A DNA stretch of 64,000 nt, from IMG/VR virus record IMGVR_UViG_3300024258_000017. One strand, given 5' to 3'. A program made the position numbers and the translations under genes. Source of the DNA: an uncultured virus (IMG/VR IMGVR_UViG_3300024258_000017). Its lineage: Duplodnaviria > Heunggongvirae > Uroviricota > Caudoviricetes. Of the stretch, positions 1 to 64,000 are shown in pieces. Each line of letters starts with the position of its first letter. Positions within the stretch are counted from its first letter, which is position 1. Under the pieces are notes generated by a model. That model did no database searches and was not told the DNA's origin. It saw only the letters and a list, made by a program, of their open reading frames with translations.

Positions 1-131
1 GTTACAGGCAAGATCAGGATCACACCGCCACCGCCTGTTTTTTCGGTAGGCAATCAGGTAGTTCTCCGGCATTTGCCGAATTGTATCTGAATAAGGTGCA
101 TGAATCAATTTGGTTTTCATAATATACCCGT

Positions 132-287
132 TTAATACCCGAGCCAGTTCAGAACGTCTTGTCCTGTGTACTCGGTTTTATTACCTGTGTCATCAAAAAA
201 ATCTTTTGGATCAGACCCGTGCGCTTTGATTTCACGCTCTATTTCTGATCTTGTTGGTGTATATTCACATGCATCATCATAATCCAT
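132..287 (-). CDS. small hypothetical protein (51 aa, MDYDDACEY...VLNWLGY), not in ORF track
   Basis: Hand translation; GGAG upstream on the minus strand. Confidence 0.6.
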   Translation of the reverse strand: MDYDDACEYTPTRSEIEREIKAHGSDPKDFFDDTGNKTEYTGQDVLNWLGY

Positions 288-435
288 CAGCAATTAACTC
301 CAATCACCACAAAGGCAATAATCAGAACTAACATAAGGACGAATTTAACTAAATCCGGCGTTTTCCCCGTAGAAACTGGGAATTTTTTGGATTTCCGTTC
401 ATGTGTTATTTGATAAGAGTAAACAGAATAAAACA

Positions 436-819
436 TCATGACGCAACCGCCAGAGCCTTATTCCACTCGGAGGATTTCACGCTCCCCATCAGCCATGAAA
501 ATTTCCCATGTCTGTTTATGTGGATGTTTGCATAATTTGACCCGATTGTATTACTAATCAGGGTCTTTATGGCGATCCGTTCAAGTTGATTTTGTACCGC
601 ATTATTTAAATTAAAAACCTGTTTATACAGCTTTTTGACTTTCATAAGTTTTTTCGGTACGGCATCAGCAAAAACCACTTTGAAGTGGTAACTGTTGGCA
701 AAGTCCTTATTACTATTTTGGATTTTAGCGACCCAACCCCTACGGGTTTTTGATCTATCCACTATCAATAATGCCGGAATTTTACCGTTCAGATTTATTA
801 CGAATTCTTTCGAGTTCAT
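436..819 (-). CDS. hypothetical basic protein
   Basis: 127-aa ORF with GAGAGG RBS just upstream. Confidence 0.6.
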   Translation of the reverse strand: MNSKEFVINLNGKIPALLIVDRSKTRRGWVAKIQNSNKDFANSYHFKVVFADAVPKKLMKVKKLYKQVFNLNNAVQNQLERIAIKTLISNTIGSNYANIHINRHGKFSWLMGSVKSSEWNKALAVAS

Positions 820-907
820 AAATACCTCTCATTTTATTCGGAAAATTTCGTTCTGCCGTTCACTAATATTTAATTAATAAAAAAAATAAAAAAAAACGGC
901 TTTCATC

Positions 908-952
908 AAAAAAAGCCCGACTGAAATATCCTAAGATAAATCAATCGGGCTT
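908..952 (-). terminator. intrinsic terminator
   Basis: Minus strand AAGCCCGAUUGA...UCAGUCGGGCUUUUUUU: stem with one G-U pair, then U7. Confidence 0.75.
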
Positions 953-1562
953 AAAAGATGCCTTTGGTAATATCGGAAAGTTCAGGTTATTCACTGAATA
1001 TTTACAGGACTTTGTAAATACCGATAAAATCAATTTCCAAACCGACACCCCAACCATAATTCGTTCAACCGGACGGAGTTCACTGAATGTTCAGGAAATA
1101 AGTATTAGTTATTTATGTCTGAATTTTTCAGTTTACCGTTCAATGGTGAACAAAAAATTTGCTGTAATTAATCCAAATGGATTTATTTGGATGTCGATTT
1201 TAGAAAAAGCTACGATTAAAAAGACTTACCAGTTCTAATTAAACGGTTGTTTATGAATTACTTTCATTCCCATAAAACCCTATAGTTTTAAAACCGTTCA
1301 CAAGGTACTAACCCGAGGGACGTTCCACGCCGGATTTTTTAAGGAACAGTTCACCGTTATCAATTAAATGACTTTCAAAAAGAGGCGGAATTTCCTCAAG
1401 AAGTGTTCATTCAGATTTAGAAACAAACCTATCTGCACCATTGTTCTTAGACCTACGTGGCAAGTTTGGTTATTGCAGGTCAGTATCCTTTTTACTTGGG
1501 AAAATTCTAAAACCCGTTCATCTACTCTAATCAGGGAAAATCTTGAGGTGTCGTTCACAGCT
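908..1562 (-). ncRNA. putative large structured ncRNA or leader RNA (~650 nt), class unknown
   Basis: No convincing ORF; many nested inverted repeats (1543-1553/1043-1053, 1541-1548/1394-1401, 1505-1516/1412-1422, 1292-1298/1242-1248, 1083-1131, 971-976/1021-1026); G-U pairs favour the minus strand; ends in terminator. Confidence 0.55.
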
Positions 1563-2100
1563 TAGATTTTACTCCCAATATTGCGGAATAGATTACCCAA
1601 TATATACCCAATATCCTATATTACATTCACATGTATATTAGCATATCGCTATATAGATGGTTCTACATTTTTCTTACAATTATCCCGTGAAAATGATTAA
1701 TACGGAATTCATAAAGATAGGTATATATATAATAAATTATATATATACTATTCTCAATTATATAGGTTGAATTTTACCATAATTGATATTATTCAAAACT
1801 TAAAGATATATCAAATTTTAAACTTTCAAATTTTAATATTCAAAAAATGAATAAAAAAAAATGATCATTTAAAACTTAATTAATTTCAAGTCTCACTTAC
1901 ATTATATGGACAAACCGGCATTCTGTAACAAATTATTTTTATTTATTTGAAAATAGTCATAATTGATCAATTTTCCCTATATACCTATATATACAGTCAA
2001 TTTTTAGTGTTTTGATATTGTTTAGACTCTCAGAAAAGCTATATATTTCAGCACTCCGACAAGCGGAGATAAACAATAAACTAATAAAAGGAATAAAAAC

Positions 2101-3075
2101 ATGCATTTAAACGAAAATCAACTAAATCAAACTACCGGCATTAATTACAGTAGCGTAATAAATGATAGTGAATTCAAAGCGGGTAACCTCGGCAATTTGG
2201 ATAAATTAATTGAAGAAAATTCAAAATTGCCAAGTGTAAAAAGTACCGGCAAAAAAGTAAAAAAACATATTAAACTTAAATATGTAGAACCAGAATTAAA
2301 TGAACTCAAAAAAATATTTGATAATTTGGTAACTCCAAATAATGATATAAACATCATAAATAATGAACTTGGAACCAGAGTTTTAAATTCAGTTGGAAAT
2401 TCAAAAGGCAAAAAGAAAATAGTTGTAAACAACGGCGGTAAATTTCCATTGAAAAATAAATATACTGTGAACCCTGAATTAATCGAACTGGATAAACTTG
2501 AGACTCCAAACGTAATAAGAGAGATTGAAATATTAGAGGGCTTTTTTAAATGGTATATTTACAGATATAGAACCACTCATTATTTTCAAGACGATTTATT
2601 ACAAGATATGAAGTTATCTTATATCGAATCAAGAATGAAGGGCGAATGTATTAATTATTCAAAAGAGAAAGCCCTCTTTCAGAGTTTTGATATTTGGATG
2701 CAATACACAAATAAAAAATTCAGCCGTAAACGGGTAAACGGTAAACGTGAAAATAAATTACTTGAATATGATGTAAGAAATTTTGACACTGTTTACACTG
2801 GAACCCCTGAATTATTAGAATCAGCTATGAAATTAAACACAACTGAAACAAACGATTTTAACAGTGCTAAATTTTTGATCAATTTTTATAGATTAATCTT
2901 AAAAAGTTGTAAGGATACAATCGATAAAAAGATTATAAAACTATCGTTATCCGGCAATAGTCATTCCCAAATTGCGAACGAATTACAAATACATCGTCCA
3001 ACTGAGTCAAGACGCTTTAAGGCAATTTTAGAACGTTTCCACGAATTAAATAATATTAATCAGAAAGTGAATTAA
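2101..3075 (+). CDS. sigma70/ECF-like transcription factor with C-terminal HTH
   Basis: Region-2-like DDLLQD; region-4-like LSLSGNSHSQIANELQIHRPTESRR; AAGGA RBS. Confidence 0.55.
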   Translation: MHLNENQLNQTTGINYSSVINDSEFKAGNLGNLDKLIEENSKLPSVKSTGKKVKKHIKLKYVEPELNELKKIFDNLVTPNNDINIINNELGTRVLNSVGNSKGKKKIVVNNGGKFPLKNKYTVNPELIELDKLETPNVIREIEILEGFFKWYIYRYRTTHYFQDDLLQDMKLSYIESRMKGECINYSKEKALFQSFDIWMQYTNKKFSRKRVNGKRENKLLEYDVRNFDTVYTGTPELLESAMKLNTTETNDFNSAKFLINFYRLILKSCKDTIDKKIIKLSLSGNSHSQIANELQIHRPTESRRFKAILERFHELNNINQKVN

Positions 3076-3077
3076 TA

Positions 3078-3293
3078 ATGTATAGAACGAATAATACTCA
3101 TATTGTTTTTATTCCAGTAAAAATAATTAATTCACGGCGTATTTGTAAGGATATAGAAAACCAACTATTAAAAGATATTAAATCACAGTTGGACCCATTG
3201 AAGGGAATAATAATAATATCAATTAGTAAATTCGAAAATTTAACTACTGATATTAATGTATCTGATTATTATATGAGTTATATCTCTAAATAA
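3078..3293 (+). CDS. hypothetical protein
   Basis: Abuts upstream stop; followed by terminator. Confidence 0.45.
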   Translation: MYRTNNTHIVFIPVKIINSRRICKDIENQLLKDIKSQLDPLKGIIIISISKFENLTTDINVSDYYMSYISK

Positions 3294-3313
3294 TACTATA
3301 TAATCAGAAAGCT

Positions 3314-3343
3314 AAAAAGGGAGTTTAAACGCTCCCTTTTTTT
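3314..3343 (+). terminator. intrinsic terminator (possibly bidirectional)
   Basis: AAAAAGGGAGT-ttaaac-GCTCCCTTTTTTT. Confidence 0.85.
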
Positions 3344-4577
3344 ATACTCAAAATATATTATACATATAGAATAATTATATATAACTTTGTATCCATTCGA
3401 GCGGACATTTTACCGACGGTATTATCATTATTATCATTAATTCGATACAATACACTACATTGTAACTTCATAGCGTATTTGGTGCAATATTGGACGTAAT
3501 AAGCATAATTAAACATATTAGTACATATTAGAATAATACGGGGTGATATACGGGTGATATATCCCGCTCTCAGTAGGTTAAAAATTCCGGCGGGTTTTCT
3601 GGATGCATAGCAATTTATTAACGTCTCAAAGATTGAATTCTGATATAATTCTGCATACATCCAATCAATAAAACCCCAATAAGACACAGTAACAATCTTA
3701 TATCCTTTCCAGAGCGTAAACAGCTATTAAATAGAGTAAACAGTTTTAAATGATATTAAACACTTGTACCCCTCACATATTTTTTAAAATTTATTAATCA
3801 GAATTCACAATAATTTTAAATTCTCTCAATAACTCAAAATAATATTTAATATTAAAATATATTCAAACTATTCTATATACTTTCATAAAATTTTTAATCC
3901 GATTTAGTCCGCTCTGCATGTTCACGGGGTAAAATATCAGCAATTATTCAATATTAGATATATAGCTTTTTTTATATATTCGCATAATATCGTATTATCA
4001 GAATAATTATTTAAATGATTGAATATATTAGAATTAATTGCCGTTCAAGACGGGGTAAATTTCCAAAATCGAAAAATTCGTTCTCATTTACTTTAGGAGG
4101 AACTGCGGATTATAATAAAGTCTAAAATATTTAAGGGGGTTGAAACTTTTATAAAGTATTGTGCGTGGAAGATCATACAGGGGATAATTTGGTTAAGAAT
4201 GGATATTGCAGAATATAATTTGGTATTGGGTATAAATAAAAAATGTCTCCCGAGGGTTGTTGCGTATAAATGTAGATGTCGGAGGTGTGTCTTCGGGGGA
4301 TCGAGGATTTACCGCCCGAAAATTTGGTGCGTGGTGGGGGTGCTGGAATTGGGGTGGTTTTGAATCGGAGGTTTTGGTCCTCAAAAGGTCAGAAAAAAAA
4401 TCTCCTGTAAAAATATGGGTTTAGTAAATGTCGCCCACGGAAGAGTACCGCCGGGTTTGGTGCGTATTAATACCGGTGACTCTTATTTAAACGTGGTAAG
4501 GTATAGTAGGCTATGGTATTATATGTTAGGATAGGTAGGTTGAGCGTCGTAATATATAGCGTCGCACAGGAAACACT

Positions 4578-4787
4578 ATGAATAAAAAACAATATTATAC
4601 GCTCACTGATGTCGCCCTTAATCTGGGTGTACACAACAATACCGCCAGAAAACTTATTACCTCGGGTGAAATTAAATCCTACAAAATTGCGGGTAGATAC
4701 AGGATCGATGCAAAAGACCTCGCCGAATACCTGAAGAACTGCAGAGTTGAAAAATCTACCGTGCTTGGTGTGGAGGTGCCGGAATGA
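4578..4787 (+). CDS. excisionase-family HTH DNA-binding protein
   Basis: YYTLTDVALNLGVHNNTARKLITSGEIKSYKIAGRYRI (HTH_17 pattern). Confidence 0.85.
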   Translation: MNKKQYYTLTDVALNLGVHNNTARKLITSGEIKSYKIAGRYRIDAKDLAEYLKNCRVEKSTVLGVEVPE

Positions 4788-4953
4788 TTAAACTCAGATT
4801 AATGGCTGGTAAATATTATAATCCAAGCGAGGATGATCTTTTATTAACACCCGCCATTGTGTATGCCACGGCAAAATATAACGACAGGGACGCAAAGGCA
4901 ATAGGAATTACGTGGATTCATTGGACCTTTGGGATAGCTTGGATTAGAGGTAA

Positions 4954-5295
4954 ATGATGGAACATGGATACAAAGGACTCACCGAAGATGGTCGATGGGC
5001 GTATGGTGGTTTAGTCGATGGTATTTATATTGTCAGTGGATTAACCGATTTAGGTAATTATTATATGTGTTGCCCAGATCAAGTCCGCCCAGAAACGGTT
5101 GGGAGATGGACAGGTCACAAGGATTGGTACATAGGTGATTATCTTGGTGTAGTTGGTGGATCGAAAAGGAAGTATGAAATTGTATGGGATCAAGAGCGTT
5201 TTTCTATTATGGCAAAGTGCCTCACTTATAATTCTGTGAACAATATTAGAAACACAAAGAATTTAGAAAGGATTGGTAACAAGTGGGAGAAGTAA
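4954..5295 (+). CDS. YopX-family phage protein
   Basis: W-x-YGGL, VRPETVGRWTG, C-terminal ERIGNKWE. Confidence 0.75.
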   Translation: MMEHGYKGLTEDGRWAYGGLVDGIYIVSGLTDLGNYYMCCPDQVRPETVGRWTGHKDWYIGDYLGVVGGSKRKYEIVWDQERFSIMAKCLTYNSVNNIRNTKNLERIGNKWEK

Positions 5296-5404
5296 TAGTA
5301 AACGGAAAAGTATATCCTATGTGGAATCAATTCATTGAAAGAAAAAAGGAATGGATCGGTGGGATACTTGAAGACACTGAGTATGGTTCTGTGACTACCA
5401 CTAT

Positions 5405-6087
5405 CGGCAAAGTATATGAGTCGTGGCAGATAGAAAGCACCTACTTATCGGATAGTAAAAAAGTAAATAGATAAACAGAAATTAAGAATTAAACAACAAC
5501 CTGCCATTACTTATATACATTGTTATATGCTGTGGCGGATTTAAAAAACGAAATTATGACCAAAAACGGAAAACCAACAAAGCCAAATACAACTAAAAAG
5601 GCTACTGCTACTGACAAAGTGTTTACTAAAAACACAACAGCAAAATGGATTGTAGATTATTATAAACCACAAGGCTCGATATTAGAACCTGCTGCAGGGG
5701 AAAATGCTTTTTACGATTTATTTTATAATGAGAATAAATACAGATGTGAAATTGACGAAGGAACTGATTTCTTAAATTGGGATAAAAAAGTAGATTGGAT
5801 AATTACAAACCCACCTTATAGTATTTATGACCTATTTTTAGAAAAAGCATTTTCTATTGCTGATAATGTTGTGTTTTTTGTGCCGATAGCCAAAGCGTTT
5901 AAAAGTAATAAGGTACAGAATATGGTTATGGAATACGGTGGTTTAAAAGAGATTGTGTATATGGGCTGTGGCAGTAAACACGGTTTTGCTTTTGGTTCTC
6001 CTGTTGGTTGTTTGCATTATCAAAAAGGCTTTGTGGGTGATTGTAAAATAACTTATGTAATAGACGAATGGTAGCCATTGCATATAA
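5405..6087. mobile_element. integron-like gene cassette (attC-like hairpin plus MTase)
   Basis: GTTATATGC at 5522-5530 and GCATATAAC at 6080-6088; circularising the insert gives a long imperfect palindrome; insertion point reads G|AT on the minus strand. Confidence 0.7.
5556..6074 (+). CDS. N6-adenine DNA methyltransferase (small)
   Basis: ILEPAAGENAF (motif I) and IITNPPY (motif IV); ATG 5556 chosen as start. Confidence 0.85.
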   Translation: MTKNGKPTKPNTTKKATATDKVFTKNTTAKWIVDYYKPQGSILEPAAGENAFYDLFYNENKYRCEIDEGTDFLNWDKKVDWIITNPPYSIYDLFLEKAFSIADNVVFFVPIAKAFKSNKVQNMVMEYGGLKEIVYMGCGSKHGFAFGSPVGCLHYQKGFVGDCKITYVIDEW

Positions 6088-6278
6088 CACTGATATAACA
6101 TTATCAGAGAATGGTAAGGACTCTGCAATGTTTATGATTCATGTAAAGATTTTGAGTGTGGTTTTGATGTGCGTCATGGTGGGATCACTGGCGGAGATGA
6201 TGAAGGTTGGACGAACTTTAGTGGGTACGGTGGGCATACATTTAGAATGCAAAATAATAAATCTCAGGAGGATGGGGA

Positions 6279-6620
6279 ATGAATGACCGATTAACCATTC
6301 TGATTAAACAGTATGAAGACATTACCAATAAAAAAGCGGGGTATTATGGTGGAGAGGACGATCAATACATCTATTGTAGCCATTTTATTCTATGGGTTGA
6401 CGATAGGGCTGAGGATTGTTTAAGTCTGGCAAAGGGCTGTCTTAATGAATATGGTGGTGGCTATAGAGGGGATGCCAAGAAATTAATAATCTATCATCAT
6501 GGTATTCAGACAGTAATAAATGTCATCAAAGAGTTTCTTTCAAAAGGATTAAAAGATAATCTGCAGTTAAAAACATTAATGGCTATGGGAAAAGCCGAAG
6601 GGGAGAAAGATGAAAATTAA
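6279..6620 (+). CDS. hypothetical phage protein
   Basis: ORF in a tightly packed operon, GGAGG upstream. Confidence 0.65.
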   Translation: MNDRLTILIKQYEDITNKKAGYYGGEDDQYIYCSHFILWVDDRAEDCLSLAKGCLNEYGGGYRGDAKKLIIYHHGIQTVINVIKEFLSKGLKDNLQLKTLMAMGKAEGEKDEN

Positions 6621-6785
6621 AGTAACATACACGGATGGCATTGTCGTTAGGGCAAAAATTATAGAAGTTAATACTGTCTTTGATATAGCTGATCAATGCT
6701 CAACTCTCAGCATTTTTGATTCTGACTTTATCAAAGCAGAGAGAATCTTTGAGGCTGATCCTCATAACATAATGGATATGACCCA

Positions 6786-7004
6786 ATGAAAATTGAACAA
6801 ACACTTTGGTTTAATGAAATGAGTAGCACCAGACCAATTGGGATAGTAATCGGGTCTGATGAAGTTACGGGCGAGAAGAAAGCATTTATTGGTACTGGGG
6901 ATGGGATTAGTGCCTCTGGTGATGCCAAACACATTACCGAGTGGGGAACGAAATTAAAAAAGCACATGATTAAAGAAATATATAATCAGATGATTATTCC
7001 GTAG
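6786..7004 (+). CDS. hypothetical phage protein
   Basis: ORF in operon. Confidence 0.6.
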   Translation: MKIEQTLWFNEMSSTRPIGIVIGSDEVTGEKKAFIGTGDGISASGDAKHITEWGTKLKKHMIKEIYNQMIIP

Positions 7005-7075
7005 AATGAAACCGACAAACCATGTGGTTATCTGGCTGGGGTTGCGACCGGATGGGTGATTGCTCAAATTATTAG

Positions 7076-7459
7076 ATGGGGATTTTAATAATGATACTTG
7101 GTTTCAAACCGCAATTTGTAGAGAAAATACTTGATGGTACTAAAATCCATACCATTCGTCAAGATATACATGGTCGGTGGAAGGAAGGGAGGGGAATTCA
7201 GTTTGCGACCGGAGTAAGAACCCCTAATTATAAGTGTTTTAAAGTGGGTGTTTGCCAGAGTACACAAAAGATTTCGATTAGATATAGAGAGGGTGTTGAG
7301 TATCCTGATATTTATGTCGATGAAGAAAACCTTTGGAAAAGTAAAATGGTCGGAGCATTATCAAGGAATGATGGGTTCCCATATATACTAAAATTAATCC
7401 GGTGGTTTAATAAGGATTTCACCGGCAAGATAATCCACTGGACGGATTATAGGTATTGA
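7076..7459 (+). CDS. ASCH/PUA-like domain protein
   Basis: FKPQFVEKILDGTKIHTIR (GxKxxTxR motif); start may be 7091. Confidence 0.7.
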   Translation: MGILIMILGFKPQFVEKILDGTKIHTIRQDIHGRWKEGRGIQFATGVRTPNYKCFKVGVCQSTQKISIRYREGVEYPDIYVDEENLWKSKMVGALSRNDGFPYILKLIRWFNKDFTGKIIHWTDYRY

Positions 7460-7462
7460 ACA

Positions 7463-7672
7463 ATGTACATGGTTGTTAATCAGGGGTCGAATCAGTGGAC
7501 TGAGTGGAACGAGAAAATTGATATCGACAAATTATTAAACAAAGAGGGTGCGAGATTGTACAAATTAAAGGAAAAGGAATTATTTAGAATGTACCGAAAG
7601 GTTCCTAATTATAGGACGGTAATGAGTCAATTGCCAGTAATTTTTGTAGAAAGGAAAGAAGATGGAGTTTGA
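7463..7672 (+). CDS. hypothetical protein
   Basis: ORF in operon. Confidence 0.55.
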   Translation: MYMVVNQGSNQWTEWNEKIDIDKLLNKEGARLYKLKEKELFRMYRKVPNYRTVMSQLPVIFVERKEDGV

Positions 7673-7965
7673 AATCACCTACATGATAATGGGTCAACTA
7701 TACAAGAAAACAGTTGTTGTTAATTATCTGTGGGAATTAACGAGTCAAATTGAGTTATTACCTTTTAATGAGATTATCAGTATAGTCAGGGTTCCGGTAC
7801 AGGTCAATTAATGAGGATTAAATTTTACGGTCAACAGGGATCAAAGGTGGATTGCTTGCTTGGCTCTGTCAAAGATTGGACCGAAGTGTCTTTTTGGAGA
7901 TACATCTGGCTTATTTGTGGTGAATACTGCAGTAAAGTAGAATTAATTAAGGGAAGAGGTCTGAA

Positions 7966-8346
7966 ATGATTATTTCGAGTATGGAAAAATGGAATGCAAG
8001 TTACAGTCTGATTACCATTGGGGCAGACGAAATTACAAATGAAAACGGAGAAGAGATTTTAGATGGAAACGATAAACTTATGACGAAAAATTATAATGGG
8101 TGGCACATCATTATTTTTCCTACAAAAATAGAAATGAGAAAACAGAATAAAAGGTTCCACGAAAAAACAAAGGACAGTATTCGTATTGCTCTGGTGAAAT
8201 TAATAAACAGAATAGATATTATTGACAACCGGACTAAATTATCTCAGGCAGAGTTACAGGGTCTTGCGGGATCGCCATTACCTCAGTCAATATCGGCTGA
8301 TTTTGCTGAGAGAACTTATAAGTCATCTAATTACGAGAAAGGGTAA
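7966..8346 (+). CDS. hypothetical protein
   Basis: ORF with GAGG RBS. Confidence 0.6.
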   Translation: MIISSMEKWNASYSLITIGADEITNENGEEILDGNDKLMTKNYNGWHIIIFPTKIEMRKQNKRFHEKTKDSIRIALVKLINRIDIIDNRTKLSQAELQGLAGSPLPQSISADFAERTYKSSNYEKG

Positions 8347-8348
8347 TT

Positions 8349-8579
8349 ATGATAATGTGGAGAACTCACTTTGATCCTTATCCTGATCCACCTGACATTA
8401 ATCCTTTTTGCGGGACTCCCGTGGGAGATAATTCAGAAGTATCTACAGATTGGAAGCATGTTGATTGTAAGAAGTGTCTCAAGTTGAGAACAAAGGCAGA
8501 CAATTTTGTCAAAGAAACTGAAGCCCTTATTGTCAAGGATATGGGTGGCATGGTTGACTTTTTACACGAGGTATCATGA
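8349..8579 (+). CDS. small Cys-containing hypothetical protein
   Basis: FCG...VDCKKC. Confidence 0.6.
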   Translation: MIMWRTHFDPYPDPPDINPFCGTPVGDNSEVSTDWKHVDCKKCLKLRTKADNFVKETEALIVKDMGGMVDFLHEVS

Positions 8580-9013
8580 CTAACAAATTCAGTAGGAAAA
8601 CCAAGAGTAAAAATTGTTTCTGTTTTACCTGTGATAAGGCATTCCATTATCTCGGGATTGGCAGACATAGGGCTATGCATAGAAATAATAATGAAGAATG
8701 CAGAGTATCTTATCCAGATGGGTCCAGACAAGTTGAGAATTATGGTAAAACCCCGTCTGAGAAAGAAATACCAATGCTCAAATATGATGGTGATAGCACT
8801 TTTATAATACCCACCTCAAGCGATCTTCTCTCTATGGTTGCCGGAATTGTTAAAGTAGCACAGATACCAATAGAAGAGTTTACTTGTATATGGACACCAA
8901 ACAGGTCATACGGACATACTACCGGCTGTGGTAATAGTTGGTATCTTGGATACGGTAAATCGATTAAAGATATTAAATACTGTTGTCACTGTGGGAAGTT
9001 GGTGAAGGAATAA
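8576..9013 (+). CDS. zinc-finger-containing protein
   Basis: CFTC..H...H and C-terminal CCHCG; ATGA overlap. Confidence 0.6.
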   Translation: MTNKFSRKTKSKNCFCFTCDKAFHYLGIGRHRAMHRNNNEECRVSYPDGSRQVENYGKTPSEKEIPMLKYDGDSTFIIPTSSDLLSMVAGIVKVAQIPIEEFTCIWTPNRSYGHTTGCGNSWYLGYGKSIKDIKYCCHCGKLVKE

Positions 9014-9252
9014 TGAAAAAGTTTACAGAGGTTTTTACATTCCATTCTCCGAACTATTTAAAGTTGGACGATAAAGTCAAGGGGAAGGTTTTACAGGCAA
9101 TGATTGTTTTTGTTTCAAAAGAACTTGACAGATTAAACTCTGGAAACAATATGATTATAGTTAGTGCTGACGACAAGGTTGACTCAGCAATAAAGATGCC
9201 TGACTTTGATAGTACCTCTCCGGTTTCTATCTCAGTAGAAGAAGATGAATAA
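9013..9252 (+). CDS. hypothetical protein
   Basis: ATG after AAGGA RBS. Confidence 0.55.
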   Translation: MKKFTEVFTFHSPNYLKLDDKVKGKVLQAMIVFVSKELDRLNSGNNMIIVSADDKVDSAIKMPDFDSTSPVSISVEEDE

Positions 9253-9595
9253 TATTTTAGGGGATTATATGGATTTAAGAAAAAAATACTCATTAGAATT
9301 ACATGAATCAATGGAGATTGAAAGCGGTGCATATTGTAAGTGTGAGTGTGGTTACAAGGGATATGTCTATGGAACGCCTCATGGTGGGGTGTCTGGTGCC
9401 AAGGCTGGTATATCGGCTCCATGGTGTCCAAATTGTAAGCGCAATAATAAACTTGAAGAGGTTACAGTGTTTTACACTGAAGAGTCGGCAACGCCTTCTC
9501 TTGGTAAAAAAAGATGGAAGAGGGTTGTGGTTGCTTATTTTTCAGGAATGTTTATAGCATTATGCTATTTTGTATATTTGTTAATTACGAATTAA
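9245..9595 (+). CDS. Zn-ribbon protein with C-terminal TM helix
   Basis: CECG...CPNC and hydrophobic C-terminus. Confidence 0.55.
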   Translation: MNNILGDYMDLRKKYSLELHESMEIESGAYCKCECGYKGYVYGTPHGGVSGAKAGISAPWCPNCKRNNKLEEVTVFYTEESATPSLGKKRWKRVVVAYFSGMFIALCYFVYLLITN

Positions 9596-9615
9596 AGATG
9601 GGGAGTTAAATAGAG

Positions 9616-10476
9616 ATGGCAAACACCATAAGAAATTACAGGAACATAGTTAATCTTAATTTTGAAAAAAGGGGAGATAGTTTCACATTAAACGTGCCTC
9701 ATAAAAATAAATGGTTAGCAATTATTAGGTTTCTAAAAAGAAGAGGTTTTAAGGTTACTGAAAATGCTTACTATAAAAAACAATATGAGTGTTTAAGTCC
9801 TTATCATAAGATTGGCTATAAAAAAGATATTGTAATGTTAATGGAGATTAACTGTGGCAGGATAGACGTGGAGTTTGGGAATATACAAAACTTGTGGAAA
9901 GACAAGCCTCAGAATTTTTGGAATGATCCGAGCGATGACAGACATACCAAACTAACCTATTTGGAAGGCTTGGCTGTTAAGTTAGAAATAAAAAAACTAA
10001 TGCAGTTTTGTGATAAATACAATCACGAGTTTGTACCAGAAGACTCTTCTTTTAATCCTGAAGAATATATTATAAACAAACTAAATATCAATAGTCATAT
10101 ACATGGGAAAGTCACTTGTTTAAATGACATTAAAAAAAGTATAGCAGAGGATAGTTATGATTACACACATAACTCCACTGATGCAAATGGTAAGAAAATT
10201 ATATGTGGAGAAAATAAATATTTCTATGATTATTTTACCAGAAGGCTTTCTGTTGGAGTTGCTTGGCACAACATAAACAATATGTGGTGGGTAATCGTGA
10301 ATAATCGAAAATACAACATTGCATGTTTCAATTTATTCGATTTTGACCCTGCCATTCCAAAAAGAAAACCCGCAAGCAAGGGTAGAATGAATCGTATTTT
10401 GAGAAGCTATGAGAAAAAACAAGACTACCTAAGATGCCATGATGTAAAACGGGCTATTGATAGAATTGCTGTATAA
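9616..10476 (+). CDS. hypothetical phage protein
   Basis: 286-aa ORF with GGAG RBS. Confidence 0.7.
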   Translation: MANTIRNYRNIVNLNFEKRGDSFTLNVPHKNKWLAIIRFLKRRGFKVTENAYYKKQYECLSPYHKIGYKKDIVMLMEINCGRIDVEFGNIQNLWKDKPQNFWNDPSDDRHTKLTYLEGLAVKLEIKKLMQFCDKYNHEFVPEDSSFNPEEYIINKLNINSHIHGKVTCLNDIKKSIAEDSYDYTHNSTDANGKKIICGENKYFYDYFTRRLSVGVAWHNINNMWWVIVNNRKYNIACFNLFDFDPAIPKRKPASKGRMNRILRSYEKKQDYLRCHDVKRAIDRIAV

Positions 10477-10495
10477 ATAATTAACAAGGAGACAC

Positions 10496-10831
10496 ATGGA
10501 AATTGAAAGAATGAACAAAGGGGAGTGGGGTAAAATCCGTGCTTTCTTTGACTTAAAAACTGAAGAGGGCTTTATACTCAAGGGTTTCAAGCTGATAAAT
10601 GGTAGTAACGGTCTATTCGTAGGGTTTCCCAGCCAGAAAGGACAGGATGATCAATATTATGACACCATCTGGGCGGACAAAGAACTGAAAGAGATTGTTA
10701 ATCAGGTTGCACTCAAATATTATGGTGTGGATGTTAATCAGCAGAGTGGTGGTTATGAAAATAATTCACCGCCCGTAAACGATGCTCCGCCAGTAGATGA
10801 TACTCAATTCGATGACGATATACCGTTTTAA
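10496..10831 (+). CDS. spoVG: SpoVG-family nucleic-acid-binding protein with SSB-like acidic tail
   Basis: KIRAFFD...IKGFKLI.G.NGLFVGFPS.K...YYD pattern; ends DDDIPF. Confidence 0.85.
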   Translation: MEIERMNKGEWGKIRAFFDLKTEEGFILKGFKLINGSNGLFVGFPSQKGQDDQYYDTIWADKELKEIVNQVALKYYGVDVNQQSGGYENNSPPVNDAPPVDDTQFDDDIPF

Positions 10832-11104
10832 ATGCCCAAAGAAAACAAAATATTTAAAATAGATAATCGCACACCACAAGAAATGGCTGATTGGCGGATT
10901 AAAAGTTCTATGCCAGTATTAGGGTCGCTTCTTGTCGTCGAGGATATGATTAAGACAATAAAATCTGTTGATTGTCATACTAATGACAAGTCGCTTGTTT
11001 ATTGGAAAGAGGTATATCGATTATTATGGATTCATTATGATCAGGACAAACCAAAACATGATAATGATTTCCATGGTCTTTCAGAACTTTTGGAGAAAAA
11101 ATAA
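10832..11104 (+). CDS. hypothetical protein
   Basis: ORF in operon. Confidence 0.55.
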   Translation: MPKENKIFKIDNRTPQEMADWRIKSSMPVLGSLLVVEDMIKTIKSVDCHTNDKSLVYWKEVYRLLWIHYDQDKPKHDNDFHGLSELLEKK

Positions 11105-11898
11105 TGGTTGATAAAACAACAATCCCGTGGGCTGATTATACTTGGAACCCATGGCAGGGGTGTAAGAAAATTTCCCCGGGCTGTAAGTATTGCTATATGT
11201 ATAGAGACATGGATCGGTATAAACTTGATGGTAATATTATTCGTCGATCTGCAGATGCTACTTTTAACAAGCCTCTGAAAATGGATAAATATAAAACGGT
11301 GTTTACCTGCAGTTGGTCCGACTTCTTTTTAGAACAAGCTGATGCAATGAGAGATGATGCATGGGAGATTATTCGAAAGACTCCACATTTGGTTTACTTA
11401 ATTCTAACAAAACGCCCAGAGAACATAAATGCTCGATTGCCAAAATTCTGGAAAGAGTTGAACAATGTATATTTGGGTGTTTCCATTGAAAACTCTGATC
11501 AACTACCAAGATGGGAAAGCCTGACCAGATCGGTTGGTACCGAGAAAACATTTATATCTTTTGAGCCTCTTCTTGGTCCGATTACCCTCAAAGATCGCTT
11601 TACCCTCAAGAATCTACCATCTTGGGTGATAATTGGCGGTGAGAGTGGTAATGATCACGGGAAACATGTCTTTAGACCCTGCCAGACAGCTTGGATACTT
11701 CCCGTCATGTCGTACTTCCAATTCTTTAATGTACCGGTGTTTATCAAGCAAATGGGTAGTGAAATAGCCAAATTACAACATTATAATGACAGAAAGGGTG
11801 AAAATCCGTCAGAGTGGCACGAGGCTTACCGTAAAAGAGAGTTCCCAGAGTTTGATTATAAAGATTCTAACGGAACTCAAAGTGATTTATTTGGATAG
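11104..11898 (+). CDS. phage Gp37/Gp68 (DUF5131) radical-SAM-like protein
   Basis: TWNPWQGCKKISPGCKYCY, LTKRPE, SFEPLLG, WVIIGGESG, FIKQMG. Confidence 0.9.
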   Translation: MVDKTTIPWADYTWNPWQGCKKISPGCKYCYMYRDMDRYKLDGNIIRRSADATFNKPLKMDKYKTVFTCSWSDFFLEQADAMRDDAWEIIRKTPHLVYLILTKRPENINARLPKFWKELNNVYLGVSIENSDQLPRWESLTRSVGTEKTFISFEPLLGPITLKDRFTLKNLPSWVIIGGESGNDHGKHVFRPCQTAWILPVMSYFQFFNVPVFIKQMGSEIAKLQHYNDRKGENPSEWHEAYRKREFPEFDYKDSNGTQSDLFG

Positions 11899-11903
11899 AT
11901 TTT

Positions 11904-12047
11904 GCAGGAGTGTTTATCTCTCAGATAAACAAGTGTGTCTTCTGCGTCAAGGGGTGGATTTTAATCTCCTGAGTTTCTCCACCCTTTGATTTTTTTTAGG
12001 GCAGAGGGGTGAGGTATCCTTTCCTTGCATGTCGCCTCACCCGCCCT
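11904..12047 (+). ncRNA. cluster of three intergenic hairpins; the middle one is terminator-like
   Basis: Stems 11904-11945, 11947-11989 (followed by a T run) and 11998-12047; G-U pairs on + strand. Confidence 0.55.
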
Positions 12048-12072
12048 TTCAACTTTAAAATAGGAATACAAT

Positions 12073-12285
12073 ATGAAAGTTAAAATAGGCGACAAGATAT
12101 ATGATGGTGCTGTGGAGCCAATCATGATTATTCTTTCTAAGGAAGATAAAAAACAAATTACTGAAATGCATCCAGACGCTACTAAATATTGTCAGTACCC
12201 TGATAAAAAAATGTGGCGAAGTGAGAACTATGCAAATATAAAAGATTGGATGAAAACACCAACGGAGTCAAACGATGGAAAATAA
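12073..12285 (+). CDS. hypothetical phage protein
   Basis: AGGA RBS; ORF in operon. Confidence 0.65.
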   Translation: MKVKIGDKIYDGAVEPIMIILSKEDKKQITEMHPDATKYCQYPDKKMWRSENYANIKDWMKTPTESNDGK

Positions 12286-12490
12286 TATTGATAATATGTC
12301 AGAGGCTTTAGGAAGGGCTGGCAGGGCTGGGGTCAGTTGTGCCGACGCAATGAGACAACTGGGGCGACTTGCCAGTGTTAGTCTTATAAGTTTTATAAAA
12401 AAGAGGGGGGTGCGGAGATTACGACCTGTTGATGGAATGCATTGGAACTATCAGACTCAAAAATATCTGAGTGGATTTAAAAATGGGTAA
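12275..12490 (+). CDS. hypothetical protein
   Basis: GGAG RBS; overlaps neighbours. Confidence 0.5.
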   Translation: MENNIDNMSEALGRAGRAGVSCADAMRQLGRLASVSLISFIKKRGVRRLRPVDGMHWNYQTQKYLSGFKNG

Positions 12491-12884
12491 ACAGTTAAAA
12501 CCAAAAGTGGTTGTAATGTGTGGGTCTTCCAAGTTCTGTGATGTTATGGCTGTGTGTGCTTGGCTAATCGAAAAGGAAGAGCAAGCGATCACCATGGGAT
12601 TACATTTATTACCACAATGGTATGCAAAAGACCTGCCTGACGATCATCTTGCCGAATATGAAGGCGTTGCAGATCAAATGGATCGGTTACACCTTCGAAA
12701 AATAGATATGGCAGATGAAGTATTTATAGTCAACTGTAAAGATTATATTGGAGATAGTACAAAACTTGAACTTTCGTATGCCCTTGAACTCGGGCTAAAG
12801 ATTAGATGGTTTACCTCTGATGAAATTGGGGAGAAAGTATTAGACATCATTAGGAAGAAGATTCAATCGGAGGATACAGAATGA
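12483..12884 (+). CDS. nucleoside 2-deoxyribosyltransferase-like (DUF4406-like) protein
   Basis: CGSSKF...HLRKIDMADEVFIVN..YIGDSTKLELSYA. Confidence 0.65.
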   Translation: MGKQLKPKVVVMCGSSKFCDVMAVCAWLIEKEEQAITMGLHLLPQWYAKDLPDDHLAEYEGVADQMDRLHLRKIDMADEVFIVNCKDYIGDSTKLELSYALELGLKIRWFTSDEIGEKVLDIIRKKIQSEDTE

Positions 12885-13264
12885 AACCTGATTTGGATAA
12901 AAAAACCAGAGAAGAATTAGCATTGAAAAAAATGACCAAAGATATGAGATCGTTACTACCGGCATTGGAGGCAGTGATGAAAGAGAATTATACTGAAGGG
13001 AAAAAAGTGAGTGGTCGCACCTTATCCGAAGCCCTAAATATTAAACGTCCGGCATTAAGAACCATGATTAACTATCTCCGCATGATCCATGTACCAATTG
13101 CGTCTGATCCATCTGGTGGATATTGGTATGAACGAAACAATGCCAAGCTAATAAAAAATGCAAAGGCACTGCAACATCGTGTGGCAATGCAGATGAACGC
13201 CATAACTGGTATGATCGATGGCGCAAATGATAGGAATCTGGATGAAGGGATGTTTGTTGCGTAG
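12881..13264 (+). CDS. winged-HTH DNA-binding protein
   Basis: SGRTLSEALNIKRPALRTMINYLR...PIAS...GGYW. Confidence 0.7.
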   Translation: MKPDLDKKTREELALKKMTKDMRSLLPALEAVMKENYTEGKKVSGRTLSEALNIKRPALRTMINYLRMIHVPIASDPSGGYWYERNNAKLIKNAKALQHRVAMQMNAITGMIDGANDRNLDEGMFVA

Positions 13265-13634
13265 TTTCAAGACATGGATGGACCTACTCGGACCAGAGGA
13301 TCACCACCAGTTACAAATAATGAATTATATACAATTACAGTATAAAACGGTTGCCACCGCTTGGCACACCCCAAACGAAGGGAAGAGGTCTAAGTTTGAA
13401 CGGTGGAAATCAAAATTATTAGGACTTCGCCCCGGTGTTTCGGATGTATGTATAATTTGCAACGGTCGTTTCTTTGCGCTCGAATTAAAAGCGGGTAAAA
13501 ACTCTCTCACAACCGATCAAGCATTATTCCTTGAGGAAGTGAAGGCGAGAAAATGCGAGGGCGCTGTATCTTGGACCTTTGATGACAGTAAAAATATAAT
13601 CGATAATTTTATAAAAGAGGCAATGAATGGATAA
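13218..13634 (+). CDS. VRR-NUC domain nuclease
   Basis: HTPNEG, GLRPGVSD, ALELK, TTDQ; true start probably downstream. Confidence 0.85.
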   Translation: MAQMIGIWMKGCLLRSFKTWMDLLGPEDHHQLQIMNYIQLQYKTVATAWHTPNEGKRSKFERWKSKLLGLRPGVSDVCIICNGRFFALELKAGKNSLTTDQALFLEEVKARKCEGAVSWTFDDSKNIIDNFIKEAMNG

Positions 13635-13854
13635 CCCGATTGAACTAAAAATACCATATCATACAGTTATGATAAGAACAGAATCAACTAACTCGAAGAG
13701 ACTCGAATCACAAGAACAATATGCAATGAGAAAAGCAATAGGACACATTGGCATCTATTGTCTGATTAAAAAAGCGCCGTGGTATATTAGGTTTCTCTAT
13801 CACACACAATTATTTTTTGAAATTATTAAAAACAAGTTTGAAGCGCTGGGGTAG
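13627..13854 (+). CDS. hypothetical protein
   Basis: GAGG RBS; ORF in operon. Confidence 0.55.
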   Translation: MDNPIELKIPYHTVMIRTESTNSKRLESQEQYAMRKAIGHIGIYCLIKKAPWYIRFLYHTQLFFEIIKNKFEALG

Positions 13855-13859
13855 CGTGT

Positions 13860-13951
13860 GTGGGTGAGACATCATGTCTCTTGGCATAATTTACTACTTT
13901 GGATTTTGCGACGAGAAGTAGCGGAATTGATCAAGAGGGTGTCCACCCACA
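13860..13951 (+). ncRNA. long interrupted intergenic hairpin
   Basis: GTGGGTG/CACCCAC, GACATC/GGTGTC, CTCTTGG/TCAAGAG, CTACTT/AAGTAG nested. Confidence 0.55.
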
Positions 13952-14011
13952 TTCTATTACAAACAAACTTACAAATAACCCCCCTTATTTATAAATAGGT
14001 GAGGACAAATA

Positions 14012-14530
14012 TTGATTCTAAACGATTACAATAATTCGAATTGCACCGAGGCAGAAATGCAGGAACAGGTGTTGAAATACCTAAGACAAGAACATTTTTT
14101 TGTTTCGAGGCTCGATAACGATGGTTATAATTATCCGGTAGAGACAAAACACCATGTTTTCGAAGAGTTTCCCGTATCAGAAGTCCACCGTCGTAGCGAC
14201 ATTGTGCTTTGGATTTCCAATAGAAAAATAATCAATATTGAATGCAAATTAAAGAACATACATCAAGCCTTAGATCAGGCAAAGGATCATCTGTGGTGGG
14301 CTGATTATTCAATGATTTGTATGCCACATGATGCCTTTATTCCTCATAATCAACGACGTATAATATTTGAAGAGGGTTTGGGTCTTATGTTATGGATGAA
14401 AGACAAGGGGCTATGTGAGGCAATTGCTCCAATTAAAAGTAAAAAGAAAAACCCGAGGCATCGAAAGCAGATTGTGGGTAGGCTTAAAGCCATGGTTCAT
14501 GAACAGAGCCATGTACAATTAGAATTATAA
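14012..14530 (+). CDS. PD-(D/E)XK nuclease-fold protein (MmcB-like)
   Basis: RSDIV...IECK...ALDQA...ADYS. Confidence 0.7.
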   Translation: MILNDYNNSNCTEAEMQEQVLKYLRQEHFFVSRLDNDGYNYPVETKHHVFEEFPVSEVHRRSDIVLWISNRKIINIECKLKNIHQALDQAKDHLWWADYSMICMPHDAFIPHNQRRIIFEEGLGLMLWMKDKGLCEAIAPIKSKKKNPRHRKQIVGRLKAMVHEQSHVQLEL

Positions 14531-14537
14531 ATGAAAT

Positions 14538-14654
14538 TGCACAGGGAAACAATCAATTGTTAATTGATCGTTAAGTAAATGCTCTCGATGGTTTTTTAGG
14601 ATTGAGCCTTGGTCAGATAAATGAGGCTGGACTAAATCAATCCTCCCCTGTGCA
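14538..14654 (+). ncRNA. multibranch intergenic structure
   Basis: TGCACAGGG/CCCTGTGCA closes ATCAATT/AATTGAT and AGGATTGA/TCAATCCT stems. Confidence 0.55.
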
Positions 14655-14676
14655 TATAATTATAGAATAATATTTT

Positions 14677-14919
14677 ATGAAAAGATTTGTTGAGTGGATT
14701 ACCGTAAAGTTTTGGGATATAGTTGTTAGTGTTTGTACAGAAACAACTAAAGATGTTTCACATGAAACAATTGAATCTAAACCTGAAAAGACAGAAGAGA
14801 ATATTGACCTGACGGTTCGATCTGAATTAGTAAAGGTTTGGATTGTAAACGGTAAAACATTTTTAAGTAAGAATGAAATGAACAGATATATAAAGGGAAT
14901 AAAAAATGAGTGGTGGTAG
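14677..14919 (+). CDS. hypothetical protein
   Basis: ORF in operon. Confidence 0.55.
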   Translation: MKRFVEWITVKFWDIVVSVCTETTKDVSHETIESKPEKTEENIDLTVRSELVKVWIVNGKTFLSKNEMNRYIKGIKNEWW

Positions 14920-15059
14920 TGTAAAGAAACAAAAACGGATGCTCACAAAAATTCTAAAGAAGGACGCAAAGACGTACTGGAATAGTCTTATTTCTCAATC
15001 TTGGAAAGATCGCCTCTGGTTGGCTTGGCAGTTAATCTGTGGTCGTGAATTATAATAAT

Positions 15060-15125
15060 AAATTTGTTTGATTTTATGCATATATGATCATAATATATCA
15101 TATTGAGCGTATATGTATATATTGC
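15060..15125 (+). promoter_or_regulatory. putative sigma70-type promoter overlapped by an inverted repeat
   Basis: TTGATT-17 nt-TAATAT; ATATGAT-N8-ATCATAT; upstream of the HTH gene that heads the recombination/replication genes. Confidence 0.4.
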
Positions 15126-15156
15126 ATTTATAAACTATTAACAGGAAGATAAAATA

Positions 15157-15354
15157 ATGGCAGAGACTAATAACGACAGGTTACTTACCGTGTCTCAGGT
15201 TGCTGAGAAACTAAATATGTCCAAGGCAACTGTTTACTCCAAAACAAAAATGGGGGAAATCCCTTCGGTGAAGTTTGGTGAGACGATAAGGGTAAAAGAA
15301 TCAGATTTAGAAAATTATATCGATTCAAATATTCATAAACCTAAAGAGGGCTAA
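15157..15354 (+). CDS. excisionase-family HTH DNA-binding protein
   Basis: LLTVSQVAEKLNMSKATVY...GEIPSVKFGETIRV. Confidence 0.85.
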   Translation: MAETNNDRLLTVSQVAEKLNMSKATVYSKTKMGEIPSVKFGETIRVKESDLENYIDSNIHKPKEG

Positions 15355-15355
15355 T

Positions 15356-15589
15356 ATGTTTTCACCGGTTAAAGTAATTCAAAGGGTCGGCAAGGCTGTA
15401 AGCGATTATGGCACTCTTGCAAAAACAATTGTCCGGCACGATGATCAATCTTATACTTGTAATAATTATAAAGTCGATCTCAAAGAGGGTACATGTGAAT
15501 GTCACTCTTACGAATTTAGCGGGGAAGACTCTCCTTGCAAACATATCTTTGTATGTTTCCTGCATTCTTATTTCTCCAAAAAGGCGTAG
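15356..15589 (+). CDS. SWIM zinc-finger protein
   Basis: CECH...PCKH (CxC...CxH). Confidence 0.75.
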   Translation: MFSPVKVIQRVGKAVSDYGTLAKTIVRHDDQSYTCNNYKVDLKEGTCECHSYEFSGEDSPCKHIFVCFLHSYFSKKA

Positions 15590-15632
15590 GTAGAAATATA
15601 TGATCTTCTCCGCTAATTCATTATTAAACCCA

Positions 15633-15701
15633 AGCGGGGGTATTCCGCACCGATACAGCTACCCTTACTCGAATTCAAGCTGTATGTCTTGTACCCCCGC
15701 T
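15633..15701 (+). ncRNA. intergenic two-stem hairpin
   Basis: AGCGGGGGTA/TACCCCCGCT (10 bp) enclosing ATACAGCT/AGCTGTAT (8 bp). Confidence 0.6.
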
Positions 15702-16705
15702 CCCCCTCAGTGTTAGCAGACATACTCCATAAAATCGCTGGTGACAGCCACAATAAGGTGATGAAGCCTTTTAGCCCGAAACCATCTAATTCTGGTCCGG
15801 GTCGGTGTGTCAGGCAAATGGTTTTTCACTCAATGGGTATAGAGCCAGATTCTTTCTTTCCAGATAGATTGTGGATGATTATGGATGATGGCAATTATCA
15901 CGAAGGATATACTGCAGGATGGATAGAAGAGTCTGGGTACCGATTAAAGGACGTACAAAAGAAGTTAAAACTCGGGTTTCCATTTAACAATGGGTATATT
16001 GATGGAATAGTTGTAGATATAATGGATATTGAAACAACTTACGACCATAAGGACAAAGGTACTCACATGGTTGACAAGTTTTATTCTGGGTCTGATTTGC
16101 CACTGGATGACTTTACTCAGCTTGCTATTTATAGTAGGCATTTACAAATAAATGATATGGTGAACTCAGATCAATGTTTGCTGTTAATTAGAAACAGGGA
16201 TACCGCACAATATATTGAATATTTTTGCAGGTATTTAGTGGATGAAGATTGCATGGTTATTGTCAGCCTAACCCACTCTAACGGAGATTTTAAGGAACTT
16301 GATATTCCCCTAAAAAATATTTATGCAAACGCTATAGAAAAATTTAATTTTGTGAAGGAAATGAGTGAAAAAAAGAAACTTCCTCACAGACAATATTATA
16401 AAGACTCTTGGCGCTGTAATTATTGTGATTGGAAAATAAGATGTTGGGAGGGCTATGACGACGAAAAACCGGAAAGGGCTATTACAGACCTTCCAGAAGA
16501 ATTCGAGGAAACGATTGATAAGTATATTAAGTGGGATAGAATTAAAGCAATTGGGTCGAAGTCTTTTGATGACATTAAAAATTATATGAGGGCAAGAAAT
16601 ATACTACATGCAAGGATGGGGAATATACTCATTAAGAGAAAAATATCTACGTCGGTCGCAGGAAAGAAAACTGAAAAATATTCACATGAGGTAATTGATG
16701 TTTAA
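15689..16705 (+). CDS. Cas4-like PD-(D/E)XK exonuclease with Fe-S cysteines
   Basis: CVRQ, GYIDG, QLAIY, CNYCDWKIRC; start may be GTG 15710. Confidence 0.8.
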   Translation: MYPRSPSVLADILHKIAGDSHNKVMKPFSPKPSNSGPGRCVRQMVFHSMGIEPDSFFPDRLWMIMDDGNYHEGYTAGWIEESGYRLKDVQKKLKLGFPFNNGYIDGIVVDIMDIETTYDHKDKGTHMVDKFYSGSDLPLDDFTQLAIYSRHLQINDMVNSDQCLLLIRNRDTAQYIEYFCRYLVDEDCMVIVSLTHSNGDFKELDIPLKNIYANAIEKFNFVKEMSEKKKLPHRQYYKDSWRCNYCDWKIRCWEGYDDEKPERAITDLPEEFEETIDKYIKWDRIKAIGSKSFDDIKNYMRARNILHARMGNILIKRKISTSVAGKKTEKYSHEVIDV

Positions 16706-17867
16706 TGGCGGTTTCAAACCAACAACAACTGTTAAGGGTCTTGATAAATCTACTGGCAGATTCCCAAGGCTTGGGAAAATAAAACTTGGAATAAAAGCTA
16801 AAACTAAAAAGGGCAAAGAATATCCAAAAGAGGTCAATTACTTTGTATGCCCAGATAATGTTATTCAGGTGATAGGAGAGGATGAACCAAAAGAATTAGA
16901 TATTATGGTGCCATCTGATGATCTATCAAAAATACTACCAGTTGCATATAAAATGTATGGTTCTGGATACGGAGTGAAATGTATTGGTGATGGGGAAACA
17001 GGTGTAGAAAAAACTGATGGTGGTTTTGATCAGACCCGTGCTTGTACCTGTGAAAATTACGAACAGGGGAAATGTAAGTTGGTGGCACATTTCTTATTTC
17101 TAATTCCAAAGGTTTCCCTCGGTGGTGTTTTCCAAATTGACACCTCTTCTATAAATAGTATTATAGATATACGGTCTGGTCTTGAATTCACGGCAGAAAT
17201 GGTTGAAAAAATTACCGGTAAAAAAAGATTCAGCATGATTCCTTTGAAGTTAGTAAGAAACCCCAAAGAAACCCATGGATCAGGTATGCCGGAAATGCAT
17301 TATACTATGTCTGTACAACCAGCATTCGACCTAACGCAACTTGCGGGTTTTTTGGGTTCGCCTGTGAACATGTTGGGCATAGAAATGCCCACCCCTCAAC
17401 TTATACCTGAGAACACTGTGTCATATAGCGACATGGAAGACGACAAGAACGATGATGAGAGCGTGGTGAAAAAGGAAGATATAATTGATGCGGAGCCAGT
17501 GGAAGATCAAAAGACGGTTGAAAATAAAAATAATTCTGGATTAAACCAAAAACACATTAAATATAAACCAGAATATATAAAAGCATTCCTTGATCAAGAC
17601 TTGGGAATGCTGAGAAAAAAGGAACCAAAGAGGCTAAAGGATTATTTTAAAAACGGCATTAAAATATTAGACAGAACCCAGATTGTTAATTTTCAAAAGG
17701 CGGTTGAAAATCAGTTTCCTGATGGGTTTGATAATGTTACAGATGAACAGTTAAGTATAATCGGTGTAGCGAATGTGTTTAATTTTTGCGTGATATTGAA
17801 AACCTTTTTAAAGACTCAAGAGGAATTGGTGCAAGAAGATCAGGATGGGGCAACGGGGGAAAAATGA
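16695..17867 (+). CDS. phage recombination protein (Gp3-like / recombination-directionality-factor-like family)
   Basis: PRLGKIKLG...YPKEVNYF, C.GDG, GVFQIDTSSINS. Confidence 0.65.
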   Translation: MMFNGGFKPTTTVKGLDKSTGRFPRLGKIKLGIKAKTKKGKEYPKEVNYFVCPDNVIQVIGEDEPKELDIMVPSDDLSKILPVAYKMYGSGYGVKCIGDGETGVEKTDGGFDQTRACTCENYEQGKCKLVAHFLFLIPKVSLGGVFQIDTSSINSIIDIRSGLEFTAEMVEKITGKKRFSMIPLKLVRNPKETHGSGMPEMHYTMSVQPAFDLTQLAGFLGSPVNMLGIEMPTPQLIPENTVSYSDMEDDKNDDESVVKKEDIIDAEPVEDQKTVENKNNSGLNQKHIKYKPEYIKAFLDQDLGMLRKKEPKRLKDYFKNGIKILDRTQIVNFQKAVENQFPDGFDNVTDEQLSIIGVANVFNFCVILKTFLKTQEELVQEDQDGATGEK

Positions 17868-18625
17868 AAAGATTTATTGATACTGATATATGGAAGAAAA
17901 AGTGGTTCAGGAAATTGGACCCTACTTATAAAGCCCTGTGGATGTATTTGTTTACTAACTGTGATAACGCTGGGGTGTGGGATGTGGACGAAGAGGTCAC
18001 TGAGTTTATGGTTGGTGATGAAGTTGATTTCAAACAGGCTATCAAAGTTTTTAATGGCAATATAAAAATTGTTGACAATGGCTCTAAATGGTGGCTTGTA
18101 GATTTTATTGCTTTCCAGTGTGGAGAACTTAAAGAAAATGTCCGACCACATGTTTTTATAATTAATCTCTTAAAAAAACATAGACTATACGAAGAGTATT
18201 TAAAGGGTATAAATACCCCTAAAGAAAAGGAACAAGAACAAGAACAGGAAAAGGAACAAGAACAGGAAGAGACGACTACACCAGAAATTAATATTTCTTT
18301 TGATGATTTTTGGGAAAAATACGATTATAAAAAAGGGGTCAGCGAAGCCCGTCAAATGTGGGAAGGCAACAAAGAAACAAAAACTGTAAAAAAAGACAAT
18401 ATGGTTGGAGTAATTATAACGGATGAAATTCGTGGATTAATAATGAAACATCTTGACCTGTACATACCAAACACATTTAAGGATGCTGATACATTCCCGG
18501 GAAGAAGACATCCGGTTACATATTTTAATAAAAAGACTTGGTTGGAAGAGGTTGAAGTCTCAAATAAAAAATCAAATGTCGCAGTACCAGCAAATAAAAA
18601 CTGGCGAAAAAATTATGCCCAATAA
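17864..18625 (+). CDS. phage replication initiator / replisome organiser
   Basis: KRFIDTDIWKKKWFRKL..K.LW.YL..NCDNAG; EKEQEQEQE linker; FDDFWEKY..K C-terminal domain. Confidence 0.8.
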   Translation: MKRFIDTDIWKKKWFRKLDPTYKALWMYLFTNCDNAGVWDVDEEVTEFMVGDEVDFKQAIKVFNGNIKIVDNGSKWWLVDFIAFQCGELKENVRPHVFIINLLKKHRLYEEYLKGINTPKEKEQEQEQEKEQEQEETTTPEINISFDDFWEKYDYKKGVSEARQMWEGNKETKTVKKDNMVGVIITDEIRGLIMKHLDLYIPNTFKDADTFPGRRHPVTYFNKKTWLEEVEVSNKKSNVAVPANKNWRKNYAQ

Positions 18626-19214
18626 CTTTGATATTGAAAAAGACACCCTAACTCTTGATACAAAAATTCACGATATTATCTGTCGTACCGTACCAAAAAT
18701 ATTCAGACACGCAAGTCTATCCGATTTTAAAAATATAAAAATAAATATTCGGAAACCATTCTACTTGTCTGGTGATGTTGGGTGTGGAAAAACCCGTTTG
18801 GCATGGGCAATAGTTTGTGACGTTATCCGTTTTTCAGTAAAAAAATATCACAGGGTTGTTTCTATGCCAGAAGTAATAAGCTGGGTTGATACCTGTATTC
18901 AGTTTAGAAATTGCTCTTTCCAAAAGAGAGAACGGATTATCGGAAAATATACATCAAAGGAAAACAAAAACCCTTTGATCATAGATGACCTCGGGGCAGA
19001 ATCAAAAACAGGGATGACATTAACGGATGATTTATTATATATAATTTTAAACCATCGATATGAAAACAGCCTGATAACCTGTTTTACATCTAATTTCAAA
19101 ACGGCTGAACTGCCATATCAAGACCCAAGAATATTAAGTCGCATTGTGGGGATAACAAAGGGCAATGCTCACCATTTTACAGAAACAGAAGACAGACGAA
19201 TAAAAAAAACATAA
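18615..19214 (+). CDS. DnaC/IstB-like helicase loader ATPase
   Basis: GDVGCGKT, LIIDDLGAE, FTSN, RILSRI, EDRR. Confidence 0.85.
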   Translation: MPNNFDIEKDTLTLDTKIHDIICRTVPKIFRHASLSDFKNIKINIRKPFYLSGDVGCGKTRLAWAIVCDVIRFSVKKYHRVVSMPEVISWVDTCIQFRNCSFQKRERIIGKYTSKENKNPLIIDDLGAESKTGMTLTDDLLYIILNHRYENSLITCFTSNFKTAELPYQDPRILSRIVGITKGNAHHFTETEDRRIKKT

Positions 19215-19223
19215 GAGGTAAAA

Positions 19224-20579
19224 ATGCCACCAAGAAAAATAGACGGATTTGCAATAGTAAGATTTGAGGCTGTTAATGCAAATGGACTCGAAGCCATTTT
19301 ATTAGAGGTAAAGGGAGATAGGCTAATTCAGTTGACCGGACCCTGTGGTGCGGGGAAAAGCAATGTAATTGAAACGATAGAAGAATGTTTCACTGGCGGG
19401 GTAAAATTAAAAATAGGACAGGACGAGGGATTCGCAGAAGTTGAAATCAGCAATGGAAGTGAACAATTCAGAATAAGACGAATTCTTAAAAAAGGTGCTA
19501 CCCCGACACTTGAGATGAAGACAGGAGAGGAATTCGATTTCAAAGTCAATAGACCATCTGATTATATTAAAAAACTACTTGGACCAGACCGAGTTGCTAA
19601 TCCTACGGACTTGATTAATATTACTGGTGGCGGGATAGGTAGGAAAGCTGTATTCCTTAATGCCTTAAATATTGACGTGACTGATCAGGAGAAGAGAATC
19701 AATGAAAAAAAGGCTTCACGAAAAGCCCTACACATAACTATCGGCGATAAGAAAAAGGCAATATCCTTACTGCCAGAGTTTGATGAAACGGTACCAGAAA
19801 AGGTCGTCCCTTTGAAGGACGTGTTAAAAGAAATCAAAGATGCTAACACCCATAATGAGGGACTTGAAAAAATTGAAAGGGAAATTCTCGATTCAAACGA
19901 TAAAATAGAAATTCTGGAAAAAGAAGAAAAAACCATTGATGACAATATAGCACAAGCACGTCAAAATATTCTCGACATTGAAAACACAATAAAGAGGCTG
20001 GAACAGGGTATTAAAAATATTAACTCAAGTGTTTTAAAAGAGAAAAAACAAATTGAAGAAAAAGAAGCCTCTCTCGCCAAATTAAAATTCATTAAGATGG
20101 ACGAGTTAAATGAAAAATATGATAATCTTGATAAGATTAATGATACCATTAGGGAAAACATAAACCTCACTGAACAGCAAGCCGAATTAGCGTCCGACCA
20201 GACGGACTATACTAAAATGGGTAATGACATCAAAGAGATTGAAGCCGAGAAGTCAGGATTAATTGGTAACAAAATTACCGTGAAGGGCTTGACTATTGGA
20301 GATGATGATGTTTATTTCAACGGGGTTCCGTATAGCATATTATCCTCTGGTGAAAAGCTATATATTGGTTGTGCTATTAGTTCATCCCAACTTGACAAAA
20401 CAAAAGTGAAGGTTGTATTCGTTGATAATGTTTCTCTGTTGGATATACCATTATTGAATAAACTTCGAAAGCTGTTGGGTAAATTCCAAGTCTGGGAAGT
20501 CCATAATGCCTTTGTTGGCGAAAAGCTAAATGTCATTACGATCAAGTCTGGTAAAGTAGCTAAAACGAAGAGCGCATAA
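19224..20579 (+). CDS. SMC/RecN-like coiled-coil ABC ATPase
   Basis: GPCGAGKS, long coiled coil, LSSGE signature, VVFVD. Confidence 0.8.
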   Translation: MPPRKIDGFAIVRFEAVNANGLEAILLEVKGDRLIQLTGPCGAGKSNVIETIEECFTGGVKLKIGQDEGFAEVEISNGSEQFRIRRILKKGATPTLEMKTGEEFDFKVNRPSDYIKKLLGPDRVANPTDLINITGGGIGRKAVFLNALNIDVTDQEKRINEKKASRKALHITIGDKKKAISLLPEFDETVPEKVVPLKDVLKEIKDANTHNEGLEKIEREILDSNDKIEILEKEEKTIDDNIAQARQNILDIENTIKRLEQGIKNINSSVLKEKKQIEEKEASLAKLKFIKMDELNEKYDNLDKINDTIRENINLTEQQAELASDQTDYTKMGNDIKEIEAEKSGLIGNKITVKGLTIGDDDVYFNGVPYSILSSGEKLYIGCAISSSQLDKTKVKVVFVDNVSLLDIPLLNKLRKLLGKFQVWEVHNAFVGEKLNVITIKSGKVAKTKSA

Positions 20580-20588
20580 ATTGAATTT

Positions 20589-20725
20589 AGGGTGGTGGCG
20601 AAAAAAGACGCTCGAAGTGGTAGTAGAATACGGTGGGGCGGAATGCAAATAACTAAGATGCGGGGTTCGACTCCCCAAGACGTAGGTCCAAACCGTAATG
20701 CAGGTAGCCAATCCTGCCCACCCCG
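20589..20725 (+). ncRNA. tRNA-like element with nested second T-arm; not a canonical tRNA
   Basis: GGGTGG/CCACCC acceptor-like stem, GCG/CGC D-arm, GCAGG/CCTGC T-arm, inner GGGGTTCGACTCCCC. Confidence 0.55.
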
Positions 20726-20822
20726 ACTTTAATTATTAAAAACAAAATGAAAATAACAATTACACTTCTTAAAGACAATAAAATATATTGGGAGTCTGAC
20801 AAAAGCCAAACAGAACTTAAAT

Positions 20823-21179
20823 ATGCCTTGGAAGTTTTATTGTTTACCAAGACAGACTTTAAAGTTGAACATGAGGATAAACAAAATGTTAATGAAAACC
20901 ATATCAGAATTAAGAAATAAATTCAATGCAGAAAACTTCCACATGGCTAATACTGTACACATAAGCCAAAACGAGTTGGATTCACAAATTATTACTATGA
21001 ACAAACAAGCATTGATGAAAAGACTAAAAGAACTTACCAGTAATCCGAATGCCCACTTACTGCCATCTCTGAAAAACCCAGTGACCATCAAATTTGGTGA
21101 CATTGTATTTGATCTTAAAGTGGTTGAAAGAAAATTAGGAGAGATATTTGTTTCACGGGAAACAGTAGCGCCATGCTGA
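20823..21179 (+). CDS. hypothetical protein
   Basis: ORF in operon; true start probably downstream. Confidence 0.55.
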   Translation: MPWKFYCLPRQTLKLNMRINKMLMKTISELRNKFNAENFHMANTVHISQNELDSQIITMNKQALMKRLKELTSNPNAHLLPSLKNPVTIKFGDIVFDLKVVERKLGEIFVSRETVAPC

Positions 21180-21607
21180 TAAAACACTATAATCATCTCG
21201 ACCCTCAAATTGGTAAAATAGTAGCATTCTTTGAATTAGAAGTGGTGGAAGGAATCACTATTCAGGGAATGAAACTGATAGATGGTACAAACGGATTATT
21301 TATTGCTCCGCCAGCCCAAAAGGGCAAAGGTGATAAATATAATGATATTATTGTCCTGAGTAAATCAATGAGGCAAAGGATTCACCAGATGATCATGCCT
21401 GATTATAATCTTAAAGAGTTTGGTGTAGAAAAAGAAGAAATTGAATCAGTAAATAAAAAAACTGTTGTTGAGGCGGATGCCGATGACAATAAAGAATTAT
21501 TTCCAGAAGACGATACGGACGATTATGTAATAATAAAACCACCTATTGAGAAACCCTACGACCCTAAAAACGATGGAGAAGAGTATGACGACGACCTCCC
21601 CTTCTAA
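21173..21607 (+). CDS. spoVG: second SpoVG-family protein with acidic tail
   Basis: VAFFEL...IQGMKLIDGTNGLFIAPP...YND; ends DDDLPF. Confidence 0.75.
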   Translation: MLIKHYNHLDPQIGKIVAFFELEVVEGITIQGMKLIDGTNGLFIAPPAQKGKGDKYNDIIVLSKSMRQRIHQMIMPDYNLKEFGVEKEEIESVNKKTVVEADADDNKELFPEDDTDDYVIIKPPIEKPYDPKNDGEEYDDDLPF

Positions 21608-21914
21608 AATAATTGCCCACTACGAAGGGATTAGAAATAGAGCGGTATATGAACAGTTTATGAACTTCATTCGGGCACAACCATGTTGTGTCTGTACAGC
21701 GCCGTCAGACCCACATCATATAAAGACCGTTGGAGCAGAGGGAGAGAATTATTATGTTGCGCCGGTCTGCAGAAGACACCACACAGAATTTCACAATATT
21801 GGTAAACTTAAATTTGAAGAAAAGAATAATGTAAATCTATACGACGTGCTTATTGTAATGCTCGTCTCTTTTATTGATAATCAAATCACTGTGATAGCAA
21901 AGGAATCGAAATGA
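21585..21914 (+). CDS. DUF968/HNH-like zinc-binding putative nuclease
   Basis: FIRAQPCCVC..DPHH...PVCRRHHTEFH. Confidence 0.75.
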   Translation: MTTTSPSKIIAHYEGIRNRAVYEQFMNFIRAQPCCVCTAPSDPHHIKTVGAEGENYYVAPVCRRHHTEFHNIGKLKFEEKNNVNLYDVLIVMLVSFIDNQITVIAKESK

Positions 21915-22549
21915 CAGAAACCAATATAGTTGTAATAAAACCATCTGATGGACTAAATATTAATTCACTACAAACAGAGGAAAAAGGGGTTGTTGCCCAT
22001 AAATATCACGAAGAGGTTGTGAAGGTTGTTAGTAGTATAAAAAATAATTTTGTTTATTTGGGAAAACTTTTCTGGGACATTGCAACAGAGAAACTATATA
22101 TAACTATGGGTTATGATACAATCGAATCTTATATTTCCTCACCAGAGATCGATATGCAAAGAACTTGGTTTTATGAATTGATGCGGGTACACAAAAGATT
22201 CGTTATAGACCTTGGGTGTGACGAAGCAGAACTATCAGAAATAGGTGTATCTAAATTATCTGTCCTTGGCAGGGAAAACTTAGACCTCAGTAGGGATAAA
22301 CCAGAACAACTGTCTGAATGGTTAGAAAGCGGGAAGACCCTTTCAAAATTAGACCTTATAAAAAAGATACAGGGCAACGATGAAATTATTGACGGGAATC
22401 AAAACTCTGATGAAATAGTTAATTTGTCACCGGGATATTATAGGGTAATGAGAATGACCCAAAGTTCGTTTGGTGACTTTACACCAATTGGAAGGAAGAC
22501 GATAACTGTTGGAAAAGACTCTGCGGGATTAATATTGAGGATTGTGTGA
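21911..22549 (+). CDS. hypothetical phage protein
   Basis: LGK...EKLY..GYDT.ESY pattern; ATGA overlap. Confidence 0.65.
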   Translation: MTETNIVVIKPSDGLNINSLQTEEKGVVAHKYHEEVVKVVSSIKNNFVYLGKLFWDIATEKLYITMGYDTIESYISSPEIDMQRTWFYELMRVHKRFVIDLGCDEAELSEIGVSKLSVLGRENLDLSRDKPEQLSEWLESGKTLSKLDLIKKIQGNDEIIDGNQNSDEIVNLSPGYYRVMRMTQSSFGDFTPIGRKTITVGKDSAGLILRIV

Positions 22550-23406
22550 TGGCAAAGAAAACTATGAAAATATTTACTTTGGAAACGCTGATAACCGAAA
22601 CAGGTAAATCAAAAACGGTTGTCATGAATGGGATCAAGAAAGGTTATTTTGGTCCCATTATTGTTACTGGGGCAAAACAATGGAAAATGAATTCAGATGC
22701 AGTAAAATTCTTTCTTGATAAAGGATATGTAAAAGTTGTGGGTGTTAGTAAGGAAGATACAAAAGAGATTGTTGATGATCTCGATAAAACAAAAATAAGA
22801 ATTGTAAAATATACTGAAGAGGAATGCGCCCAAATTGCGAAAGATGCCGTTGAGAAAGATGCTTTAGAGAACCCTGATCAATATTCAAGCATTGAAGCAA
22901 AAAGAGAGGGAGAAAAAAAACGATATGAAAAGTTTTATTCTCAGGCAATGTCGGAATATGAATATATAGACTATAAAGGACCACCACCACCGCTTGGGAA
23001 AAGAAAATATCTTGAACTGCCAATGGATGTAATAACGAGGGTGATGAAAAAATACACAAGAGCCGAGTCAAAGTATTTTATTGAGCGATATATTGGATAT
23101 ACTGACAAAGGGTATATGGTTTCTGATCCAACTCAGGGGTTTCTTATTTCAAGTATATGTGATGATATGGTTAGGGCTGAACGGCTGAGGGATATAATTA
23201 GAATTCAGGGTGATTTATCCGACCCACCAATAGCGAAGGAACTTTCTGATGTAACCAAGAGAATCTTAGAATTACAGGGTGCGCTCGGAGATATTATGAA
23301 AAAAGGTCAAATGTCAGACCCAAGACAAAAGACTGACGACAAGGGAAAAGAGGAAGAGGGAAGCGTAGATAAAACGCTGGCAGAAAACAGGCATGAAATA
23401 AAATAA
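22546..23406 (+). CDS. putative terminase small subunit
   Basis: Directly upstream of TerL; N-terminal HTH-like and C-terminal helical segments; positional inference. Confidence 0.4.
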   Translation: MMAKKTMKIFTLETLITETGKSKTVVMNGIKKGYFGPIIVTGAKQWKMNSDAVKFFLDKGYVKVVGVSKEDTKEIVDDLDKTKIRIVKYTEEECAQIAKDAVEKDALENPDQYSSIEAKREGEKKRYEKFYSQAMSEYEYIDYKGPPPPLGKRKYLELPMDVITRVMKKYTRAESKYFIERYIGYTDKGYMVSDPTQGFLISSICDDMVRAERLRDIIRIQGDLSDPPIAKELSDVTKRILELQGALGDIMKKGQMSDPRQKTDDKGKEEEGSVDKTLAENRHEIK

Positions 23407-23461
23407 CACAAATATAACACAACTATTTTAATATATCATTATGGAAATATAAATAAAAAGA

Positions 23462-25522
23462 ATGATTGGACTCTTAAACCCTTCTGATACTTACTATTAT
23501 GCACATAACCCCATGGAGTGGATAGAAGAACTCTTGTCTATGGGTCCAGATGCATTTCCCCAAGCAAACATCGACCGGATACTGATCGCTTGGGTTTCGA
23601 CGTTTCTTCTTGATGACTCTGGGAGATCGACCGCAAAAACATACGACCACATATTAATAGCCCTATTAAAATGCACCCTTTTCCCACGAAGGAAAGCAAA
23701 TTTATTCTCAATGGATAAAAATCGTGGTGTCGAAATCATGAAACTATATATTGGGATGTGGATTGAACAGAATCATAATTTAGCAAAGCGATTAAAAAAT
23801 CCATATAAAAACCGAAAACCAAAAATATCAGAAAATCAAAAAGGGGCAAGAATAGGCTGGAACAACGGGAGCATCTTCATGACATACACCCCCGGGCTAC
23901 ATAGTAAGGGCGACTCTGCCCAGAGCGACAGGTCTAATCATTTAATATTCAACGAGTGGTCTTCATGGGGAGATATGGACACAATTGTTGACTCCATAGA
24001 ACCAATTAATACATATACCAATAATCAGTGGGCAACATCAATAAAGCTGAGGATCGCCACAGAACGGGCGCTTGGTATTCCACTTGGCAGACTGACAAAT
24101 GACTATTTAATAAGAGCGAATGAAGGGAAACCAAATTATCAGCCGAGAAGATGGCTACTCGAATCAAAGCCAATAGACATAGAAGAAACCATTACGGCGT
24201 TTAAAAGAAACTTTAAACTGGCATTCCTGTTTGATTGTCCTGATAAAATTGAGAGCGTAGAGGACTTAGAAACTTTTTTCGCATTATATCTTGACGGCGA
24301 TCCTGTTTACCAAAACCAAATAATTTATGATGGTTCCGCAAAGCGCCCTTCCGACGAATCTTATATTTTTCATGAAGAGGTTCAAAAAAAGATAGACCCA
24401 ACCCACGAGGATTATGACCCACACTATGGTTATTATAATTGTGGTATTGATGACATCCCCGAGGAATGGGACGGCATAATATTTACCTCTGCCATTGTGC
24501 GAAAAGCCAGAAAGACAATGTTAAAAGAGGATTTTGATAGAGTATGGGGCGGAAAGTGGACAGAGGGACAATCACATCGACCGTTTGATCCGGCAGACGT
24601 AAAGAGGTGTAGAACTTCATCAATAAATATAATAACAGAAAGACCGCCAAACGATAAAAGTATTTATATCCTAACGGTTGATTCAGCCAAGGGAACTGAA
24701 GCAATGAGGAAAGGCGCATCTCAGGAAAATCTTGTTGGCAAGGGTGACTCGGGAGCATCATGCATTATTAGGGTCGGAGAGGGAACGAAAGAATGCCCAG
24801 ATGAAGTTGTACATGTTTGGAGATGGGACGGGCTTGAAGTCAAAAAAGACCCGATGGCATTCGACATACATCAACTGCAGGAGAAATTTGGGTTTGAACT
24901 TATTGTACTTGATCCAAATGGTGGTGGCGGAGATTTAGCTGACTGTTTAATGAAACCAAGATTAGATTTACAAAACAAACTTATTGACGTGGTACCAATT
25001 ATTTCTGTGGATTACCCAGAACCAAGTAAGTATTTAGTTTATGGGAACACCCCTGTTTTCCAAAACATGATGTTTTTTTCCAGATCAACAGAGATGATAA
25101 ATTTAGCATATATGAAATCTGAAAAAGTATCACCATTTAGAGATGATGGTGAACTGAAAAGCAAAATGATTGATATCAGCCAAAGCGCATTCTCGGCTGG
25201 ACGGGTAAATTTTCCAGAGATGATGACAAAACAAAAATTGATAGAATTGAGAAACAAGGGAGATATAACCCTTCAAGAACAAATGGTAATGGTAAATTTA
25301 GAAGATGCCATTACACAGTTTATTAAAGTAAGATTTGAGGTGCATCCAAGAACAAGGGCAAAACTAACGACACAATATGGAATGTTTAAATTTAAATTCC
25401 CAAAGCGGAAGGATTTATCTATAGTAATTCTATATGGTCTAATTATGGCAGATGTGTATCGTCGGTTTCAAAAACTTGTAAAACAACACAATCCAGAAGG
25501 CTATGCCCTCGCCATGGAATAG
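23462..25522 (+). CDS. terL: terminase large subunit
   Basis: Walker A-like GRSTAKT, Walker B-like LIFNE, nuclease YILTVDSA, LIVLDPNGGG, RKD. Confidence 0.8.
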   Translation: MIGLLNPSDTYYYAHNPMEWIEELLSMGPDAFPQANIDRILIAWVSTFLLDDSGRSTAKTYDHILIALLKCTLFPRRKANLFSMDKNRGVEIMKLYIGMWIEQNHNLAKRLKNPYKNRKPKISENQKGARIGWNNGSIFMTYTPGLHSKGDSAQSDRSNHLIFNEWSSWGDMDTIVDSIEPINTYTNNQWATSIKLRIATERALGIPLGRLTNDYLIRANEGKPNYQPRRWLLESKPIDIEETITAFKRNFKLAFLFDCPDKIESVEDLETFFALYLDGDPVYQNQIIYDGSAKRPSDESYIFHEEVQKKIDPTHEDYDPHYGYYNCGIDDIPEEWDGIIFTSAIVRKARKTMLKEDFDRVWGGKWTEGQSHRPFDPADVKRCRTSSINIITERPPNDKSIYILTVDSAKGTEAMRKGASQENLVGKGDSGASCIIRVGEGTKECPDEVVHVWRWDGLEVKKDPMAFDIHQLQEKFGFELIVLDPNGGGGDLADCLMKPRLDLQNKLIDVVPIISVDYPEPSKYLVYGNTPVFQNMMFFSRSTEMINLAYMKSEKVSPFRDDGELKSKMIDISQSAFSAGRVNFPEMMTKQKLIELRNKGDITLQEQMVMVNLEDAITQFIKVRFEVHPRTRAKLTTQYGMFKFKFPKRKDLSIVILYGLIMADVYRRFQKLVKQHNPEGYALAME

Positions 25523-25531
25523 GAGAATAAA

Positions 25532-27133
25532 ATGTTTAAGATAGTTGGTAATATCCTAAAGTATGTATTTAGCCCAAGAGTAATAACCGACGAAAAGGCA
25601 TTTGCTATGCACGTCTTCGCCAACAAGGATTTGGATTTGGCGAGGAAGGCTTTAAAATGGACTCCTGAAAAGTTTAATCGAGTAGCAAAAAAGTCAAACT
25701 TTCCAGTTGAGGCATGGAAAATATTTGCCGGTGAAACGGCTTCAGATAATATTTTGGTCACAGCGCAAAACGACTTTAAGGAACAAACAAATCCATCAAC
25801 TATTAATGACGGTATATTGCAAGCCAGATCATATTCTAATACTGATGATATAATTGGAGATGCAAATGAAATAAAATCTTCTATTGGTATTGCGGGATTT
25901 CTGGCTCTTTCAAAAGATAAAGCGTCTCAGGAAAAAATAAATGAATTCAATATTGACTATAATATTCCAAACGTCCTGATACAGTTATGGGATTATGCAA
26001 TCTCTACTGATAACATTATTTTGAACTGGAAAAAGGGTTCCCATGTTTTAGCTTATAACCCATCGTTGTTTAATATAATCCCAGAACTAAATGAAAAGGG
26101 AGAACAGAAATTAAACAAAACAACTCACCAACTTACAAAAAAAGTCTATCATAAAATAGACCAAGAACTGGCTAAAAACTTTACAAGGATAACTCGTAAA
26201 AAAGTTAAGGCTGGAAGGGTAACTTGGAAGGAGTGGAAAGAAAATGCGCTTGGTAGAATAGAGTGTAGAAACACCAAGGGATTAACAGACCGATTGGTCA
26301 TGCCAAGGATAATTCAACTATTCTTTTTGTTGTCTCTTAAACAAATTATTAGGGAAGGAAACTTCGTTACCTTCTTTTATCTAAAAAGAATGATACACCA
26401 AATTGTAATTGGAGCAGATACCAAACAGGGAAATAAATCAACTCTCGCATTTATTCAGTCAATGAATACCGGCGTGACACAAGCCCAAGCCCAAGCAGTC
26501 TTAAATAAATATAAAGTCATTGATCAAATGATGATGGAAGTGACAGACGCTAACCATAAACATGTATATAATGCTCCGCCCATAGAATACTTAGACTTAG
26601 AGAAATTCTTCGTGATAGATAAACCAATAATCAGATGGACAGGCGTTGGTGTATTGATGGGTGATTCCGGTTCTTCCGGTAAATACGGGTCAGACTTCCT
26701 CGCTCTCAAAAAAACTATATCACATATTAGAAAATGGCGAGGGATTATATCTGAAGTATTAATCGTGATGTATAAGGACATGCTTGGCGTAGATGATGTC
26801 CAATTACTCTGGGACGAATTTAATTTAATCGAACCAAAGGCATTATTAGAAAGATTGAAATTCTTGTCTGGTAAAGGACTTTCATCAACAACAGCACAAA
26901 AATTACTTGGTTTCGATCCAGATCATGAGATTGCAAATCTTGATAAGGAAAGACTGGAATGGGAAAAATGGTTCCCAGTATTTGAACCAAACCAAGGACT
27001 CTTGGCTGGCTATTATAATAAGGTTCATGGCTTCTCTATAAAGAATAGCCAATCAAACGGCGACCCCGGCGCACCAGAGACTAACCCACCGCCTGATGAA
27101 TCTGGTGATCCACCAAAACCATCTGACGAATAA
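25532..27133 (+). CDS. portal protein
   Basis: 533 aa directly after TerL; LSSTTAQKLLGFDPDHE and Pro/acidic tail typical of portals. Confidence 0.7.
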   Translation: MFKIVGNILKYVFSPRVITDEKAFAMHVFANKDLDLARKALKWTPEKFNRVAKKSNFPVEAWKIFAGETASDNILVTAQNDFKEQTNPSTINDGILQARSYSNTDDIIGDANEIKSSIGIAGFLALSKDKASQEKINEFNIDYNIPNVLIQLWDYAISTDNIILNWKKGSHVLAYNPSLFNIIPELNEKGEQKLNKTTHQLTKKVYHKIDQELAKNFTRITRKKVKAGRVTWKEWKENALGRIECRNTKGLTDRLVMPRIIQLFFLLSLKQIIREGNFVTFFYLKRMIHQIVIGADTKQGNKSTLAFIQSMNTGVTQAQAQAVLNKYKVIDQMMMEVTDANHKHVYNAPPIEYLDLEKFFVIDKPIIRWTGVGVLMGDSGSSGKYGSDFLALKKTISHIRKWRGIISEVLIVMYKDMLGVDDVQLLWDEFNLIEPKALLERLKFLSGKGLSSTTAQKLLGFDPDHEIANLDKERLEWEKWFPVFEPNQGLLAGYYNKVHGFSIKNSQSNGDPGAPETNPPPDESGDPPKPSDE

Positions 27134-27138
27134 TTAAT

Positions 27139-27342
27139 ATGGGAAGACCAGCAGGAAAGCAAGATATAAAACTTAACCGGAGAGATGACGATATTAGAAT
27201 CGAATTCAACTCGGGCAGGAACGATGGTTTTACTGCAATGACTCTCATTAATAAGATATCAAAAAAATACAGATTAAAAATTGGGACCATTAAGAAGATT
27301 ATCTATGATAGTTCCTATAGAAACCCTATCCAAACAGCATGA
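27139..27342 (+). CDS. small HTH (Mor-like) DNA-binding protein
   Basis: RDDDIRIEF...ISKKYRLKIGTIKKII. Confidence 0.5.
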   Translation: MGRPAGKQDIKLNRRDDDIRIEFNSGRNDGFTAMTLINKISKKYRLKIGTIKKIIYDSSYRNPIQTA

Positions 27343-27475
27343 TATCTATTTATATGGACTAAATATATACATCTAAACACATAATAATCACGATATCTAA
27401 TTCTTTTCATTCCTTAAACTTTGGCTGATATTTAATTATACTTTAAGAAAAACAACCGAAAAGAAACAGAATGAA

Positions 27476-29068
27476 GTGAAACTTGGTATAGAAATAGGAA
27501 AAGATAATTTAAGGGATTCTATAGAGATAGGAAACCACAAATATACGTCTGATTTATCCAAGGCTTATTTTACCTATACTCTCCTTCACTCGTTTCCATT
27601 AATAAATTCAAACGGTATTACCTTCGGCTATCCATTGCTCAAAAGATATATAGCCTCCGCACAAAATAATCCCATCAATGTTGATCATAAAATGGCTGGA
27701 AATCCATCATACGTTTATGAAGGAGAAGATGTTATTGTTGGTAATATGGTTCACATATATATGGATGGTGATTCAGAAATTTCCAGTACCGAATTATTCC
27801 CGAGCAAACCAGTAGCCGTCAAAGTTGTTGGCTGTTTATGGAAGAGGGTACCACGAGCCACGGAAATATTGGAAGATATTGCCAATGGCATTTCTTGGAA
27901 AAACAGCATGGAAGTCTTGAGAGATGAAAATCAAGACGTGCTTTTTGCTGGCTCAGAAGTATTCTATCAAGAGGATTCCAAATATGAAATTATGCTTGAC
28001 AAATATCAGTCTGGTCAATATCATCTTGGAAATCAAATTGGTAAAGGAGCCGGTGGAACAGGTTTAAGAGATGATGATTTTGCGAATTTCTGGGGCAGTG
28101 CTTTGACAATGCAACCGGCAGACAAAGAAGCCAGTATAGACTCAGTAGTAGCAAAAGAGCGACCAGAATTTATGGCGCTTGTTGCTTCTTCAGAACATAA
28201 TATGAATACAAAAATAATTAAAAAAAGTACCGGAGGGAATATGGACAAGTTATTTATAACCACAGATGGAACCTTTGAAAATACAACTATAAAAGTTGGC
28301 GACAAAGAGATTGGTTCTTTTGATGATTTTTACATGGGTCTTGGTAAATATGGCGAGACTGAATTTTTCTATGCGGATTGGGCAAAAGATGAAAGCGCAG
28401 ACGATAGTGGCGTTAAAAAGTCAACATATTACAGATATGAACCAGAAGCCGGGGAATTCAAAGAGATTGATGCTGAGACAGCAAGCAGAACCCCAATGAC
28501 GAATGTGAATGTTGCAAAAATGCTCAAGACAATTAATAGCGGAATGGTTTCAAAGGAAGACCATGACAACAAGATTAAAGAAGTTGAAGGAAAATACGAA
28601 GGTTTCCTTTCAAAAGCAGATCACGAGAAAATACTTGCATCTGAGTTATCTAAAATAAGTAAGCCTGAGATCGACGAGGGCTTTAAAAAGCAAACAATTG
28701 AAGATGTAAACGCAAGATTCAAAGAACTGGTTTCCTCTGGGATAGGGTATAATGATTCCCGTCTCGAAAAGGTAATGGCTTTTGAATTTACTGAAGATGG
28801 AAGTAAAAAGGTTGACGCTTATATCGCCTCTGTGAAAACAAAGAGGACCGATATTGGTAAAATCCTTGAGCAGAATAATGTTAGAGCAGAAACAGCCTCG
28901 AAATTTATATCTGAAATTTGCTTGGACGACGCTGTACCGGCAACTGCGATAACCGGAGTAATTGGTACTCTGATTAACAGCGCAAAGGAATCACACATTC
29001 CCTTGGTATCAAGTCTTGTGGAAGGACTTGAAGAGGAAGAGAAAATAAACCCGACAAAGGGATTTTAA
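27476..29068 (+). CDS. prohead protease-scaffold fusion
   Basis: NSNG, PINVDH, SME, PAD motifs then charged helical C-terminus; between portal and capsid. Confidence 0.65.
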   Translation: MKLGIEIGKDNLRDSIEIGNHKYTSDLSKAYFTYTLLHSFPLINSNGITFGYPLLKRYIASAQNNPINVDHKMAGNPSYVYEGEDVIVGNMVHIYMDGDSEISSTELFPSKPVAVKVVGCLWKRVPRATEILEDIANGISWKNSMEVLRDENQDVLFAGSEVFYQEDSKYEIMLDKYQSGQYHLGNQIGKGAGGTGLRDDDFANFWGSALTMQPADKEASIDSVVAKERPEFMALVASSEHNMNTKIIKKSTGGNMDKLFITTDGTFENTTIKVGDKEIGSFDDFYMGLGKYGETEFFYADWAKDESADDSGVKKSTYYRYEPEAGEFKEIDAETASRTPMTNVNVAKMLKTINSGMVSKEDHDNKIKEVEGKYEGFLSKADHEKILASELSKISKPEIDEGFKKQTIEDVNARFKELVSSGIGYNDSRLEKVMAFEFTEDGSKKVDAYIASVKTKRTDIGKILEQNNVRAETASKFISEICLDDAVPATAITGVIGTLINSAKESHIPLVSSLVEGLEEEEKINPTKGF

Positions 29069-29121
29069 TTAAAAAAACGTAACCTAAAGATTTATTAAAG
29101 CAATAAAAGGTAGGAGTAAAC

Positions 29122-29592
29122 ATGAAGATTGTAAATTTAAGTGGGATAAGAGTCGATGGTAGCATGGACGCTCCTGCGAGTGCAATGACAAAGGGCATGG
29201 CTGTTGTTAAAGATAGCGCCACCATTGATGAATGTGCAACGACTGAAAGACCGTATGGTTTTTTGATGGTTGATGTAACAACCGACGGACTTAGCTATGA
29301 AGAAAAGCTATTTCTTGCATCTAAAGATGCCGAGGAAATAAAGGTTAGTGACGGCAAAATACCCGTCCTTGTCTTTGAGCCGGGATTAATTGCCACCGAT
29401 AATGATAGCGGTGAGACATGGGCTGTTGGTGATGTTATTTTTGCTGTTGCGGGTGGACTTTTGGCAAAACAATCTGGTGCGGCGACCGGTGATATTGCTA
29501 TTGGTACCGTAACGGGAATCAACAAAACCTATGGTGGCTCGTCTGGGATGAGCGAAATTACACTTAGCCACGATCTCGATCCAGCGACTTAA
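29122..29592 (+). CDS. capsid decoration/cement protein
   Basis: Small beta-rich Gly/Ala protein (GDVIFAVAGGLL, IAIGTV) before the MCP. Confidence 0.65.
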   Translation: MKIVNLSGIRVDGSMDAPASAMTKGMAVVKDSATIDECATTERPYGFLMVDVTTDGLSYEEKLFLASKDAEEIKVSDGKIPVLVFEPGLIATDNDSGETWAVGDVIFAVAGGLLAKQSGAATGDIAIGTVTGINKTYGGSSGMSEITLSHDLDPAT

Positions 29593-29635
29593 TTGACGCT
29601 TGATTAATCAGATCAAAATATAAAGGAAAATAGTT

Positions 29636-30730
29636 ATGAATGACAGAAGACTTATCAGTATGCTCGTGGCAAACCAGAACTTCATGAAAGAGAAGGTTGC
29701 ATCGTTCAAGGAAGAATTCAAACAGATGACCGACAAGGAACGGCAGGCGCTTATTATAGCATCCTTTAACAATCGTGAGAAATCGGTTGAACTGGCAAAA
29801 GCAAGAGAGGTTAGGATTTATCTGAACATCCTTGCGAATTTGACGGGACTGGATGTTTTTGAGTACATACCGCTTCAAAACGACGAACTCCCAGAGATTA
29901 TTTCTGAAACTGATGGCGACCTCAATGTCACTACCATAAACCAACATGCGTCACCTCCAATTGACCTGATTTTCAATCTGGATGCCATACAGAATCTTAG
30001 TATGTATGAGATTACTACTGATATGGTAACTTATTTTACTCAGTCAATTCAGACCGGTAATCTTAACCAGTTTCAACGAGTAAATGATAGAGTCGCTTAT
30101 ATGATGGCAAGAAAGATTAACTCTGATTTATGGGCGTTAATTGATTCAGCTTATGGGTCAATATCATCTACAACCGGATATGTTGCAGATAGCGAAATTC
30201 AGTCAGGAATATTACCAAGCACGAGTGCAATAACGAATACCGCACAGGGCGCATTTACATTTGAGATAATGAAAGATATTGTCAATTATGCAGATATGCT
30301 CGGAGCCAAAATTTCTAAACTGGTTATGAACCCATTGGTCAAACAACACATGTGGGATTGGGCTGAGAAGGCAAATACGGGTAGTGGTGATACAACTGTT
30401 ACGACTGATGGCAAGAGCCTGATGACAGAACGATTCCGAGATCAGATATTATCTCAGGGTGAGGTCACAAATATATTAAATCATAACTTCGTGATTGAGA
30501 CAGATAATAGACGACCAGTAAAATATATACACGTTTTCTTTAAAGACCTACCAGCAGGGTTCCTCTTTGATAAAACAGATATGGCTAAAGTCGATTTCTT
30601 TGATGAAGTACAGGTTGAGATGCTTACTAAACAGCGCAGGAAAAACGGTATTCGAGAGAGCAGAGTTATTAAACCTGTGATCACAGAACCACAAAAACTG
30701 AACTTCTTCAGAATTCAATACGATACTTAA
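29636..30730 (+). CDS. major capsid protein
   Basis: 364 aa; position; AYMMARKINSDLWALI spine helix and LVMNP. Confidence 0.75.
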   Translation: MNDRRLISMLVANQNFMKEKVASFKEEFKQMTDKERQALIIASFNNREKSVELAKAREVRIYLNILANLTGLDVFEYIPLQNDELPEIISETDGDLNVTTINQHASPPIDLIFNLDAIQNLSMYEITTDMVTYFTQSIQTGNLNQFQRVNDRVAYMMARKINSDLWALIDSAYGSISSTTGYVADSEIQSGILPSTSAITNTAQGAFTFEIMKDIVNYADMLGAKISKLVMNPLVKQHMWDWAEKANTGSGDTTVTTDGKSLMTERFRDQILSQGEVTNILNHNFVIETDNRRPVKYIHVFFKDLPAGFLFDKTDMAKVDFFDEVQVEMLTKQRRKNGIRESRVIKPVITEPQKLNFFRIQYDT

Positions 30731-30757
30731 TATCTAATATAAAAAACGGAGGCATTA

Positions 30758-30958
30758 ATGTTTTATCTTGTTAGATTAAAAAAAGACATTGTAGAAAGAA
30801 TTATGATCGACTCAAAACTTTTTGTCCAGCCAAATGAGGGTAATGAAATAGTTCTTACTCAGAAAGAGTTTGACAAAAATGAAAAAGTTATTGATCACTA
30901 CAGAAAACACGGGAAAATCTCTTGTGTGAAAAGGTTAAAAGACCCGAGGGAAAAATAG
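30758..30958 (+). CDS. hypothetical protein
   Basis: GGAGG RBS. Confidence 0.6.
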   Translation: MFYLVRLKKDIVERIMIDSKLFVQPNEGNEIVLTQKEFDKNEKVIDHYRKHGKISCVKRLKDPREK

Positions 30959-31016
30959 GCTTTTGCCAGTGAGTATATTTCCTTAATTCTTTCAGCTATT
31001 TTTTATTGAATTAAAC

Positions 31017-31052
31017 AAAATATTGGCTCACTAAATAGTGGGCTAATATTTT
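31017..31052 (+). terminator. hairpin/terminator after capsid genes
   Basis: AAAATATTGGCTCACT-aaat-AGTGGGCTAATATTTT. Confidence 0.65.
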
Positions 31053-31069
31053 ATTAGAGAGAGGTTTTT

Positions 31070-31792
31070 ATGAAAAACATGACACCATTCAACGTGCATG
31101 ACCATCCAAATATTGTAACTGGTCAATTTGGTGACAGAATATTAACGGTATCCGATGGAGAAGTGACCGAGGGTAACTTCTTTGCAATGAAAGCCATCGA
31201 TGGCGCTGACGCAACCGTGAAGGCAAAGTCAGCCGTCAACTTCGTCGATGATATTATTACTTTTGCTGAAGCGTTGAGAGTCATTCTAAATGCTCACTCT
31301 GCCGACGCAGTGGAACACGGGACAAGTGCTGATGCCGTAAACTTTCCATTGTCTTCTGCAACAGCCACGAACCTATCAACCCTGATTACTTTGGTCACGG
31401 AGATGCTTGATGAATATGAAGATCACCATGACGACGCTGTACTTGCATCTTCTTGGGCATTCCATAACGCTCAATTTGCTGGCTCTACCGGAACACTTGC
31501 TTCTGTGGTAGCACCAACAACTCTTCAGGAGTGCTATACAAGGCTATTAGATATCCAAGCCAAATTTAATATCCATGATACGAGTGCTGTGGCTCATACG
31601 GCTGGAAGTACGCACCAAGACAACGATGGAGTTTCAGACCCGGGCAGACAAAGAGATGACTTTGCAACCGGTGGAGATTATGATGGTGGGTCGGCACTTA
31701 CTATAGTGGCAACCGATTATGAACTTGGTCATTGGCAAACAATTTCTGTCGCCACTGGTACTATCCGGGCATTTTATCATAAAGAAGAATGA
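31070..31792 (+). CDS. putative virion structural protein with His-containing helical repeats
   Basis: Three similar helical units (LNAHSAD..EH, YEDHHDD..FH, FNIHDTS..AH). Confidence 0.55.
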   Translation: MKNMTPFNVHDHPNIVTGQFGDRILTVSDGEVTEGNFFAMKAIDGADATVKAKSAVNFVDDIITFAEALRVILNAHSADAVEHGTSADAVNFPLSSATATNLSTLITLVTEMLDEYEDHHDDAVLASSWAFHNAQFAGSTGTLASVVAPTTLQECYTRLLDIQAKFNIHDTSAVAHTAGSTHQDNDGVSDPGRQRDDFATGGDYDGGSALTIVATDYELGHWQTISVATGTIRAFYHKEE

Positions 31793-32574
31793 AACTTATT
31801 GAAATAGAACAAAGCCTTACTGGTATAGGAAAGCCAGCCAGTGTATTATTAAATGGTGCGATCCATGGGTCAAATTTTGCTCAGGAAAATCCAGTAATAG
31901 TATCTGATGGACAAGCGATCTTTGATGGGGATAGTAAAATTACTATCCCTCATGGTGCTGGGCATATATCTGTTGCAAATTCTGCGGATGGATTTTTACT
32001 CGGCGCTCATATTGCCCCAGACGTATTACTTGCGGAATCCCCAATATTGTATAAACAAGGAGAATATCTATTCAAGATTAATTCCTCTGGTAAACTTGCC
32101 GGATATGTCTATGATGGAGAAGGTGATTATCTTGGACAGGTTTCAGCAAGCGTTCTGCCTTCTGCAGTTGAGGGGAATATGCGGTATTATGGAATGAGAT
32201 ACAAAATTGCCACTAAGACAATCGAGTTGTTGTCTCTTGCCTTTGGTGACACTGATTTTGTGATTTCCTCTGTCGATGATAATAACGGTTCATTTGGAAC
32301 CGAGGGGTCCACCACAAACGATTTATACATGGGTTATGACGGTAGTAATTATTTAAATGGTCTTGGTGGCGGGGTAAATGTTTTTGCCGATGAATATGAT
32401 TTAGGAGTGCTTATTGGTTATCTTAATCTCCATTCAGATGATATCGAGAACTTTACATTATGGGAATATATTTGGACCACCTACGGAGAGACATTTGATC
32501 CTAAATTGTTTGCCACCCTTAAAACTTCGATCACCGATCTTTCCGGTTATAATCCCGGCATGACAGGGGCATAG
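31789..32574 (+). CDS. LamG/concanavalin-like virion protein
   Basis: FDGDSKITIPH...LYMG....YLNG. Confidence 0.6.
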   Translation: MKLIEIEQSLTGIGKPASVLLNGAIHGSNFAQENPVIVSDGQAIFDGDSKITIPHGAGHISVANSADGFLLGAHIAPDVLLAESPILYKQGEYLFKINSSGKLAGYVYDGEGDYLGQVSASVLPSAVEGNMRYYGMRYKIATKTIELLSLAFGDTDFVISSVDDNNGSFGTEGSTTNDLYMGYDGSNYLNGLGGGVNVFADEYDLGVLIGYLNLHSDDIENFTLWEYIWTTYGETFDPKLFATLKTSITDLSGYNPGMTGA

Positions 32575-33878
32575 TGGCTGTAATAGTACAAAAGACTAAA
32601 GAGATTTCATACGATAAAAAGCGCTGGATGGACCAAGCACCGGCGCATGAGAATAGAGCTGTATTCTATACAGGTAGAGGATTACAGTTCACCACGAATC
32701 AATTTATTACCTGTGGTGATGTCTCTGGTGGCACAACCATAAAGGCAATTAATTTTTGGTATAATCCTGATACCTCTGAATCATATATAGTTGAATTAAG
32801 TAGTACAGCACGCATCAAGGTTGCCTCTGGTGTATTCACACTGACCGGATTATCCGGCACCGTTTATCAATCCACTGTAAGTCAAACAAAATCATATACT
32901 GGTACTTGGAGGCAGGTTATGATTGATATTCCTGCGGGTGTCGATTGTGATGCGGTCTTGATTGGTTTGGTCCAATCCACACTTTATTATGAAGGTAAAT
33001 TTGCTGACTTCCAATTCTGGAAACCACAGTTCACCCAAGCGGACAGAAACTATATCATTCAAAACCCAGAAAAATTGGCTACTGACAACCCTGCCAATAC
33101 TTTTGTCTATTCAGATGTTTCAGATATACTTCTTGCCAGATATCAATTAAACGATGGATCAGGTACAACCGCTTTTGATTCATCTGGGAATGCATTGGAC
33201 GGAGTTATATCAAATGCTCCAACTTGGATATTTGGACAACAGGATATTCCACAAACAGCACTGCAGGGCTTCCATTATAACGCCGGATTAATTTCACCGG
33301 AAAACCCAGACAAAGCCGGTTATAGTATCCACGATGTAATTTTGAATCGACCGATCCCCGATCCCAAGGGGCTTAATTTAGTTGGTGATGGGAAGTTTGT
33401 TGTTGGTCCCGTTGGACTTATGAGAACAATAACAATTTCATTTACCCCGAACAACACAGATCAAACTTTAATCAATTGTGATGACGATGTACATGTTGTG
33501 GCTATCGATGAAAACGTGGCAACTGATTTTGTAGTGGAAAGCGCCGATGGTACTTTGATCCCAGTGACACATACGATAAAAAAAGCTGACGGCACAGAGG
33601 ACGATGTGGTGGATTTCGTAAAGGTGCAGGATTCGTCTTCTTCAGTAATCGGGTTTGAGGATGAAGAAATTATGACCAATGGGATTGCTGGAAGTAGAGC
33701 GATAGTTACAGGCTCCCGAAATGTATTAACGGTCAAGACAGATGAAAAATTCGATGCAACAAATTTACAGTCCTTCGCAAATATTGATGGCGTATTCCAT
33801 GATATGTATGTTTGGTTACAGAAAGTACCAGACAGAGAAGACAGGACGAACCATTTGGCACTAATGAGGAAAGGATAA
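32574..33878 (+). CDS. LamG-like virion protein
   Basis: YQLNDGSGTTAFDSSGNALDG, YYEGKFADFQFW. Confidence 0.7.
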   Translation: MAVIVQKTKEISYDKKRWMDQAPAHENRAVFYTGRGLQFTTNQFITCGDVSGGTTIKAINFWYNPDTSESYIVELSSTARIKVASGVFTLTGLSGTVYQSTVSQTKSYTGTWRQVMIDIPAGVDCDAVLIGLVQSTLYYEGKFADFQFWKPQFTQADRNYIIQNPEKLATDNPANTFVYSDVSDILLARYQLNDGSGTTAFDSSGNALDGVISNAPTWIFGQQDIPQTALQGFHYNAGLISPENPDKAGYSIHDVILNRPIPDPKGLNLVGDGKFVVGPVGLMRTITISFTPNNTDQTLINCDDDVHVVAIDENVATDFVVESADGTLIPVTHTIKKADGTEDDVVDFVKVQDSSSSVIGFEDEEIMTNGIAGSRAIVTGSRNVLTVKTDEKFDATNLQSFANIDGVFHDMYVWLQKVPDREDRTNHLALMRKG

Positions 33879-33880
33879 TT

Positions 33881-35809
33881 ATGGCTTCTATTAGAGATTT
33901 ATTATTATTTGATGATGTTACTCCACAAATTCAGGAAGCACAATTAGGGTCTGGTGATACAGCCAGAATTAAACTTGATTCAGCGAGAGCGTTTGTAATT
34001 ACCGACGAATCAGATGTTGATGTTTTAGTAGTTAATACTCTTACCGGCGCAATTACCATGGCTGGTGCCTTGACTATGGCTTCTTTGGGAGTATCCGGTC
34101 CCAATCCTTCTTTAGATTTATATGACACAGATTGTAGTGTAGCCCGTATTAATGCACAAATGATAGCACAGGCGACGGATACAGGTGATGGTTCTGAGGA
34201 AGTTGATTGGTCTGTATATCAGCAGGTTGCAGGTACTTTGGAAAGGACTATCTTCTCTGACGCAGATCAAGGTATATGGTTCTATCCATTGGGCGAAACA
34301 GCCAATCCTGTTAGTATAACTACTGGTGGTGATCTAAATATTGCCAACAAACTTACTCATGATGGTGATGCAGATACATACCTTCAATTTTCAGTAGACC
34401 AAGCGAAGATAATTGTTGGTGGTGCTACTGCATTCAATTATGATGAAGGAGCATTAAATACTCTTGCAATAGATCAGGAAGGCACAGCAGATATATCCTT
34501 TGGGGGTGGCAATGTTTTCTTTGGTGGAGCGGGTGGAAGTTCAGATGGTAATGTAGGCATTGGCAATTCGAGTCCAGAAGCGTGGGACACAGCCCAAACA
34601 GCAGTGCAAATTGGTGGAAATGGTGCATTTATGGCTGATTCTACACAAGGAGCAGGTGGGTTTTTCCATACTGTTCAAAATGCTTATTTTGATGATGTTA
34701 ATAATAGATGGGAATATATATCTACAGATGAAGCATCTATATACACTCAAGGCAATGGCGAACATTTATTTAAAGTGGTTACATCAGGAACAGCAGATAA
34801 TCCAATCACATGGACTACTGCCCTCACGATAGCGAACAACGCCAACATCGGCATTGAAACCGAAAACCTCGCCACATGGACATCCACAGTATCAGCATTA
34901 CAGGTAGGTGGTACAGCAGGGTTATCAAGCCAAACGACCCAAGCCAATAGCACTTTTACATTACTATCTCAAAATGCCTACAATGATGGCTCGTGGAAAT
35001 ATTTATCTACCAATGTAGATGACCAAGCCAGTCATATAGTAATGGTAGATGGAAGCACTCAATTTAAAACCGCTATAGCAGGATCAGCAGATTCAGCAGT
35101 AACATGGATAACTCAATTAGTTTTAGCAAATAATAGTTCGGGTCTCTCCGCAACTTTCGGTGGTGACATCATTGTCCCACAGGGCAACAAGGTCTCTCTT
35201 AATGCTGGTGGTGATACTTATATCACAGAGTTTGTAGATAACCAAATGAGATTGACTGTAGCGGGAACAGACAGAGTAAAAATTGATGGTGATGGATTTG
35301 GAGGGATAACAGCAGGAGAGCCATTAATTAGGGCAAGAACAGTGGCTACAGCAACAACTCCTGTTTACAGTATTGTTGGTTCAACTGGTTATGGTCTTGG
35401 TGGAGCACCTGCAAGCAACTATGTTTCAATGATTGCCAATAGTGCTGAAGCAATGAGATGGACTGAAACTGGCGGAGTCATTACAATAGAACACTTTGGT
35501 CTTGTTGCTGATACTGCCTCTGCAGGTATAACAGCCTCAGTGACACAGACTCAAGGACAGCAACCATTAACCGCAAGGTTTAATCAGATTAGCACAGTTG
35601 GAAACGCTAACGACGTTGTGACCTTGGCATCTCTGCCGGCAAGCGGGTCAATAAGTCAAACCGTTGCAAACGATGGCGCTAACACCTTACAGATATTCCC
35701 CGCTTCAGGAGATGATCTTGGTGCCGGTGTTGATACGTCAATAACCTTGGCTCCCGGTGGAATATTTACATTTAGAAGTTTTAATGCAACAACATGGAAG
35801 GTAGTATAA
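33881..35809 (+). CDS. fibre protein with tandem repeats
   Basis: Two ~95-aa GNVGIG...QNAY...ITW..LANN repeats; AGGAAAGGA RBS before ATG 33881. Confidence 0.75.
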   Translation: MASIRDLLLFDDVTPQIQEAQLGSGDTARIKLDSARAFVITDESDVDVLVVNTLTGAITMAGALTMASLGVSGPNPSLDLYDTDCSVARINAQMIAQATDTGDGSEEVDWSVYQQVAGTLERTIFSDADQGIWFYPLGETANPVSITTGGDLNIANKLTHDGDADTYLQFSVDQAKIIVGGATAFNYDEGALNTLAIDQEGTADISFGGGNVFFGGAGGSSDGNVGIGNSSPEAWDTAQTAVQIGGNGAFMADSTQGAGGFFHTVQNAYFDDVNNRWEYISTDEASIYTQGNGEHLFKVVTSGTADNPITWTTALTIANNANIGIETENLATWTSTVSALQVGGTAGLSSQTTQANSTFTLLSQNAYNDGSWKYLSTNVDDQASHIVMVDGSTQFKTAIAGSADSAVTWITQLVLANNSSGLSATFGGDIIVPQGNKVSLNAGGDTYITEFVDNQMRLTVAGTDRVKIDGDGFGGITAGEPLIRARTVATATTPVYSIVGSTGYGLGGAPASNYVSMIANSAEAMRWTETGGVITIEHFGLVADTASAGITASVTQTQGQQPLTARFNQISTVGNANDVVTLASLPASGSISQTVANDGANTLQIFPASGDDLGAGVDTSITLAPGGIFTFRSFNATTWKVV

Positions 35810-36372
35810 TGATAAAAATAATTCCCTTACTTCTATTACTTTCTTTTGGATTTGGTCAGTGGATTTATGACCTTACCGATAACCCGCCAACAATAACAGC
35901 GCCGGGCGATCTTGTTGTAACAGGTAATATTACACACGATCATGCCGGTGGAGTTATGCATGTATCAACTGGTGGTACTTTTCAAATTACCACTGGTGGC
36001 ACCTTCGAGAAAATTGAAGGGGGTGCGATTGTATATAGTTCAGATCATCTTGATAATTTTAACGAGACTACAGATGGGCGACTTACATATACAGGCACGA
36101 CAACCAAGCATTTTTCCGTAGCGGTATATTCCTCTGTTGAGTCAGGAGAAGTTTCCCAAGTAATTATGATAAGACTCGCTGAAAGTGGTACTGATATAGC
36201 TGGAACAGAAAAAGCACAGGATTATTCTAATCAAAACAGCCACAATGATATTTCAACGGGTTATATTGTCGAATTAGCAACGAGCGAATATTTAGAGGTG
36301 TTTATTACTTCAGACCAAGATACTGATGACGTTATTATACACAATGTAATCATGGTGGTTAGTGAAATATAA
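35809..36372 (+). CDS. C1q/BclA-C-like beta protein with N-terminal signal peptide
   Basis: MIKIIPLLLLLSFGFG|Q; GRLTYTGT...IVELATSEYLEVFI. Confidence 0.55.
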   Translation: MIKIIPLLLLLSFGFGQWIYDLTDNPPTITAPGDLVVTGNITHDHAGGVMHVSTGGTFQITTGGTFEKIEGGAIVYSSDHLDNFNETTDGRLTYTGTTTKHFSVAVYSSVESGEVSQVIMIRLAESGTDIAGTEKAQDYSNQNSHNDISTGYIVELATSEYLEVFITSDQDTDDVIIHNVIMVVSEI

Positions 36373-36470
36373 ACAACTCAATGATTCCAGTGTTTCTACA
36401 ATGTATATTTAGGCATGATTCTTAACAGACTAATACATATTAAATAATAATAAATGGGGTAACAACCAAA

Positions 36471-36866
36471 ATGAAGAGACTTAAAGACATAAAATTCAGA
36501 GTAGACTTAACTGAAGCCATCCATGGTAAAGATCAGAATTATGACACGTCATATTTTGAATTATTCTTACTTGCCCTGAATACTCAGTCCAGTCAAGAAG
36601 GACAAGGCGGTATATCGCCGTTAGACATGGAAGTTCGTCTTGTAATTATCGGTAAAATAAAATCGGCACAAAAAAATGATGCCGGTAATATTATACTGGA
36701 AAATTCCGAATTAAAAGATTTGACGAAACTTGTTAAGCGACAAAAGTTCGCTCATGTTGATCAAAACTTCCTTGATTATCGGAAGTATGTAGTCAAACGT
36801 GAATCCGATGAACCGGACAAAGATACTAACGAGAGCAAAAAAGGAAAAACAGAGAATAAAACATAA
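36471..36866 (+). CDS. hypothetical protein (possible fibre chaperone)
   Basis: ORF after fibre genes; function is positional guess. Confidence 0.55.
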   Translation: MKRLKDIKFRVDLTEAIHGKDQNYDTSYFELFLLALNTQSSQEGQGGISPLDMEVRLVIIGKIKSAQKNDAGNIILENSELKDLTKLVKRQKFAHVDQNFLDYRKYVVKRESDEPDKDTNESKKGKTENKT

Positions 36867-36877
36867 CCGAGGCAATT

Positions 36878-37372
36878 ATGAAAAACCTTATAATGATAAT
36901 CATTCTACTCTTTTTAACAGCAAGTATATTCGCAGGAGAACCGGATTGGGGCGTAAATCCGCACGACTACGAGTTCAACGGCAATATGTTTGCCTATGTT
37001 GACGGGATTGGAAGAAACGTCGAGGAAGGTGATGTTTTGGCTGTTTTTGTCGGGGATGAATGTAGGGGTATTAGCACCGCACTATTATTTCCGCCAACAG
37101 GCAAGATGTTACTTTTGATTACTATCTTTAGCAATTCGAAAGAAGAGGGCATGGATTTAATTTTTTATGACTCAGTTAAAGATAGGATTGTTGGTGGATG
37201 GAATTTAGAATTCTTGGAAAATATTGTTGCAGGATCACCTAATTATCCATTTGTCATATCGATCCCACAGGTGAGAATGAGAAAGTTCACACCAAAAGAT
37301 AAATTCAAAATGAATATCCCACCCGGCAAGATCGTTCCTATAACAGAAAAGAAATCTGGACGGAATAAATGA
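36878..37372 (+). CDS. secreted protein with bacterial surface-protein-like domain
   Basis: Signal peptide MKNLIMIIILLFLTASIFA; WGVNPHDYEFN...GDVLAVFVGDECRG. Confidence 0.6.
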   Translation: MKNLIMIIILLFLTASIFAGEPDWGVNPHDYEFNGNMFAYVDGIGRNVEEGDVLAVFVGDECRGISTALLFPPTGKMLLLITIFSNSKEEGMDLIFYDSVKDRIVGGWNLEFLENIVAGSPNYPFVISIPQVRMRKFTPKDKFKMNIPPGKIVPITEKKSGRNK

Positions 37373-37908
37373 AACCACCCACCTCTTACGAAGATGTAAT
37401 AGCCGAAGTTTTTGAAACTGAAGGCGGTTATGTCAACAGTAAAACTGATCGGGGTGGGGCTACAAACTTAGGGCTTACAATCGGAACGATGAAGGCTCTT
37501 AAAATGGACTTGGATGGCGACGGTGACGTTGATATAGATGATGTCAAGATATTAACGAAAGAAGATGCTATGCCAGCCTATTACGACGAATTCTGGGTAA
37601 GGGGAAGGGTTGATCGTTGCCCTCCCCTTCTCCGTTACTTACATTTTGATTCATGTGTACATCACAGCCCATACAGAGCCATTAAAATTTTACAGAAGGC
37701 TTACAACCACATGAGAACGACAAACCGGATTAAAGTAGATGGCAGGTTTGGTTCGAGGACAGAAAAGGCAGTGAGCAAATTAAAACTTAATGTCTTGATC
37801 TATTACAGAATTAAATATATCTGTGATATAGTTCGCAATGATTCATCTCAGGATGCAAATTTTACCGGTTGGATGAACCGTATAACATCGTTTTTAAAAT
37901 ATATTTGA
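37369..37908 (+). CDS. endolysin, glycoside hydrolase family 108
   Basis: EGGYVNSKTDRGGATNLG, C-terminal GWMNR. Confidence 0.9.
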   Translation: MKPPTSYEDVIAEVFETEGGYVNSKTDRGGATNLGLTIGTMKALKMDLDGDGDVDIDDVKILTKEDAMPAYYDEFWVRGRVDRCPPLLRYLHFDSCVHHSPYRAIKILQKAYNHMRTTNRIKVDGRFGSRTEKAVSKLKLNVLIYYRIKYICDIVRNDSSQDANFTGWMNRITSFLKYI

Positions 37909-37914
37909 GGAATT

Positions 37915-38406
37915 ATGTGCAATAAAACTGGCAAAGTTATGTTGATTGATGACGATGCAATGCTTACAAAAAGTATGAGGTTGTATTTAGAGCGTAAATT
38001 TCCTAACTTGTTTATAGATTGCTATGATAATACTGTTGATGCCATGGAACGCTTACTATCTGCAGAAGAAGGTAATATGCCCTATCATGTCGTTGTTTGT
38101 GATATGGACATAGGTGAAGTAGAGGACGGTAAGAAAATGGAAATATGGATGTCTGTGAATAATATATCAGCCGTATTTAGGATTATGTCAGCACATGATT
38201 ATTCGTCTATTGACTATCCTGATTATTTTAAGAAGCCAATTGAATTTGAACCTTTTTATAAATTTCTATCAGCTTCAATAATGGGTGCAAACATGGCTCC
38301 GCAATTTGATATTATTGAGAGGATGCAGAGAACTACACAGTTAATTAATGAGACTTACGAAAAACTATCAGGGGAGTTGATTTTAAATGGACTCAGAACT
38401 TCTTGA
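37915..38406 (+). CDS. stand-alone response regulator receiver (REC) protein
   Basis: VMLIDDD, VVVCD, IMSA, KKP all present. Confidence 0.8.
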   Translation: MCNKTGKVMLIDDDAMLTKSMRLYLERKFPNLFIDCYDNTVDAMERLLSAEEGNMPYHVVVCDMDIGEVEDGKKMEIWMSVNNISAVFRIMSAHDYSSIDYPDYFKKPIEFEPFYKFLSASIMGANMAPQFDIIERMQRTTQLINETYEKLSGELILNGLRTS

Positions 38407-38785
38407 TTCGGTAATAGAATATTTACCAAACACGGTTATTTATGGAGCGTTGTTACTTTTTTTTGTTGATAAGATATTACAAATTCTTAAAGGCAGGGGA
38501 ATAGATTTTTCAAAGATAGGGGTTGATACCGCCGAACTGACGGACATGCTCACTACTCATATTCAAAACTCTAAGTTATTGGAAGAGCAAGTTCAGGAAA
38601 TGTATAAGTGGCACAATGTAGATGATCCAAGCAACCCGGGCGTTAAAATATGGTGGCAGAATCAACAGGTCGCTAAAACATTGGTTGAACTTTCAGTAGG
38701 AATTGGTAAACTCGTAGAATTACTTTCAGCCGTGTCTCAATATCAGAAAGATATTCGAAGAGAGATTTCTAACTTAAAAGAATAA
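38387..38785 (+). CDS. single-TM coiled-coil protein (holin/antiholin-like)
   Basis: N-terminal hydrophobic helix then coiled coil; lysis context. Confidence 0.5.
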   Translation: MDSELLDSVIEYLPNTVIYGALLLFFVDKILQILKGRGIDFSKIGVDTAELTDMLTTHIQNSKLLEEQVQEMYKWHNVDDPSNPGVKIWWQNQQVAKTLVELSVGIGKLVELLSAVSQYQKDIRREISNLKE

Positions 38786-38801
38786 AATGAGGTATTAAAA
38801 A

Positions 38802-39125
38802 ATGGAATGGATTTTAGCAAAATTAGGGCTTCAGGTTGGTGCATGGGCTGGGTATTCAGTCTTAGGTATTGTTGTAGCCTATGGATTTAAAAAGATTCCG
38901 AATAATTGGCTGAGAGCAGTGTTTGGAAAGTTTATGCTTGGAGCCGGAGTTTTTGTAACCCTTGGATTATCTAAGTATAAGTACACTAAAAAGTTTTGGA
39001 AAAAAACGATTGAGCCATGGTTTATTGATTTCCTTGATAATGTCTGGATATATGGATGGAAACAATTCAGAGTTGGATTGAGATCAGACGATGGTGATGA
39101 AGAAGAAAAGGAAAAGAAAGACTAA
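38802..39125 (+). CDS. two-TM membrane protein (putative holin)
   Basis: Two hydrophobic segments and charged C-terminus. Confidence 0.5.
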   Translation: MEWILAKLGLQVGAWAGYSVLGIVVAYGFKKIPNNWLRAVFGKFMLGAGVFVTLGLSKYKYTKKFWKKTIEPWFIDFLDNVWIYGWKQFRVGLRSDDGDEEEKEKKD

Positions 39126-39128
39126 TTA

Positions 39129-39572
39129 ATGGCGACATTATTTTCAGCCCTGTATAGTAATATCCGTTCCGCCTGTGGTGATCATGGAGCGATTAAGGAT
39201 GGTTCCTTAGATTCTGGCACAGTTGAATTCCGAGATGATATGATCGATAGTGCCATACAACTTTTCCTCTACGAACTAAGTGGATATTCAGATGATGGTT
39301 CTGAAGGGATAACCCCAACAATAGCCAGCGACGAAGACAGATTAATTATAATCTATTCGGTCGCTTTAATGTTATTGCTTGGTATGGAAGACTTGACCAT
39401 CCAGACGGACATAAAGATTACCATTGGACAGGGATCGAAGGATTTAAAAATAATGAACGTCGCATCAAAATTAAAACATCTTCTTGATGTGAAAACAATA
39501 CCCATGGCAACTGATTCATCAAAGAATGCAATACGGTATTTAGCCGACAGGGTAATACAGGAGGCAACATGA
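39129..39572 (+). CDS. putative head-tail adaptor
   Basis: IRSACGD...FRDDMID pattern; size and position. Confidence 0.5.
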   Translation: MATLFSALYSNIRSACGDHGAIKDGSLDSGTVEFRDDMIDSAIQLFLYELSGYSDDGSEGITPTIASDEDRLIIIYSVALMLLLGMEDLTIQTDIKITIGQGSKDLKIMNVASKLKHLLDVKTIPMATDSSKNAIRYLADRVIQEAT

Positions 39573-39817
39573 AAACGAAAAAGTATATCATTGTTGGTGT
39601 TGATTGGATTGAAATCGGTGGTAAAAAATATTTCAAAGGGAATTTGGTTGAACTGGACGATAAAAGAGCCAACGAACCTTCTATTGCAAAATGCATCAAA
39701 TTAGCTGAGACTCCAAAAGAACCCGAGGCTCCAAAAAAGAAGTCTAAAAAGAAATCCAAAAAGATGACATCTGTAAAAATTGATTCAGAGCCAATTGAGT
39801 TGATTAAGGAGAATTAA
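39569..39817 (+). CDS. small Lys-rich virion-associated protein
   Basis: GKKYFKGNLVEL followed by a Lys-rich tail. Confidence 0.55.
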   Translation: MKTKKYIIVGVDWIEIGGKKYFKGNLVELDDKRANEPSIAKCIKLAETPKEPEAPKKKSKKKSKKMTSVKIDSEPIELIKEN

Positions 39818-40744
39818 ATGACTAAGACCAACACAGTTAAACATATAGATGAAGGATACCTTTATGCGGTATTAATGTCCGACAATGGGCATATTTCTAA
39901 ATTCTGTGTTACTGGTTCTGGGTCATCTGTAAGGAAGAGTGGTGATGTCTCATATTCTTCTGGGGAAGTATTCGTGATCCCCCGCACTTCAATTTTAGCA
40001 GAGGTTGATATCTCTGTTGGTGAAACAGGCGTGGCAGAGGCGATTCATGTTAATTTCCCAGCCGGAACACCCGCTTTCCATGCGAAAAAATCAAGTGGGT
40101 TGGCAAGTATGCCAGCCGGATATCCTTTGGTACCTTATACGACTGTAACGGCTATATTGTCTGGTGCAGAAACCACCATACCAGTTATCTCTACAAAGGG
40201 ATATTTCTCTTCTGGAACGATAACTGTTGGCGCTACAGCCTTTTCTTACACAAGTATAACCTCTACTACTTTTGTTGGCGGGACTCCTTTAGGTGTTGGT
40301 TATCCTGTTGGAACAGGCGTGACCATTCCAACAAAGAATAGTCTTGGATTAGCGGGGATGGTTTTTGATATTGTAACTGTACCGACAATTACTTCTGCAG
40401 ACCTAATTGATTATGCGACAGCTATGAGTTCACAGCCACAAGTTATTACCCGGGATGTCCGTGACAGGGGAGTCCTTAAAAGTAGAAAACGAATGTTGAA
40501 TCATGACAAGAGTTTATCTATCACTAAACTATTTCAGAATGATGATACGGCACTTATGGCTCTCATGGGAATGGATTTAGCGTTAAAATTGGAAAGACAG
40601 GATGATATGGCGGGGCTTACTACTGAAGAATTGTATTTTTTCCAAGCCTACGGGAATCGACCGGAACAATCTGAAAGCGCCGGAGATAATGATTCTGATA
40701 TCGTATGTGAATTTAATTTTCAAAGATATTGTATTATTGATTAA
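39818..40744 (+). CDS. tail-tube-like protein, paralog 1 (with inserted beta domain)
   Basis: Aligns by eye to 41706-42452 with a ~75-aa insertion. Confidence 0.6.
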   Translation: MTKTNTVKHIDEGYLYAVLMSDNGHISKFCVTGSGSSVRKSGDVSYSSGEVFVIPRTSILAEVDISVGETGVAEAIHVNFPAGTPAFHAKKSSGLASMPAGYPLVPYTTVTAILSGAETTIPVISTKGYFSSGTITVGATAFSYTSITSTTFVGGTPLGVGYPVGTGVTIPTKNSLGLAGMVFDIVTVPTITSADLIDYATAMSSQPQVITRDVRDRGVLKSRKRMLNHDKSLSITKLFQNDDTALMALMGMDLALKLERQDDMAGLTTEELYFFQAYGNRPEQSESAGDNDSDIVCEFNFQRYCIID

Positions 40745-40755
40745 GGAGTGATGAT

Positions 40756-41688
40756 ATCACTAAGACCAACACAGTTAAACATATAGATGAAGGATACCTT
40801 TATGCCGTGCTAATGTCCGATAACGGGCATATTGCCAAATTCTGTGTTACGGGGGCAGGGGTATCAGTAATTAAGTCTGGGGATGTTTCATATTCCTCTG
40901 GCGAGGTAATTGTTATCCCACGAACCCCACTATTAAGCGCAGTAAGTATTTGTGTTGGTATTACTGGTTCAAACGAACCTGTTTATGTTGAGTTCACGGC
41001 AAACACCCCAGCTTTCCATGCCAAGAAAACGAGTGGCGGTACCTTAGATTCTATACCGGCTACATATCCGAGGATTCCATACACGACCGTATCTGTAGGA
41101 TTAGCTGGATCAGAAACAACCATCAATGTCGTATCAACAAAGGGGTTCCCGTCGTCAGGTACAATTATAGTTGGTGTAACATCATTTACTTATACGAGTA
41201 TAACCACAACCAGTTTTATAGGTGGAAGTCCAATTGGTGGCGGGGCGCAAGGAATTGGTACCGCAGTCAAGAAGTCTGATGCAAACCTTGGGGCAGAAGG
41301 AATGGTTTTTGATATTATGACTATTCCGACGATTATATCTTCAAATCTAATTGGTTATGTGACAGCAATGAGTTCACAACCACAAATAATTAGCAGAGAC
41401 ATCCGACATAGGGGAGTCCTTAAAAGTAGAAAACGAATGTTGAATCATGACAAGAGTTTATCTATCACTAAACTATTTCAGAACGATGACATGGCGCTGA
41501 TGGACCTCATGGGGAGAGACGTGGCGTTAAAATTGGAAAGACAGGATGATATGGCGGGGCTTACTACGGAAGAATTATATTTTTTCCAAGCCTACGGGAA
41601 TCGACCGGCACAGTCTGAAAGCGCCGGAGATAATGATTCTGATATCGTATGTGAATTTAATTTCCAAAGATTTTGTATTATTGATTAA
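40756..41688 (+). CDS. tail-tube-like protein, paralog 2 (probable ATC start)
   Basis: Near-duplicate of paralog 1; identity extends upstream of the ORF-track start at 40807. Confidence 0.6.
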   Translation: MTKTNTVKHIDEGYLYAVLMSDNGHIAKFCVTGAGVSVIKSGDVSYSSGEVIVIPRTPLLSAVSICVGITGSNEPVYVEFTANTPAFHAKKTSGGTLDSIPATYPRIPYTTVSVGLAGSETTINVVSTKGFPSSGTIIVGVTSFTYTSITTTSFIGGSPIGGGAQGIGTAVKKSDANLGAEGMVFDIMTIPTIISSNLIGYVTAMSSQPQIISRDIRHRGVLKSRKRMLNHDKSLSITKLFQNDDMALMDLMGRDVALKLERQDDMAGLTTEELYFFQAYGNRPAQSESAGDNDSDIVCEFNFQRFCIID

Positions 41689-41705
41689 ATAAGGAGTGAA
41701 TAAAA

Positions 41706-42452
41706 ATGCCAAGATCAACAACGGTAAAAAGTTTCGAAGAAGCCAATCTGAAAATAATGGAAATGTTATTGTCTGGGGCTGAATCGGATGGATTATATGA
41801 AACACTAAAAGTCACAGATGCGAGTCAAAACAGAACGCTTGTAGCTGGAACGGTTGAATCAACCCCATCGTCTGGGTTGGTTTTAGTTATCCCAAAGGTA
41901 GCAATTTTATCTGATGTAACTCTCGATTTAGATGGTACCACTACGGTTGCCTTTACCGCACCACATCCAGCAGGACTGGCAAAGGCTGTAACAATTATTA
42001 CAGGCTTGGCATCGACGGTTTCTTCAGGTGGTGTCGCAGGGCAAGTATTCGATATGATGAAAGTCTATGATCTGAGTGCTGTAACCGCCGAGAAGTTTAC
42101 TCAGAATATGTCCGGTGCTACACCCGTGCTTTCAAGAGAGGTTAGGGATAAAGGAACATTAAATCATCGTAAAGTTATGGCAAATGTCGAGAGGACGATT
42201 AGTGTCAATCAGTTGTTTACGAATTTCGATAATGGTCTTGCAAAATACGCACAGATACCATCGGTAATTGCAGTCATTCGAGAGGATGATCAGGCTGGAC
42301 TTGAAACAGAAGTCGAACTATATTATCAGTGTTATTTTCAGGGTCCGCACCCGAATGAAAGTTTAGGGGATAGTGATTCTGATATGACTTATGATATTAG
42401 GTTTGAGAGATTCGCATCCGTATTAGCGTCTGAAATTACCGCTTCTATATAA
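41706..42452 (+). CDS. major tail (tube) protein candidate
   Basis: Strong AAGGAG RBS; upstream of tail chaperone; homologous to the two preceding genes. Confidence 0.6.
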   Translation: MPRSTTVKSFEEANLKIMEMLLSGAESDGLYETLKVTDASQNRTLVAGTVESTPSSGLVLVIPKVAILSDVTLDLDGTTTVAFTAPHPAGLAKAVTIITGLASTVSSGGVAGQVFDMMKVYDLSAVTAEKFTQNMSGATPVLSREVRDKGTLNHRKVMANVERTISVNQLFTNFDNGLAKYAQIPSVIAVIREDDQAGLETEVELYYQCYFQGPHPNESLGDSDSDMTYDIRFERFASVLASEITASI

Positions 42453-42467
42453 AAGCATCTCTTCATA

Positions 42468-42881
42468 ATGTCTGTTGTATTTGAGGCGGAAGATTGTACC
42501 GTTAAAATATGGGAAATGAGTGGTGACAGCAAAGGCTCAGTAGTCACTTCTGACTGGGCTTTTGCTGAAGGAATCAGGTTCACTGAGGTCCCACAAAAAA
42601 AGAAATCCCCTAATTGCGGTGTTGACCGACCACGATATACTGTGATGGGTTGGAACCGTTCCCTCTCAATCAACAGAATCCAAACTGGAAAAGCAGAAGA
42701 CATGGCGCTTGCTTTTGATACAACAAAACTATATTGGATAGAACTGTACTTCGAGGTAAATACAGGGGCGTATCAATTCGAAACCCATACATTGAAATAT
42801 TGTTTTCCCGTCAAAAGGGAATTAAGAACAGGGCAGTTAAATAATACACTAAAACAATGGGAAGTAGGGGCTTATTCCTAA
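42468..42881 (+). CDS. minimal tail-tube-like protein (distant paralog)
   Basis: RSLSINRI vs KSLSITKL / RTISVNQL. Confidence 0.45.
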   Translation: MSVVFEAEDCTVKIWEMSGDSKGSVVTSDWAFAEGIRFTEVPQKKKSPNCGVDRPRYTVMGWNRSLSINRIQTGKAEDMALAFDTTKLYWIELYFEVNTGAYQFETHTLKYCFPVKRELRTGQLNNTLKQWEVGAYS

Positions 42882-42898
42882 TCCCAATGGGGTAACAA

Positions 42899-43393
42899 AT
42901 GGCAGATAATAAGAAAACAGACAATAAGAAACCCGAGGCGATAGAACCAATCAGATTAGAGTCTTTCAACGACTGGACAAAACAGGTTAAGCAGGACATT
43001 ACTTTTGAAAGACCAAACGGAGAGTCATATATATTCACGATATTTTCTCTGGATGCAAACTTTGTTGAAAACACCACCAAAGAACATAGGAAATTATTAC
43101 CTATCAAACCAGAGAGGCGTAAACTCCCAAACGGCAAACCAGATATGGGTGATGGTTTCTACGACAATGCTGTTAAAAAATATGAACAAGCATTGACAGA
43201 GAATGAAAAGATCATGATGTATAAATATATTGTCAAGGGTTTGATTGATCCGAATGGGTGGACGTTGCCGGGTGATAATGAAAAAGAAAAAATGGAAAAC
43301 TTAAACAGAGTTGTTGCTGGTGATCTCAGTAAACTATTTTTTGCAATTTCTAAACTATCAAATCTTGGCATAAATGATCTAACTTTTTTTTAG
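42899..43393 (+). CDS. tail assembly chaperone (gpG-like)
   Basis: Ends at slippery T TTT TTT immediately before TAG. Confidence 0.75.
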   Translation: MADNKKTDNKKPEAIEPIRLESFNDWTKQVKQDITFERPNGESYIFTIFSLDANFVENTTKEHRKLLPIKPERRKLPNGKPDMGDGFYDNAVKKYEQALTENEKIMMYKYIVKGLIDPNGWTLPGDNEKEKMENLNRVVAGDLSKLFFAISKLSNLGINDLTFF

Positions 43394-43617
43394 AAAGGCT
43401 CCGACCAAGAGAATTAGAGGGTTGGGAGCCTGAAGAACAAAAGGGAGCGGTGAGCGTTTCCTTTAGATATCTCGAATTGAAGACAGCAATGCTTTTTGGA
43501 AAACTCCCCCATGAGTGGGATCGAATTGATAAGGGGAGCAGAGCCGAGGCGATTGCCTTTGTGAAAACAAAAGAAGAAGTTGAACAATACCAGTATGATG
43601 AAGGTAAAAATAAATGA
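43384..43617 (+). CDS. -1 frameshift extension of tail chaperone (gpGT-like)
   Basis: The -1 frame from 43390 is open for 75 codons (LERLRP...GKLPHEWDRI...GKNK) and ends in an ATGA overlap with the next gene. Confidence 0.75.
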   Translation, partial: FFLERLRPRELEGWEPEEQKGAVSVSFRYLELKTAMLFGKLPHEWDRIDKGSRAEAIAFVKTKEEVEQYQYDEGKNK

Positions 43618-44258
43618 TAACACTGGATCGAATAGCAAGAACAATTAAGAGGGCTATAAATTCCAACTCTGGAAATCAATTCAGGGTTGAATGGAGTGAT
43701 CGAACCGGTGGAACAGCTAAGACGGCATGGGGGATTAGTGAAGGTGGCACATTAACATCCCAGCATAGAGATATAAAAGGATTTATTGTGAAATACAAGG
43801 GTCCAGCAATTCTGACTGAAGGCAGAAATCTTTATAAACATGCTCCCAAAATAATCATATTGGACATAGAAGAAAATTTATCCAACAAAGAGAACTTCTC
43901 TGTATTCCAAAAAATAAAAAACTTCAGCTATTCTGGTGTAGGTGCTTTCATTGGGGATGATTTCGCTCCAACGGTTGATCCTGAGTGGACGGTAAACCAA
44001 TGGAAGAATTATTATTTTATGTCAGGAGAAACAAGATATATAATTGATTCAAATTCTGATGTACTGGTTGCGTGTGATACAAAGGGTGAAACCCCACCAG
44101 TTGGGGCTATCACAGGAGAATTATTATCATTGGCTCCATGGTATCCAACATTTAATGTCCCGCTCATAGGTTCCTTTATGTCCTTGCCATGGGCAGAGGG
44201 GCTTCCATTCCAAGCGATCCTATGTACTTCAATCCCATACAAGGGTGATCAAGTATAA
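43614..44258 (+). CDS. putative head-closure protein with inserted beta module
   Basis: Position; contains DPEWTVNQWKNY module shared with tail-tip proteins. Confidence 0.45.
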   Translation: MITLDRIARTIKRAINSNSGNQFRVEWSDRTGGTAKTAWGISEGGTLTSQHRDIKGFIVKYKGPAILTEGRNLYKHAPKIIILDIEENLSNKENFSVFQKIKNFSYSGVGAFIGDDFAPTVDPEWTVNQWKNYYFMSGETRYIIDSNSDVLVACDTKGETPPVGAITGELLSLAPWYPTFNVPLIGSFMSLPWAEGLPFQAILCTSIPYKGDQV

Positions 44259-44746
44259 TGCAAATTGTTACAAATGCAACTGCCGTAGCGAAAAGATTCG
44301 GGGAGAGGTCATTACAATTAAATACTTTGGCTAATAATTTCTATTCAAAGAAAAAAAATACATATCAGGTTATTGCCAAGGGGATTGTATTTAGAGATGT
44401 ATATCATGTCGGAAGTAAAAATCACACACCGACATTTAACTTACTTAATTCTGTTGACACAATTAAAATATCAGAAGGAACTTTCCATGGATTAAAAATA
44501 TTTATTAATCCAATGAAAGTCCCGGGAAATCTACACAGTCAATGGTATAAGGGAAAGGCAACCGGAGCGCAAAATAAATTTAAATATTATCCATCCTATG
44601 TTGTCAGGGGTATCTTTTTCAAGGTTAAGCACGTCATTCATGGTCGTCCGTTCGTAATAAATTGGAGATTCCAAATTGGGGGATTATTCCTAAAAGAATT
44701 TCGTAAAGAAGTTGTACAGAAAGCGTTAAGATTAGGTATTAAATAG
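44258..44746 (+). CDS. HK97 gp10-like tail completion protein
   Basis: TFNLLNSV, YPSYV..G, GRPF. Confidence 0.5.
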   Translation: MQIVTNATAVAKRFGERSLQLNTLANNFYSKKKNTYQVIAKGIVFRDVYHVGSKNHTPTFNLLNSVDTIKISEGTFHGLKIFINPMKVPGNLHSQWYKGKATGAQNKFKYYPSYVVRGIFFKVKHVIHGRPFVINWRFQIGGLFLKEFRKEVVQKALRLGIK

Positions 44747-44749
44747 ATT

Positions 44750-45238
44750 ATGGCAATAACAACCTCGTTTAATAACAATAAAATTATAGAGACATTAACT
44801 GATATTTTTTATGAGTGGTTTATAGACACTAATTGTTTTAAGTCTGGGAATAGTGCCGTCGCAATAATAAGACCATACAGTACAATATCAGCAGAGAAGG
44901 ATGGCAATGATATTATTGGTGAATATGCTGTTGTATCCAACACTGAAGAGGTTTCGACCGGTGCTGGTTTAAATGGTAGCCAATCTCGATTTAAACTATT
45001 ACAATGTTTTCTCACATTAAAGGTAGCAAAGTCGAATGACGAGGTGGGCAGAACCAACGAACTAAAATTAATCCAAGCATGTGATACCTTTATGGCTTTC
45101 TTAAAAATTTCCCTCGGCATTCCTGCGCTACAGACAGCACTCTTGAAACGAGTTAAGATCGATGGTCCTTCTGAATTATCTGACGAAATATATTATGCAA
45201 AAAGTTTTATAATAACCTTCAGGGTGGAGACAGCATGA
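44750..45238 (+). CDS. putative tail terminator
   Basis: Size and position. Confidence 0.4.
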   Translation: MAITTSFNNNKIIETLTDIFYEWFIDTNCFKSGNSAVAIIRPYSTISAEKDGNDIIGEYAVVSNTEEVSTGAGLNGSQSRFKLLQCFLTLKVAKSNDEVGRTNELKLIQACDTFMAFLKISLGIPALQTALLKRVKIDGPSELSDEIYYAKSFIITFRVETA

Positions 45239-47928
45239 GCCAGAGAGTGAATGAGGAATTACTTTTAAAGGTCATATCTGACACCAAAAAAGCGGAACGT
45301 GATCTTGGTAATCTACAATCTGTTACAGACAAATTATCTGATTCAGTATCACAGCAAACCAGAGTTTATGATGACAACAAGGGTACTATTACTGAGGTCA
45401 CTGACAAGGTAAAACATCTTGAAGATGAAGAGGGGAATCTAACAACAAAAGAAGAACAGCTTACCAAAACAACAAAACAGATGGAACGTGGCTTCCTTGG
45501 TCTTGGTGAGAGTTTAGAGCATACTACTAAAAAGGTTGTGCTTTGGGGAGTGTCCACCGGAATAGTTTATACTGTAGTCAACAGTTTGCAGGATTTAATT
45601 AATGAGTTTTTAGAAGTAGAACACAGTATGGCGAGGGTTGCGACGGTTACACGTCCAGCGACAAGCGAATTAGTAACCATGGAAGCGGTGATGAAGAAAA
45701 TGCGAACTGAAGCACTTATTCTTGGAACACAGGTACCGCAGGAATTGGGGAAGATAGCTGAAAGTTTATATTTACTTGGTTCTGCAGGACTCGAAGTTGA
45801 TGAACAGCTTGCCGGGTTTGAGCCAATAGCCAAACTTTCTGTAGCAACAAGGGGTGATCTTGGTACAATATCAAAAACAGTTGCGGGGATTGTTAATAAT
45901 TTTGAAGATGATCTTTCCAGATTTACTGGAATAGAAGAAAAATTTGGGTATGTTTCTGATTTAATTTCCAAAACATTTAGTGAGCAACAGGTAGAACTAC
46001 ATGAAATATCTGGTGCGTTTCAATTAGCAGGTTCCGCCGCCGGATTACTTGATATAAACCTTCAAGAATTAATGGGAACGATAGGATTTTTAAACACGGG
46101 TATGTTAAAAGGTACTCGTGCTGGTACAGCATTATTAAACGCTATGATAAAGATGGGTCAAAAATCAGACAAGTTGAGGGAATCTTTCGGCGTTGTTATT
46201 GATCCAAATAAACCATTGTCTTTCATTGATGTATTACAACAACTCCATGATAAAATAGGTCCAATTATTGATAGACAAGCTATCATGACAGAATTATGGT
46301 CTGTTTTTGGGATAAGAGGTGGTCGTGCGGTAGCGTTAATATTAAAACAATGGGACAAATATAAGGACTCAATTGAATCACTTGATGAAAGTAAAATTTC
46401 TGGATTTACTGATAAATTAGAAGAGTTGGCATCGGATACCCTGAGAAGTAGATTGGTTGAAACAAAAAACATATTGTTTGCAATATTAAATCTTCCAACA
46501 GAGGGGAAAGGTCTTAGCAAACTTGGTGATTTCATTGAGAAGATTAATAGTTCATTATCAGAAGAAATAAAATTAATGGCAAAAATGGAGGAACTTAGAA
46601 AATTTGGACTATCGGTAGAAGAAATTAAAGGGTTTGGGAAAGATGGAAGTAAACCATTCGCAAACCTTAATGTGCCGGGTGTTATTTCTGGTCAAGTTAA
46701 AAGACCCCCCATAACACCATCCTTGGGAGGGCTTCCCTTTCCATTCAAAACCGGACCGTCTGGTGATAAAGATGCAGTAAAAGATTCTGAAGAAATAATA
46801 TTTATAGCAAAAACGATTAATGAATTAGCCAAAGAATATAATGATTTACTGGTTGATAGGACTGCATTAACAGACCCGATAGTAGCCAAACAAATGGAAA
46901 TTGATCAATGGTTAAAATCTCATAATGTGTCTGTAAGCGAGGCGACACAACTGTCAATAGCAAATGCTAAAAGCGCCGGTGAGGTTGAAGATATCATGAT
47001 GTCTATTGGTAAACAATTAATGGATCAGGGAAGTAATGCTGGGGAGGTTGTTGATTTATATAAAATGATTAACGCTCTTGTAGTTCAAAGAAAACATGAT
47101 GAAATGAGTCAAGAAAAAATTGACGAACGCAGTGCGGATGCGCTACAAAAAGAATTAGAACGTCTGGAAGCAACCGGATTAAAAATGGAAGATCAGTTGG
47201 CATTACAGATGGCTATATCCGAAGGGAGGACTCAGTTAGAATTCCTTTATCAGAAAGAGTTTGAGATAAGTTCTAAAATTCGTGATCTTGGTGATGAAGA
47301 ATTACTTGATATGGATGGGAAGGTAGCACGTCAAGAGTTAATAAATCAATTAATGAAAATACTTTTGACTATCAGAAAAGAAGAGCAGAAGATAGATGAC
47401 AAAGAAGAAAAAACAAGTGGCAAATTTCAGAAATCAATCAGCGAGGCTATTAAAGATAGTATCTTTAGTAATATAAAAAACCCAGATACCGAAGCATGGA
47501 GGGCGTTAGGGTTTAAAATGGGTGACATCATAGGATCGACCGCCTCTGATATGATAGTAAAACATCTCAAGTCAAAGGAAATTGGTAATCTTGCCACCTC
47601 TATATTATCCGGCTTTGGTGGCGGTCTTCTATCCTTTGGGGTTGGTCTTATTACTGATGCATTATTCCCAACTAAAAAAAACGATGAAGAGGAAGCTGTT
47701 GAGGAAAATACTCGGGCGCTTACCGAATTAAATTTATCTATCAGGACACTAAATGAAAACTTTATAAATGCGCCATCCACATTTGCTTTGGGTCAGACCA
47801 GTGGAGGCGGGGCAGTGTTTACACAAAATCCAAACATAGCCGGAGGGTCCGGTGGGGTGGACACGCTTTCATCTCAAATAAATGATGGATATAATAGTGG
47901 TTCTGAATATAATACGAGGTTCATATAA
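45235..47928 (+). CDS. tape measure protein (TP901 family core)
   Basis: EHSMARVATV, LYLLGSAG, GMLKGTRAGTAL, FGIRG. Confidence 0.9.
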   Translation: MSQRVNEELLLKVISDTKKAERDLGNLQSVTDKLSDSVSQQTRVYDDNKGTITEVTDKVKHLEDEEGNLTTKEEQLTKTTKQMERGFLGLGESLEHTTKKVVLWGVSTGIVYTVVNSLQDLINEFLEVEHSMARVATVTRPATSELVTMEAVMKKMRTEALILGTQVPQELGKIAESLYLLGSAGLEVDEQLAGFEPIAKLSVATRGDLGTISKTVAGIVNNFEDDLSRFTGIEEKFGYVSDLISKTFSEQQVELHEISGAFQLAGSAAGLLDINLQELMGTIGFLNTGMLKGTRAGTALLNAMIKMGQKSDKLRESFGVVIDPNKPLSFIDVLQQLHDKIGPIIDRQAIMTELWSVFGIRGGRAVALILKQWDKYKDSIESLDESKISGFTDKLEELASDTLRSRLVETKNILFAILNLPTEGKGLSKLGDFIEKINSSLSEEIKLMAKMEELRKFGLSVEEIKGFGKDGSKPFANLNVPGVISGQVKRPPITPSLGGLPFPFKTGPSGDKDAVKDSEEIIFIAKTINELAKEYNDLLVDRTALTDPIVAKQMEIDQWLKSHNVSVSEATQLSIANAKSAGEVEDIMMSIGKQLMDQGSNAGEVVDLYKMINALVVQRKHDEMSQEKIDERSADALQKELERLEATGLKMEDQLALQMAISEGRTQLEFLYQKEFEISSKIRDLGDEELLDMDGKVARQELINQLMKILLTIRKEEQKIDDKEEKTSGKFQKSISEAIKDSIFSNIKNPDTEAWRALGFKMGDIIGSTASDMIVKHLKSKEIGNLATSILSGFGGGLLSFGVGLITDALFPTKKNDEEEAVEENTRALTELNLSIRTLNENFINAPSTFALGQTSGGGAVFTQNPNIAGGSGGVDTLSSQINDGYNSGSEYNTRFI

Positions 47929-48396
47929 ATGCCTGACAATAGATTATTAGTATCAGATGATACCGCAGGAGTAGTCAATAATGTTACATGTCCTTTTTAT
48001 CCAAGTAACGTATTAATTGGGGCTGATTTAGTTGTAAACCACATCCCATCACTTGATGGCATTGGTGTCATACAGCAATCATCAAATGATTCAAGAGCCT
48101 TTGTATTGGAATTTGACAGTATGTTGAAGTCGGATTCTGAAAGTGAACTCCCTGACTCATTAACTTCTGTGAAGGTAGCAGAGATATTCAAGTCAAGACT
48201 ATATACAAAAAGAGGTATAGATATTTATATTCAACCCAACGGGACCCCCAATGGAGGATATTGTTTGCCGGACAACCCTACTTCTGGCGACGAGATACAA
48301 TTCAGGGTTATTGATGTACAGGAGTGGAAAAACTTTATTCCGAATAGCGCAGAGGAAGTTACTTACAAAATTATAGTCAGGTTAATTAAAGTATAA
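47929..48396 (+). CDS. putative distal tail protein
   Basis: Immediately after TMP. Confidence 0.45.
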   Translation: MPDNRLLVSDDTAGVVNNVTCPFYPSNVLIGADLVVNHIPSLDGIGVIQQSSNDSRAFVLEFDSMLKSDSESELPDSLTSVKVAEIFKSRLYTKRGIDIYIQPNGTPNGGYCLPDNPTSGDEIQFRVIDVQEWKNFIPNSAEEVTYKIIVRLIKV

Positions 48397-51300
48397 TGCA
48401 ATCGGTCCCAACTGCATTAGAAACTCTTATAACCGCAGAGAGACAACAGCCGGTATTCAAAGTATCGATTTATGATACACCGAAGACCGTTCCATCAAAA
48501 GGTTTTAATGTAGCGTTCTATACGCTCGAAAGCAATGACGATATGATAGCCGGTGATTGGTTCACAACACCAGCATCACCATTGTTACTAAGCTACCCCA
48601 GTGCTTCTGCCGATCTTTCCAATGTCATTGAGCCTGCCTCAGCCATGACTTTTGATTGGGGGATTGGTGGAAGCCCTGCCCCACTTACTAAATCCGATCT
48701 ATATGCCGTCAGGTGGTATGGAAAATTCTTTGCAAGATATAGCGGAGTCTATAAGTTCTACTTAGATTGTTCCCCGCATTCAAGAATTCGAATCAAGTTC
48801 GACGGATCATATCTAACGCTAAAAGATTCATCTGGGACAACAGTATCAACATGGGTGGATACAGCAAGCACAGTAGATACAAAAAAAGAATTGGTTGCAG
48901 ATACATCGTCATTAACAGCAGGGAATTGGTATGATATTCAAATTGAATTTTGGCAACCGAGGAAAAGAGTTTTTGAGAACATACCTACTTATATGTGTGT
49001 TAAATATAAAGAGCCTGATGCGACTACATCTTATGACGAGATTGGGAACGAGGACGGCGATTATAGCACGGGTGATTCCAGAGAGAATGTAGTCACGGAC
49101 TACCAATCAGATCATCTTATCAAGAAGGTCTTGTCTGCAGGAGTTGTTAATATAGCTAACTCATTTTTATCTCCAACGGTATTGACAAATGTTTTAAATG
49201 CCAGTGGTAAAAAAGAAATTGATCAAGCATCTGAATATCGAATCGATGTTCCCCTTCCGTTTGCCACAGAATTAAGTGCCGATGTATCAATTGGAGCAAG
49301 CACGATAGCAGTTGAAACCATAGAGAGTCTTGAGAATATCAGGGTCGGGAAAATAGGAAGTGATACATTTACATTCACCGGTGTTTCCGGTAGTACGCTG
49401 ACGGGTGTTTCTGGCGTAGGAAGTAACCACGACGAAGGGGATGTTGTTTACTTTTATCCTGCAAGTGAATATCCGTTTGATAAAAATGATAATACCTTTG
49501 GCGACATCAAACCTTTCCAACTTTGTGTATTGGAAATTGGATTCAAGAGTTTTCCAGATGCCTCCCCTGCGGATACCAGTTATTATACAAAACGTATAAC
49601 CGGATTTATCTCAAGGAACCCATCTATAAAAAGATCATCCAATGAAACAATCCTTACAATCTATATCACTGATTTTAGATCATTATTAATCAGAAAGTTC
49701 AATGAGAATTATCCTAATTATGCATCGTATTCATCTGCAGGATATTATACTGGGGAAATTCTCAATGAGCCAAACGGTATATCAAGACCACAGGCTTATG
49801 ATTATTGGAGGCTGTCTGATGCCGTAAGAGACATTATGATGAAAGCCAATATTGACCCAATATTATTCTATAGAAAGAAGAGGCATAATAGAACTGGTGG
49901 TGCAAATTATCTAACAGATTTTGGAGAATATTTAATCTGGTCTGATATCCAACTGGACGGACAAAACCAATATGGAAGCCCAACAGCAACAGATTCCGTT
50001 TCCCCAGATGAAAAATACAGGTGGTTCTTTGGTTATGGTGAAATATTATTAGACAGTCTTTCAAAATTGGCTAAGAATTTCAGCTATCACCTATCGTTCG
50101 ATGGCGAGGGAAGCCCCATATTTAAACCAATCAGCCTACCAACGGTTGATTATAGTATAAGTAATTCAGAGGTTGGTGATAATTATTTATCTAATCCTGA
50201 ATTCACTACTAATATAAATGGATACTTTTATACTCCATTAACAATGGAAAGGGTTGATTCATCTTCAGACCCCGGCTCTGCCTCACCCGGATCAGATTCG
50301 TGGTGTGGAAAATTTTCATATAGTGGCGATCAAGCAATATTACGGGCGCAGTTTTTAAATTTTCAAACCCCAGAGGTTCCTCAACAGTTTACCTTTTCAT
50401 TCTATGTACCAACTGGAAGCCCAGACATGGAGGTCGGTTTAGTCCATGCCCCAAGCGGAACCTATTATCCATGGATAGCACAATCTGGTGATCTGACAGT
50501 AAAAGATGCATGGGAAACAGTTGTTATTGTTTTCACTATGCACATAGAAGATATATTTAATTTCTTTGTAGGGCAAGGCATTGGCACATCTGCGTTATTC
50601 TATATAGACAAACTTGAACATATAGAGACGACAGGTTTGGTTTTCTCCGTGGCTGGCGGTGCGACACAAACAGATGGAACAAACCTCTTATCATACAGGG
50701 GAGCATACACATCATTAGTTAAGAATGCAGGGACCGCCACAATATTGCTTGCAAGTGTAGAGTTTATTGATTTCATAATATTATTCAACGCTCTAACTGG
50801 TGCAACAGGAACAACAGAAATAAAGATTGAATATAATGATTCAGGGTGGTTGCCAGTTACAGATATTGTTTGGAATGGTGTCGCTCTAAATGATGTTAGT
50901 GGAGTATTTGACCTAAGCCTTGACTCAAGTGATTATCCTTCAAATTGGTACTACTATCAGGGATTAAGCCCTGCATCTGGTTATAACCCAGCAATCATAT
51001 ATTTGAGTAGCCTATTTGCTTATAATACCTATGACATTAGAATCACCGTAACAGGTGGTGCTTTCGAATTTGGTGCAATATTATTATTTAGGGAATCGAT
51101 CAATAAGGCTGTATTAGAATTTAATACAAATGATCAGGTGTCAAAGATTCAGAGTATGGTACATGAGATTGAAGACACAAGGAATATCGTCACCGTTGTT
51201 GGTGCCGAACAGGGCAAGGTTGCCAATCAAGATAGTCAAGTTTTGAACCCTAATAATCCGGTGTATATCCATGTCTATTCAAAATCAATAGATGTAGATT

Positions 51301-53525
51301 CAATATATAAATATGGTGGGAACAGCTATGTTGGAACTGATCTTCCTGTCATCATTGAAAGTAACAGGATATATAACGCCGATAGAGCAGATCATATTTC
51401 TAAAAATACTCTCTTGGCATACCGTCAACCAATTATTAATCCGAGTTTTGAGGTGTTCGGTGATCCGAGGGCAGAGCCATTTGACCCTGTGACATTTAAA
51501 GATAATAAATATAACATCTCTCAGGCAGTGTGGTTAAAAGCTATTACCGAGTCGTTCACCAAGCAAAGAACATACATGACGACAATATCAACAGTTCTTT
51601 CTAAACCACCGGTGGCATCTTTCCAAGAAAAGCGTGAACCGGATTTGAATCTATTTAATAATGAACCAATAATAAATATTCAAGTCAAGTCTCAAGGTGG
51701 CAGGATTTGTGGTGGAGATGCTACTGTATCAACGAATGAAATAACCATAACAACCGATCCAGTGTGGGAAGATGATGTCTGGAATGGGTATAAGTTCTAT
51801 GATAATGACGGGGTAGAATTTGATATAGATGATACGGTTGGAAGCACAAAGAAATTAACCCTCTCTGGCGGACCAAGTGATGATGGGACCGGAGCCGTTG
51901 CCGGTGATTGGGCTGTATCATTTAATCCTCTCGATACGAATGCTTTGGGTGCGCCGTTAGAAATACATTTTGATCAAGTTGTTAATGGCAGGATTCAAAT
52001 ATACATATTAGATTCAACTAATCAAGCAATAGCCTTGGTCAACTCTGATAATGTCGGTGTAATTCATGAGTGGGGTCTTGGTAAAGTGTTTTATTGGAGT
52101 GGTGCAATTGATTATAATAGTCGCCCCGGGAAAACAGGCTATTATATAAATGAATTAACAACCATCTTCGAAGCCCCTGTAAAAATAATGATTGCCTTCC
52201 ATCCATCAAATGTTGACAATGATATTGTCTCAATAGATACAAATAATAGTGGTGATATTACTGTTAATGGAACAGTCTCTTTACAATCAACCTTGGGACC
52301 GGTTCAAATTTATCCAGTCACAGATGAAGACCCCCCACATATTAAAATAGATATTGAAGGTAATACAGATTATCAAATAGTAGAGCAAGGGACCATTGAT
52401 ACTATCGTTGCCTATACTGATGCGACCGGATTATTGAGAATCACTGTTAATGGGTTTACGTTTTCCGATGATGATTATAACGGATATCTTATTGGAATCT
52501 CAAGGATAGATGTAGATGAATTCTCTGGGATAGGAGAGCAGAAGCACTCACAAATATGGAGAATAGATGACACTATTGGTCCCGATATTATATTATGTTA
52601 TCCAGTTGGAGCAGGGGCAACTAATCGTCTCAACCCCCATGTAGATTCCTACATAGAAATTATAGGCGACGGTGGAGCGCACCCCAATAATGGAGTGTAT
52701 GAAAATACTATATATCCTCATTTTAAATCATCGGATAATCAGTTCCGTGGATTAAGATTAAAATTCAGTATCGAGAATTTATATGCCTCTCCACCCGCTA
52801 TTTACCATGATGATATAGTGGTGGGTGGGGCGCAACTAAGGGAAGCCAATTGTCTGTTTGGTAAAACTGGGTCTGATACAATATATTCTATCTTGGCAAA
52901 AACTGGCAATTATTTTAGAATGAGAGATGTAGTCAACAACAATGATGTGTTCATTCAATCCAACCCAAAGAAAGGTATCTTTCAAATGGGGTTCTCTGAT
53001 TTAATGGATACTTCTCTATTGCCTAATAGCATAACGAGGACGAGGGAGTATTTAATAAAGGCAAATTTAAAAGTATATAAGGTTTCTAAATATACTCATT
53101 ACTCTACAATCTCAGCACAGTTAGACGTTTATGCTTTCAATGAAAACTTTATCGACACCCAAGGGTTTGTCATGTTAGACGATTTCGAATTCTTCTTTAA
53201 GCCGGAGAACTACATATTTGGAGATGAAAGTACGCCCGGCGGTCCACAGCGTTTAGTCAATAATGAAGATACAGGATGGCTCTTCGTGTTCGAGTTCTTC
53301 TTTATTGATAGGCTTGGTAGGCTGTCAAGGAATACATATAACGGACCAACTGATCCCAATGAAGAAGAGGAACAGCATGGGTTCTACTATATAGTTGGAT
53401 GGCAACCAGAGATCGGTTCTCACAGAATTGCACACCATAAAGAATTAGGTCTTTCTGAACAATTCTTTGGTGATCTAAGGATGGCAAATATGTATCCGCA
53501 TTTTGGGTATTGGACTAACCTGTAA
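48396..53525 (+). CDS. large tail-tip/hub protein with PA14 and carbohydrate-binding-like domains
   Basis: PA14-like FDWGIGGSP..YAVRWYGKF..SGVYKFY..LTAGNWYDIQIEFWQ; NYLSNPEF CBM-like start; RNIVTVVG. Confidence 0.75.
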   Translation: MQSVPTALETLITAERQQPVFKVSIYDTPKTVPSKGFNVAFYTLESNDDMIAGDWFTTPASPLLLSYPSASADLSNVIEPASAMTFDWGIGGSPAPLTKSDLYAVRWYGKFFARYSGVYKFYLDCSPHSRIRIKFDGSYLTLKDSSGTTVSTWVDTASTVDTKKELVADTSSLTAGNWYDIQIEFWQPRKRVFENIPTYMCVKYKEPDATTSYDEIGNEDGDYSTGDSRENVVTDYQSDHLIKKVLSAGVVNIANSFLSPTVLTNVLNASGKKEIDQASEYRIDVPLPFATELSADVSIGASTIAVETIESLENIRVGKIGSDTFTFTGVSGSTLTGVSGVGSNHDEGDVVYFYPASEYPFDKNDNTFGDIKPFQLCVLEIGFKSFPDASPADTSYYTKRITGFISRNPSIKRSSNETILTIYITDFRSLLIRKFNENYPNYASYSSAGYYTGEILNEPNGISRPQAYDYWRLSDAVRDIMMKANIDPILFYRKKRHNRTGGANYLTDFGEYLIWSDIQLDGQNQYGSPTATDSVSPDEKYRWFFGYGEILLDSLSKLAKNFSYHLSFDGEGSPIFKPISLPTVDYSISNSEVGDNYLSNPEFTTNINGYFYTPLTMERVDSSSDPGSASPGSDSWCGKFSYSGDQAILRAQFLNFQTPEVPQQFTFSFYVPTGSPDMEVGLVHAPSGTYYPWIAQSGDLTVKDAWETVVIVFTMHIEDIFNFFVGQGIGTSALFYIDKLEHIETTGLVFSVAGGATQTDGTNLLSYRGAYTSLVKNAGTATILLASVEFIDFIILFNALTGATGTTEIKIEYNDSGWLPVTDIVWNGVALNDVSGVFDLSLDSSDYPSNWYYYQGLSPASGYNPAIIYLSSLFAYNTYDIRITVTGGAFEFGAILLFRESINKAVLEFNTNDQVSKIQSMVHEIEDTRNIVTVVGAEQGKVANQDSQVLNPNNPVYIHVYSKSIDVDSIYKYGGNSYVGTDLPVIIESNRIYNADRADHISKNTLLAYRQPIINPSFEVFGDPRAEPFDPVTFKDNKYNISQAVWLKAITESFTKQRTYMTTISTVLSKPPVASFQEKREPDLNLFNNEPIINIQVKSQGGRICGGDATVSTNEITITTDPVWEDDVWNGYKFYDNDGVEFDIDDTVGSTKKLTLSGGPSDDGTGAVAGDWAVSFNPLDTNALGAPLEIHFDQVVNGRIQIYILDSTNQAIALVNSDNVGVIHEWGLGKVFYWSGAIDYNSRPGKTGYYINELTTIFEAPVKIMIAFHPSNVDNDIVSIDTNNSGDITVNGTVSLQSTLGPVQIYPVTDEDPPHIKIDIEGNTDYQIVEQGTIDTIVAYTDATGLLRITVNGFTFSDDDYNGYLIGISRIDVDEFSGIGEQKHSQIWRIDDTIGPDIILCYPVGAGATNRLNPHVDSYIEIIGDGGAHPNNGVYENTIYPHFKSSDNQFRGLRLKFSIENLYASPPAIYHDDIVVGGAQLREANCLFGKTGSDTIYSILAKTGNYFRMRDVVNNNDVFIQSNPKKGIFQMGFSDLMDTSLLPNSITRTREYLIKANLKVYKVSKYTHYSTISAQLDVYAFNENFIDTQGFVMLDDFEFFFKPENYIFGDESTPGGPQRLVNNEDTGWLFVFEFFFIDRLGRLSRNTYNGPTDPNEEEEQHGFYYIVGWQPEIGSHRIAHHKELGLSEQFFGDLRMANMYPHFGYWTNL

Positions 53526-55363
53526 TGAAAAATGCATTACAAAATATAGATGCTCATATAAAAAGACGGCTTCGTCCTCCCAGACAATTAAATATTGCTA
53601 ATGATCACTCACACCCATTAATAATTCAAACACCTCAAAGTTTTAATCAGCCAGACTTGGCTATACAGTTTTCATCTATATATTTTTCAAGTCAAAGGAC
53701 TACCGTTGACTATGAAACTTCTGCGACAATTAATGCCAACGGAAATGTTTTAACATATAGTCACGAGGAAACTTCGAGGGCGGGTGATTATAATTTTGTT
53801 ACAGATCGATGGGAAGATGATGCCTCTCCTGCATGGACAATAGATGAATGGAAAGATCATTGGCTTTTAGCCAGTGGGAATTATTATAAGATCACGAGCA
53901 ACACTGCAGATGCCGTATATATAACAGTTGAGGGCAATGTTCCCCCAGAAAAAGGTAGTATAACCATTGTTCCGTTCAAGACCAATGAGTTCAAGGGAGC
54001 CTATCTACAGCCAGATACTTCAAAATCGCAACACAGGTTCACTATATTATCTAATACAGATACTACAATTACTATAAAAAAAGAGACAGTTCATAGTGCT
54101 GGTTCTGTTACAACTGGTGATGCGGGAGCGCCCTATGATACATTTAAAGACTCCTTCTTTGTATTGCCAGCCGGAGATGATGATTTTTTAATTGATTATT
54201 ATGTTGCGTTCACGTCTGGGGCGAATTCAGGCACCGCTAAAAAAATAACGGACTTTTCAGCTACGACGGGAACATTCGTAGTAGATGCTTTCGCCGGTGT
54301 AATTGCCATAAATGACAAGTATCAAATTGAATATGATATGAGATGGGTGTCTGCCGGTTCAACCTTTGTGATCGAAGGTTTCTATGTCCCGACTGAAGCT
54401 GATTTTGTGGGGGGGGCTGTTGTTTCTGAGGGAGAAGTCCACAGGAAAACAGTGCAGTTTGATCAGTGGGAGATAATAGATAATAATCTTGGTGATTATA
54501 TAAATGCTATTTATTCAGTCGAGGTGATGTCTGTAAAAAGTGGAGAGATATCTATACCGGTCCACTCTAAGAACAGTATTAAGATAAAGATAACTGAGGT
54601 TGATCTATCAAGCCCTGTTGTATTAGCTGATTCAGGGTTCAGACCGAACTTTAATTCATCGATTAGAGTTAATTATAAACAGAATGTCTGGTACAGGATA
54701 GATATCTATGTATATGCAGAGGACGGGAAGACGGGATTCAAATTAGGGGAAGAATTTAGACAGGCTTTTGATTATTTCAGACTACCTTCGCCGGGTGTTC
54801 CGGCTTCTCTCACAACAACCCCCGGCAAGAATCAAATGTTATTGACGTGGGAGCAGGATGAATCATATAAGACTGAGGTTTATTCCAGTACGGATGGAGT
54901 AAATTATACTTGGCTTGCAACTGTTGGGCGGGGAGAAAGCAGGTATGTTCATACTGGGTTAGTAACTTACGGAAAGTATTACTACAAACTGAAACACATG
55001 AATGATACTGGGGCTGTATCAGCCTTGACCTCTCAGGCAACGGGAACTGTGCTTCAACAAATAATACCACGGACTGTAACAGTCGATACAAAGATTACAT
55101 TGACAGATGAAGGTACAAGGATATTTGTTAATAGTGGTGTCGCAGAAACAATAACTATGCCAGAAAATACTACTGAAAATCTCCCAGTAGGATTTAGTTG
55201 TGAAGTTGTAATGATGGGGGCGGGTGACGTTGACTTTGCAGTAGAGGGTTCTGATAATTTAAATTCAGTTGGTGGCTTTACGACGATCAATGCTCAGTAT
55301 CAGATGGTTGAGGTATATAAACAGGCATCAGGTGAATGGTGGTTGTTCGGAGATTTAAAATAA
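53525..55363 (+). CDS. tail fibre/spike-associated protein with fibronectin type III domain
   Basis: PGVPASLTTTPG..MLLTW...YVHTGL....YYYKL. Confidence 0.7.
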   Translation: MKNALQNIDAHIKRRLRPPRQLNIANDHSHPLIIQTPQSFNQPDLAIQFSSIYFSSQRTTVDYETSATINANGNVLTYSHEETSRAGDYNFVTDRWEDDASPAWTIDEWKDHWLLASGNYYKITSNTADAVYITVEGNVPPEKGSITIVPFKTNEFKGAYLQPDTSKSQHRFTILSNTDTTITIKKETVHSAGSVTTGDAGAPYDTFKDSFFVLPAGDDDFLIDYYVAFTSGANSGTAKKITDFSATTGTFVVDAFAGVIAINDKYQIEYDMRWVSAGSTFVIEGFYVPTEADFVGGAVVSEGEVHRKTVQFDQWEIIDNNLGDYINAIYSVEVMSVKSGEISIPVHSKNSIKIKITEVDLSSPVVLADSGFRPNFNSSIRVNYKQNVWYRIDIYVYAEDGKTGFKLGEEFRQAFDYFRLPSPGVPASLTTTPGKNQMLLTWEQDESYKTEVYSSTDGVNYTWLATVGRGESRYVHTGLVTYGKYYYKLKHMNDTGAVSALTSQATGTVLQQIIPRTVTVDTKITLTDEGTRIFVNSGVAETITMPENTTENLPVGFSCEVVMMGAGDVDFAVEGSDNLNSVGGFTTINAQYQMVEVYKQASGEWWLFGDLK

Positions 55364-55705
55364 AACGACGTGAGAAAATAAACTATCTCCAACACACTTT
55401 CCTGTTTTCCAATACTTCGCTCTGAGTTTCCCTTTTTGACTCCCCGTAAATTCATTTAACCAAGCAACACGGTCCTTGTCTTCTCCCTTTGCAATCCTAC
55501 CGAAGTTGGTTTTCTTAAACACTGGATACCAAGCGTCCCATGCCACGACATGCACCTGTTTCGGGGTTACTTTTTCAACCTTCCAAGTCCTTCCAAAGTT
55601 AGTAATTGTTTCACCCTTCGTATAAATAAAGTCACCTTTTTTTACATTCGGGTCTATTGGTGCCAGAATAAGTCTGGTCGAATCCACGTTCATTAAGTTT
55701 TCCAT
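55355..55705 (-). CDS. hypothetical protein
   Basis: Last gene of leftward operon; AGGAG RBS. Confidence 0.6.
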   Translation of the reverse strand: MENLMNVDSTRLILAPIDPNVKKGDFIYTKGETITNFGRTWKVEKVTPKQVHVVAWDAWYPVFKKTNFGRIAKGEDKDRVAWLNEFTGSQKGKLRAKYWKTGKCVGDSLFSHVVLF

Positions 55706-56004
55706 TAATCAACTCCTTTTATAAATTCATCATCACGACTTACGTTCTTCTCCATCCAATCCCAATCAATATAGCTTTCCAACTGTTCTATATTGTCATA
55801 AACGGCAGAGCGTTTCACATTTTTTTTATTAATATAATGTTCAGTCCAATAAATTCTAACCCACCCGAGTTTTGAATTGTGTTCATACTTCTCTATGATT
55901 ATTTGCTCTCGTTTATTCTCGTCAACCGGCTTAAAGGTAATTATATTCCTTTGTGTACTCAGGGTCTTCAGTCGTTTCTCACGGGTATCGTATCTTAATT
56001 CCAT
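55705..56004 (-). CDS. hypothetical protein
   Basis: AAGGA RBS. Confidence 0.6.
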   Translation of the reverse strand: MELRYDTREKRLKTLSTQRNIITFKPVDENKREQIIIEKYEHNSKLGWVRIYWTEHYINKKNVKRSAVYDNIEQLESYIDWDWMEKNVSRDDEFIKGVD

Positions 56005-56017
56005 CTGGTCCTTTTAA

Positions 56018-56335
56018 TTAAAATTGATTAATATAGTGTACATGATAGTCTATTAGAATCCTATCAGGCTTACGAGGATCGCCACAGACAGCACGAATTA
56101 AGTATTTCGACACTTCACAGCACTGATCGGTGTTGGTTCCCCATTCAAAGGTGTATTCAAGCCCTTCAGTATAATAAATCCAGTCTTCACGGTCATCATA
56201 GTAATCTGTGTCATCGGGGATACCATACAGGTCTTCGACGTTCTCCATGTCTGAGTAACAATCGCAGTCAGATGTTGATAGGCAGGATGCAAAGATCAGG
56301 GCTATTATTAAAATTGTGTGTTTTATTTTATTCAT
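56018..56335 (-). CDS. putative lipoprotein
   Basis: MNKIKHTILIIALIFAS-C lipobox; acidic, Cys-rich. Confidence 0.6.
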   Translation of the reverse strand: MNKIKHTILIIALIFASCLSTSDCDCYSDMENVEDLYGIPDDTDYYDDREDWIYYTEGLEYTFEWGTNTDQCCEVSKYLIRAVCGDPRKPDRILIDYHVHYINQF

Positions 56336-56549
56336 TTCTTGGTGCCTTCCCAGACTTAATAATATCTGTTAATTCGTCTAATGCTTTTTCAACTTCATCA
56401 ATGGTATAGTTCATTGCGTCTCGATTAGAAAATTTATGAAAAATTATGGCATCCCTAACTTTTTGTTTAGCATGTTCATGATCCTTTGCATATAATTCGA
56501 CCACCAGTTTTCTCTTAAATATCTCGAAGTAAACGGCATATAATATCAT
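56328..56549 (-). CDS. hypothetical protein
   Basis: Overlapping operon ORF. Confidence 0.6.
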   Translation of the reverse strand: MILYAVYFEIFKRKLVVELYAKDHEHAKQKVRDAIIFHKFSNRDAMNYTIDEVEKALDELTDIIKSGKAPRNE

Positions 56550-57295
56550 TTGCGTTCTCCAATCAGTAGTTGACCGCCACTGTCTATAATCTTTTTAATT
56601 GACTTTGGATCGACGTGATCCTTAATTGCCTCATTCATGTGACAAATATTCTTTAAAAGGTTTACAAAAAATAATGCTGTCTCTTCCGTTGCTTCTATCT
56701 GCATTGCGTTGTGGTCAAAATTGTATTTATCACTTCTTGCCGGTCCCATCCCACACATAGCGTTTAACCAATCTATGTTGGTATTCTTTCCACTATCTGT
56801 TATTGTTTCATACTCTTTTACTATCTTTCCACTTCTGAATTTATAATCACGTTCCATTAATACCACCAAACATATCTGAATTCCCCAAGGATAATATTCA
56901 TTGGTACTTCTTTTCTTGGTTCCTCCACACCAACCACCTTTGTCTGAATCAGAATCCCACGAACCATTGGGAAGGAACTCACCGCTTTTATTTTTCCAGT
57001 AATCACAAGAGGTATCAATGAGATACCTTATGATAAGATTTTCACTGATTATTTCTCTACTGGTATATTCTGACATAACATCGTTGACTTTATCCGTCAA
57101 CCCTTTTATGGTATTACTACTGAAGTATCCATAATTCTTTGCCCTATTTGTCATAAGGTTTATTCCAGTAGCTATTATAGCTTTTGCTAAATATTTATCT
57201 ATTGTCGTGGTGAATTCACCTTCTGAGGTTACATTGATTGTATAACTATACAACTTTCCATAGACCTTGTGTGAAATAGTGGTTACTCTTGGCAT
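56546..57295 (-). CDS. hypothetical phage protein
   Basis: 249-aa ORF, AAGGA RBS. Confidence 0.7.
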   Translation of the reverse strand: MPRVTTISHKVYGKLYSYTINVTSEGEFTTTIDKYLAKAIIATGINLMTNRAKNYGYFSSNTIKGLTDKVNDVMSEYTSREIISENLIIRYLIDTSCDYWKNKSGEFLPNGSWDSDSDKGGWCGGTKKRSTNEYYPWGIQICLVVLMERDYKFRSGKIVKEYETITDSGKNTNIDWLNAMCGMGPARSDKYNFDHNAMQIEATEETALFFVNLLKNICHMNEAIKDHVDPKSIKKIIDSGGQLLIGERK

Positions 57296-57307
57296 TGTTT
57301 ATCCTTT

Positions 57308-57769
57308 TTAAAACATTGTGGACGTGACAATCTCTTCAGCACGTTCTTCGCTGATACCAATTTTCTCATTCATCTCTTTGCATATCATTAGTGCAGACTC
57401 ATAAGACCCGTGTGGGTAGACTGTCTCTTGGGTTACAAGATAACCGCTAACATTTTCTGTCGCAATTAAAATGCAGAATATCGTATCTTCTTTATCCCCA
57501 TCACAGCCACGTTGTAAGTTTTCCAATACAAAATAAGCCTGTTCATTATTATCCACTCCGATCATAGATGGTACTGAATCCATGGCTGTTACAATTGCAA
57601 GAAGTTCTAATTCCACACGGTTGATTGAGACTTTATCCAGTTTCCCTATATCGTCATAGTCTTCTTGCCAATTAATTTGACAGTCTGATAGTGACGAACT
57701 CAGCATTCCCCTTGCGATTAAACTGGCATGGTGGAATGTTATTGTGGATTTCTTTTTTTCGTCTGTCAT
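57308..57769 (-). CDS. hypothetical protein
   Basis: AAGGA RBS. Confidence 0.6.
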   Translation of the reverse strand: MTDEKKKSTITFHHASLIARGMLSSSLSDCQINWQEDYDDIGKLDKVSINRVELELLAIVTAMDSVPSMIGVDNNEQAYFVLENLQRGCDGDKEDTIFCILIATENVSGYLVTQETVYPHGSYESALMICKEMNEKIGISEERAEEIVTSTMF

Positions 57770-57777
57770 GATGTTCC

Positions 57778-58512
57778 TTATATGTTAATTACAATTATTG
57801 AACTTGAAACCATCGTCCCTGAAGTCTGAAAGGCTCCGCTCTTAGTCTGATAGACTGTTGCGTCCATGTCTTTCAGGAAGTCACGGAATTTCGTTTCCTT
57901 CCTGTTCTTTGAAAATGACCAGTGCAATGAAGCTATTGAAACCAATCGTCCACCCGGGCGGAGTCGTTCACACATGCGTAATATGTGATCGATGTCCTGA
58001 TTTTTGGCGAAAGGTGGATTGGCAATAACCCTATCGTAATAAAAATTAATTGGGTCTTTCATAAAGTTCCTGCCGACTAACTGTATGTTTTTTAGTTTAT
58101 TGAGGGCTACAATATTGACATCCATGAGTTCAGCAACGTGAACAACCACATCCTTATTGACCCGATGGATAGCATCTACAATGGCACCACGACCGGCAGA
58201 TGGTTCCAGTATGTGCATGTCAGGCTCTATCTCTGCCAGATTCACGATATGATCAGCAAGTTTAGGGGGAGTTTCAAAGAACTGAAACTCTTTTTTCAAA
58301 TCTACTTTCTCCCCTGCTTGCAGTTTAGTCAAGTAGGGTGTTGGGTCTTCAGAAAAAACAAAACCCTGAGTTCTGCCACCCTTCCATTTGCCACCGATAA
58401 TTTTCATGGCTTTTTTCACTTTTAAATAGATATCCCTATCCAATTGAATCGCCGGAAGATTTATGATCATCCCTGAAACGGAAAGGTTATTGATTGCTTC
58501 TTGATAGTTCAA
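57778..58512 (-). CDS. SAM-dependent (N6-adenine type) DNA methyltransferase
   Basis: FFETP, ILEPSAGRGAI, IANPPF. Confidence 0.85.
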   Translation of the reverse strand: MNYQEAINNLSVSGMIINLPAIQLDRDIYLKVKKAMKIIGGKWKGGRTQGFVFSEDPTPYLTKLQAGEKVDLKKEFQFFETPPKLADHIVNLAEIEPDMHILEPSAGRGAIVDAIHRVNKDVVVHVAELMDVNIVALNKLKNIQLVGRNFMKDPINFYYDRVIANPPFAKNQDIDHILRMCERLRPGGRLVSIASLHWSFSKNRKETKFRDFLKDMDATVYQTKSGAFQTSGTMVSSSIIVINI

Positions 58513-58523
58513 ATGCGTTACTC

Positions 58524-59075
58524 CTAATTAATGTCGTTTTTTGATATGTACTTTCCAATATCCCTGTCGGTATTGTTCTTAACGGTATCCCTGATCATCA
58601 TGTGCAGGGTTTCATCATCGATCCCCGTCTCTGTCAGATCAATCACTGACAGATCAGCACCCTCTAACAAGGCTTGGAATCTCTCTTCATATCCATCCTT
58701 CCATAGATTCTTAGTAATAACAAATACACCATAATCTGTTCTCACAGTATCAAGCCCCTCCGTTATTGGCGTTGGGTCTTCACCAAGGATGTTCTTAACT
58801 TTATTCATAGACCTCCGACCAGCAGAAACAGAGTTTCCTATGACAATAATCAGAGCCATAAAGTTCTCGTCCTCGTCCTTGCCCGATGTAATTTTCCCAC
58901 AATGAACACAGGTATAAACAACCTGTACCTCTCCAACTCTTTCCCCGTTGGTTTCAAAATTCACGGCATCTTTTTTGAATTTACTGATAGTCGTCTCAAT
59001 AAATAACTGCCCTCTACAGGGAACACAGATTAAACAGCTTTCATCGTAATCAAAAGTCGATTTCTCTTTTGTCAT
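58524..59075 (-). CDS. Zn-ribbon hypothetical protein
   Basis: CVPC...CVHCG. Confidence 0.55.
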   Translation of the reverse strand: MTKEKSTFDYDESCLICVPCRGQLFIETTISKFKKDAVNFETNGERVGEVQVVYTCVHCGKITSGKDEDENFMALIIVIGNSVSAGRRSMNKVKNILGEDPTPITEGLDTVRTDYGVFVITKNLWKDGYEERFQALLEGADLSVIDLTETGIDDETLHMMIRDTVKNNTDRDIGKYISKNDIN

Positions 59076-59562
59076 CTTGTTTCTTTTCCTTATATATATT
59101 TTTAAAATTAATGTCTAATAAATTTGGTTCCCATACTACGGGTAGTTTTGATTCCTGTTTTACAAAGCGCACGTTCTTTGCACCTTTCGGCAGAAACAAT
59201 GGTCGCATCAGAAAGTAACTATCGTTTAAAGTAATTTCATCCTTTTTTACTCGGATGATATTGCACCCTTCCAATGTCCTGACTGCATCATGCCACTGCC
59301 ATTCACGACCGCCTATGTCCCTACACATCTGTTCACGATGATAGTTTATCACTGAGAATCTTCTTTTCTCAGAAGCCAACTTTGGGATGTAATTCAATGC
59401 CTTGGCAGATAACTCACCTACTTTAATCAGTAACCTCAGATCAAACTTATCCATTGATAATAAATGAACGGCGACATCTTCATGCAGGAATATAGGGAAC
59501 TGAGAATAGTGTTCCCTCCTATTCTTGTACCCTAATTCAAGCGCCCTGTCTTTTTTGCTCAT
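59050..59562 (-). CDS. hypothetical (possible wHTH) protein
   Basis: Overlaps the recombinase stop. Confidence 0.55.
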   Translation of the reverse strand: MSKKDRALELGYKNRREHYSQFPIFLHEDVAVHLLSMDKFDLRLLIKVGELSAKALNYIPKLASEKRRFSVINYHREQMCRDIGGREWQWHDAVRTLEGCNIIRVKKDEITLNDSYFLMRPLFLPKGAKNVRFVKQESKLPVVWEPNLLDINFKNIYKEKKQDDKREIDF

Positions 59563-60653
59563 AGTTGAATTCCGTTTTGATGGAAGACAGTCAGCATATT
59601 CTCATGTGACGGGTGATAATAATGTTTCTGGATTGTTGTAGTCTCACACCCTGCGATCTGAGACAGTTGTTCCATGGAGAACATATTGTGTCCGCTCTCC
59701 AATTTGAGTTCACATAATTTTGTAATGAAGTAATGTCTGAATCTATGGGGTGACAGGTCTTCGACGTTCGCCCCTATCGCCCATCTCTCAACTGTTTTAC
59801 CAATTGTCCGTTCATTCATAGCCAGACTGGTATCAACTCTATCGGTCCTCTTGATAGTTGGAAACAGGTATCCGGCTGTATCCCCGCCTGATCGCCCACT
59901 GTAAGGGCTATAATGATGAACGAATTCATCGATATATCTTTTTATAATCAGCAATGTATTTTTACTGGTCGGTACCATTCTCCAACCATCTTTATTCTGT
60001 GATGTCTTCATCCCGTAGATATTAATATAACCTTTTTCGAAATAGACATTTGAAACTTTCAATGAAATAACTTCATTCACCCTGACCCCAAGGTTCACCA
60101 ACACCTCAAGAAGAGCCATGTCCCTTGACTTTATTATGATTTCCAGTGGTGTGACCGCCTTCCTCTTGGCAAGGTAGTCTCTGATTGAATCAACCTTCTC
60201 CCTGTTCAGTGGAGTCTTTGACTTCAGTTTCTTTTCTGTATTTGATTTTCGAATGTAAACAAATGCCCAGTTAGGATCAAATTCTGTGATGCCTTCATAG
60301 TTTGCCCACCGGAAAAAATCAGCAATAGCAGACTTGTATAGATTCCGAGTAGTCTTTTTCATGTGCTTATTAAATAAGCTACTGAAAAAATCTAACAGAC
60401 TCTTTTGATCTGCATGTAATAATATATCACCTTTTATTTCATCCCATTGAGATTCAAATTTATTCCTGACTTTTCTATTCATAAAAAGCCATCCATTAAA
60501 TGTCAGGACATATCTATAATATTGTTTGATTGTATTTTGTGCCAAGTTCCGTTCTTGGAGTTCGAGATGTGATTTATAATCCTTGACACAGTTGGGAATA
60601 AATACCCTTCCCTTTCTTTTGTCTGTCAAAATCATTTTCATTCTACCTTCCAA
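59559..60653 (-). CDS. tyrosine recombinase/integrase (XerC/D-like)
   Basis: N-terminal NLAQNTIKQY, RD.A....L...GVRVNE, HRFRH, C-terminal Tyr. Confidence 0.9.
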   Translation of the reverse strand: MEGRMKMILTDKRKGRVFIPNCVKDYKSHLELQERNLAQNTIKQYYRYVLTFNGWLFMNRKVRNKFESQWDEIKGDILLHADQKSLLDFFSSLFNKHMKKTTRNLYKSAIADFFRWANYEGITEFDPNWAFVYIRKSNTEKKLKSKTPLNREKVDSIRDYLAKRKAVTPLEIIIKSRDMALLEVLVNLGVRVNEVISLKVSNVYFEKGYINIYGMKTSQNKDGWRMVPTSKNTLLIIKRYIDEFVHHYSPYSGRSGGDTAGYLFPTIKRTDRVDTSLAMNERTIGKTVERWAIGANVEDLSPHRFRHYFITKLCELKLESGHNMFSMEQLSQIAGCETTTIQKHYYHPSHENMLTVFHQNGIQL

Positions 60654-61192
60654 TCATTTCTTTCTGCCATGGCGACCATCTTATCCCAGTCCTCGCCTAA
60701 TTCACCCGTTACCCTGTCGAAAATTTCTCGGTCAGTCTTTTTTATGTGCATGAAGTAAGCCCAGACTCTTTCCCAGTTAGGTTCTACTGATATTGTTTTC
60801 ACCCTGTTTTCCCTGTTGTAATAATTACATAGTGCTTCAAAGGCTGTTGCACCCGTCTCAATTATTTGTTTTCCAGAATTGGGTGAGGCTACCCATTTTT
60901 GTTCAAAGTCTATAAACAGGTCTATCCCATTTGCAATGGCATACCTTAGAAATTCACTCTCATGAATCAGCCAGCTTTTACATAATTCATCAGTTCTCTT
61001 TTTACTTGCGCCGAGATTCTTTGCCTCGATTAAAAACTCAAGTGTTGCTATCCGGTCATGCAGATCAAGACACCACCATTTTACAACGAAGTCACTCTCA
61101 AAATAAATTTCAGGTGTGTCAGCATCGACGACAGCAGGATTCTTATGGATTAAATTGCCACCTGTATGCAGATAATAATAACACTTTAACAT
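60638..61192 (-). CDS. hypothetical phage protein
   Basis: YYYLHTGGNLIHK; operon ORF. Confidence 0.65.
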   Translation of the reverse strand: MLKCYYYLHTGGNLIHKNPAVVDADTPEIYFESDFVVKWWCLDLHDRIATLEFLIEAKNLGASKKRTDELCKSWLIHESEFLRYAIANGIDLFIDFEQKWVASPNSGKQIIETGATAFEALCNYYNRENRVKTISVEPNWERVWAYFMHIKKTDREIFDRVTGELGEDWDKMVAMAERNDWKVE

Positions 61193-61527
61193 TACATACC
61201 CACCTTTTCCGGTACAGCAGTAAGCCCAAAAGAATTTTCAGCCTTATTGATATAGACATCAATCGTTTCTTGTGTCGTCCACTCTTCATATATCCCATCA
61301 TCATTATTGTAATCAATTGGGTTACACCATTCCAACCTACTGCCCTGTTTAAAAACCTTATGATAAGACCCGTCGGTGTATTTATCTACTTTCAAACTTT
61401 CATACCAATCCATTAATTCCTGTTTATCATAGGCAACCGCTACCATATTTAATTTTTCATAATTAGCAGGAATTGGATTTAGATATAATTTAAAAACTAA
61501 TACCTGTGTTATCGTTCTTGTCTGCAT
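61192..61527 (-). CDS. hypothetical protein
   Basis: GGAGG RBS. Confidence 0.65.
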   Translation of the reverse strand: MQTRTITQVLVFKLYLNPIPANYEKLNMVAVAYDKQELMDWYESLKVDKYTDGSYHKVFKQGSRLEWCNPIDYNNDDGIYEEWTTQETIDVYINKAENSFGLTAVPEKVGM

Positions 61528-61784
61528 TACATGCCTCCTGCACCCGCATTCAGAGCCGATACATTTGATTCAGTTGTATATACACATGTCCAAATTGATT
61601 GATTAGAGTACCCTGTCAGAAGGAAAGTATATTTTAGTTCCCAGTCTGCATCATGCAAAGTCATGGTTGTCACCCCAATTAAAAAATCATTATCATCCCT
61701 GTCGCAAGACTTCATTTGAAGTTCTTCGAGAACACTTTGTTCTCCAATCTGATTGAATGTATAGTCTTTATTTTTAATAAACAT
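61527..61784 (-). CDS. hypothetical protein
   Basis: AAGGAG RBS. Confidence 0.6.
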   Translation of the reverse strand: MFIKNKDYTFNQIGEQSVLEELQMKSCDRDDNDFLIGVTTMTLHDADWELKYTFLLTGYSNQSIWTCVYTTESNVSALNAGAGGM

Positions 61785-61796
61785 TTGTTCTCCTTT

Positions 61797-61832
61797 TCAT
61801 CCCACCCCGCAGATTGTAGCAGGATGGGATGA
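61797..61832 (-). promoter_or_regulatory. 14-bp hairpin directly 5' of an RBS
   Basis: Minus strand UCAUCCCAUCCUGC/GCGGGGUGGGAUGA with two G-U pairs, then AAGGAG. Confidence 0.5.
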
Positions 61833-62088
61833 CGCTTTTTTTTCTTTGAAATAACACACAAATTAAGGTGTTGAATATCTTGGGTGTGGCTTAGTTAATC
61901 TGGTTTCATCGTTCGGACGATGACAGCCCTCCGCCTTGGCAGTTTTCTTGCGCTGATCAGCTTCGACCCAAGTGTAATTTTTGTGATATTTGTGTCATGA
62001 GGGGGTCGCCTCCAAGAGATGAACATGCTATTATAACGATAATAATAGCATCTGTAAATGGTATAGGCACGATCACGATATAAACCAA

Positions 62089-62841
62089 TCATATAATTAT
62101 TGCCCACCATCCACGCAGAGGGTCTTTATATGGTTTGTTCGGTATAGGAATATGCAATTCTCCGCTACAAAACCCTGCCTCGATTAATTTTTCAATATGT
62201 TCAATGCTTACTTCATCAATTTCCCCGTTGAATTTATCTTCAGAAAATTTATCAAACACATTGTATCCAATTTCGTGTTGTAATATTTCAGTACGGTGTT
62301 CAAATAATTTTTCTTCTGTTGTCTCTGGCTCGGAGATATTTTTTACTGGTACTTCTAAAACGAATCTTCTGTTCCAAGCCTGTATTGCTTCACTCTCTTT
62401 AGAAAATACTGCCACTGACCCAAGTCTCATAATGCAAAAACTTGTAACACAATCAACTGAATAATCAGGATCATTAGTAACCTTGATGTGTCTCTCTTCG
62501 ACTATACCTTCACCTCCGCAGAACGGGCATGGTTTTATTCCGGTCTTTTTACTTTTGGGTAATGGTAGTTTATCAAGATCGCTTTGTAACACTGATATTT
62601 TATCCGTGTAATCTTTTCTCAAAAGAGTAGGGTTGTTTCCCTTGTTCCACCTTTTAATAATTTCATTGTCGGTAATATCCCAATTACAATTTTTTATTTC
62701 GACCTTATGACCACAGGAACATTCCCCCCACGAAACATTGAAAGTACTGTACCCACAATTATAAATCTTAATGTCCTTGTTACCGCATTTGATACATGGT
62801 TTTATTTTAATCCGTTTTGCCATTATAAAGACCTCTTGCAA
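62089..62841 (-). CDS. tandem Lar-like (restriction alleviation) zinc-ribbon protein
   Basis: IKPCIKCG...IKRWN and IKPCPFCGG...EAIQAWNRR. Confidence 0.75.
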   Translation of the reverse strand: MQEVFIMAKRIKIKPCIKCGNKDIKIYNCGYSTFNVSWGECSCGHKVEIKNCNWDITDNEIIKRWNKGNNPTLLRKDYTDKISVLQSDLDKLPLPKSKKTGIKPCPFCGGEGIVEERHIKVTNDPDYSVDCVTSFCIMRLGSVAVFSKESEAIQAWNRRFVLEVPVKNISEPETTEEKLFEHRTEILQHEIGYNVFDKFSEDKFNGEIDEVSIEHIEKLIEAGFCSGELHIPIPNKPYKDPLRGWWAIII

Positions 62842-63395
62842 TCTCGTAGCCGTTCGAATATTTCTCCACCTGTTTTAGACCCTGTTGGAAAATATTGATA
62901 ACCACGATTATTTGGAAGTTCCTTTATCTTCCCGATTAATTTTTTGTCTAAATATACCTTGAGATAAAAGATTTCTTTAAAGGTAACGCCTTTAGATAAT
63001 GTTTCTCTCATTTTAACCTCCCAGTTAAACTTAAATAATTGTGATAAATCTTCTCTGACTTTAGGGTGAAGGGTTACTCGACCCTGAGATGTACAACCAA
63101 CAGGTATAAAATATCCATCCTGTATCATCGTTGTCAACCGTTCAATAATCTTTTCAAGTGGTTGAACTTCCAAATATTTTATGATGTTTTTGTATTGGTG
63201 TTTGAAGTCATGGAATTGAGCTGACATATTATCGTGCTTTATTACTTGGCTTATGCTCATAACAAAACAGTTCGGTGCATCTTTTACCCGTTCAATGTTC
63301 GGATTATCAGGCAGTGATTCTATCCTTGTTGTGATGTATCGTTTAATATATTCAACCTGTTCAGAGATACCGTCTATCTTTGAAATTAAATCCAT
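62823..63395 (-). CDS. hypothetical protein
   Basis: 190-aa operon ORF. Confidence 0.6.
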   Translation of the reverse strand: MDLISKIDGISEQVEYIKRYITTRIESLPDNPNIERVKDAPNCFVMSISQVIKHDNMSAQFHDFKHQYKNIIKYLEVQPLEKIIERLTTMIQDGYFIPVGCTSQGRVTLHPKVREDLSQLFKFNWEVKMRETLSKGVTFKEIFYLKVYLDKKLIGKIKELPNNRGYQYFPTGSKTGGEIFERLRDCKRSL

Positions 63396-63403
63396 GGTTT
63401 TTA

Positions 63404-63703
63404 TTATCCTCCCACTAATTTATTTGAAGGTGATGTAACTCCACCCTCAATAGATTGCATCGGTTCACCGCACTCAGAAAATTCTCCATCACATTCATCA
63501 ACCTTCTCACCGGAACCACAGGCACAAAGATCAGTACCCCAATTATTGACGCAGTAATTACAACTACCATATTCAGAGACTATATCATTTTCATCTTCGT
63601 GTCCGTATGTGCTTATGAAGTCATCTTCTGGCATACTGAAATCACCACTATCTAAATGTACTGTCATTGCACCGCATTGGCACGTTGAATATTCTACCCT
63701 CAT
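63404..63703 (-). CDS. Cys-rich protein with SEC-C-like motif
   Basis: CQCG, CNYC, CACGSGEK..EC. Confidence 0.6.
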   Translation of the reverse strand: MRVEYSTCQCGAMTVHLDSGDFSMPEDDFISTYGHEDENDIVSEYGSCNYCVNNWGTDLCACGSGEKVDECDGEFSECGEPMQSIEGGVTSPSNKLVGG

Positions 63704-63969
63704 GATTTATCCTCTACTTTTAATGATCTCATTACACCATTACATACTATCTTGCCCTGCCATCTCATTCTTGACAAAGCCCTGATAACCTCGGCGGGTT
63801 TATAGTCCCTGTTCTCACAGATACCCATAACTAAATTGTGAAAATGTAATTCTCTGTCAACTGACAACGCTTCAACAATCAGTGGGATAATTTCTTGAGT
63901 CACAGTCTCTTGATTAGCGAGTTCAATTTTTGCTCTTTCTTCTTTACTGTTAAACATGTTTACCCGCAT
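63700..63969 (-). CDS. hypothetical protein
   Basis: Operon ORF with ATGA overlap. Confidence 0.5.
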   Translation of the reverse strand: MRVNMFNSKEERAKIELANQETVTQEIIPLIVEALSVDRELHFHNLVMGICENRDYKPAEVIRALSRMRWQGKIVCNGVMRSLKVEDKS

Positions 63970-64000
63970 ACAAGTCAGTTAATATTTTCCCTGCATTTCT

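What the first reader, a model, noticed from the sequence alone, without database searches (positions are those of the whole stretch)
908..1562. ~650-nt highly structured non-coding RNA heading the leftward operon
Seen: the region has no credible ORF but many nested helices. An 11-bp long-range helix closes ~510 nt (minus strand CGACACCUCAA at 1553-1543 with UUGGGGUGUCG at 1053-1043). Other stems are 1505-1516/1412-1422, 1292-1298/1242-1248, 1171-1192, 1083-1131 and 971-1026 (enclosing 999-1020). An intrinsic terminator follows at 952-908. The non-Watson-Crick positions in several stems become G-U pairs on the minus strand. Inference: this is a large phage ncRNA, or a leader controlling read-through into the gene at 819-436. 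Large structured phage RNAs are established (GOLLD, ROOL, HK022 put), but I cannot assign this one to a class.
Basis: partly seen in the sequence, partly recalled or inferred. Interest (0 to 1): 0.8.

Follow-up and report, generated by a model that had tools for sequence, protein, structure and literature searches.

The report
Abundant structured phage noncoding RNA
A marine phage makes a folded RNA of about 1,000 bases that codes for no protein, turns up in seawater RNA samples, and matches no known RNA family.

Summary
The finding is real but needs redrawing. Contigs from 3 metatranscriptome runs (2 studies) cover 960/962/965 to 1861/1861/1880. With a sigma-70-like promoter (1929-1901) and two intrinsic terminators (952-888), that suggests a minus-strand RNA of about 990 nt (about 1894 to 906), not 650 nt.

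The whole RNA folds far better than shuffles on the minus strand (z -8.5; plus strand -4.5; three coding controls +0.5 to -2.7). The excess sits in a 5' AU-rich domain (z -5.4) and a 3' domain (z -4.6).

One natural variant contig (965-1185) has 14 substitutions. Six form 3 compensated pairs in two hairpins (P about 2.5e-5), and one gives G-U on the minus strand only.

A motif is new here: TGAAC occurs 15 times on the RNA-sense strand between 1557 and 401 (1.3 expected), often as TGAACGG-N9-AAATTTTCC.

There is no Rfam hit, no credible ORF and no homologue in any collection searched. Best reading: a discrete new phage lncRNA, probably a multivalent binding platform that also limits entry into the leftward operon. 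Its function is inferred.

The parts
1901..1929 (-). Sigma-70-like promoter (GTTACA, 17 nt, TATAAT; 10 of 12 matches). It predicts a start near 1894.
   Evidence: RNA-library contigs end at 1861, 1861 and 1880, just inside this predicted start. The start site itself is inferred.
906..1894 (-). Proposed noncoding RNA, about 989 nt.
   Evidence: RNA-run contigs cover 962-1861, 960-1880, and 965-1185 plus 1156-1861. MFE -258.2 against shuffles -203.4 +/- 6.45, z -8.5; plus strand z -4.48. No Rfam hit. No credible ORF.
1541..1894 (-). 5' AU-rich domain. It has a 95-nt terminal hairpin (1892-1797), a (UA)n hairpin (1747-1722) and a hairpin at 1708-1682.
   Evidence: z -5.39, 0 of 100 shuffles as good. 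Helix probabilities 0.96-0.99. No TGAAC on this strand here.
1208..1540 (-). Central part without folding excess. It carries TGAAC sites at 1520, 1409, 1353 and 1300; the site at 1557 lies just upstream.
   Evidence: z -0.67, 26 of 100 shuffles as good. Motif listing.
960..1207 (-). 3' structured domain. It contains the closing helix 1197-1189/1050-1042, hairpin 1183-1170, hairpin A (1132-1082) and hairpin B (1020-999).
   Evidence: z -4.59, 0 of 200 shuffles as good. Helix probabilities 0.96-1.0. Compensated changes in the variant at 1131/1083, 1019/1000 and 1017/1002.
888..952 (-). Two overlapping intrinsic terminators. The first is stem 952-941/924-913 plus a U-run to 906. The second is hairpin 917-898 plus U9.
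   Evidence: P 0.97. The first stem has a U-G pair on the minus strand, which would be a C-A mismatch on the plus strand.
379..1557 (-). Array of 15 same-strand TGAAC cores (T at 1557, 1520, 1409, 1353, 1300, 1142, 1093, 1082, 1067, 984, 862, 818, 791, 583, 401). Six match the strict two-part pattern modelled on TGAACGG-N9-AAATTTTCC (1557, 1520, 1409, 1142, 862, 401).
   Evidence: 15 observed against 1.27 expected, Poisson p 8e-12; it is the most enriched of all 1,024 5-mers, and its complement GTTCA occurs once. All 6 strict pattern hits in the 64-kb window, both strands, lie here; about 1 is expected (the pattern was defined after seeing the sites).
436..819 (-). First gene of the leftward operon, 127 aa, of no known family. 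TGAAC sites at 862 and 791 flank its ribosome-binding site and start codon.
   Evidence: 4 distant relatives. Model pLDDT 73.5 with only weak Rossmann-like fold matches.
2101..3075 (+). Divergently transcribed 324-aa gene. It is a lead for an ECF-type sigma-70 family factor.
   Evidence: Atlas feature score 0.97; all 10 of the ten best hits that carry a family share one family or clan. No Pfam or PDB sequence hit passes threshold. The structure model is poor (pLDDT 35.8).

Best explanation
This is a discrete noncoding RNA gene of a marine tailed phage. Host RNA polymerase starts at a sigma-70-type promoter (1929-1901), transcribes leftward from about 1894, and mostly stops at two intrinsic terminators (952-888). 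The product is an RNA of about 990 nt.

The RNA has three parts:
- a 5' AU-rich domain that begins with a long terminal hairpin;
- a central stretch of about 330 nt with no folding excess, which displays copies of TGAACGG-N9-AAATTTTCC;
- a compact 3' domain whose hairpins are kept by compensatory change.

I propose that the RNA works as a multivalent binding platform (a sponge or scaffold) for a sequence-specific factor. The same factor would also meet the motif copies that flank the start of the first leftward genes. The terminators would hold down transcription into that operon.

Shown: the region is present at depth in RNA libraries; the folding excess is strand-biased; two hairpins covary; the motif array exists; no ORF or known family is found.

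Inferred: the exact ends, the strand (indirect evidence only), that the motif is read as RNA, the binding factor, and the sponge mechanism. I put the identity (a real, discrete, structured ncRNA) at about 0.8 and the mechanism at about 0.3.
For: Expression:
- In 3 of 3 RNA runs laid (2 studies), contigs cover 962-1861 (depth 43.1), 960-1880 (30.2), and 965-1185 (22.2) plus 1156-1861 (10.2).
- The downstream gene contigs have depths 14, 4.4 and 3.2.
- Positions 2421-3080 have zero depth in all 3 RNA runs, while the DNA run covers 30 of 30 bins. This argues against DNA carry-over.
- No loose ends are listed at 960-965 or 1861-1880.

Folding:
- Full length on the minus strand, z -8.5; plus strand -4.48.
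- Three coding windows of the same length give +0.54, -2.69 and -0.28.
- A second ORF-free stretch, 4090-4578, gives -0.46.

Covariation: the structure was predicted from the reference alone. The variant's 14 substitutions then give 3 compensated doubles (A-U to U-A, U-A to G-C, C-G to U-A), 1 wobble-compatible change, 4 unpaired and 3 disruptive. P(>=3 compensated) is 2.5e-5 in 200,000 random placements. An A-to-G change plus an inserted C adds a G-C pair to hairpin A.

Strand:
- The change at 1099 gives U-G on the minus strand and a C-A mismatch on the plus strand.
- The variant's fold energy goes from -50.1 to -51.3 on the minus strand, but from -52.5 to -47.3 on the plus strand.
- The U-run terminators and the 10/12 promoter are both on the minus strand.

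Motif.

No family: Rfam at gathering threshold over the whole window gives 0 hits. At E<=10 over 1-5200 there are 5 hits, all far below threshold.
Against: - Contigs cannot show strand, ends or level. The runs were chosen because they hold this stretch, so their depths are a poor measure.
- Covariation rests on one variant contig covering 221 nt. The other ~770 nt have no comparative support.
- Three variant changes break predicted pairs (1013, 1052, 1053).
- The central third folds no better than chance.
- No homologue was found anywhere, so there is no evidence of a family.
- No binding factor is identified.
- The motif has no consistent structural context (core pairing probability 0.28-0.94). 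It could equally be read on DNA.
- The RNA contigs stop at 960-965, about 55 nt short of the predicted 3' end.
Confidence: 0.45

Rival explanations
1. It is a cis-acting leader. The ~1-kb RNA is the 5' leader of the leftward operon. Its job is to decide, by antitermination or attenuation at the 952-888 terminators, how much transcription enters gene 819-436 and beyond. The motif copies would load an elongation or antitermination factor onto the transcribing complex.
For: - It has the same orientation as the operon and sits directly upstream of it, with two terminators between them.
- The motif continues into the first genes, at 862, 791, 583 and 401.
- In all 3 RNA runs the downstream gene is present at a lower depth than the RNA.
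Against: - No RNA contig bridges 864-959 in 3 of 3 runs. This is weak evidence, because the stretch is partly low-complexity.
- I found no convincing alternative pairing for the terminator's 5' arm by eye. The best candidate is 7 bp, 360 nt away; this was not computed.
- A leader of about 1 kb with a covarying 3' domain is far larger than known leaders of this type (size of known leaders is recalled).
- No match to any Rfam leader or antitermination model.
Confidence: 0.2
2. The array acts at the DNA level. The TGAAC...CC elements would be DNA sites, for example ECF-type -35/-10-like boxes for the sigma-like protein encoded next door. They could act as a tandem promoter array or as a decoy, or they could be iterons of a replication origin at the point where the gene-strand switch and the GC-skew switch coincide. 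The transcript would then be secondary.
For: - The neighbouring 324-aa gene looks like an ECF sigma factor (Atlas score 0.97).
- ECF promoters have AAC at -35 and CGT at -10 (PMC8103513, passages read).
- 8 of 15 sites have CC[C/G] starting 15-16 nt after TGAAC (read).
- Cumulative GC skew turns at 2-4 kb.
- In X20 the 3' contig is deeper (22.2) than the upstream one (10.2), as nested internal starts would give.
Against: - 0 of 15 sites has CGT at the -10 place; they read CGA, CGC, CGG or CCN.
- No two-part pattern hit lies on the plus strand, where the rightward genes that run through to the tail genes lie.
- There is none upstream of the sigma-like gene itself.
- Spacings (37, 111, 56, 53, 158 ...) are not in helical phase.
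- DNA sites do not explain the compensated stem changes, the 3-nt loop insertion or the strand-specific G-U.
- Sigma membership is not confirmed by Pfam.
Confidence: 0.15
3. The RNA is made from the plus strand, running about 960 to 1880. It would be, for example, a long upstream leader or antisense partner on the side of the sigma-like gene.
For: Contigs carry no strand information. The plus strand also folds better than shuffles (z -4.48).
Against: - No plus-strand promoter-like site lies just upstream of 960, and there is no U-run terminator near 1880.
- The variant weakens the plus-strand fold by 5.2 kcal/mol but not the minus-strand fold.
- The full-length minus-strand MFE is 48.6 kcal/mol lower, and its z-score is nearly twice as large.
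Confidence: 0.07
4. It has no function of its own. It would be run-off transcription of a spacer whose hairpins are terminators and promoter-region palindromes.
For: The central third shows no folding excess. No homologues were found.
Against: - Three compensated pairs in internal hairpins.
- A strongly strand-specific motif array.
- Contig depth above its neighbours in 3 of 3 RNA runs.
Confidence: 0.03

Closest known systems
GOLLD and ROOL large ornate RNAs of phages and prophages
   Same: They are large (over 600 nt), structured and phage-borne, code for no protein, and have no known function. GOLLD accumulates during lytic growth (PMC7567579, passage read, citing Harris & Breaker 2018).
   Different: No covariance-model match. 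There is no tRNA in the window, whereas those RNAs often sit near tRNAs (same passage). This RNA has an unstructured centre with a repeated two-part motif. It lies in the divergent control region and ends in intrinsic terminators.
The ~800-nt ncRNA of Vibrio phage ICP1 (most abundant ICP1 transcript, in a ~1-kb ORF-less gap)
   Same: [quoted passage not shown]
   Different: It sits beside the lysis cluster, not at a divergent early region. No record of the phage collection matched 850-2100 by blastn. No motif array or covariation is described in the passages I read.
Antisense immunity RNAs made from operon leaders (P4 CI, P1/P7 c4, N15; PLE IIR transcript)
   Same: They are noncoding RNAs made at the head of an operon in the control region of a temperate element. 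Repeated short sequences occur in the leader and the downstream mRNA.
   Different: Those RNAs are about 70-80 nt (recalled) and act by complementarity to leader sequences (PMC7567579 passage). Here the repeats are all in the same sense, and the complement GTTCA occurs once. BLAST of 900-1900 against the whole window found no complementarity beyond chance (best non-self E 0.08).
Protein-sponge RNAs (CsrB/RsmZ, CrcZ)
   Same: They carry many copies of one short motif on one RNA, and copies also lie near the ribosome-binding sites of target genes. This is the closest 'works like' model.
   Different: The motif is different. There is no known cognate protein. This RNA is 2-3 times longer. The only CrcZ model hit is 13.1 bits against a threshold of 95, at 877-923 on the other strand. 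Properties of these sponge RNAs are recalled, not read here.
HK022 put / lambda nut antitermination sites
   Same: They sit at the head of an early leftward operon, upstream of terminators.
   Different: Those are short elements (recalled). No Rfam match. Nothing here shows terminator read-through.
Type III toxin-antitoxin (ToxI repeats, terminator, toxN)
   Same: The order is the same: promoter, repeat-bearing RNA, intrinsic terminator, small protein gene.
   Different: There is no tandem array of near-identical repeats. TRF finds only 5 short AT-rich arrays. The 127-aa protein has no Pfam, PHROG or convincing fold match to an endoribonuclease.

Membership tests
Any Rfam 15 family (includes GOLLD, ROOL, put, 6S, CsrB/Rsm, CrcZ, riboswitches, introns) | Covariance-model score at or above the family's gathering threshold | tested here: not met
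   0 matches in the 64-kb window at gathering threshold. At E<=10 in 1-5200 there are 5 matches, the best being 29.5 bits against a threshold of 56, outside the RNA. Inside the region the only hit is CrcZ, 13.1 against 95.
Intrinsic (Rho-independent) terminator | A GC-rich hairpin directly followed by a U-run on the transcribed strand | tested here: met
   A 12-bp stem, 952-941/924-913, followed by a U-run (P 0.97). A second site lies at 917-898, followed by U9.
Structured ncRNA (general) | Folding energy beyond dinucleotide shuffles, and more so than local controls | tested here: met
   z -8.5 against controls at +0.54, -2.69, -0.28 and -0.46. This holds only for the 5' and 3' domains.
Structured ncRNA (general) | Compensatory base-pair changes among natural sequences | tested here: met
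   3 compensated pairs and 1 wobble-compatible change among 14 substitutions in one variant; P 2.5e-5. There is only one variant and it covers only 965-1185.
Structured ncRNA (general) | Transcription on the proposed strand with defined ends | tested here: inconclusive
   RNA-library contigs cover 960-1880 in 3 runs. Contigs give neither strand nor ends.
P4 CI / P1 c4-type antisense immunity RNA | A segment complementary to repeated sequences in the leader or mRNA of the controlled operon | tested here: not met
   No complementarity beyond chance within the window. The repeats are same-sense: TGAAC 15 times, GTTCA once.
Type III TA antitoxin RNA (ToxI-like) | A tandem array of near-identical ~36-nt repeats followed by a ToxN-family toxin gene | tested here: not met
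   TRF finds no such array. The 127-aa protein has no family hit.
Protein-sponge RNA (Csr/Rsm/Crc type) | Multiple copies of the binding motif on one RNA | tested here: met
   10 TGAAC cores lie inside 1894-906, and 4 of them fit the strict two-part pattern.
Protein-sponge RNA (Csr/Rsm/Crc type) | A cognate RNA-binding protein that is titrated | not testable with these tools
   No candidate was identified. The two SpoVG-like genes and the 127-aa protein are only guesses.
ECF sigma-dependent promoter | [quoted passage not shown] | tested here: not met
   AAC is present in 15 of 15 sites. CGT at the -10 place is present in 0 of 15; the sites read CGA, CGC, CGG or CCN.
Sigma-70 family, ECF group (for the neighbouring 324-aa protein) | Sigma70_r2 and Sigma70_r4 domains detectable by profile | tested here: inconclusive
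   No Pfam hit passes threshold; the best is an HTH at E 0.03-0.08. No PDB sequence hit. Atlas feature score 0.97 to sigma clusters; structural TM scores 0.22-0.31.

The most novel reading that the evidence does not exclude
The RNA and its motif array form the phage's lysis-lysogeny control device, standing in for a protein repressor. In this reading, an abundant ~1-kb RNA is made in the silent state, and its ~10 copies of an ECF -35-like box (with 5 more copies in the adjacent mRNA/DNA) capture or misdirect the phage's own ECF-like sigma factor, which is encoded divergently next door. The two hairpins that differ between strains, with structure preserved, would act as strain-specific specificity modules. 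That would be an RNA (or RNA plus DNA) decoy for a sigma factor, a mechanism without precedent outside 6S RNA.
Probability: 0.1. Interest if true: 0.9.

Novelty: new variant of a known kind. Interest (0 to 1): 0.7.

Why it matters
Large structured RNAs of phages are few, and none has a known function. This one comes from a phage found in at least 20 seawater sequencing runs, in DNA and RNA runs dated 2016, 2018 and 2025. In the RNA libraries laid, its contigs are deeper than those of its neighbouring genes.

It also has an anatomy that can be tested directly:
- a promoter and terminators that bound it;
- an unstructured centre that displays a repeated 23-nt two-part motif;
- a 3' domain that keeps its helices while its sequence diverges by 10.6% over 132 nt, next to 706 identical bases.

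That gives clear handles for experiments: motif mutants, pull-downs and hairpin swaps. The aim would be to learn what a phage lncRNA does and how a phage with no recognisable repressor sets its early gene expression.

Tried and rejected
Homologue searches (all empty or at chance level):
- blastn of 850-2100 against 50,697 phage records: no match.
- tblastn of two structural proteins against the same records: no match.
- Protein-anchored locus searches in viral contigs with the 324-aa, 127-aa and DUF5131 proteins and with alignment A2: 0 confirmed.
- Alignment A1 in metagenome contigs and in genome contigs: 0 confirmed.
- DNA patterns: the motif-pair pattern gave 0 hits in viral contigs. A single-motif pattern gave 12 single hits with no array and no similarity. 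Two exact probes of 20-21 nt gave 0 hits in viral contigs, and one of them gave 0 in metagenome contigs. The motif-pair pattern in genome contigs gave 47 single hits across unrelated taxa, roughly what I estimated for chance (about 29, own estimate, not computed), with no arrays and no BLAST similarity.
- The one closer relative of the 324-aa protein (P0002, 61% identity, on a 3.4-kb contig) could not be fetched.

Other checks:
- Earlier findings of this scan: nothing on this genome or sequence.
- Own genome: none is held.
- No tRNA or tmRNA.
- Antisense targets in the window: none beyond chance.
- Alternative genetic codes open no long ORF.
- Fold of the 127-aa protein: only generic Rossmann-like matches, TM <= 0.47. 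Atlas gave no usable feature hit.
- The model of the 324-aa protein was too poor to search (pLDDT 35.8).
- No HTH_3-type repressor among the 84 ORFs scanned. This does not prove there is none.
- RNA runs show no cover over 864-959, 1881-2074 and 2421-3080. Apart from using 2421-3080 as the silent-stretch control for DNA carry-over, I treat these gaps as hints at most, not as evidence of transcript ends.
- I considered and dropped these readings of the motif: T-loop or tRNA-like modules on the plus strand, Chi-like sites, integrase arm sites, ColE1-type primer RNA, and CRISPR-like or anti-CRISPR repeat mimics. None has a feature I could test and meet here.
Full report
CONTEXT

The window is a tailed phage from seawater with GC of about 37%. 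It has a tape-measure protein, a capsid-like protein, a tyrosine integrase, methyltransferases and two SpoVG-like genes. Genes from 2101 to about 55.3 kb lie on the plus strand. Genes at 1-819 and at 55.3-64 kb lie on the minus strand.

The finding sits in a 1.28-kb ORF-free gap (820-2100). On one side is the first leftward gene (819-436, 127 aa, no family). On the other is the first rightward gene (2101-3075, 324 aa). The phage has no relative in the phage record collection.

CHECK OF THE OBSERVATION

The region has no credible ORF. The longest frames in 908-1562 are 64 aa (minus strand, GTG start) and 65 aa (plus strand). Reading TGA as Trp or TAG as Gln opens nothing convincing. None of 8 small ORFs in 941-2106 matches PHROGs or Pfam at E<=0.1. 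A natural variant destroys the ATG of the 38-aa frame 1057-941.

They fare very differently in the thermodynamic ensemble of the full RNA:
- Terminator: P 0.97.
- Hairpins 1183-1170, 1132-1082 and 1020-999: P 0.96-0.97.
- Helix 1298-1292/1242-1248: P 0.72.
- Outer helix 1026-1022/971-975: P 0.16.
- Helix 1516-1505/1412-1422: P 0.000.
- The 11-bp long-range helix 1553-1543/1053-1043: P 0.000.

The 3' arm of the long-range helix pairs instead with a second copy of CGACA(U/C)CC at 1197-1189 (P 0.998).

The stretch 908-1562 does beat shuffles (z -5.04 minus, -4.43 plus), but the excess is unevenly placed. For 1207-960, z is -4.59 (0 of 200 shuffles as good). For 1540-1208, z is -0.67 (26 of 100). 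Sliding 200-nt windows agree: z -3.7 to -4.0 on the minus strand across 801-1200, and about 0 across 1201-1600.

EXTENT AND EXPRESSION

One search for sequencing runs found 20 runs that hold the stretch 400-2200, and 6 of them are RNA libraries. I laid three RNA runs from two studies and one DNA run on 1-3300.

| Run | Contig over the region (depth) | Downstream gene contig (depth) |
|---|---|---|
| X15 (RNA) | 962-1861 (43.1) | 510-863 (14) |
| X16 (RNA) | 960-1880 (30.2) | 505-858 (4.4) |
| X20 (RNA) | 965-1185 (22.2) and 1156-1861 (10.2) | 577-828 (3.2) |

- The rightward gene appears only in X15 (2075-2400, depth 5.3).
- Positions 2421-3080 have zero depth in all three RNA runs, whereas the DNA run X14 covers 30 of 30 bins. 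That internal silent stretch argues against DNA carry-over.
- No loose ends are listed at 960-965 or at 1861-1880. DNA contigs run on across both places (442-1260 and 1644-1922).

Contig depths are poor measures, the runs were chosen for holding this stretch, and contigs show neither strand nor true ends.

A sigma-70-like promoter lies on the minus strand at 1929-1901 (GTTACA, 17 nt, TATAAT; 10 of 12 matches). It predicts a start near 1894, which is 14-33 nt beyond the contig ends. On the same strand the RNA ends in the hairpin 952-913 plus a U-run, overlapped by a second hairpin 917-898 plus U9.

I therefore redraw the element as a minus-strand RNA of about 989 nt, from about 1894 to about 906. 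That is some 330 nt longer at its 5' end than the finding.

STRUCTURE OF THE REDRAWN RNA

| Sequence folded | z-score |
|---|---|
| 1894-906, minus strand (MFE -258.2; shuffles -203.4 +/- 6.45) | -8.5 |
| 1894-906, plus strand (MFE -209.6) | -4.48 |
| Coding window, same length | +0.54 |
| Coding window, same length | -2.69 |
| Coding window, same length | -0.28 |
| Second ORF-free stretch, 4090-4578 | -0.46 |

By domain on the minus strand:
- 5' AU-rich part, 1894-1541: z -5.39. It starts with a 95-nt hairpin at the predicted 5' end.
- Centre, 1540-1208: z -0.67.
- 3' domain, 1207-960: z -4.59.

COMPARATIVE EVIDENCE

No homologue could be fetched (see the searches listed under tried and rejected). 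However, one RNA-run contig (X20, 965-1185) is a natural variant, with 14 substitutions and two insertions, all within 1000-1131.

The adjoining X20 contig, 1156-1861, is identical to the window over 706 nt. If both contigs come from one strain, divergence is 10.6% over 132 nt next to 0% over 706 nt, a mosaic pattern.

I took the structure predicted from the reference alone and scored the variant's changes against it:
- Six substitutions form three compensated pairs: 1019/1000 A-U to U-A, 1017/1002 U-A to G-C, and 1131/1083 C-G to U-A.
- One substitution (1099) turns U-A into U-G.
- Four fall in unpaired positions.
- Three break pairs. One is 1013, a loop-closing pair beside a 3-nt loop insertion. 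The other two are 1052 and 1053, in a 4-bp helix.

In 200,000 random placements of 14 substitutions, three or more compensated pairs arose at a frequency of 2.5e-5. An A-to-G change at 1118 together with an inserted C adds a G-C pair to hairpin A.

STRAND

All the evidence is indirect, but it agrees:
- The 1099 change is a wobble on the minus strand and a C-A mismatch on the plus strand.
- The variant's fold energy is kept on the minus strand (-50.1 to -51.3) and lost on the plus strand (-52.5 to -47.3).
- The terminator stem has a U-G pair that exists only on the minus strand.
- The promoter and the U-runs are on the minus strand.
- The minus-strand fold is 48.6 kcal/mol better, and its z-score is nearly twice as large.

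TGAAC occurs 15 times on the minus strand between 1557 and 401, against 1.27 expected from local composition (Poisson p 8e-12). It is the most enriched of all 1,024 5-mers there, and its complement GTTCA occurs once. Elsewhere in the window TGAAC runs at about 1 per kb per strand. The next densest 1.2-kb stretch has 8.

Of the 15 exact TGAACGG matches in the window, 7 lie here; 5.3 are expected for the whole window.

Many copies extend to a fixed two-part form, TGAACGG-N9-AAATTTTCC. A strict pattern finds 6 hits in the 64-kb window on both strands, and a loose one finds 5. All of them lie here, against about 1 expected. The pattern was written after I had seen the sites, so that figure is inflated.

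Distribution of the cores:
- Ten lie in the RNA body, none of them in the 5' domain.
- Five lie downstream. The sites at 862 and 791 flank the ribosome-binding site and start of the 127-aa gene. The site at 818 overlaps the ATG. The sites at 583 and 401 lie in coding sequence.

The cores have no common structural context (pairing probability 0.28-0.94), and their spacings are not in helical phase.

WHAT IT IS

It matches none of the 4,227 Rfam models. It holds no tRNA. It has no tandem repeats of the ToxI kind. It has no complementarity to other parts of the phage beyond chance.

The most economical reading is a discrete, terminator-bounded, structured noncoding RNA gene of a new family.

For mechanism I commit to a multivalent binding platform. 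The architecture is folded ends around an unstructured centre that displays repeated same-sense motifs, with further copies around the translation start of the next genes. That is what protein-sponge RNAs look like (recalled, not read here). The tandem terminators must also limit entry into the leftward operon. The binding factor is unknown, and this step is inference.

RIVALS

- A pure cis-acting leader is possible but unsupported. No bridging RNA contig was seen and no anti-terminator pairing was found.
- A DNA-level reading deserves attention. The divergent 324-aa gene looks like an ECF-type sigma factor by language-model features (score 0.97; all 10 of the ten best hits that carry a family share one family or clan). 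No profile or structure test confirms this. ECF promoters carry AAC at -35 and CGT at -10 (PMC8103513, passages read). All 15 sites have AAC, and 8 have CC[C/G] 15-16 nt downstream, but none has CGT. No copy lies on the plus strand where the rightward genes that run through to the tail genes lie, and none lies upstream of the sigma-like gene. DNA sites also fail to explain the compensated stems and the loop insertion.

WHAT IS IN PRINT

Three full-text searches and two papers read in passages gave one close analogue. In Vibrio phage ICP1 the most abundant transcript is an ncRNA of about 800 nt from a ~1-kb ORF-less gap. The authors compare its size to GOLLD and ROOL, and its function is unknown. 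The PLE satellite's most abundant transcript is an ncRNA with antisense homology to gene leaders, like the RNAs of P1, P7, N15 and P4 (PMC7567579). I saw nothing in those listings or passages that describes this RNA or its motif. That is not proof that it is unpublished.

VERDICT

This is a real, expressed RNA of about 1 kb, partly well structured, from a cosmopolitan marine phage. It has no known family and carries a striking strand-specific motif array.

Its boundaries, its strand and above all its function remain to be shown. The comparative support rests on a single variant covering a quarter of the RNA.

Noticed in passing
window 2101-3075 (+): The first rightward gene (324 aa) looks like a phage ECF-type sigma-70 family factor with a long N-terminal extension (Atlas feature score 0.97 to sigma clusters, several of them viral). 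No Pfam or PDB profile confirms it, and its only relative is one 61%-identical protein.
   Followed up: partly
window 1000-1131 against 1156-1861: In run X20, all 14 substitutions and 2 insertions of the variant contig fall within 132 nt, while the overlapping next contig is identical to the window over 706 nt. This may be a sharp mosaic boundary inside the RNA's 3' domain (a recombined or fast-evolving module). It could also reflect two strains.
   Followed up: partly
window 3294-4577: A second ORF-free gap of about 1.28 kb follows a two-way terminator-like hairpin at about 3312-3345. It is very AT-rich up to about 4100 and G-rich on the plus strand at 4140-4560. It shows no folding excess at 4090-4578 (z -0.46), so it is probably not a structured RNA.
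   Followed up: partly
window 785-793 (-), codons 9-11 of gene 819-436: The TGAACGG copy inside the 127-aa gene encodes Leu-Asn-Gly at a place where the three distant relatives have a 2-3-residue gap in alignment A2. This hints that the motif was fitted into the protein. At about 30% identity the gap placement is uncertain.
   Followed up: no
window 53978-55178 (-): This is the second densest cluster of minus-strand TGAAC (8 in 1.2 kb). It lies antisense to the last rightward gene (53525-55363). It may simply reflect a repeated Gly-Ser-type codon pattern.
   Followed up: no
window 10496-10831 and 21173-21607 (+): There are two SpoVG-like genes in one phage (Pfam E 2e-10 and 6e-10). SpoVG proteins bind nucleic acids (recalled), so they are candidate readers of the motif. 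This was not tested.
   Followed up: no
whole window: No HTH_3/CI-Cro-type repressor was found among the 84 ORFs scanned with Pfam. Only two HTH_17 excisionase-type proteins were found (4578-4787 and 15157-15354), although the phage has an integrase (59559-60653) and a Gp3-like recombination directionality factor (16695-17867).
   Followed up: partly
window 1721-1748: A 28-nt near-perfect (TA)n palindrome lies inside the RNA's 5' domain, with related TATATA-rich copies at 1978-1993 and 3950-3979.
   Followed up: no

Follow-up and report, generated by a model that had tools for sequence, protein, structure and literature searches.

The question raised by this stretch of marine phage DNA (64 kb, analysed as a whole and called the window below) is how a small methyltransferase gene came to lie inside another phage gene. 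The first-pass annotation proposed a lone integron-like methyltransferase cassette that had entered a secondary site by attC-type recombination, a view now supported by relatives of the phage gene, by arrays of similar cassettes and by covariation. The target is a conserved phage gene of ~107 aa, disrupted by the 683 bp at 5405-6087. When these are removed, 5283-5404 joins 6088 onward in frame, and the joined reading is gapless at the junction and colinear across it with two metagenomic relatives in which the gene is intact (L002 2684-3010, 108 aa; L003 4004-4327, 107 aa). These two are empty-site relatives of the kind the annotation had suggested looking for, with an uninterrupted allele joining 5404 to 6088. 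Their junction codon is ATA, that of the window ATC, so that the precise base of the ancestral target is an assumption. The first 31-40 residues of the 5′ part align with L002, L003 and P0002; the last is a 44-aa relative of the split gene which diverges after GGILED. In its present state the 5′ part runs on into the cassette up to a stop at 5472-5474, forming a 63-aa ORF. The earlier claim that deletion of the insert restores the gene thus holds for the in-frame join and its match to L002 and L003, but not for the remainder of the gene, where there is an extra 1-nt frameshift near 6140-6142; the sequence at that place is identical in independent contigs of three runs (X16, X17 and X20). The end of the 3′ part, previously set at 6286, has to be moved: when the gene is aligned with an X at the shift, the ancestral frame closes at 6282 (stop at 6280-6282), with an ATGA overlap with the ATG of the next gene (6279).

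Other searches for relatives brought less. A pattern search of genome contigs for the split gene gave 90 pattern matches, 0 of which were confirmed; none of 50,697 phage records matched 4500-7000 in blastn; and the two flanking-gene probes run against viral contigs gave 0 relatives and 1 weak relative, which indicates that this contig collection contains no close relatives of the phage. L004, from the metagenome scan, was dropped, being an unrelated 319-aa protein with a short motif in common. Four runs were chosen for holding only 44-67% of the words, i.e. for possible empty-site alleles; their sequences are low-coverage fragments of the same phage, and their contigs, which cannot reveal rare forms, contained no empty site, no circle junction and no joints.

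The ends of the insert are defined to within one base (Table 1). As stated previously, the target is not duplicated: only one base, the C at 5405/6088, can be assigned to either end, so that the cassette could equally be 5406-6088, and apart from this base the cassette ends share no homology with the target. The insert begins with a hairpin site of 122 nt, followed by the methyltransferase ORF, and has its own inverted repeat around the cargo. The outer arms of this repeat match at 13 of 15 positions, as described (the 15-mer of the distal arm recurs inverted at the proximal arm with two mismatches), and 5518-5536 is 84% complementary to 6074-6092 over 19 nt. By itself, the 15-mer search is not above chance (4 matches vs 2.4 expected), and a search for 9-mer inverted repeats alone is near background (22 pairs in the window vs 18 in shuffled sequence); the repeats are informative only as a tiling combined with hairpins. 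The terminal triplets are AAC (6086-6088) and GTT (5522-5524), both invariant in 11/11 family sites, and they bound the GTT...AAC inverted repeat (5522-6088) that is private to the cassette. The left junction is ATC (5403-5405) instead of the AAC of the family, which we take to mark a secondary target. The proposed crossover, G|TT on the minus strand and hence AA|C on the plus strand, agrees with the empty-site relatives, the array homologues and the covariation, and the remaining sequence statements made about the insert all check out.

Table 1. Features of the insert and of the interrupted gene (window coordinates)
Feature	Position	Strand	Remarks
5′ part of split phage gene	5283..5404	+	40 codons + 2 bases
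Folded recombination site	5403..5524	+	ATC (replacing AAC), 5′ spacer, stem, 71-nt loop, stem, GTT
Inserted cassette	5405..6087	+	683 bp; empty-site relatives; homology end at 6088
5′ hairpin arm	5409..5429	+	pairs with 5501..5521
3′ hairpin arm	5501..5521	+	pairs with 5409..5429
Proximal R-box arm (GTT...)	5522..5536	+	inverted repeat of 6074-6088
Predicted DNA methyltransferase ORF, 172 aa	5556..6074	+	gamma-type N6-adenine catalytic domain; no separate target-recognition domain
Distal R-box arm, AAC at its end	6074..6088	+	crossover AA|C (6087|6088) or just past C
3′ part of split gene	6088..6282	+	in frame with 5′ part until ~6139

The hairpin site belongs to a family with a characteristic fold, in which two paired boxes (R and L) are separated by an unpaired central spacer and the loop is variable; 5′ spacers are 3-8 nt, 3′ spacers 0-5 nt and loops ~10-280 nt. 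In the window the inner arms are imperfectly inverse, as had been noticed, with 18 Watson-Crick pairs, two G.T pairs and two mismatches over 21-22 positions. The absence of an extrahelical base was also correctly reported: the stem is ungapped here and gap-free in 21/21 sites examined. The two wobbles of the window (G5418:T5512 and G5423:T5507) reproduce a family trait, namely two 5′G:3′T wobbles, of which the distal lies at 5-6 bp from the loop; this distal (second-position) wobble is G.T in 11/11 other family sites. The arms covary strongly: with the window site left out, the 11 other sites have 90.2% of cells paired vs 67.7% after shuffling (0/500 shuffles as high). Both sides change in 16 of 23 pairs, slid controls giving 34-48%, and arms pair better with their own partner than with that of another site (10.6 vs 7.7 of 12). 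A covariance model built without the window (R1) finds 5403-5524 as its sole match in the 64 kb, at 52.6 bits (E 2e-8) and over model positions 1-124 of 124. The site indeed stands alone: when both strands of the 64 kb were scanned for a hairpin plus GTT, no other was returned (shuffles 1, 0, 0). At E<=1, R1 gave no match in Polaribacter phage P12002L (L034) or in Ingeline (L035), where the sites were picked out by eye and by the scanner alone; a plain minimum-free-energy scan of AAC...GTT intervals was too noisy. The two strands of the sites are not equivalent. The ORF strand is the better-folding one in 20/21 sites, and of the wobbles 26 are G:T and 5 T:G. In L086, a bacterial array, it is the non-coding strand that is favoured, which indicates that the asymmetry follows site polarity, not transcription.

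The same cassette occurs in other contexts. Homologues were found in 13 viral loci, and in L005-L008 the protein is 79-91% identical and the architecture the same, with different flanks. Nucleotide homology ends at window position 6088 in four of seven loci compared (L006, L008, L016 and L017), and at most 9 nt from it in two more. The cassette is also found inside arrays, where every gene is accompanied by a GTT...AAC repeat and a hairpin of its own; tiled cassettes with a private inverted repeat of 9-10 bp number 4 in contig G001, 8 in G002 and 8 in G003. The search for the same hairpin family beside other genes, which the annotation recommended, was therefore successful, in arrays (G001-G003) and with different flanks (L005-L008). 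Raw matches of an AAC...GTT hairpin scan were 5, 5, 14, 1 and 2 in G001-G005, with 0-6 in shuffles; the window gives 0 under this rule on account of its left triplet, ATC. A CALIN, i.e. at least two nearby sites without intI, is present in the related contigs G001 and G002, whereas the window has one site in 64 kb. The ORF is antiparallel to canonical cassettes, as pointed out before: read along the ORF strand, the window and L005-L008 have the hairpin first and the ORF after it, while the bacterial array L086 has the canonical ORF-attC geometry. Two isolates of Polaribacter phage Freya, Freya_10 and Freya_1, differ by a block of ~4.9 kb beside the integrase, with AAC on both sides and flanks that are 100% identical. 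A possible tRNA cassette in L007 was rejected: ARAGORN found none and the Rfam tRNA match, at 19.9 bits, is below the 29-bit threshold, so the element is tRNA-like only.

As for the cargo, its AF2 model (pLDDT 81) has a class I methyltransferase fold, for which Foldseek retrieves M.TaqI (TMq 0.61-0.68) and type I M subunits with E about 1e-5. It also has the features of gamma-class N6-adenine enzymes, with motif I (EPAAGEN) before motif IV (NPPY), both conserved in A3. The ORF matches PHROG 799 with an E of 5e-22; Pfam Eco57I and N6_Mtase matches are below cut-off, and a profile of the protein finds motif-level matches only among PDB sequences (best E 0.002). Homologues are present in 257 phage records, the best 30 of which show 34-47% identity over 49-83% of the protein. 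Motifs I and IV and the TaqI-like catalytic fold are shared with small orphan phage methyltransferases (PHROG 799; RefSeq entries named 'DNA methyltransferase' from cyanophages, Vibrio and Klebsiella phages). The fold and motifs suggest an anti-restriction role, the enzyme probably protecting phage DNA from host restriction. Since the phage early genes run in the same direction as the cassette, the predicted methyltransferase is probably expressed by read-through.

Which enzyme could have inserted it? The annotation had remarked that no intI is adjacent, and the window as a whole is without the recombinase family linked to the arrays (tblastn best E 0.47). Its sole tyrosine recombinase (59559-60653, minus strand), XerD-like and 54 kb away, is 26% identical to the array-linked integrase over 103 aa and scores 23 bits against TIGR02249; a part for it as the acting enzyme is conceivable but unsupported. 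In L007, a 266-aa integrase directly follows the array, and family sites lie just upstream of its homologues in Cellulophaga phage Ingeline_1 and Polaribacter phage Freya. This integrase scores 150 bits against TIGR02249, for which the integron-integrase cut-off is 265, and has 29 aa where IntI4 / VchIntIA (2a3v) has 77 aa. Judged by its sequence, the array-linked recombinase is a compact Xer-like enzyme without the IntI-specific insertion (I2 helix region); the role of the I2 helix in IntI is treated in PMC7790495. Relatives of the integrase were confirmed in 488 stretches, and the 80 of these that were listed are mostly from Bacteroidota. In bacteria, one side of the integrase gene is richer in sites, with 69 and 40 in 183 kb vs 26 and 20 in 379 kb. 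No match to PF00589 was found in the array contigs G001 (94% complete) and G002 (100% complete), so that for these sites the compact integrase stays a candidate enzyme.

Taken together, 5405-6087 is a single mobile cassette of a hairpin-site family of flavobacterial phages and Bacteroidota, probably inserted by a tyrosine recombinase. The cassette would have existed as a free circle with its two ends joined, in which the R-box arms and the inner arms would fold, on the plus strand, into a long imperfect hairpin that mimics the two-arm core site of a tyrosine recombinase. Such an enzyme would then cut the plus strand at AA|C and exchange it with the phage gene at ...TAT|C, a secondary target having ATC in place of AAC, and replication would probably complete the event, as in integron attC recombination. 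The enzyme would most likely be a compact Xer-like integrase of the kind adjoining arrays in other phages, supplied in trans by the host or by a co-infecting phage. The target gene would have been split without duplication, the frameshift having been acquired since. With no second site on its right-hand side, the cassette is probably locked where it stands. Xer recombination on a folded single strand is known from the CTX phage, the attP of which is used by XerCD to insert the whole phage into dif. The scheme proposed here is similar in that a Xer-type recombinase would act on a duplex-mimicking hairpin, with one strand exchange and resolution by replication; it differs in that single genes move between arrays, and not a whole phage at dif.

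The closest alternative is a classical integron cassette, i.e. a true attC moved to a GNT secondary site by the IntI of a host integron. The likeness is considerable. As in integron cassettes, there is one promoterless gene with one imperfect hairpin site; as in attC, AAC and GTT triplets are conserved, R and L arms are separated by an unpaired spacer and the crossover is equivalent to G|TT; as in integrons, each cassette of an array regains a full site when circularised, and one strand is favoured for folding. Integron cassettes enter secondary sites according to a GWT-type rule, and the present insertion is of that type, without duplication and probably followed by locking. However, the window family has an invariant G.T wobble and ungapped stems without extrahelical bases, its R arms are of 9-15 bp, and the ORF of the phage cassettes lies on the folding strand with the hairpin before the gene, an orientation which is the reverse of that in integrons. 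In addition, the integrases adjoining the arrays lack the IntI insertion and fall well short of the integron-integrase cut-off (see above).

A direct comparison is provided by the CALIN of P12002L (PMC9892861), in which the site family of the window is represented between the methyltransferase and Mom-like genes; 'attC1' is one such site. The two phages have a methyltransferase cargo in common, although P12002L has a cluster and the window a single cassette inside a gene. P12002L_attC1 is an attC by HattCI prediction only (Qi et al. 2023, PMC9892861). Other phage attC do recombine with IntI1, but P12002L_attC1 is the sole one of six sites for which there is no verified IntI1 recombinant; the working site of P12002L, attC2, has a different sequence and is on the other strand, at the array end (PMC9892861). 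Where it deals with these sites, the same report takes them as ordinary attC and describes no family, strand polarity, G.T wobble or linked recombinase. We thus regard movement by a classical IntI as unlikely, and the ungapped stems and the invariant wobble support a distinct site family, integron-like but no classical IntI/attC cassette.

Another possibility, to which we give slightly less credit still, is that the hairpins are regulatory or terminator elements, that homologous or illegitimate recombination shuffles the genes and that the insert is accidental. In T4-type phages, promoter-stem-loop modules act as comparable shuffling elements. It would fit this view that the sites recur between genes, that the arrays are found in accessory regions, and that two complete array phages are without any tyrosine recombinase. 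But the target offers no more than one base of homology, the insert ends exactly at the conserved AAC, and the private inverted repeat of each cassette makes sense only once circularised. Moreover, no T-run follows the hairpin and a terminator scan makes no call; the strand favoured by G.T is coding in phages but non-coding in L086; and the block indel of Freya is bounded by AAC and lies beside an integrase.

A cargo-carrying derivative of an HUH single-strand transposon is very improbable. Such elements (IS200/IS605-like) insert without target duplication next to a short motif and use hairpins, in keeping with the lack of duplication, the hairpin at one end and the strand asymmetry seen here; yet the right end has no hairpin and pairs with the left end, not with itself, tandem arrays with common junction sites do not fit, the sites adjoin tyrosine recombinases, and no TnpA-like match was found among the 57 window ORFs scanned. 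That the insert is a group I or II intron, as restoration of the frame by its removal might suggest, or that the two halves are separate genes, is hardly credible: Rfam, in which attC has no family, gave no match in the whole window at gathering thresholds and only chance snoRNA-type matches, no intron, in 5000-6600 at E<=10, the last base of the insert is A or C and not G, the 3′ part is frameshifted, the same cassette lies between genes in arrays elsewhere, and relatives have one continuous gene.

Coming back to a cassette inserted by a tyrosine recombinase, the significance of this locus is that arrays by themselves cannot assign a hairpin to a gene, whereas a lone insertion with a known empty site provides the cleanest natural evidence that these phage cassettes move, and shows the cut site, AA|C on the better-folding hairpin strand. 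The novelty is that a cassette has inserted singly at ATC, a non-canonical target, whereby the crossover point is fixed. Since the system can enter ordinary genes at ATC targets, it can deliver counter-defence genes and also break phage genes. More tentatively, and with somewhat less than even confidence, we suggest that the cassette may be the footprint of an undescribed integron analogue in Bacteroidota and phages, in which a Xer-like recombinase devoid of I2 would act on single-stranded hairpins, with the strand set by G.T, and would mobilise a reversed-orientation stock of counter-defence genes (several methyltransferase families, a Thoeris inhibitor). If this is true, single-strand cassette recombination either did not need the I2 helix to arise or is older than that helix, and confirmation of the linked Xer-like enzyme would establish a second route to integron-type gene capture. 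Integron finders keyed to IntI and extrahelical bases probably miss such a system. The phages of Polaribacter and Cellulophaga in culture already include isolates that differ from one another by cassette blocks.

One gene of the window, a phage or prophage-like sequence (~37% GC) with a long plus-strand gene run covering tail, capsid and lysis functions among others, is found in two halves: an ORF at 5283-5474 (63 aa) and a frame continuing from 6089. A metagenome scan using the N-terminal part as query gave two uninterrupted relatives, in loci L002 (2684-3010, 108 aa) and L003 (4004-4327, 107 aa); a third locus, L004, was dropped, its protein being unrelated. A scripted read-through of the junction by coordinates, aligned to both relatives, was colinear with them, with zero residues gained or lost, and thus the insert must be 5405-6087 or 5406-6088, one C being ambiguous. 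There is no target duplication at the ends, and the junction codon is AT/C in the window versus ATA in L002 and L003. The insertion proposed in the first-pass annotation, i.e. a removable segment without target duplication, is real, and that reading was essentially right.

A one-base deletion near 6140-6142 (within 6121-6150) affects the 3′ half of the split gene, so that the conserved C-terminal half of the L002/L003 gene matches a different window frame, ending at 6282 with an ATGA overlap onto the next gene. Since the sequence of this region is identical across contigs from three separate runs, the frameshift is not a local assembly slip. The split gene is thus in decay since the insertion, and it appears dispensable. 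A 44-aa relative on a 1.1-kb ENA contig (P0002) is 82% identical to it up to GGILED, then diverges and soon terminates, and may represent a further allele that has been disrupted. Immediately to the right of the insertion, a small palindrome of the target gene (CTGATA...TATCAG, 6090-6107) carries in its loop an ATAAC resembling the outer inverted-repeat arm (R-box).

Features of the insert, and two genes of the block (56546-63395) surrounding the window integrase gene
Feature	Position	Strand
Left end of insert	C5405	+
Spacer, 3 nt	between C5405 and 5′ arm	+
5′ hairpin arm, 21 nt	5409-5429	+
Hairpin loop, 71 nt	between 5409-5429 and 5501-5521	+
Complementary hairpin arm	5501-5521	+
GTT + 12-nt R arm	5522-5536	+
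Short leader	between 5522-5536 and 5556-6074	+
Methyltransferase ORF, 172 aa	5556-6074	+
Inverse R arm, AAC at end	6074-6088	+
Small-domain methyltransferase	57778-58512	-
Lar restriction-alleviation protein	62089-62841	-

Joined head to tail, the ends of the insert form a single long imperfect hairpin (-16.8 kcal/mol for the plus strand versus -15.5 for the minus strand, DNA parameters). Its stem is ungapped, in agreement with the earlier remark that no clear extrahelical base is visible, and has two G.T wobbles (G5418:T5512 and G5423:T5507).

Relatives of the cassette ORF are encoded at 13 viral loci, and the full architecture recurs in four of them, L005-L008 (79-91% identity), where AAC ends the left flanks and the right flanks, mutually unrelated, hold an integrase gene, a further methyltransferase cassette or other hairpins, or else are plain sequence. 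At the nucleotide level, homology with the window stops exactly at 6088 in L006, L008, L016 and L017; in L005 it runs to 6093, in L007 to 6097, and in L009 only to 6058. The hairpin module alone (5411-5533) is matched, with 10 differences and one gap, by a 3.7-kb contig of run X17 in which both flanks differ from the window and AAC again ends the left one. The unit is therefore mobile, with the same ends as those of the window insertion.

The same hairpin family was also found around other genes, in tiled arrays of 4, 8 and 8 cassettes on the contigs of L005-L007 (G001, G002 and G003, respectively). Each cargo there lies between the two arms of its own 9-10-bp GTT...AAC inverted repeat, and a hairpin links consecutive cassettes. 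A hairpin scanner gave 5, 5, 14, 1 and 2 raw matches in contigs G001-G005 (0-6 in shuffles); in the window it gave none as long as AAC was strictly required, and with AAC not required the sole window match was 5412-5524. Arrays by themselves do not reveal whether a hairpin goes with the preceding or the following gene; the window insertion settles the order as hairpin, then gene, with the crossover at AA/C on the ORF strand. Some sites have a small ORF, e.g. for a DUF551 protein, within loops of up to 200-290 nt (G003 37330-37617, G002 39313-39517).

Selection on the structure was assessed on 11 aligned sites, the window site excluded, with a hand-drawn structure. Paired cells amounted to 90.2% versus 67.7% after shuffling (none of 500 shuffles was that high), 16 of the 23 pairs had changes on both sides, and displacing the partner by 1-3 columns lowered pairing to 34-48%. 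At one position of the stem the pair is G.T in all 11 sites, and at another in 6. The 5′ arm pairs with its own 3′ arm at 10.6 of 12 positions, versus 7.7 ± 1.1 for arms of other sites with offsets re-optimised; only 3 of 420 cross-arm pairs reach the own-arm mean. A covariance model of these sites (R1) has one match in the window, full length, at 5403-5524 (52.6 bits, E 2e-8); it also matches sites in L016, L017, Polaribacter phage Freya and two bacterial arrays, and has no match at E<=1 in phages P12002L or Ingeline.

The fold is better on the ORF strand than on its complement for 20 of 21 array sites, and wobbles are biased (26 G:T versus 5 T:G). Because this favoured strand is the coding strand in phages, a role of the hairpin in RNA was a live rival to one in DNA. 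In the bacterial array L086, every R1 match lies on the minus strand and the ORFs on the plus strand; the asymmetry therefore tracks site polarity rather than transcription. As for termination, no T-run follows the window hairpin and a terminator scan makes no call.

The window ORF matches PHROG 799 (DNA methyltransferase, E 5e-22), carries motifs I and IV arranged as in the gamma class, and scores under the cut-offs of Pfam. Its model (pLDDT 81, pTM 0.81) has a class I methyltransferase fold, the nearest solved folds including M.TaqI, type I M subunits, M.BseCI and CamA. Cargo of other cassettes comprises MT-A70 (three), N6_N4_Mtase (two), another PHROG 799 protein, DUF551 and unknowns. A Tad6-family cassette (Thoeris inhibitor; Pfam, E 5e-41) at L007:1308-1943 gives the arrays the look of a store of counter-defence genes, and the cargo list, descriptive and drawn from a few arrays only, fits counter-defence. 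A stand-alone 71-aa FtsK gamma domain (L027:1201-1413, i.e. G003 41185-41447; Pfam, E 1e-23) forms another cassette. In bacteria this domain activates XerD, and its presence in an array that has a Xer-like recombinase beside it is suggestive. The element in a 110-nt cassette (L007:2253-2336) is tRNA-like, having acceptor and T arms; identity as a tRNA was rejected (Rfam tRNA 19.9 bits, below threshold; no ARAGORN call).

The sole tyrosine recombinase of the window (59559-60653, minus strand) is XerD-like, with 91 bits against XerD and 23 against the integron-integrase model. The minus-strand block around it has no hairpin sites and constitutes a second counter-restriction locus. The last cassette of L007 is immediately followed by a 266-aa integrase (PF13495 + PF00589), which scores 165 bits with the archaeal XerA model and 150 with TIGR02249, both under cut-off. 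It has no relatives in the window, G001, G002, G004 or P12002L, and is 26% identical to the window integrase over 103 aa. Alignment with VchIntIA (2a3v) shows 29 residues versus 77 in IntI4 at the region of the IntI-specific insertion. The role of this insertion is treated in PMC7790495.

The L007 enzyme has homologues (35-39% identity) in Cellulophaga phage Ingeline and in Freya, both annotated as integrases. Family sites lie directly upstream of both, with a common motif ending in AAC 40-80 nt ahead of the start codon. The ten Freya records span 43,978-48,920 bp, and the integrase position moves with length. Comparison of the two length extremes only, the cultured isolates Freya_1 and Freya_10 (L117 / L118 + L036), revealed flanks 99.9-100% identical on either side of a ~4.9-kb cassette block, which lies directly upstream of the integrase, opens with a hairpin arm straight after AAC and closes with AAC. 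The eight further isolates have intermediate genome lengths. In Bartlau et al. 2021 (PMC8776804), these integrases are taken as a sign of temperate life, and the words integron and cassette are absent from its main text. Relatives of the enzyme occur in 488 genome-contig stretches, mostly of Bacteroidota among the 80 listed. Family sites are enriched downstream of these genes, where 183 kb contain 69 minus-strand and 40 plus-strand sites, compared with 26 + 20 in 379 kb upstream and 7 in shuffled upstream sequence. Nine-site arrays (9 per 6 kb) lie downstream of a related integrase in L086 (5560-12807) and L087, from bacterial MAGs (Chryseolinea, Bacteroidota); their ORFs are opposite to the favoured hairpin strand, so that gene-to-site orientation is the reverse of the phage case.

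Two features that define integrons were tested for and not found: extrahelical bases, and an enzyme of the IntI type that has the I2 insertion. The cassette is best regarded as integron-like, a new variant rather than an integron cassette in the strict sense. The plus strand of the cassette would fold, the folded strand would be cleaved at AA/C, and insertion would take place at a secondary ATC target. Anatomy and natural variation both lend this mechanism good support; the enzyme and the single-strand step are what we infer. In the open full-text literature, subscription journals being outside the scope, we found no description of the site family, its G.T signature, the reversed gene orientation or the Xer-like partner. 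The published study closest to this system, Qi et al. 2023 (PMC9892861), described CALINs in phages, five methyltransferase cassettes, and recombination by IntI1 of 5 of 6 phage sites. The exception is P12002L attC1, predicted by HattCI alone and the only site without a verified IntI1 junction; it is a member of the present family, whose sites we found in P12002L between the methyltransferase and Mom-like genes. In that phage (L034 29150-29260 and 36940-37320), both methyltransferase arrays share a closing sequence of ~70 nt that follows their last AAC, and its opposite strand is the 'attC2' recombined by IntI1 in that study.
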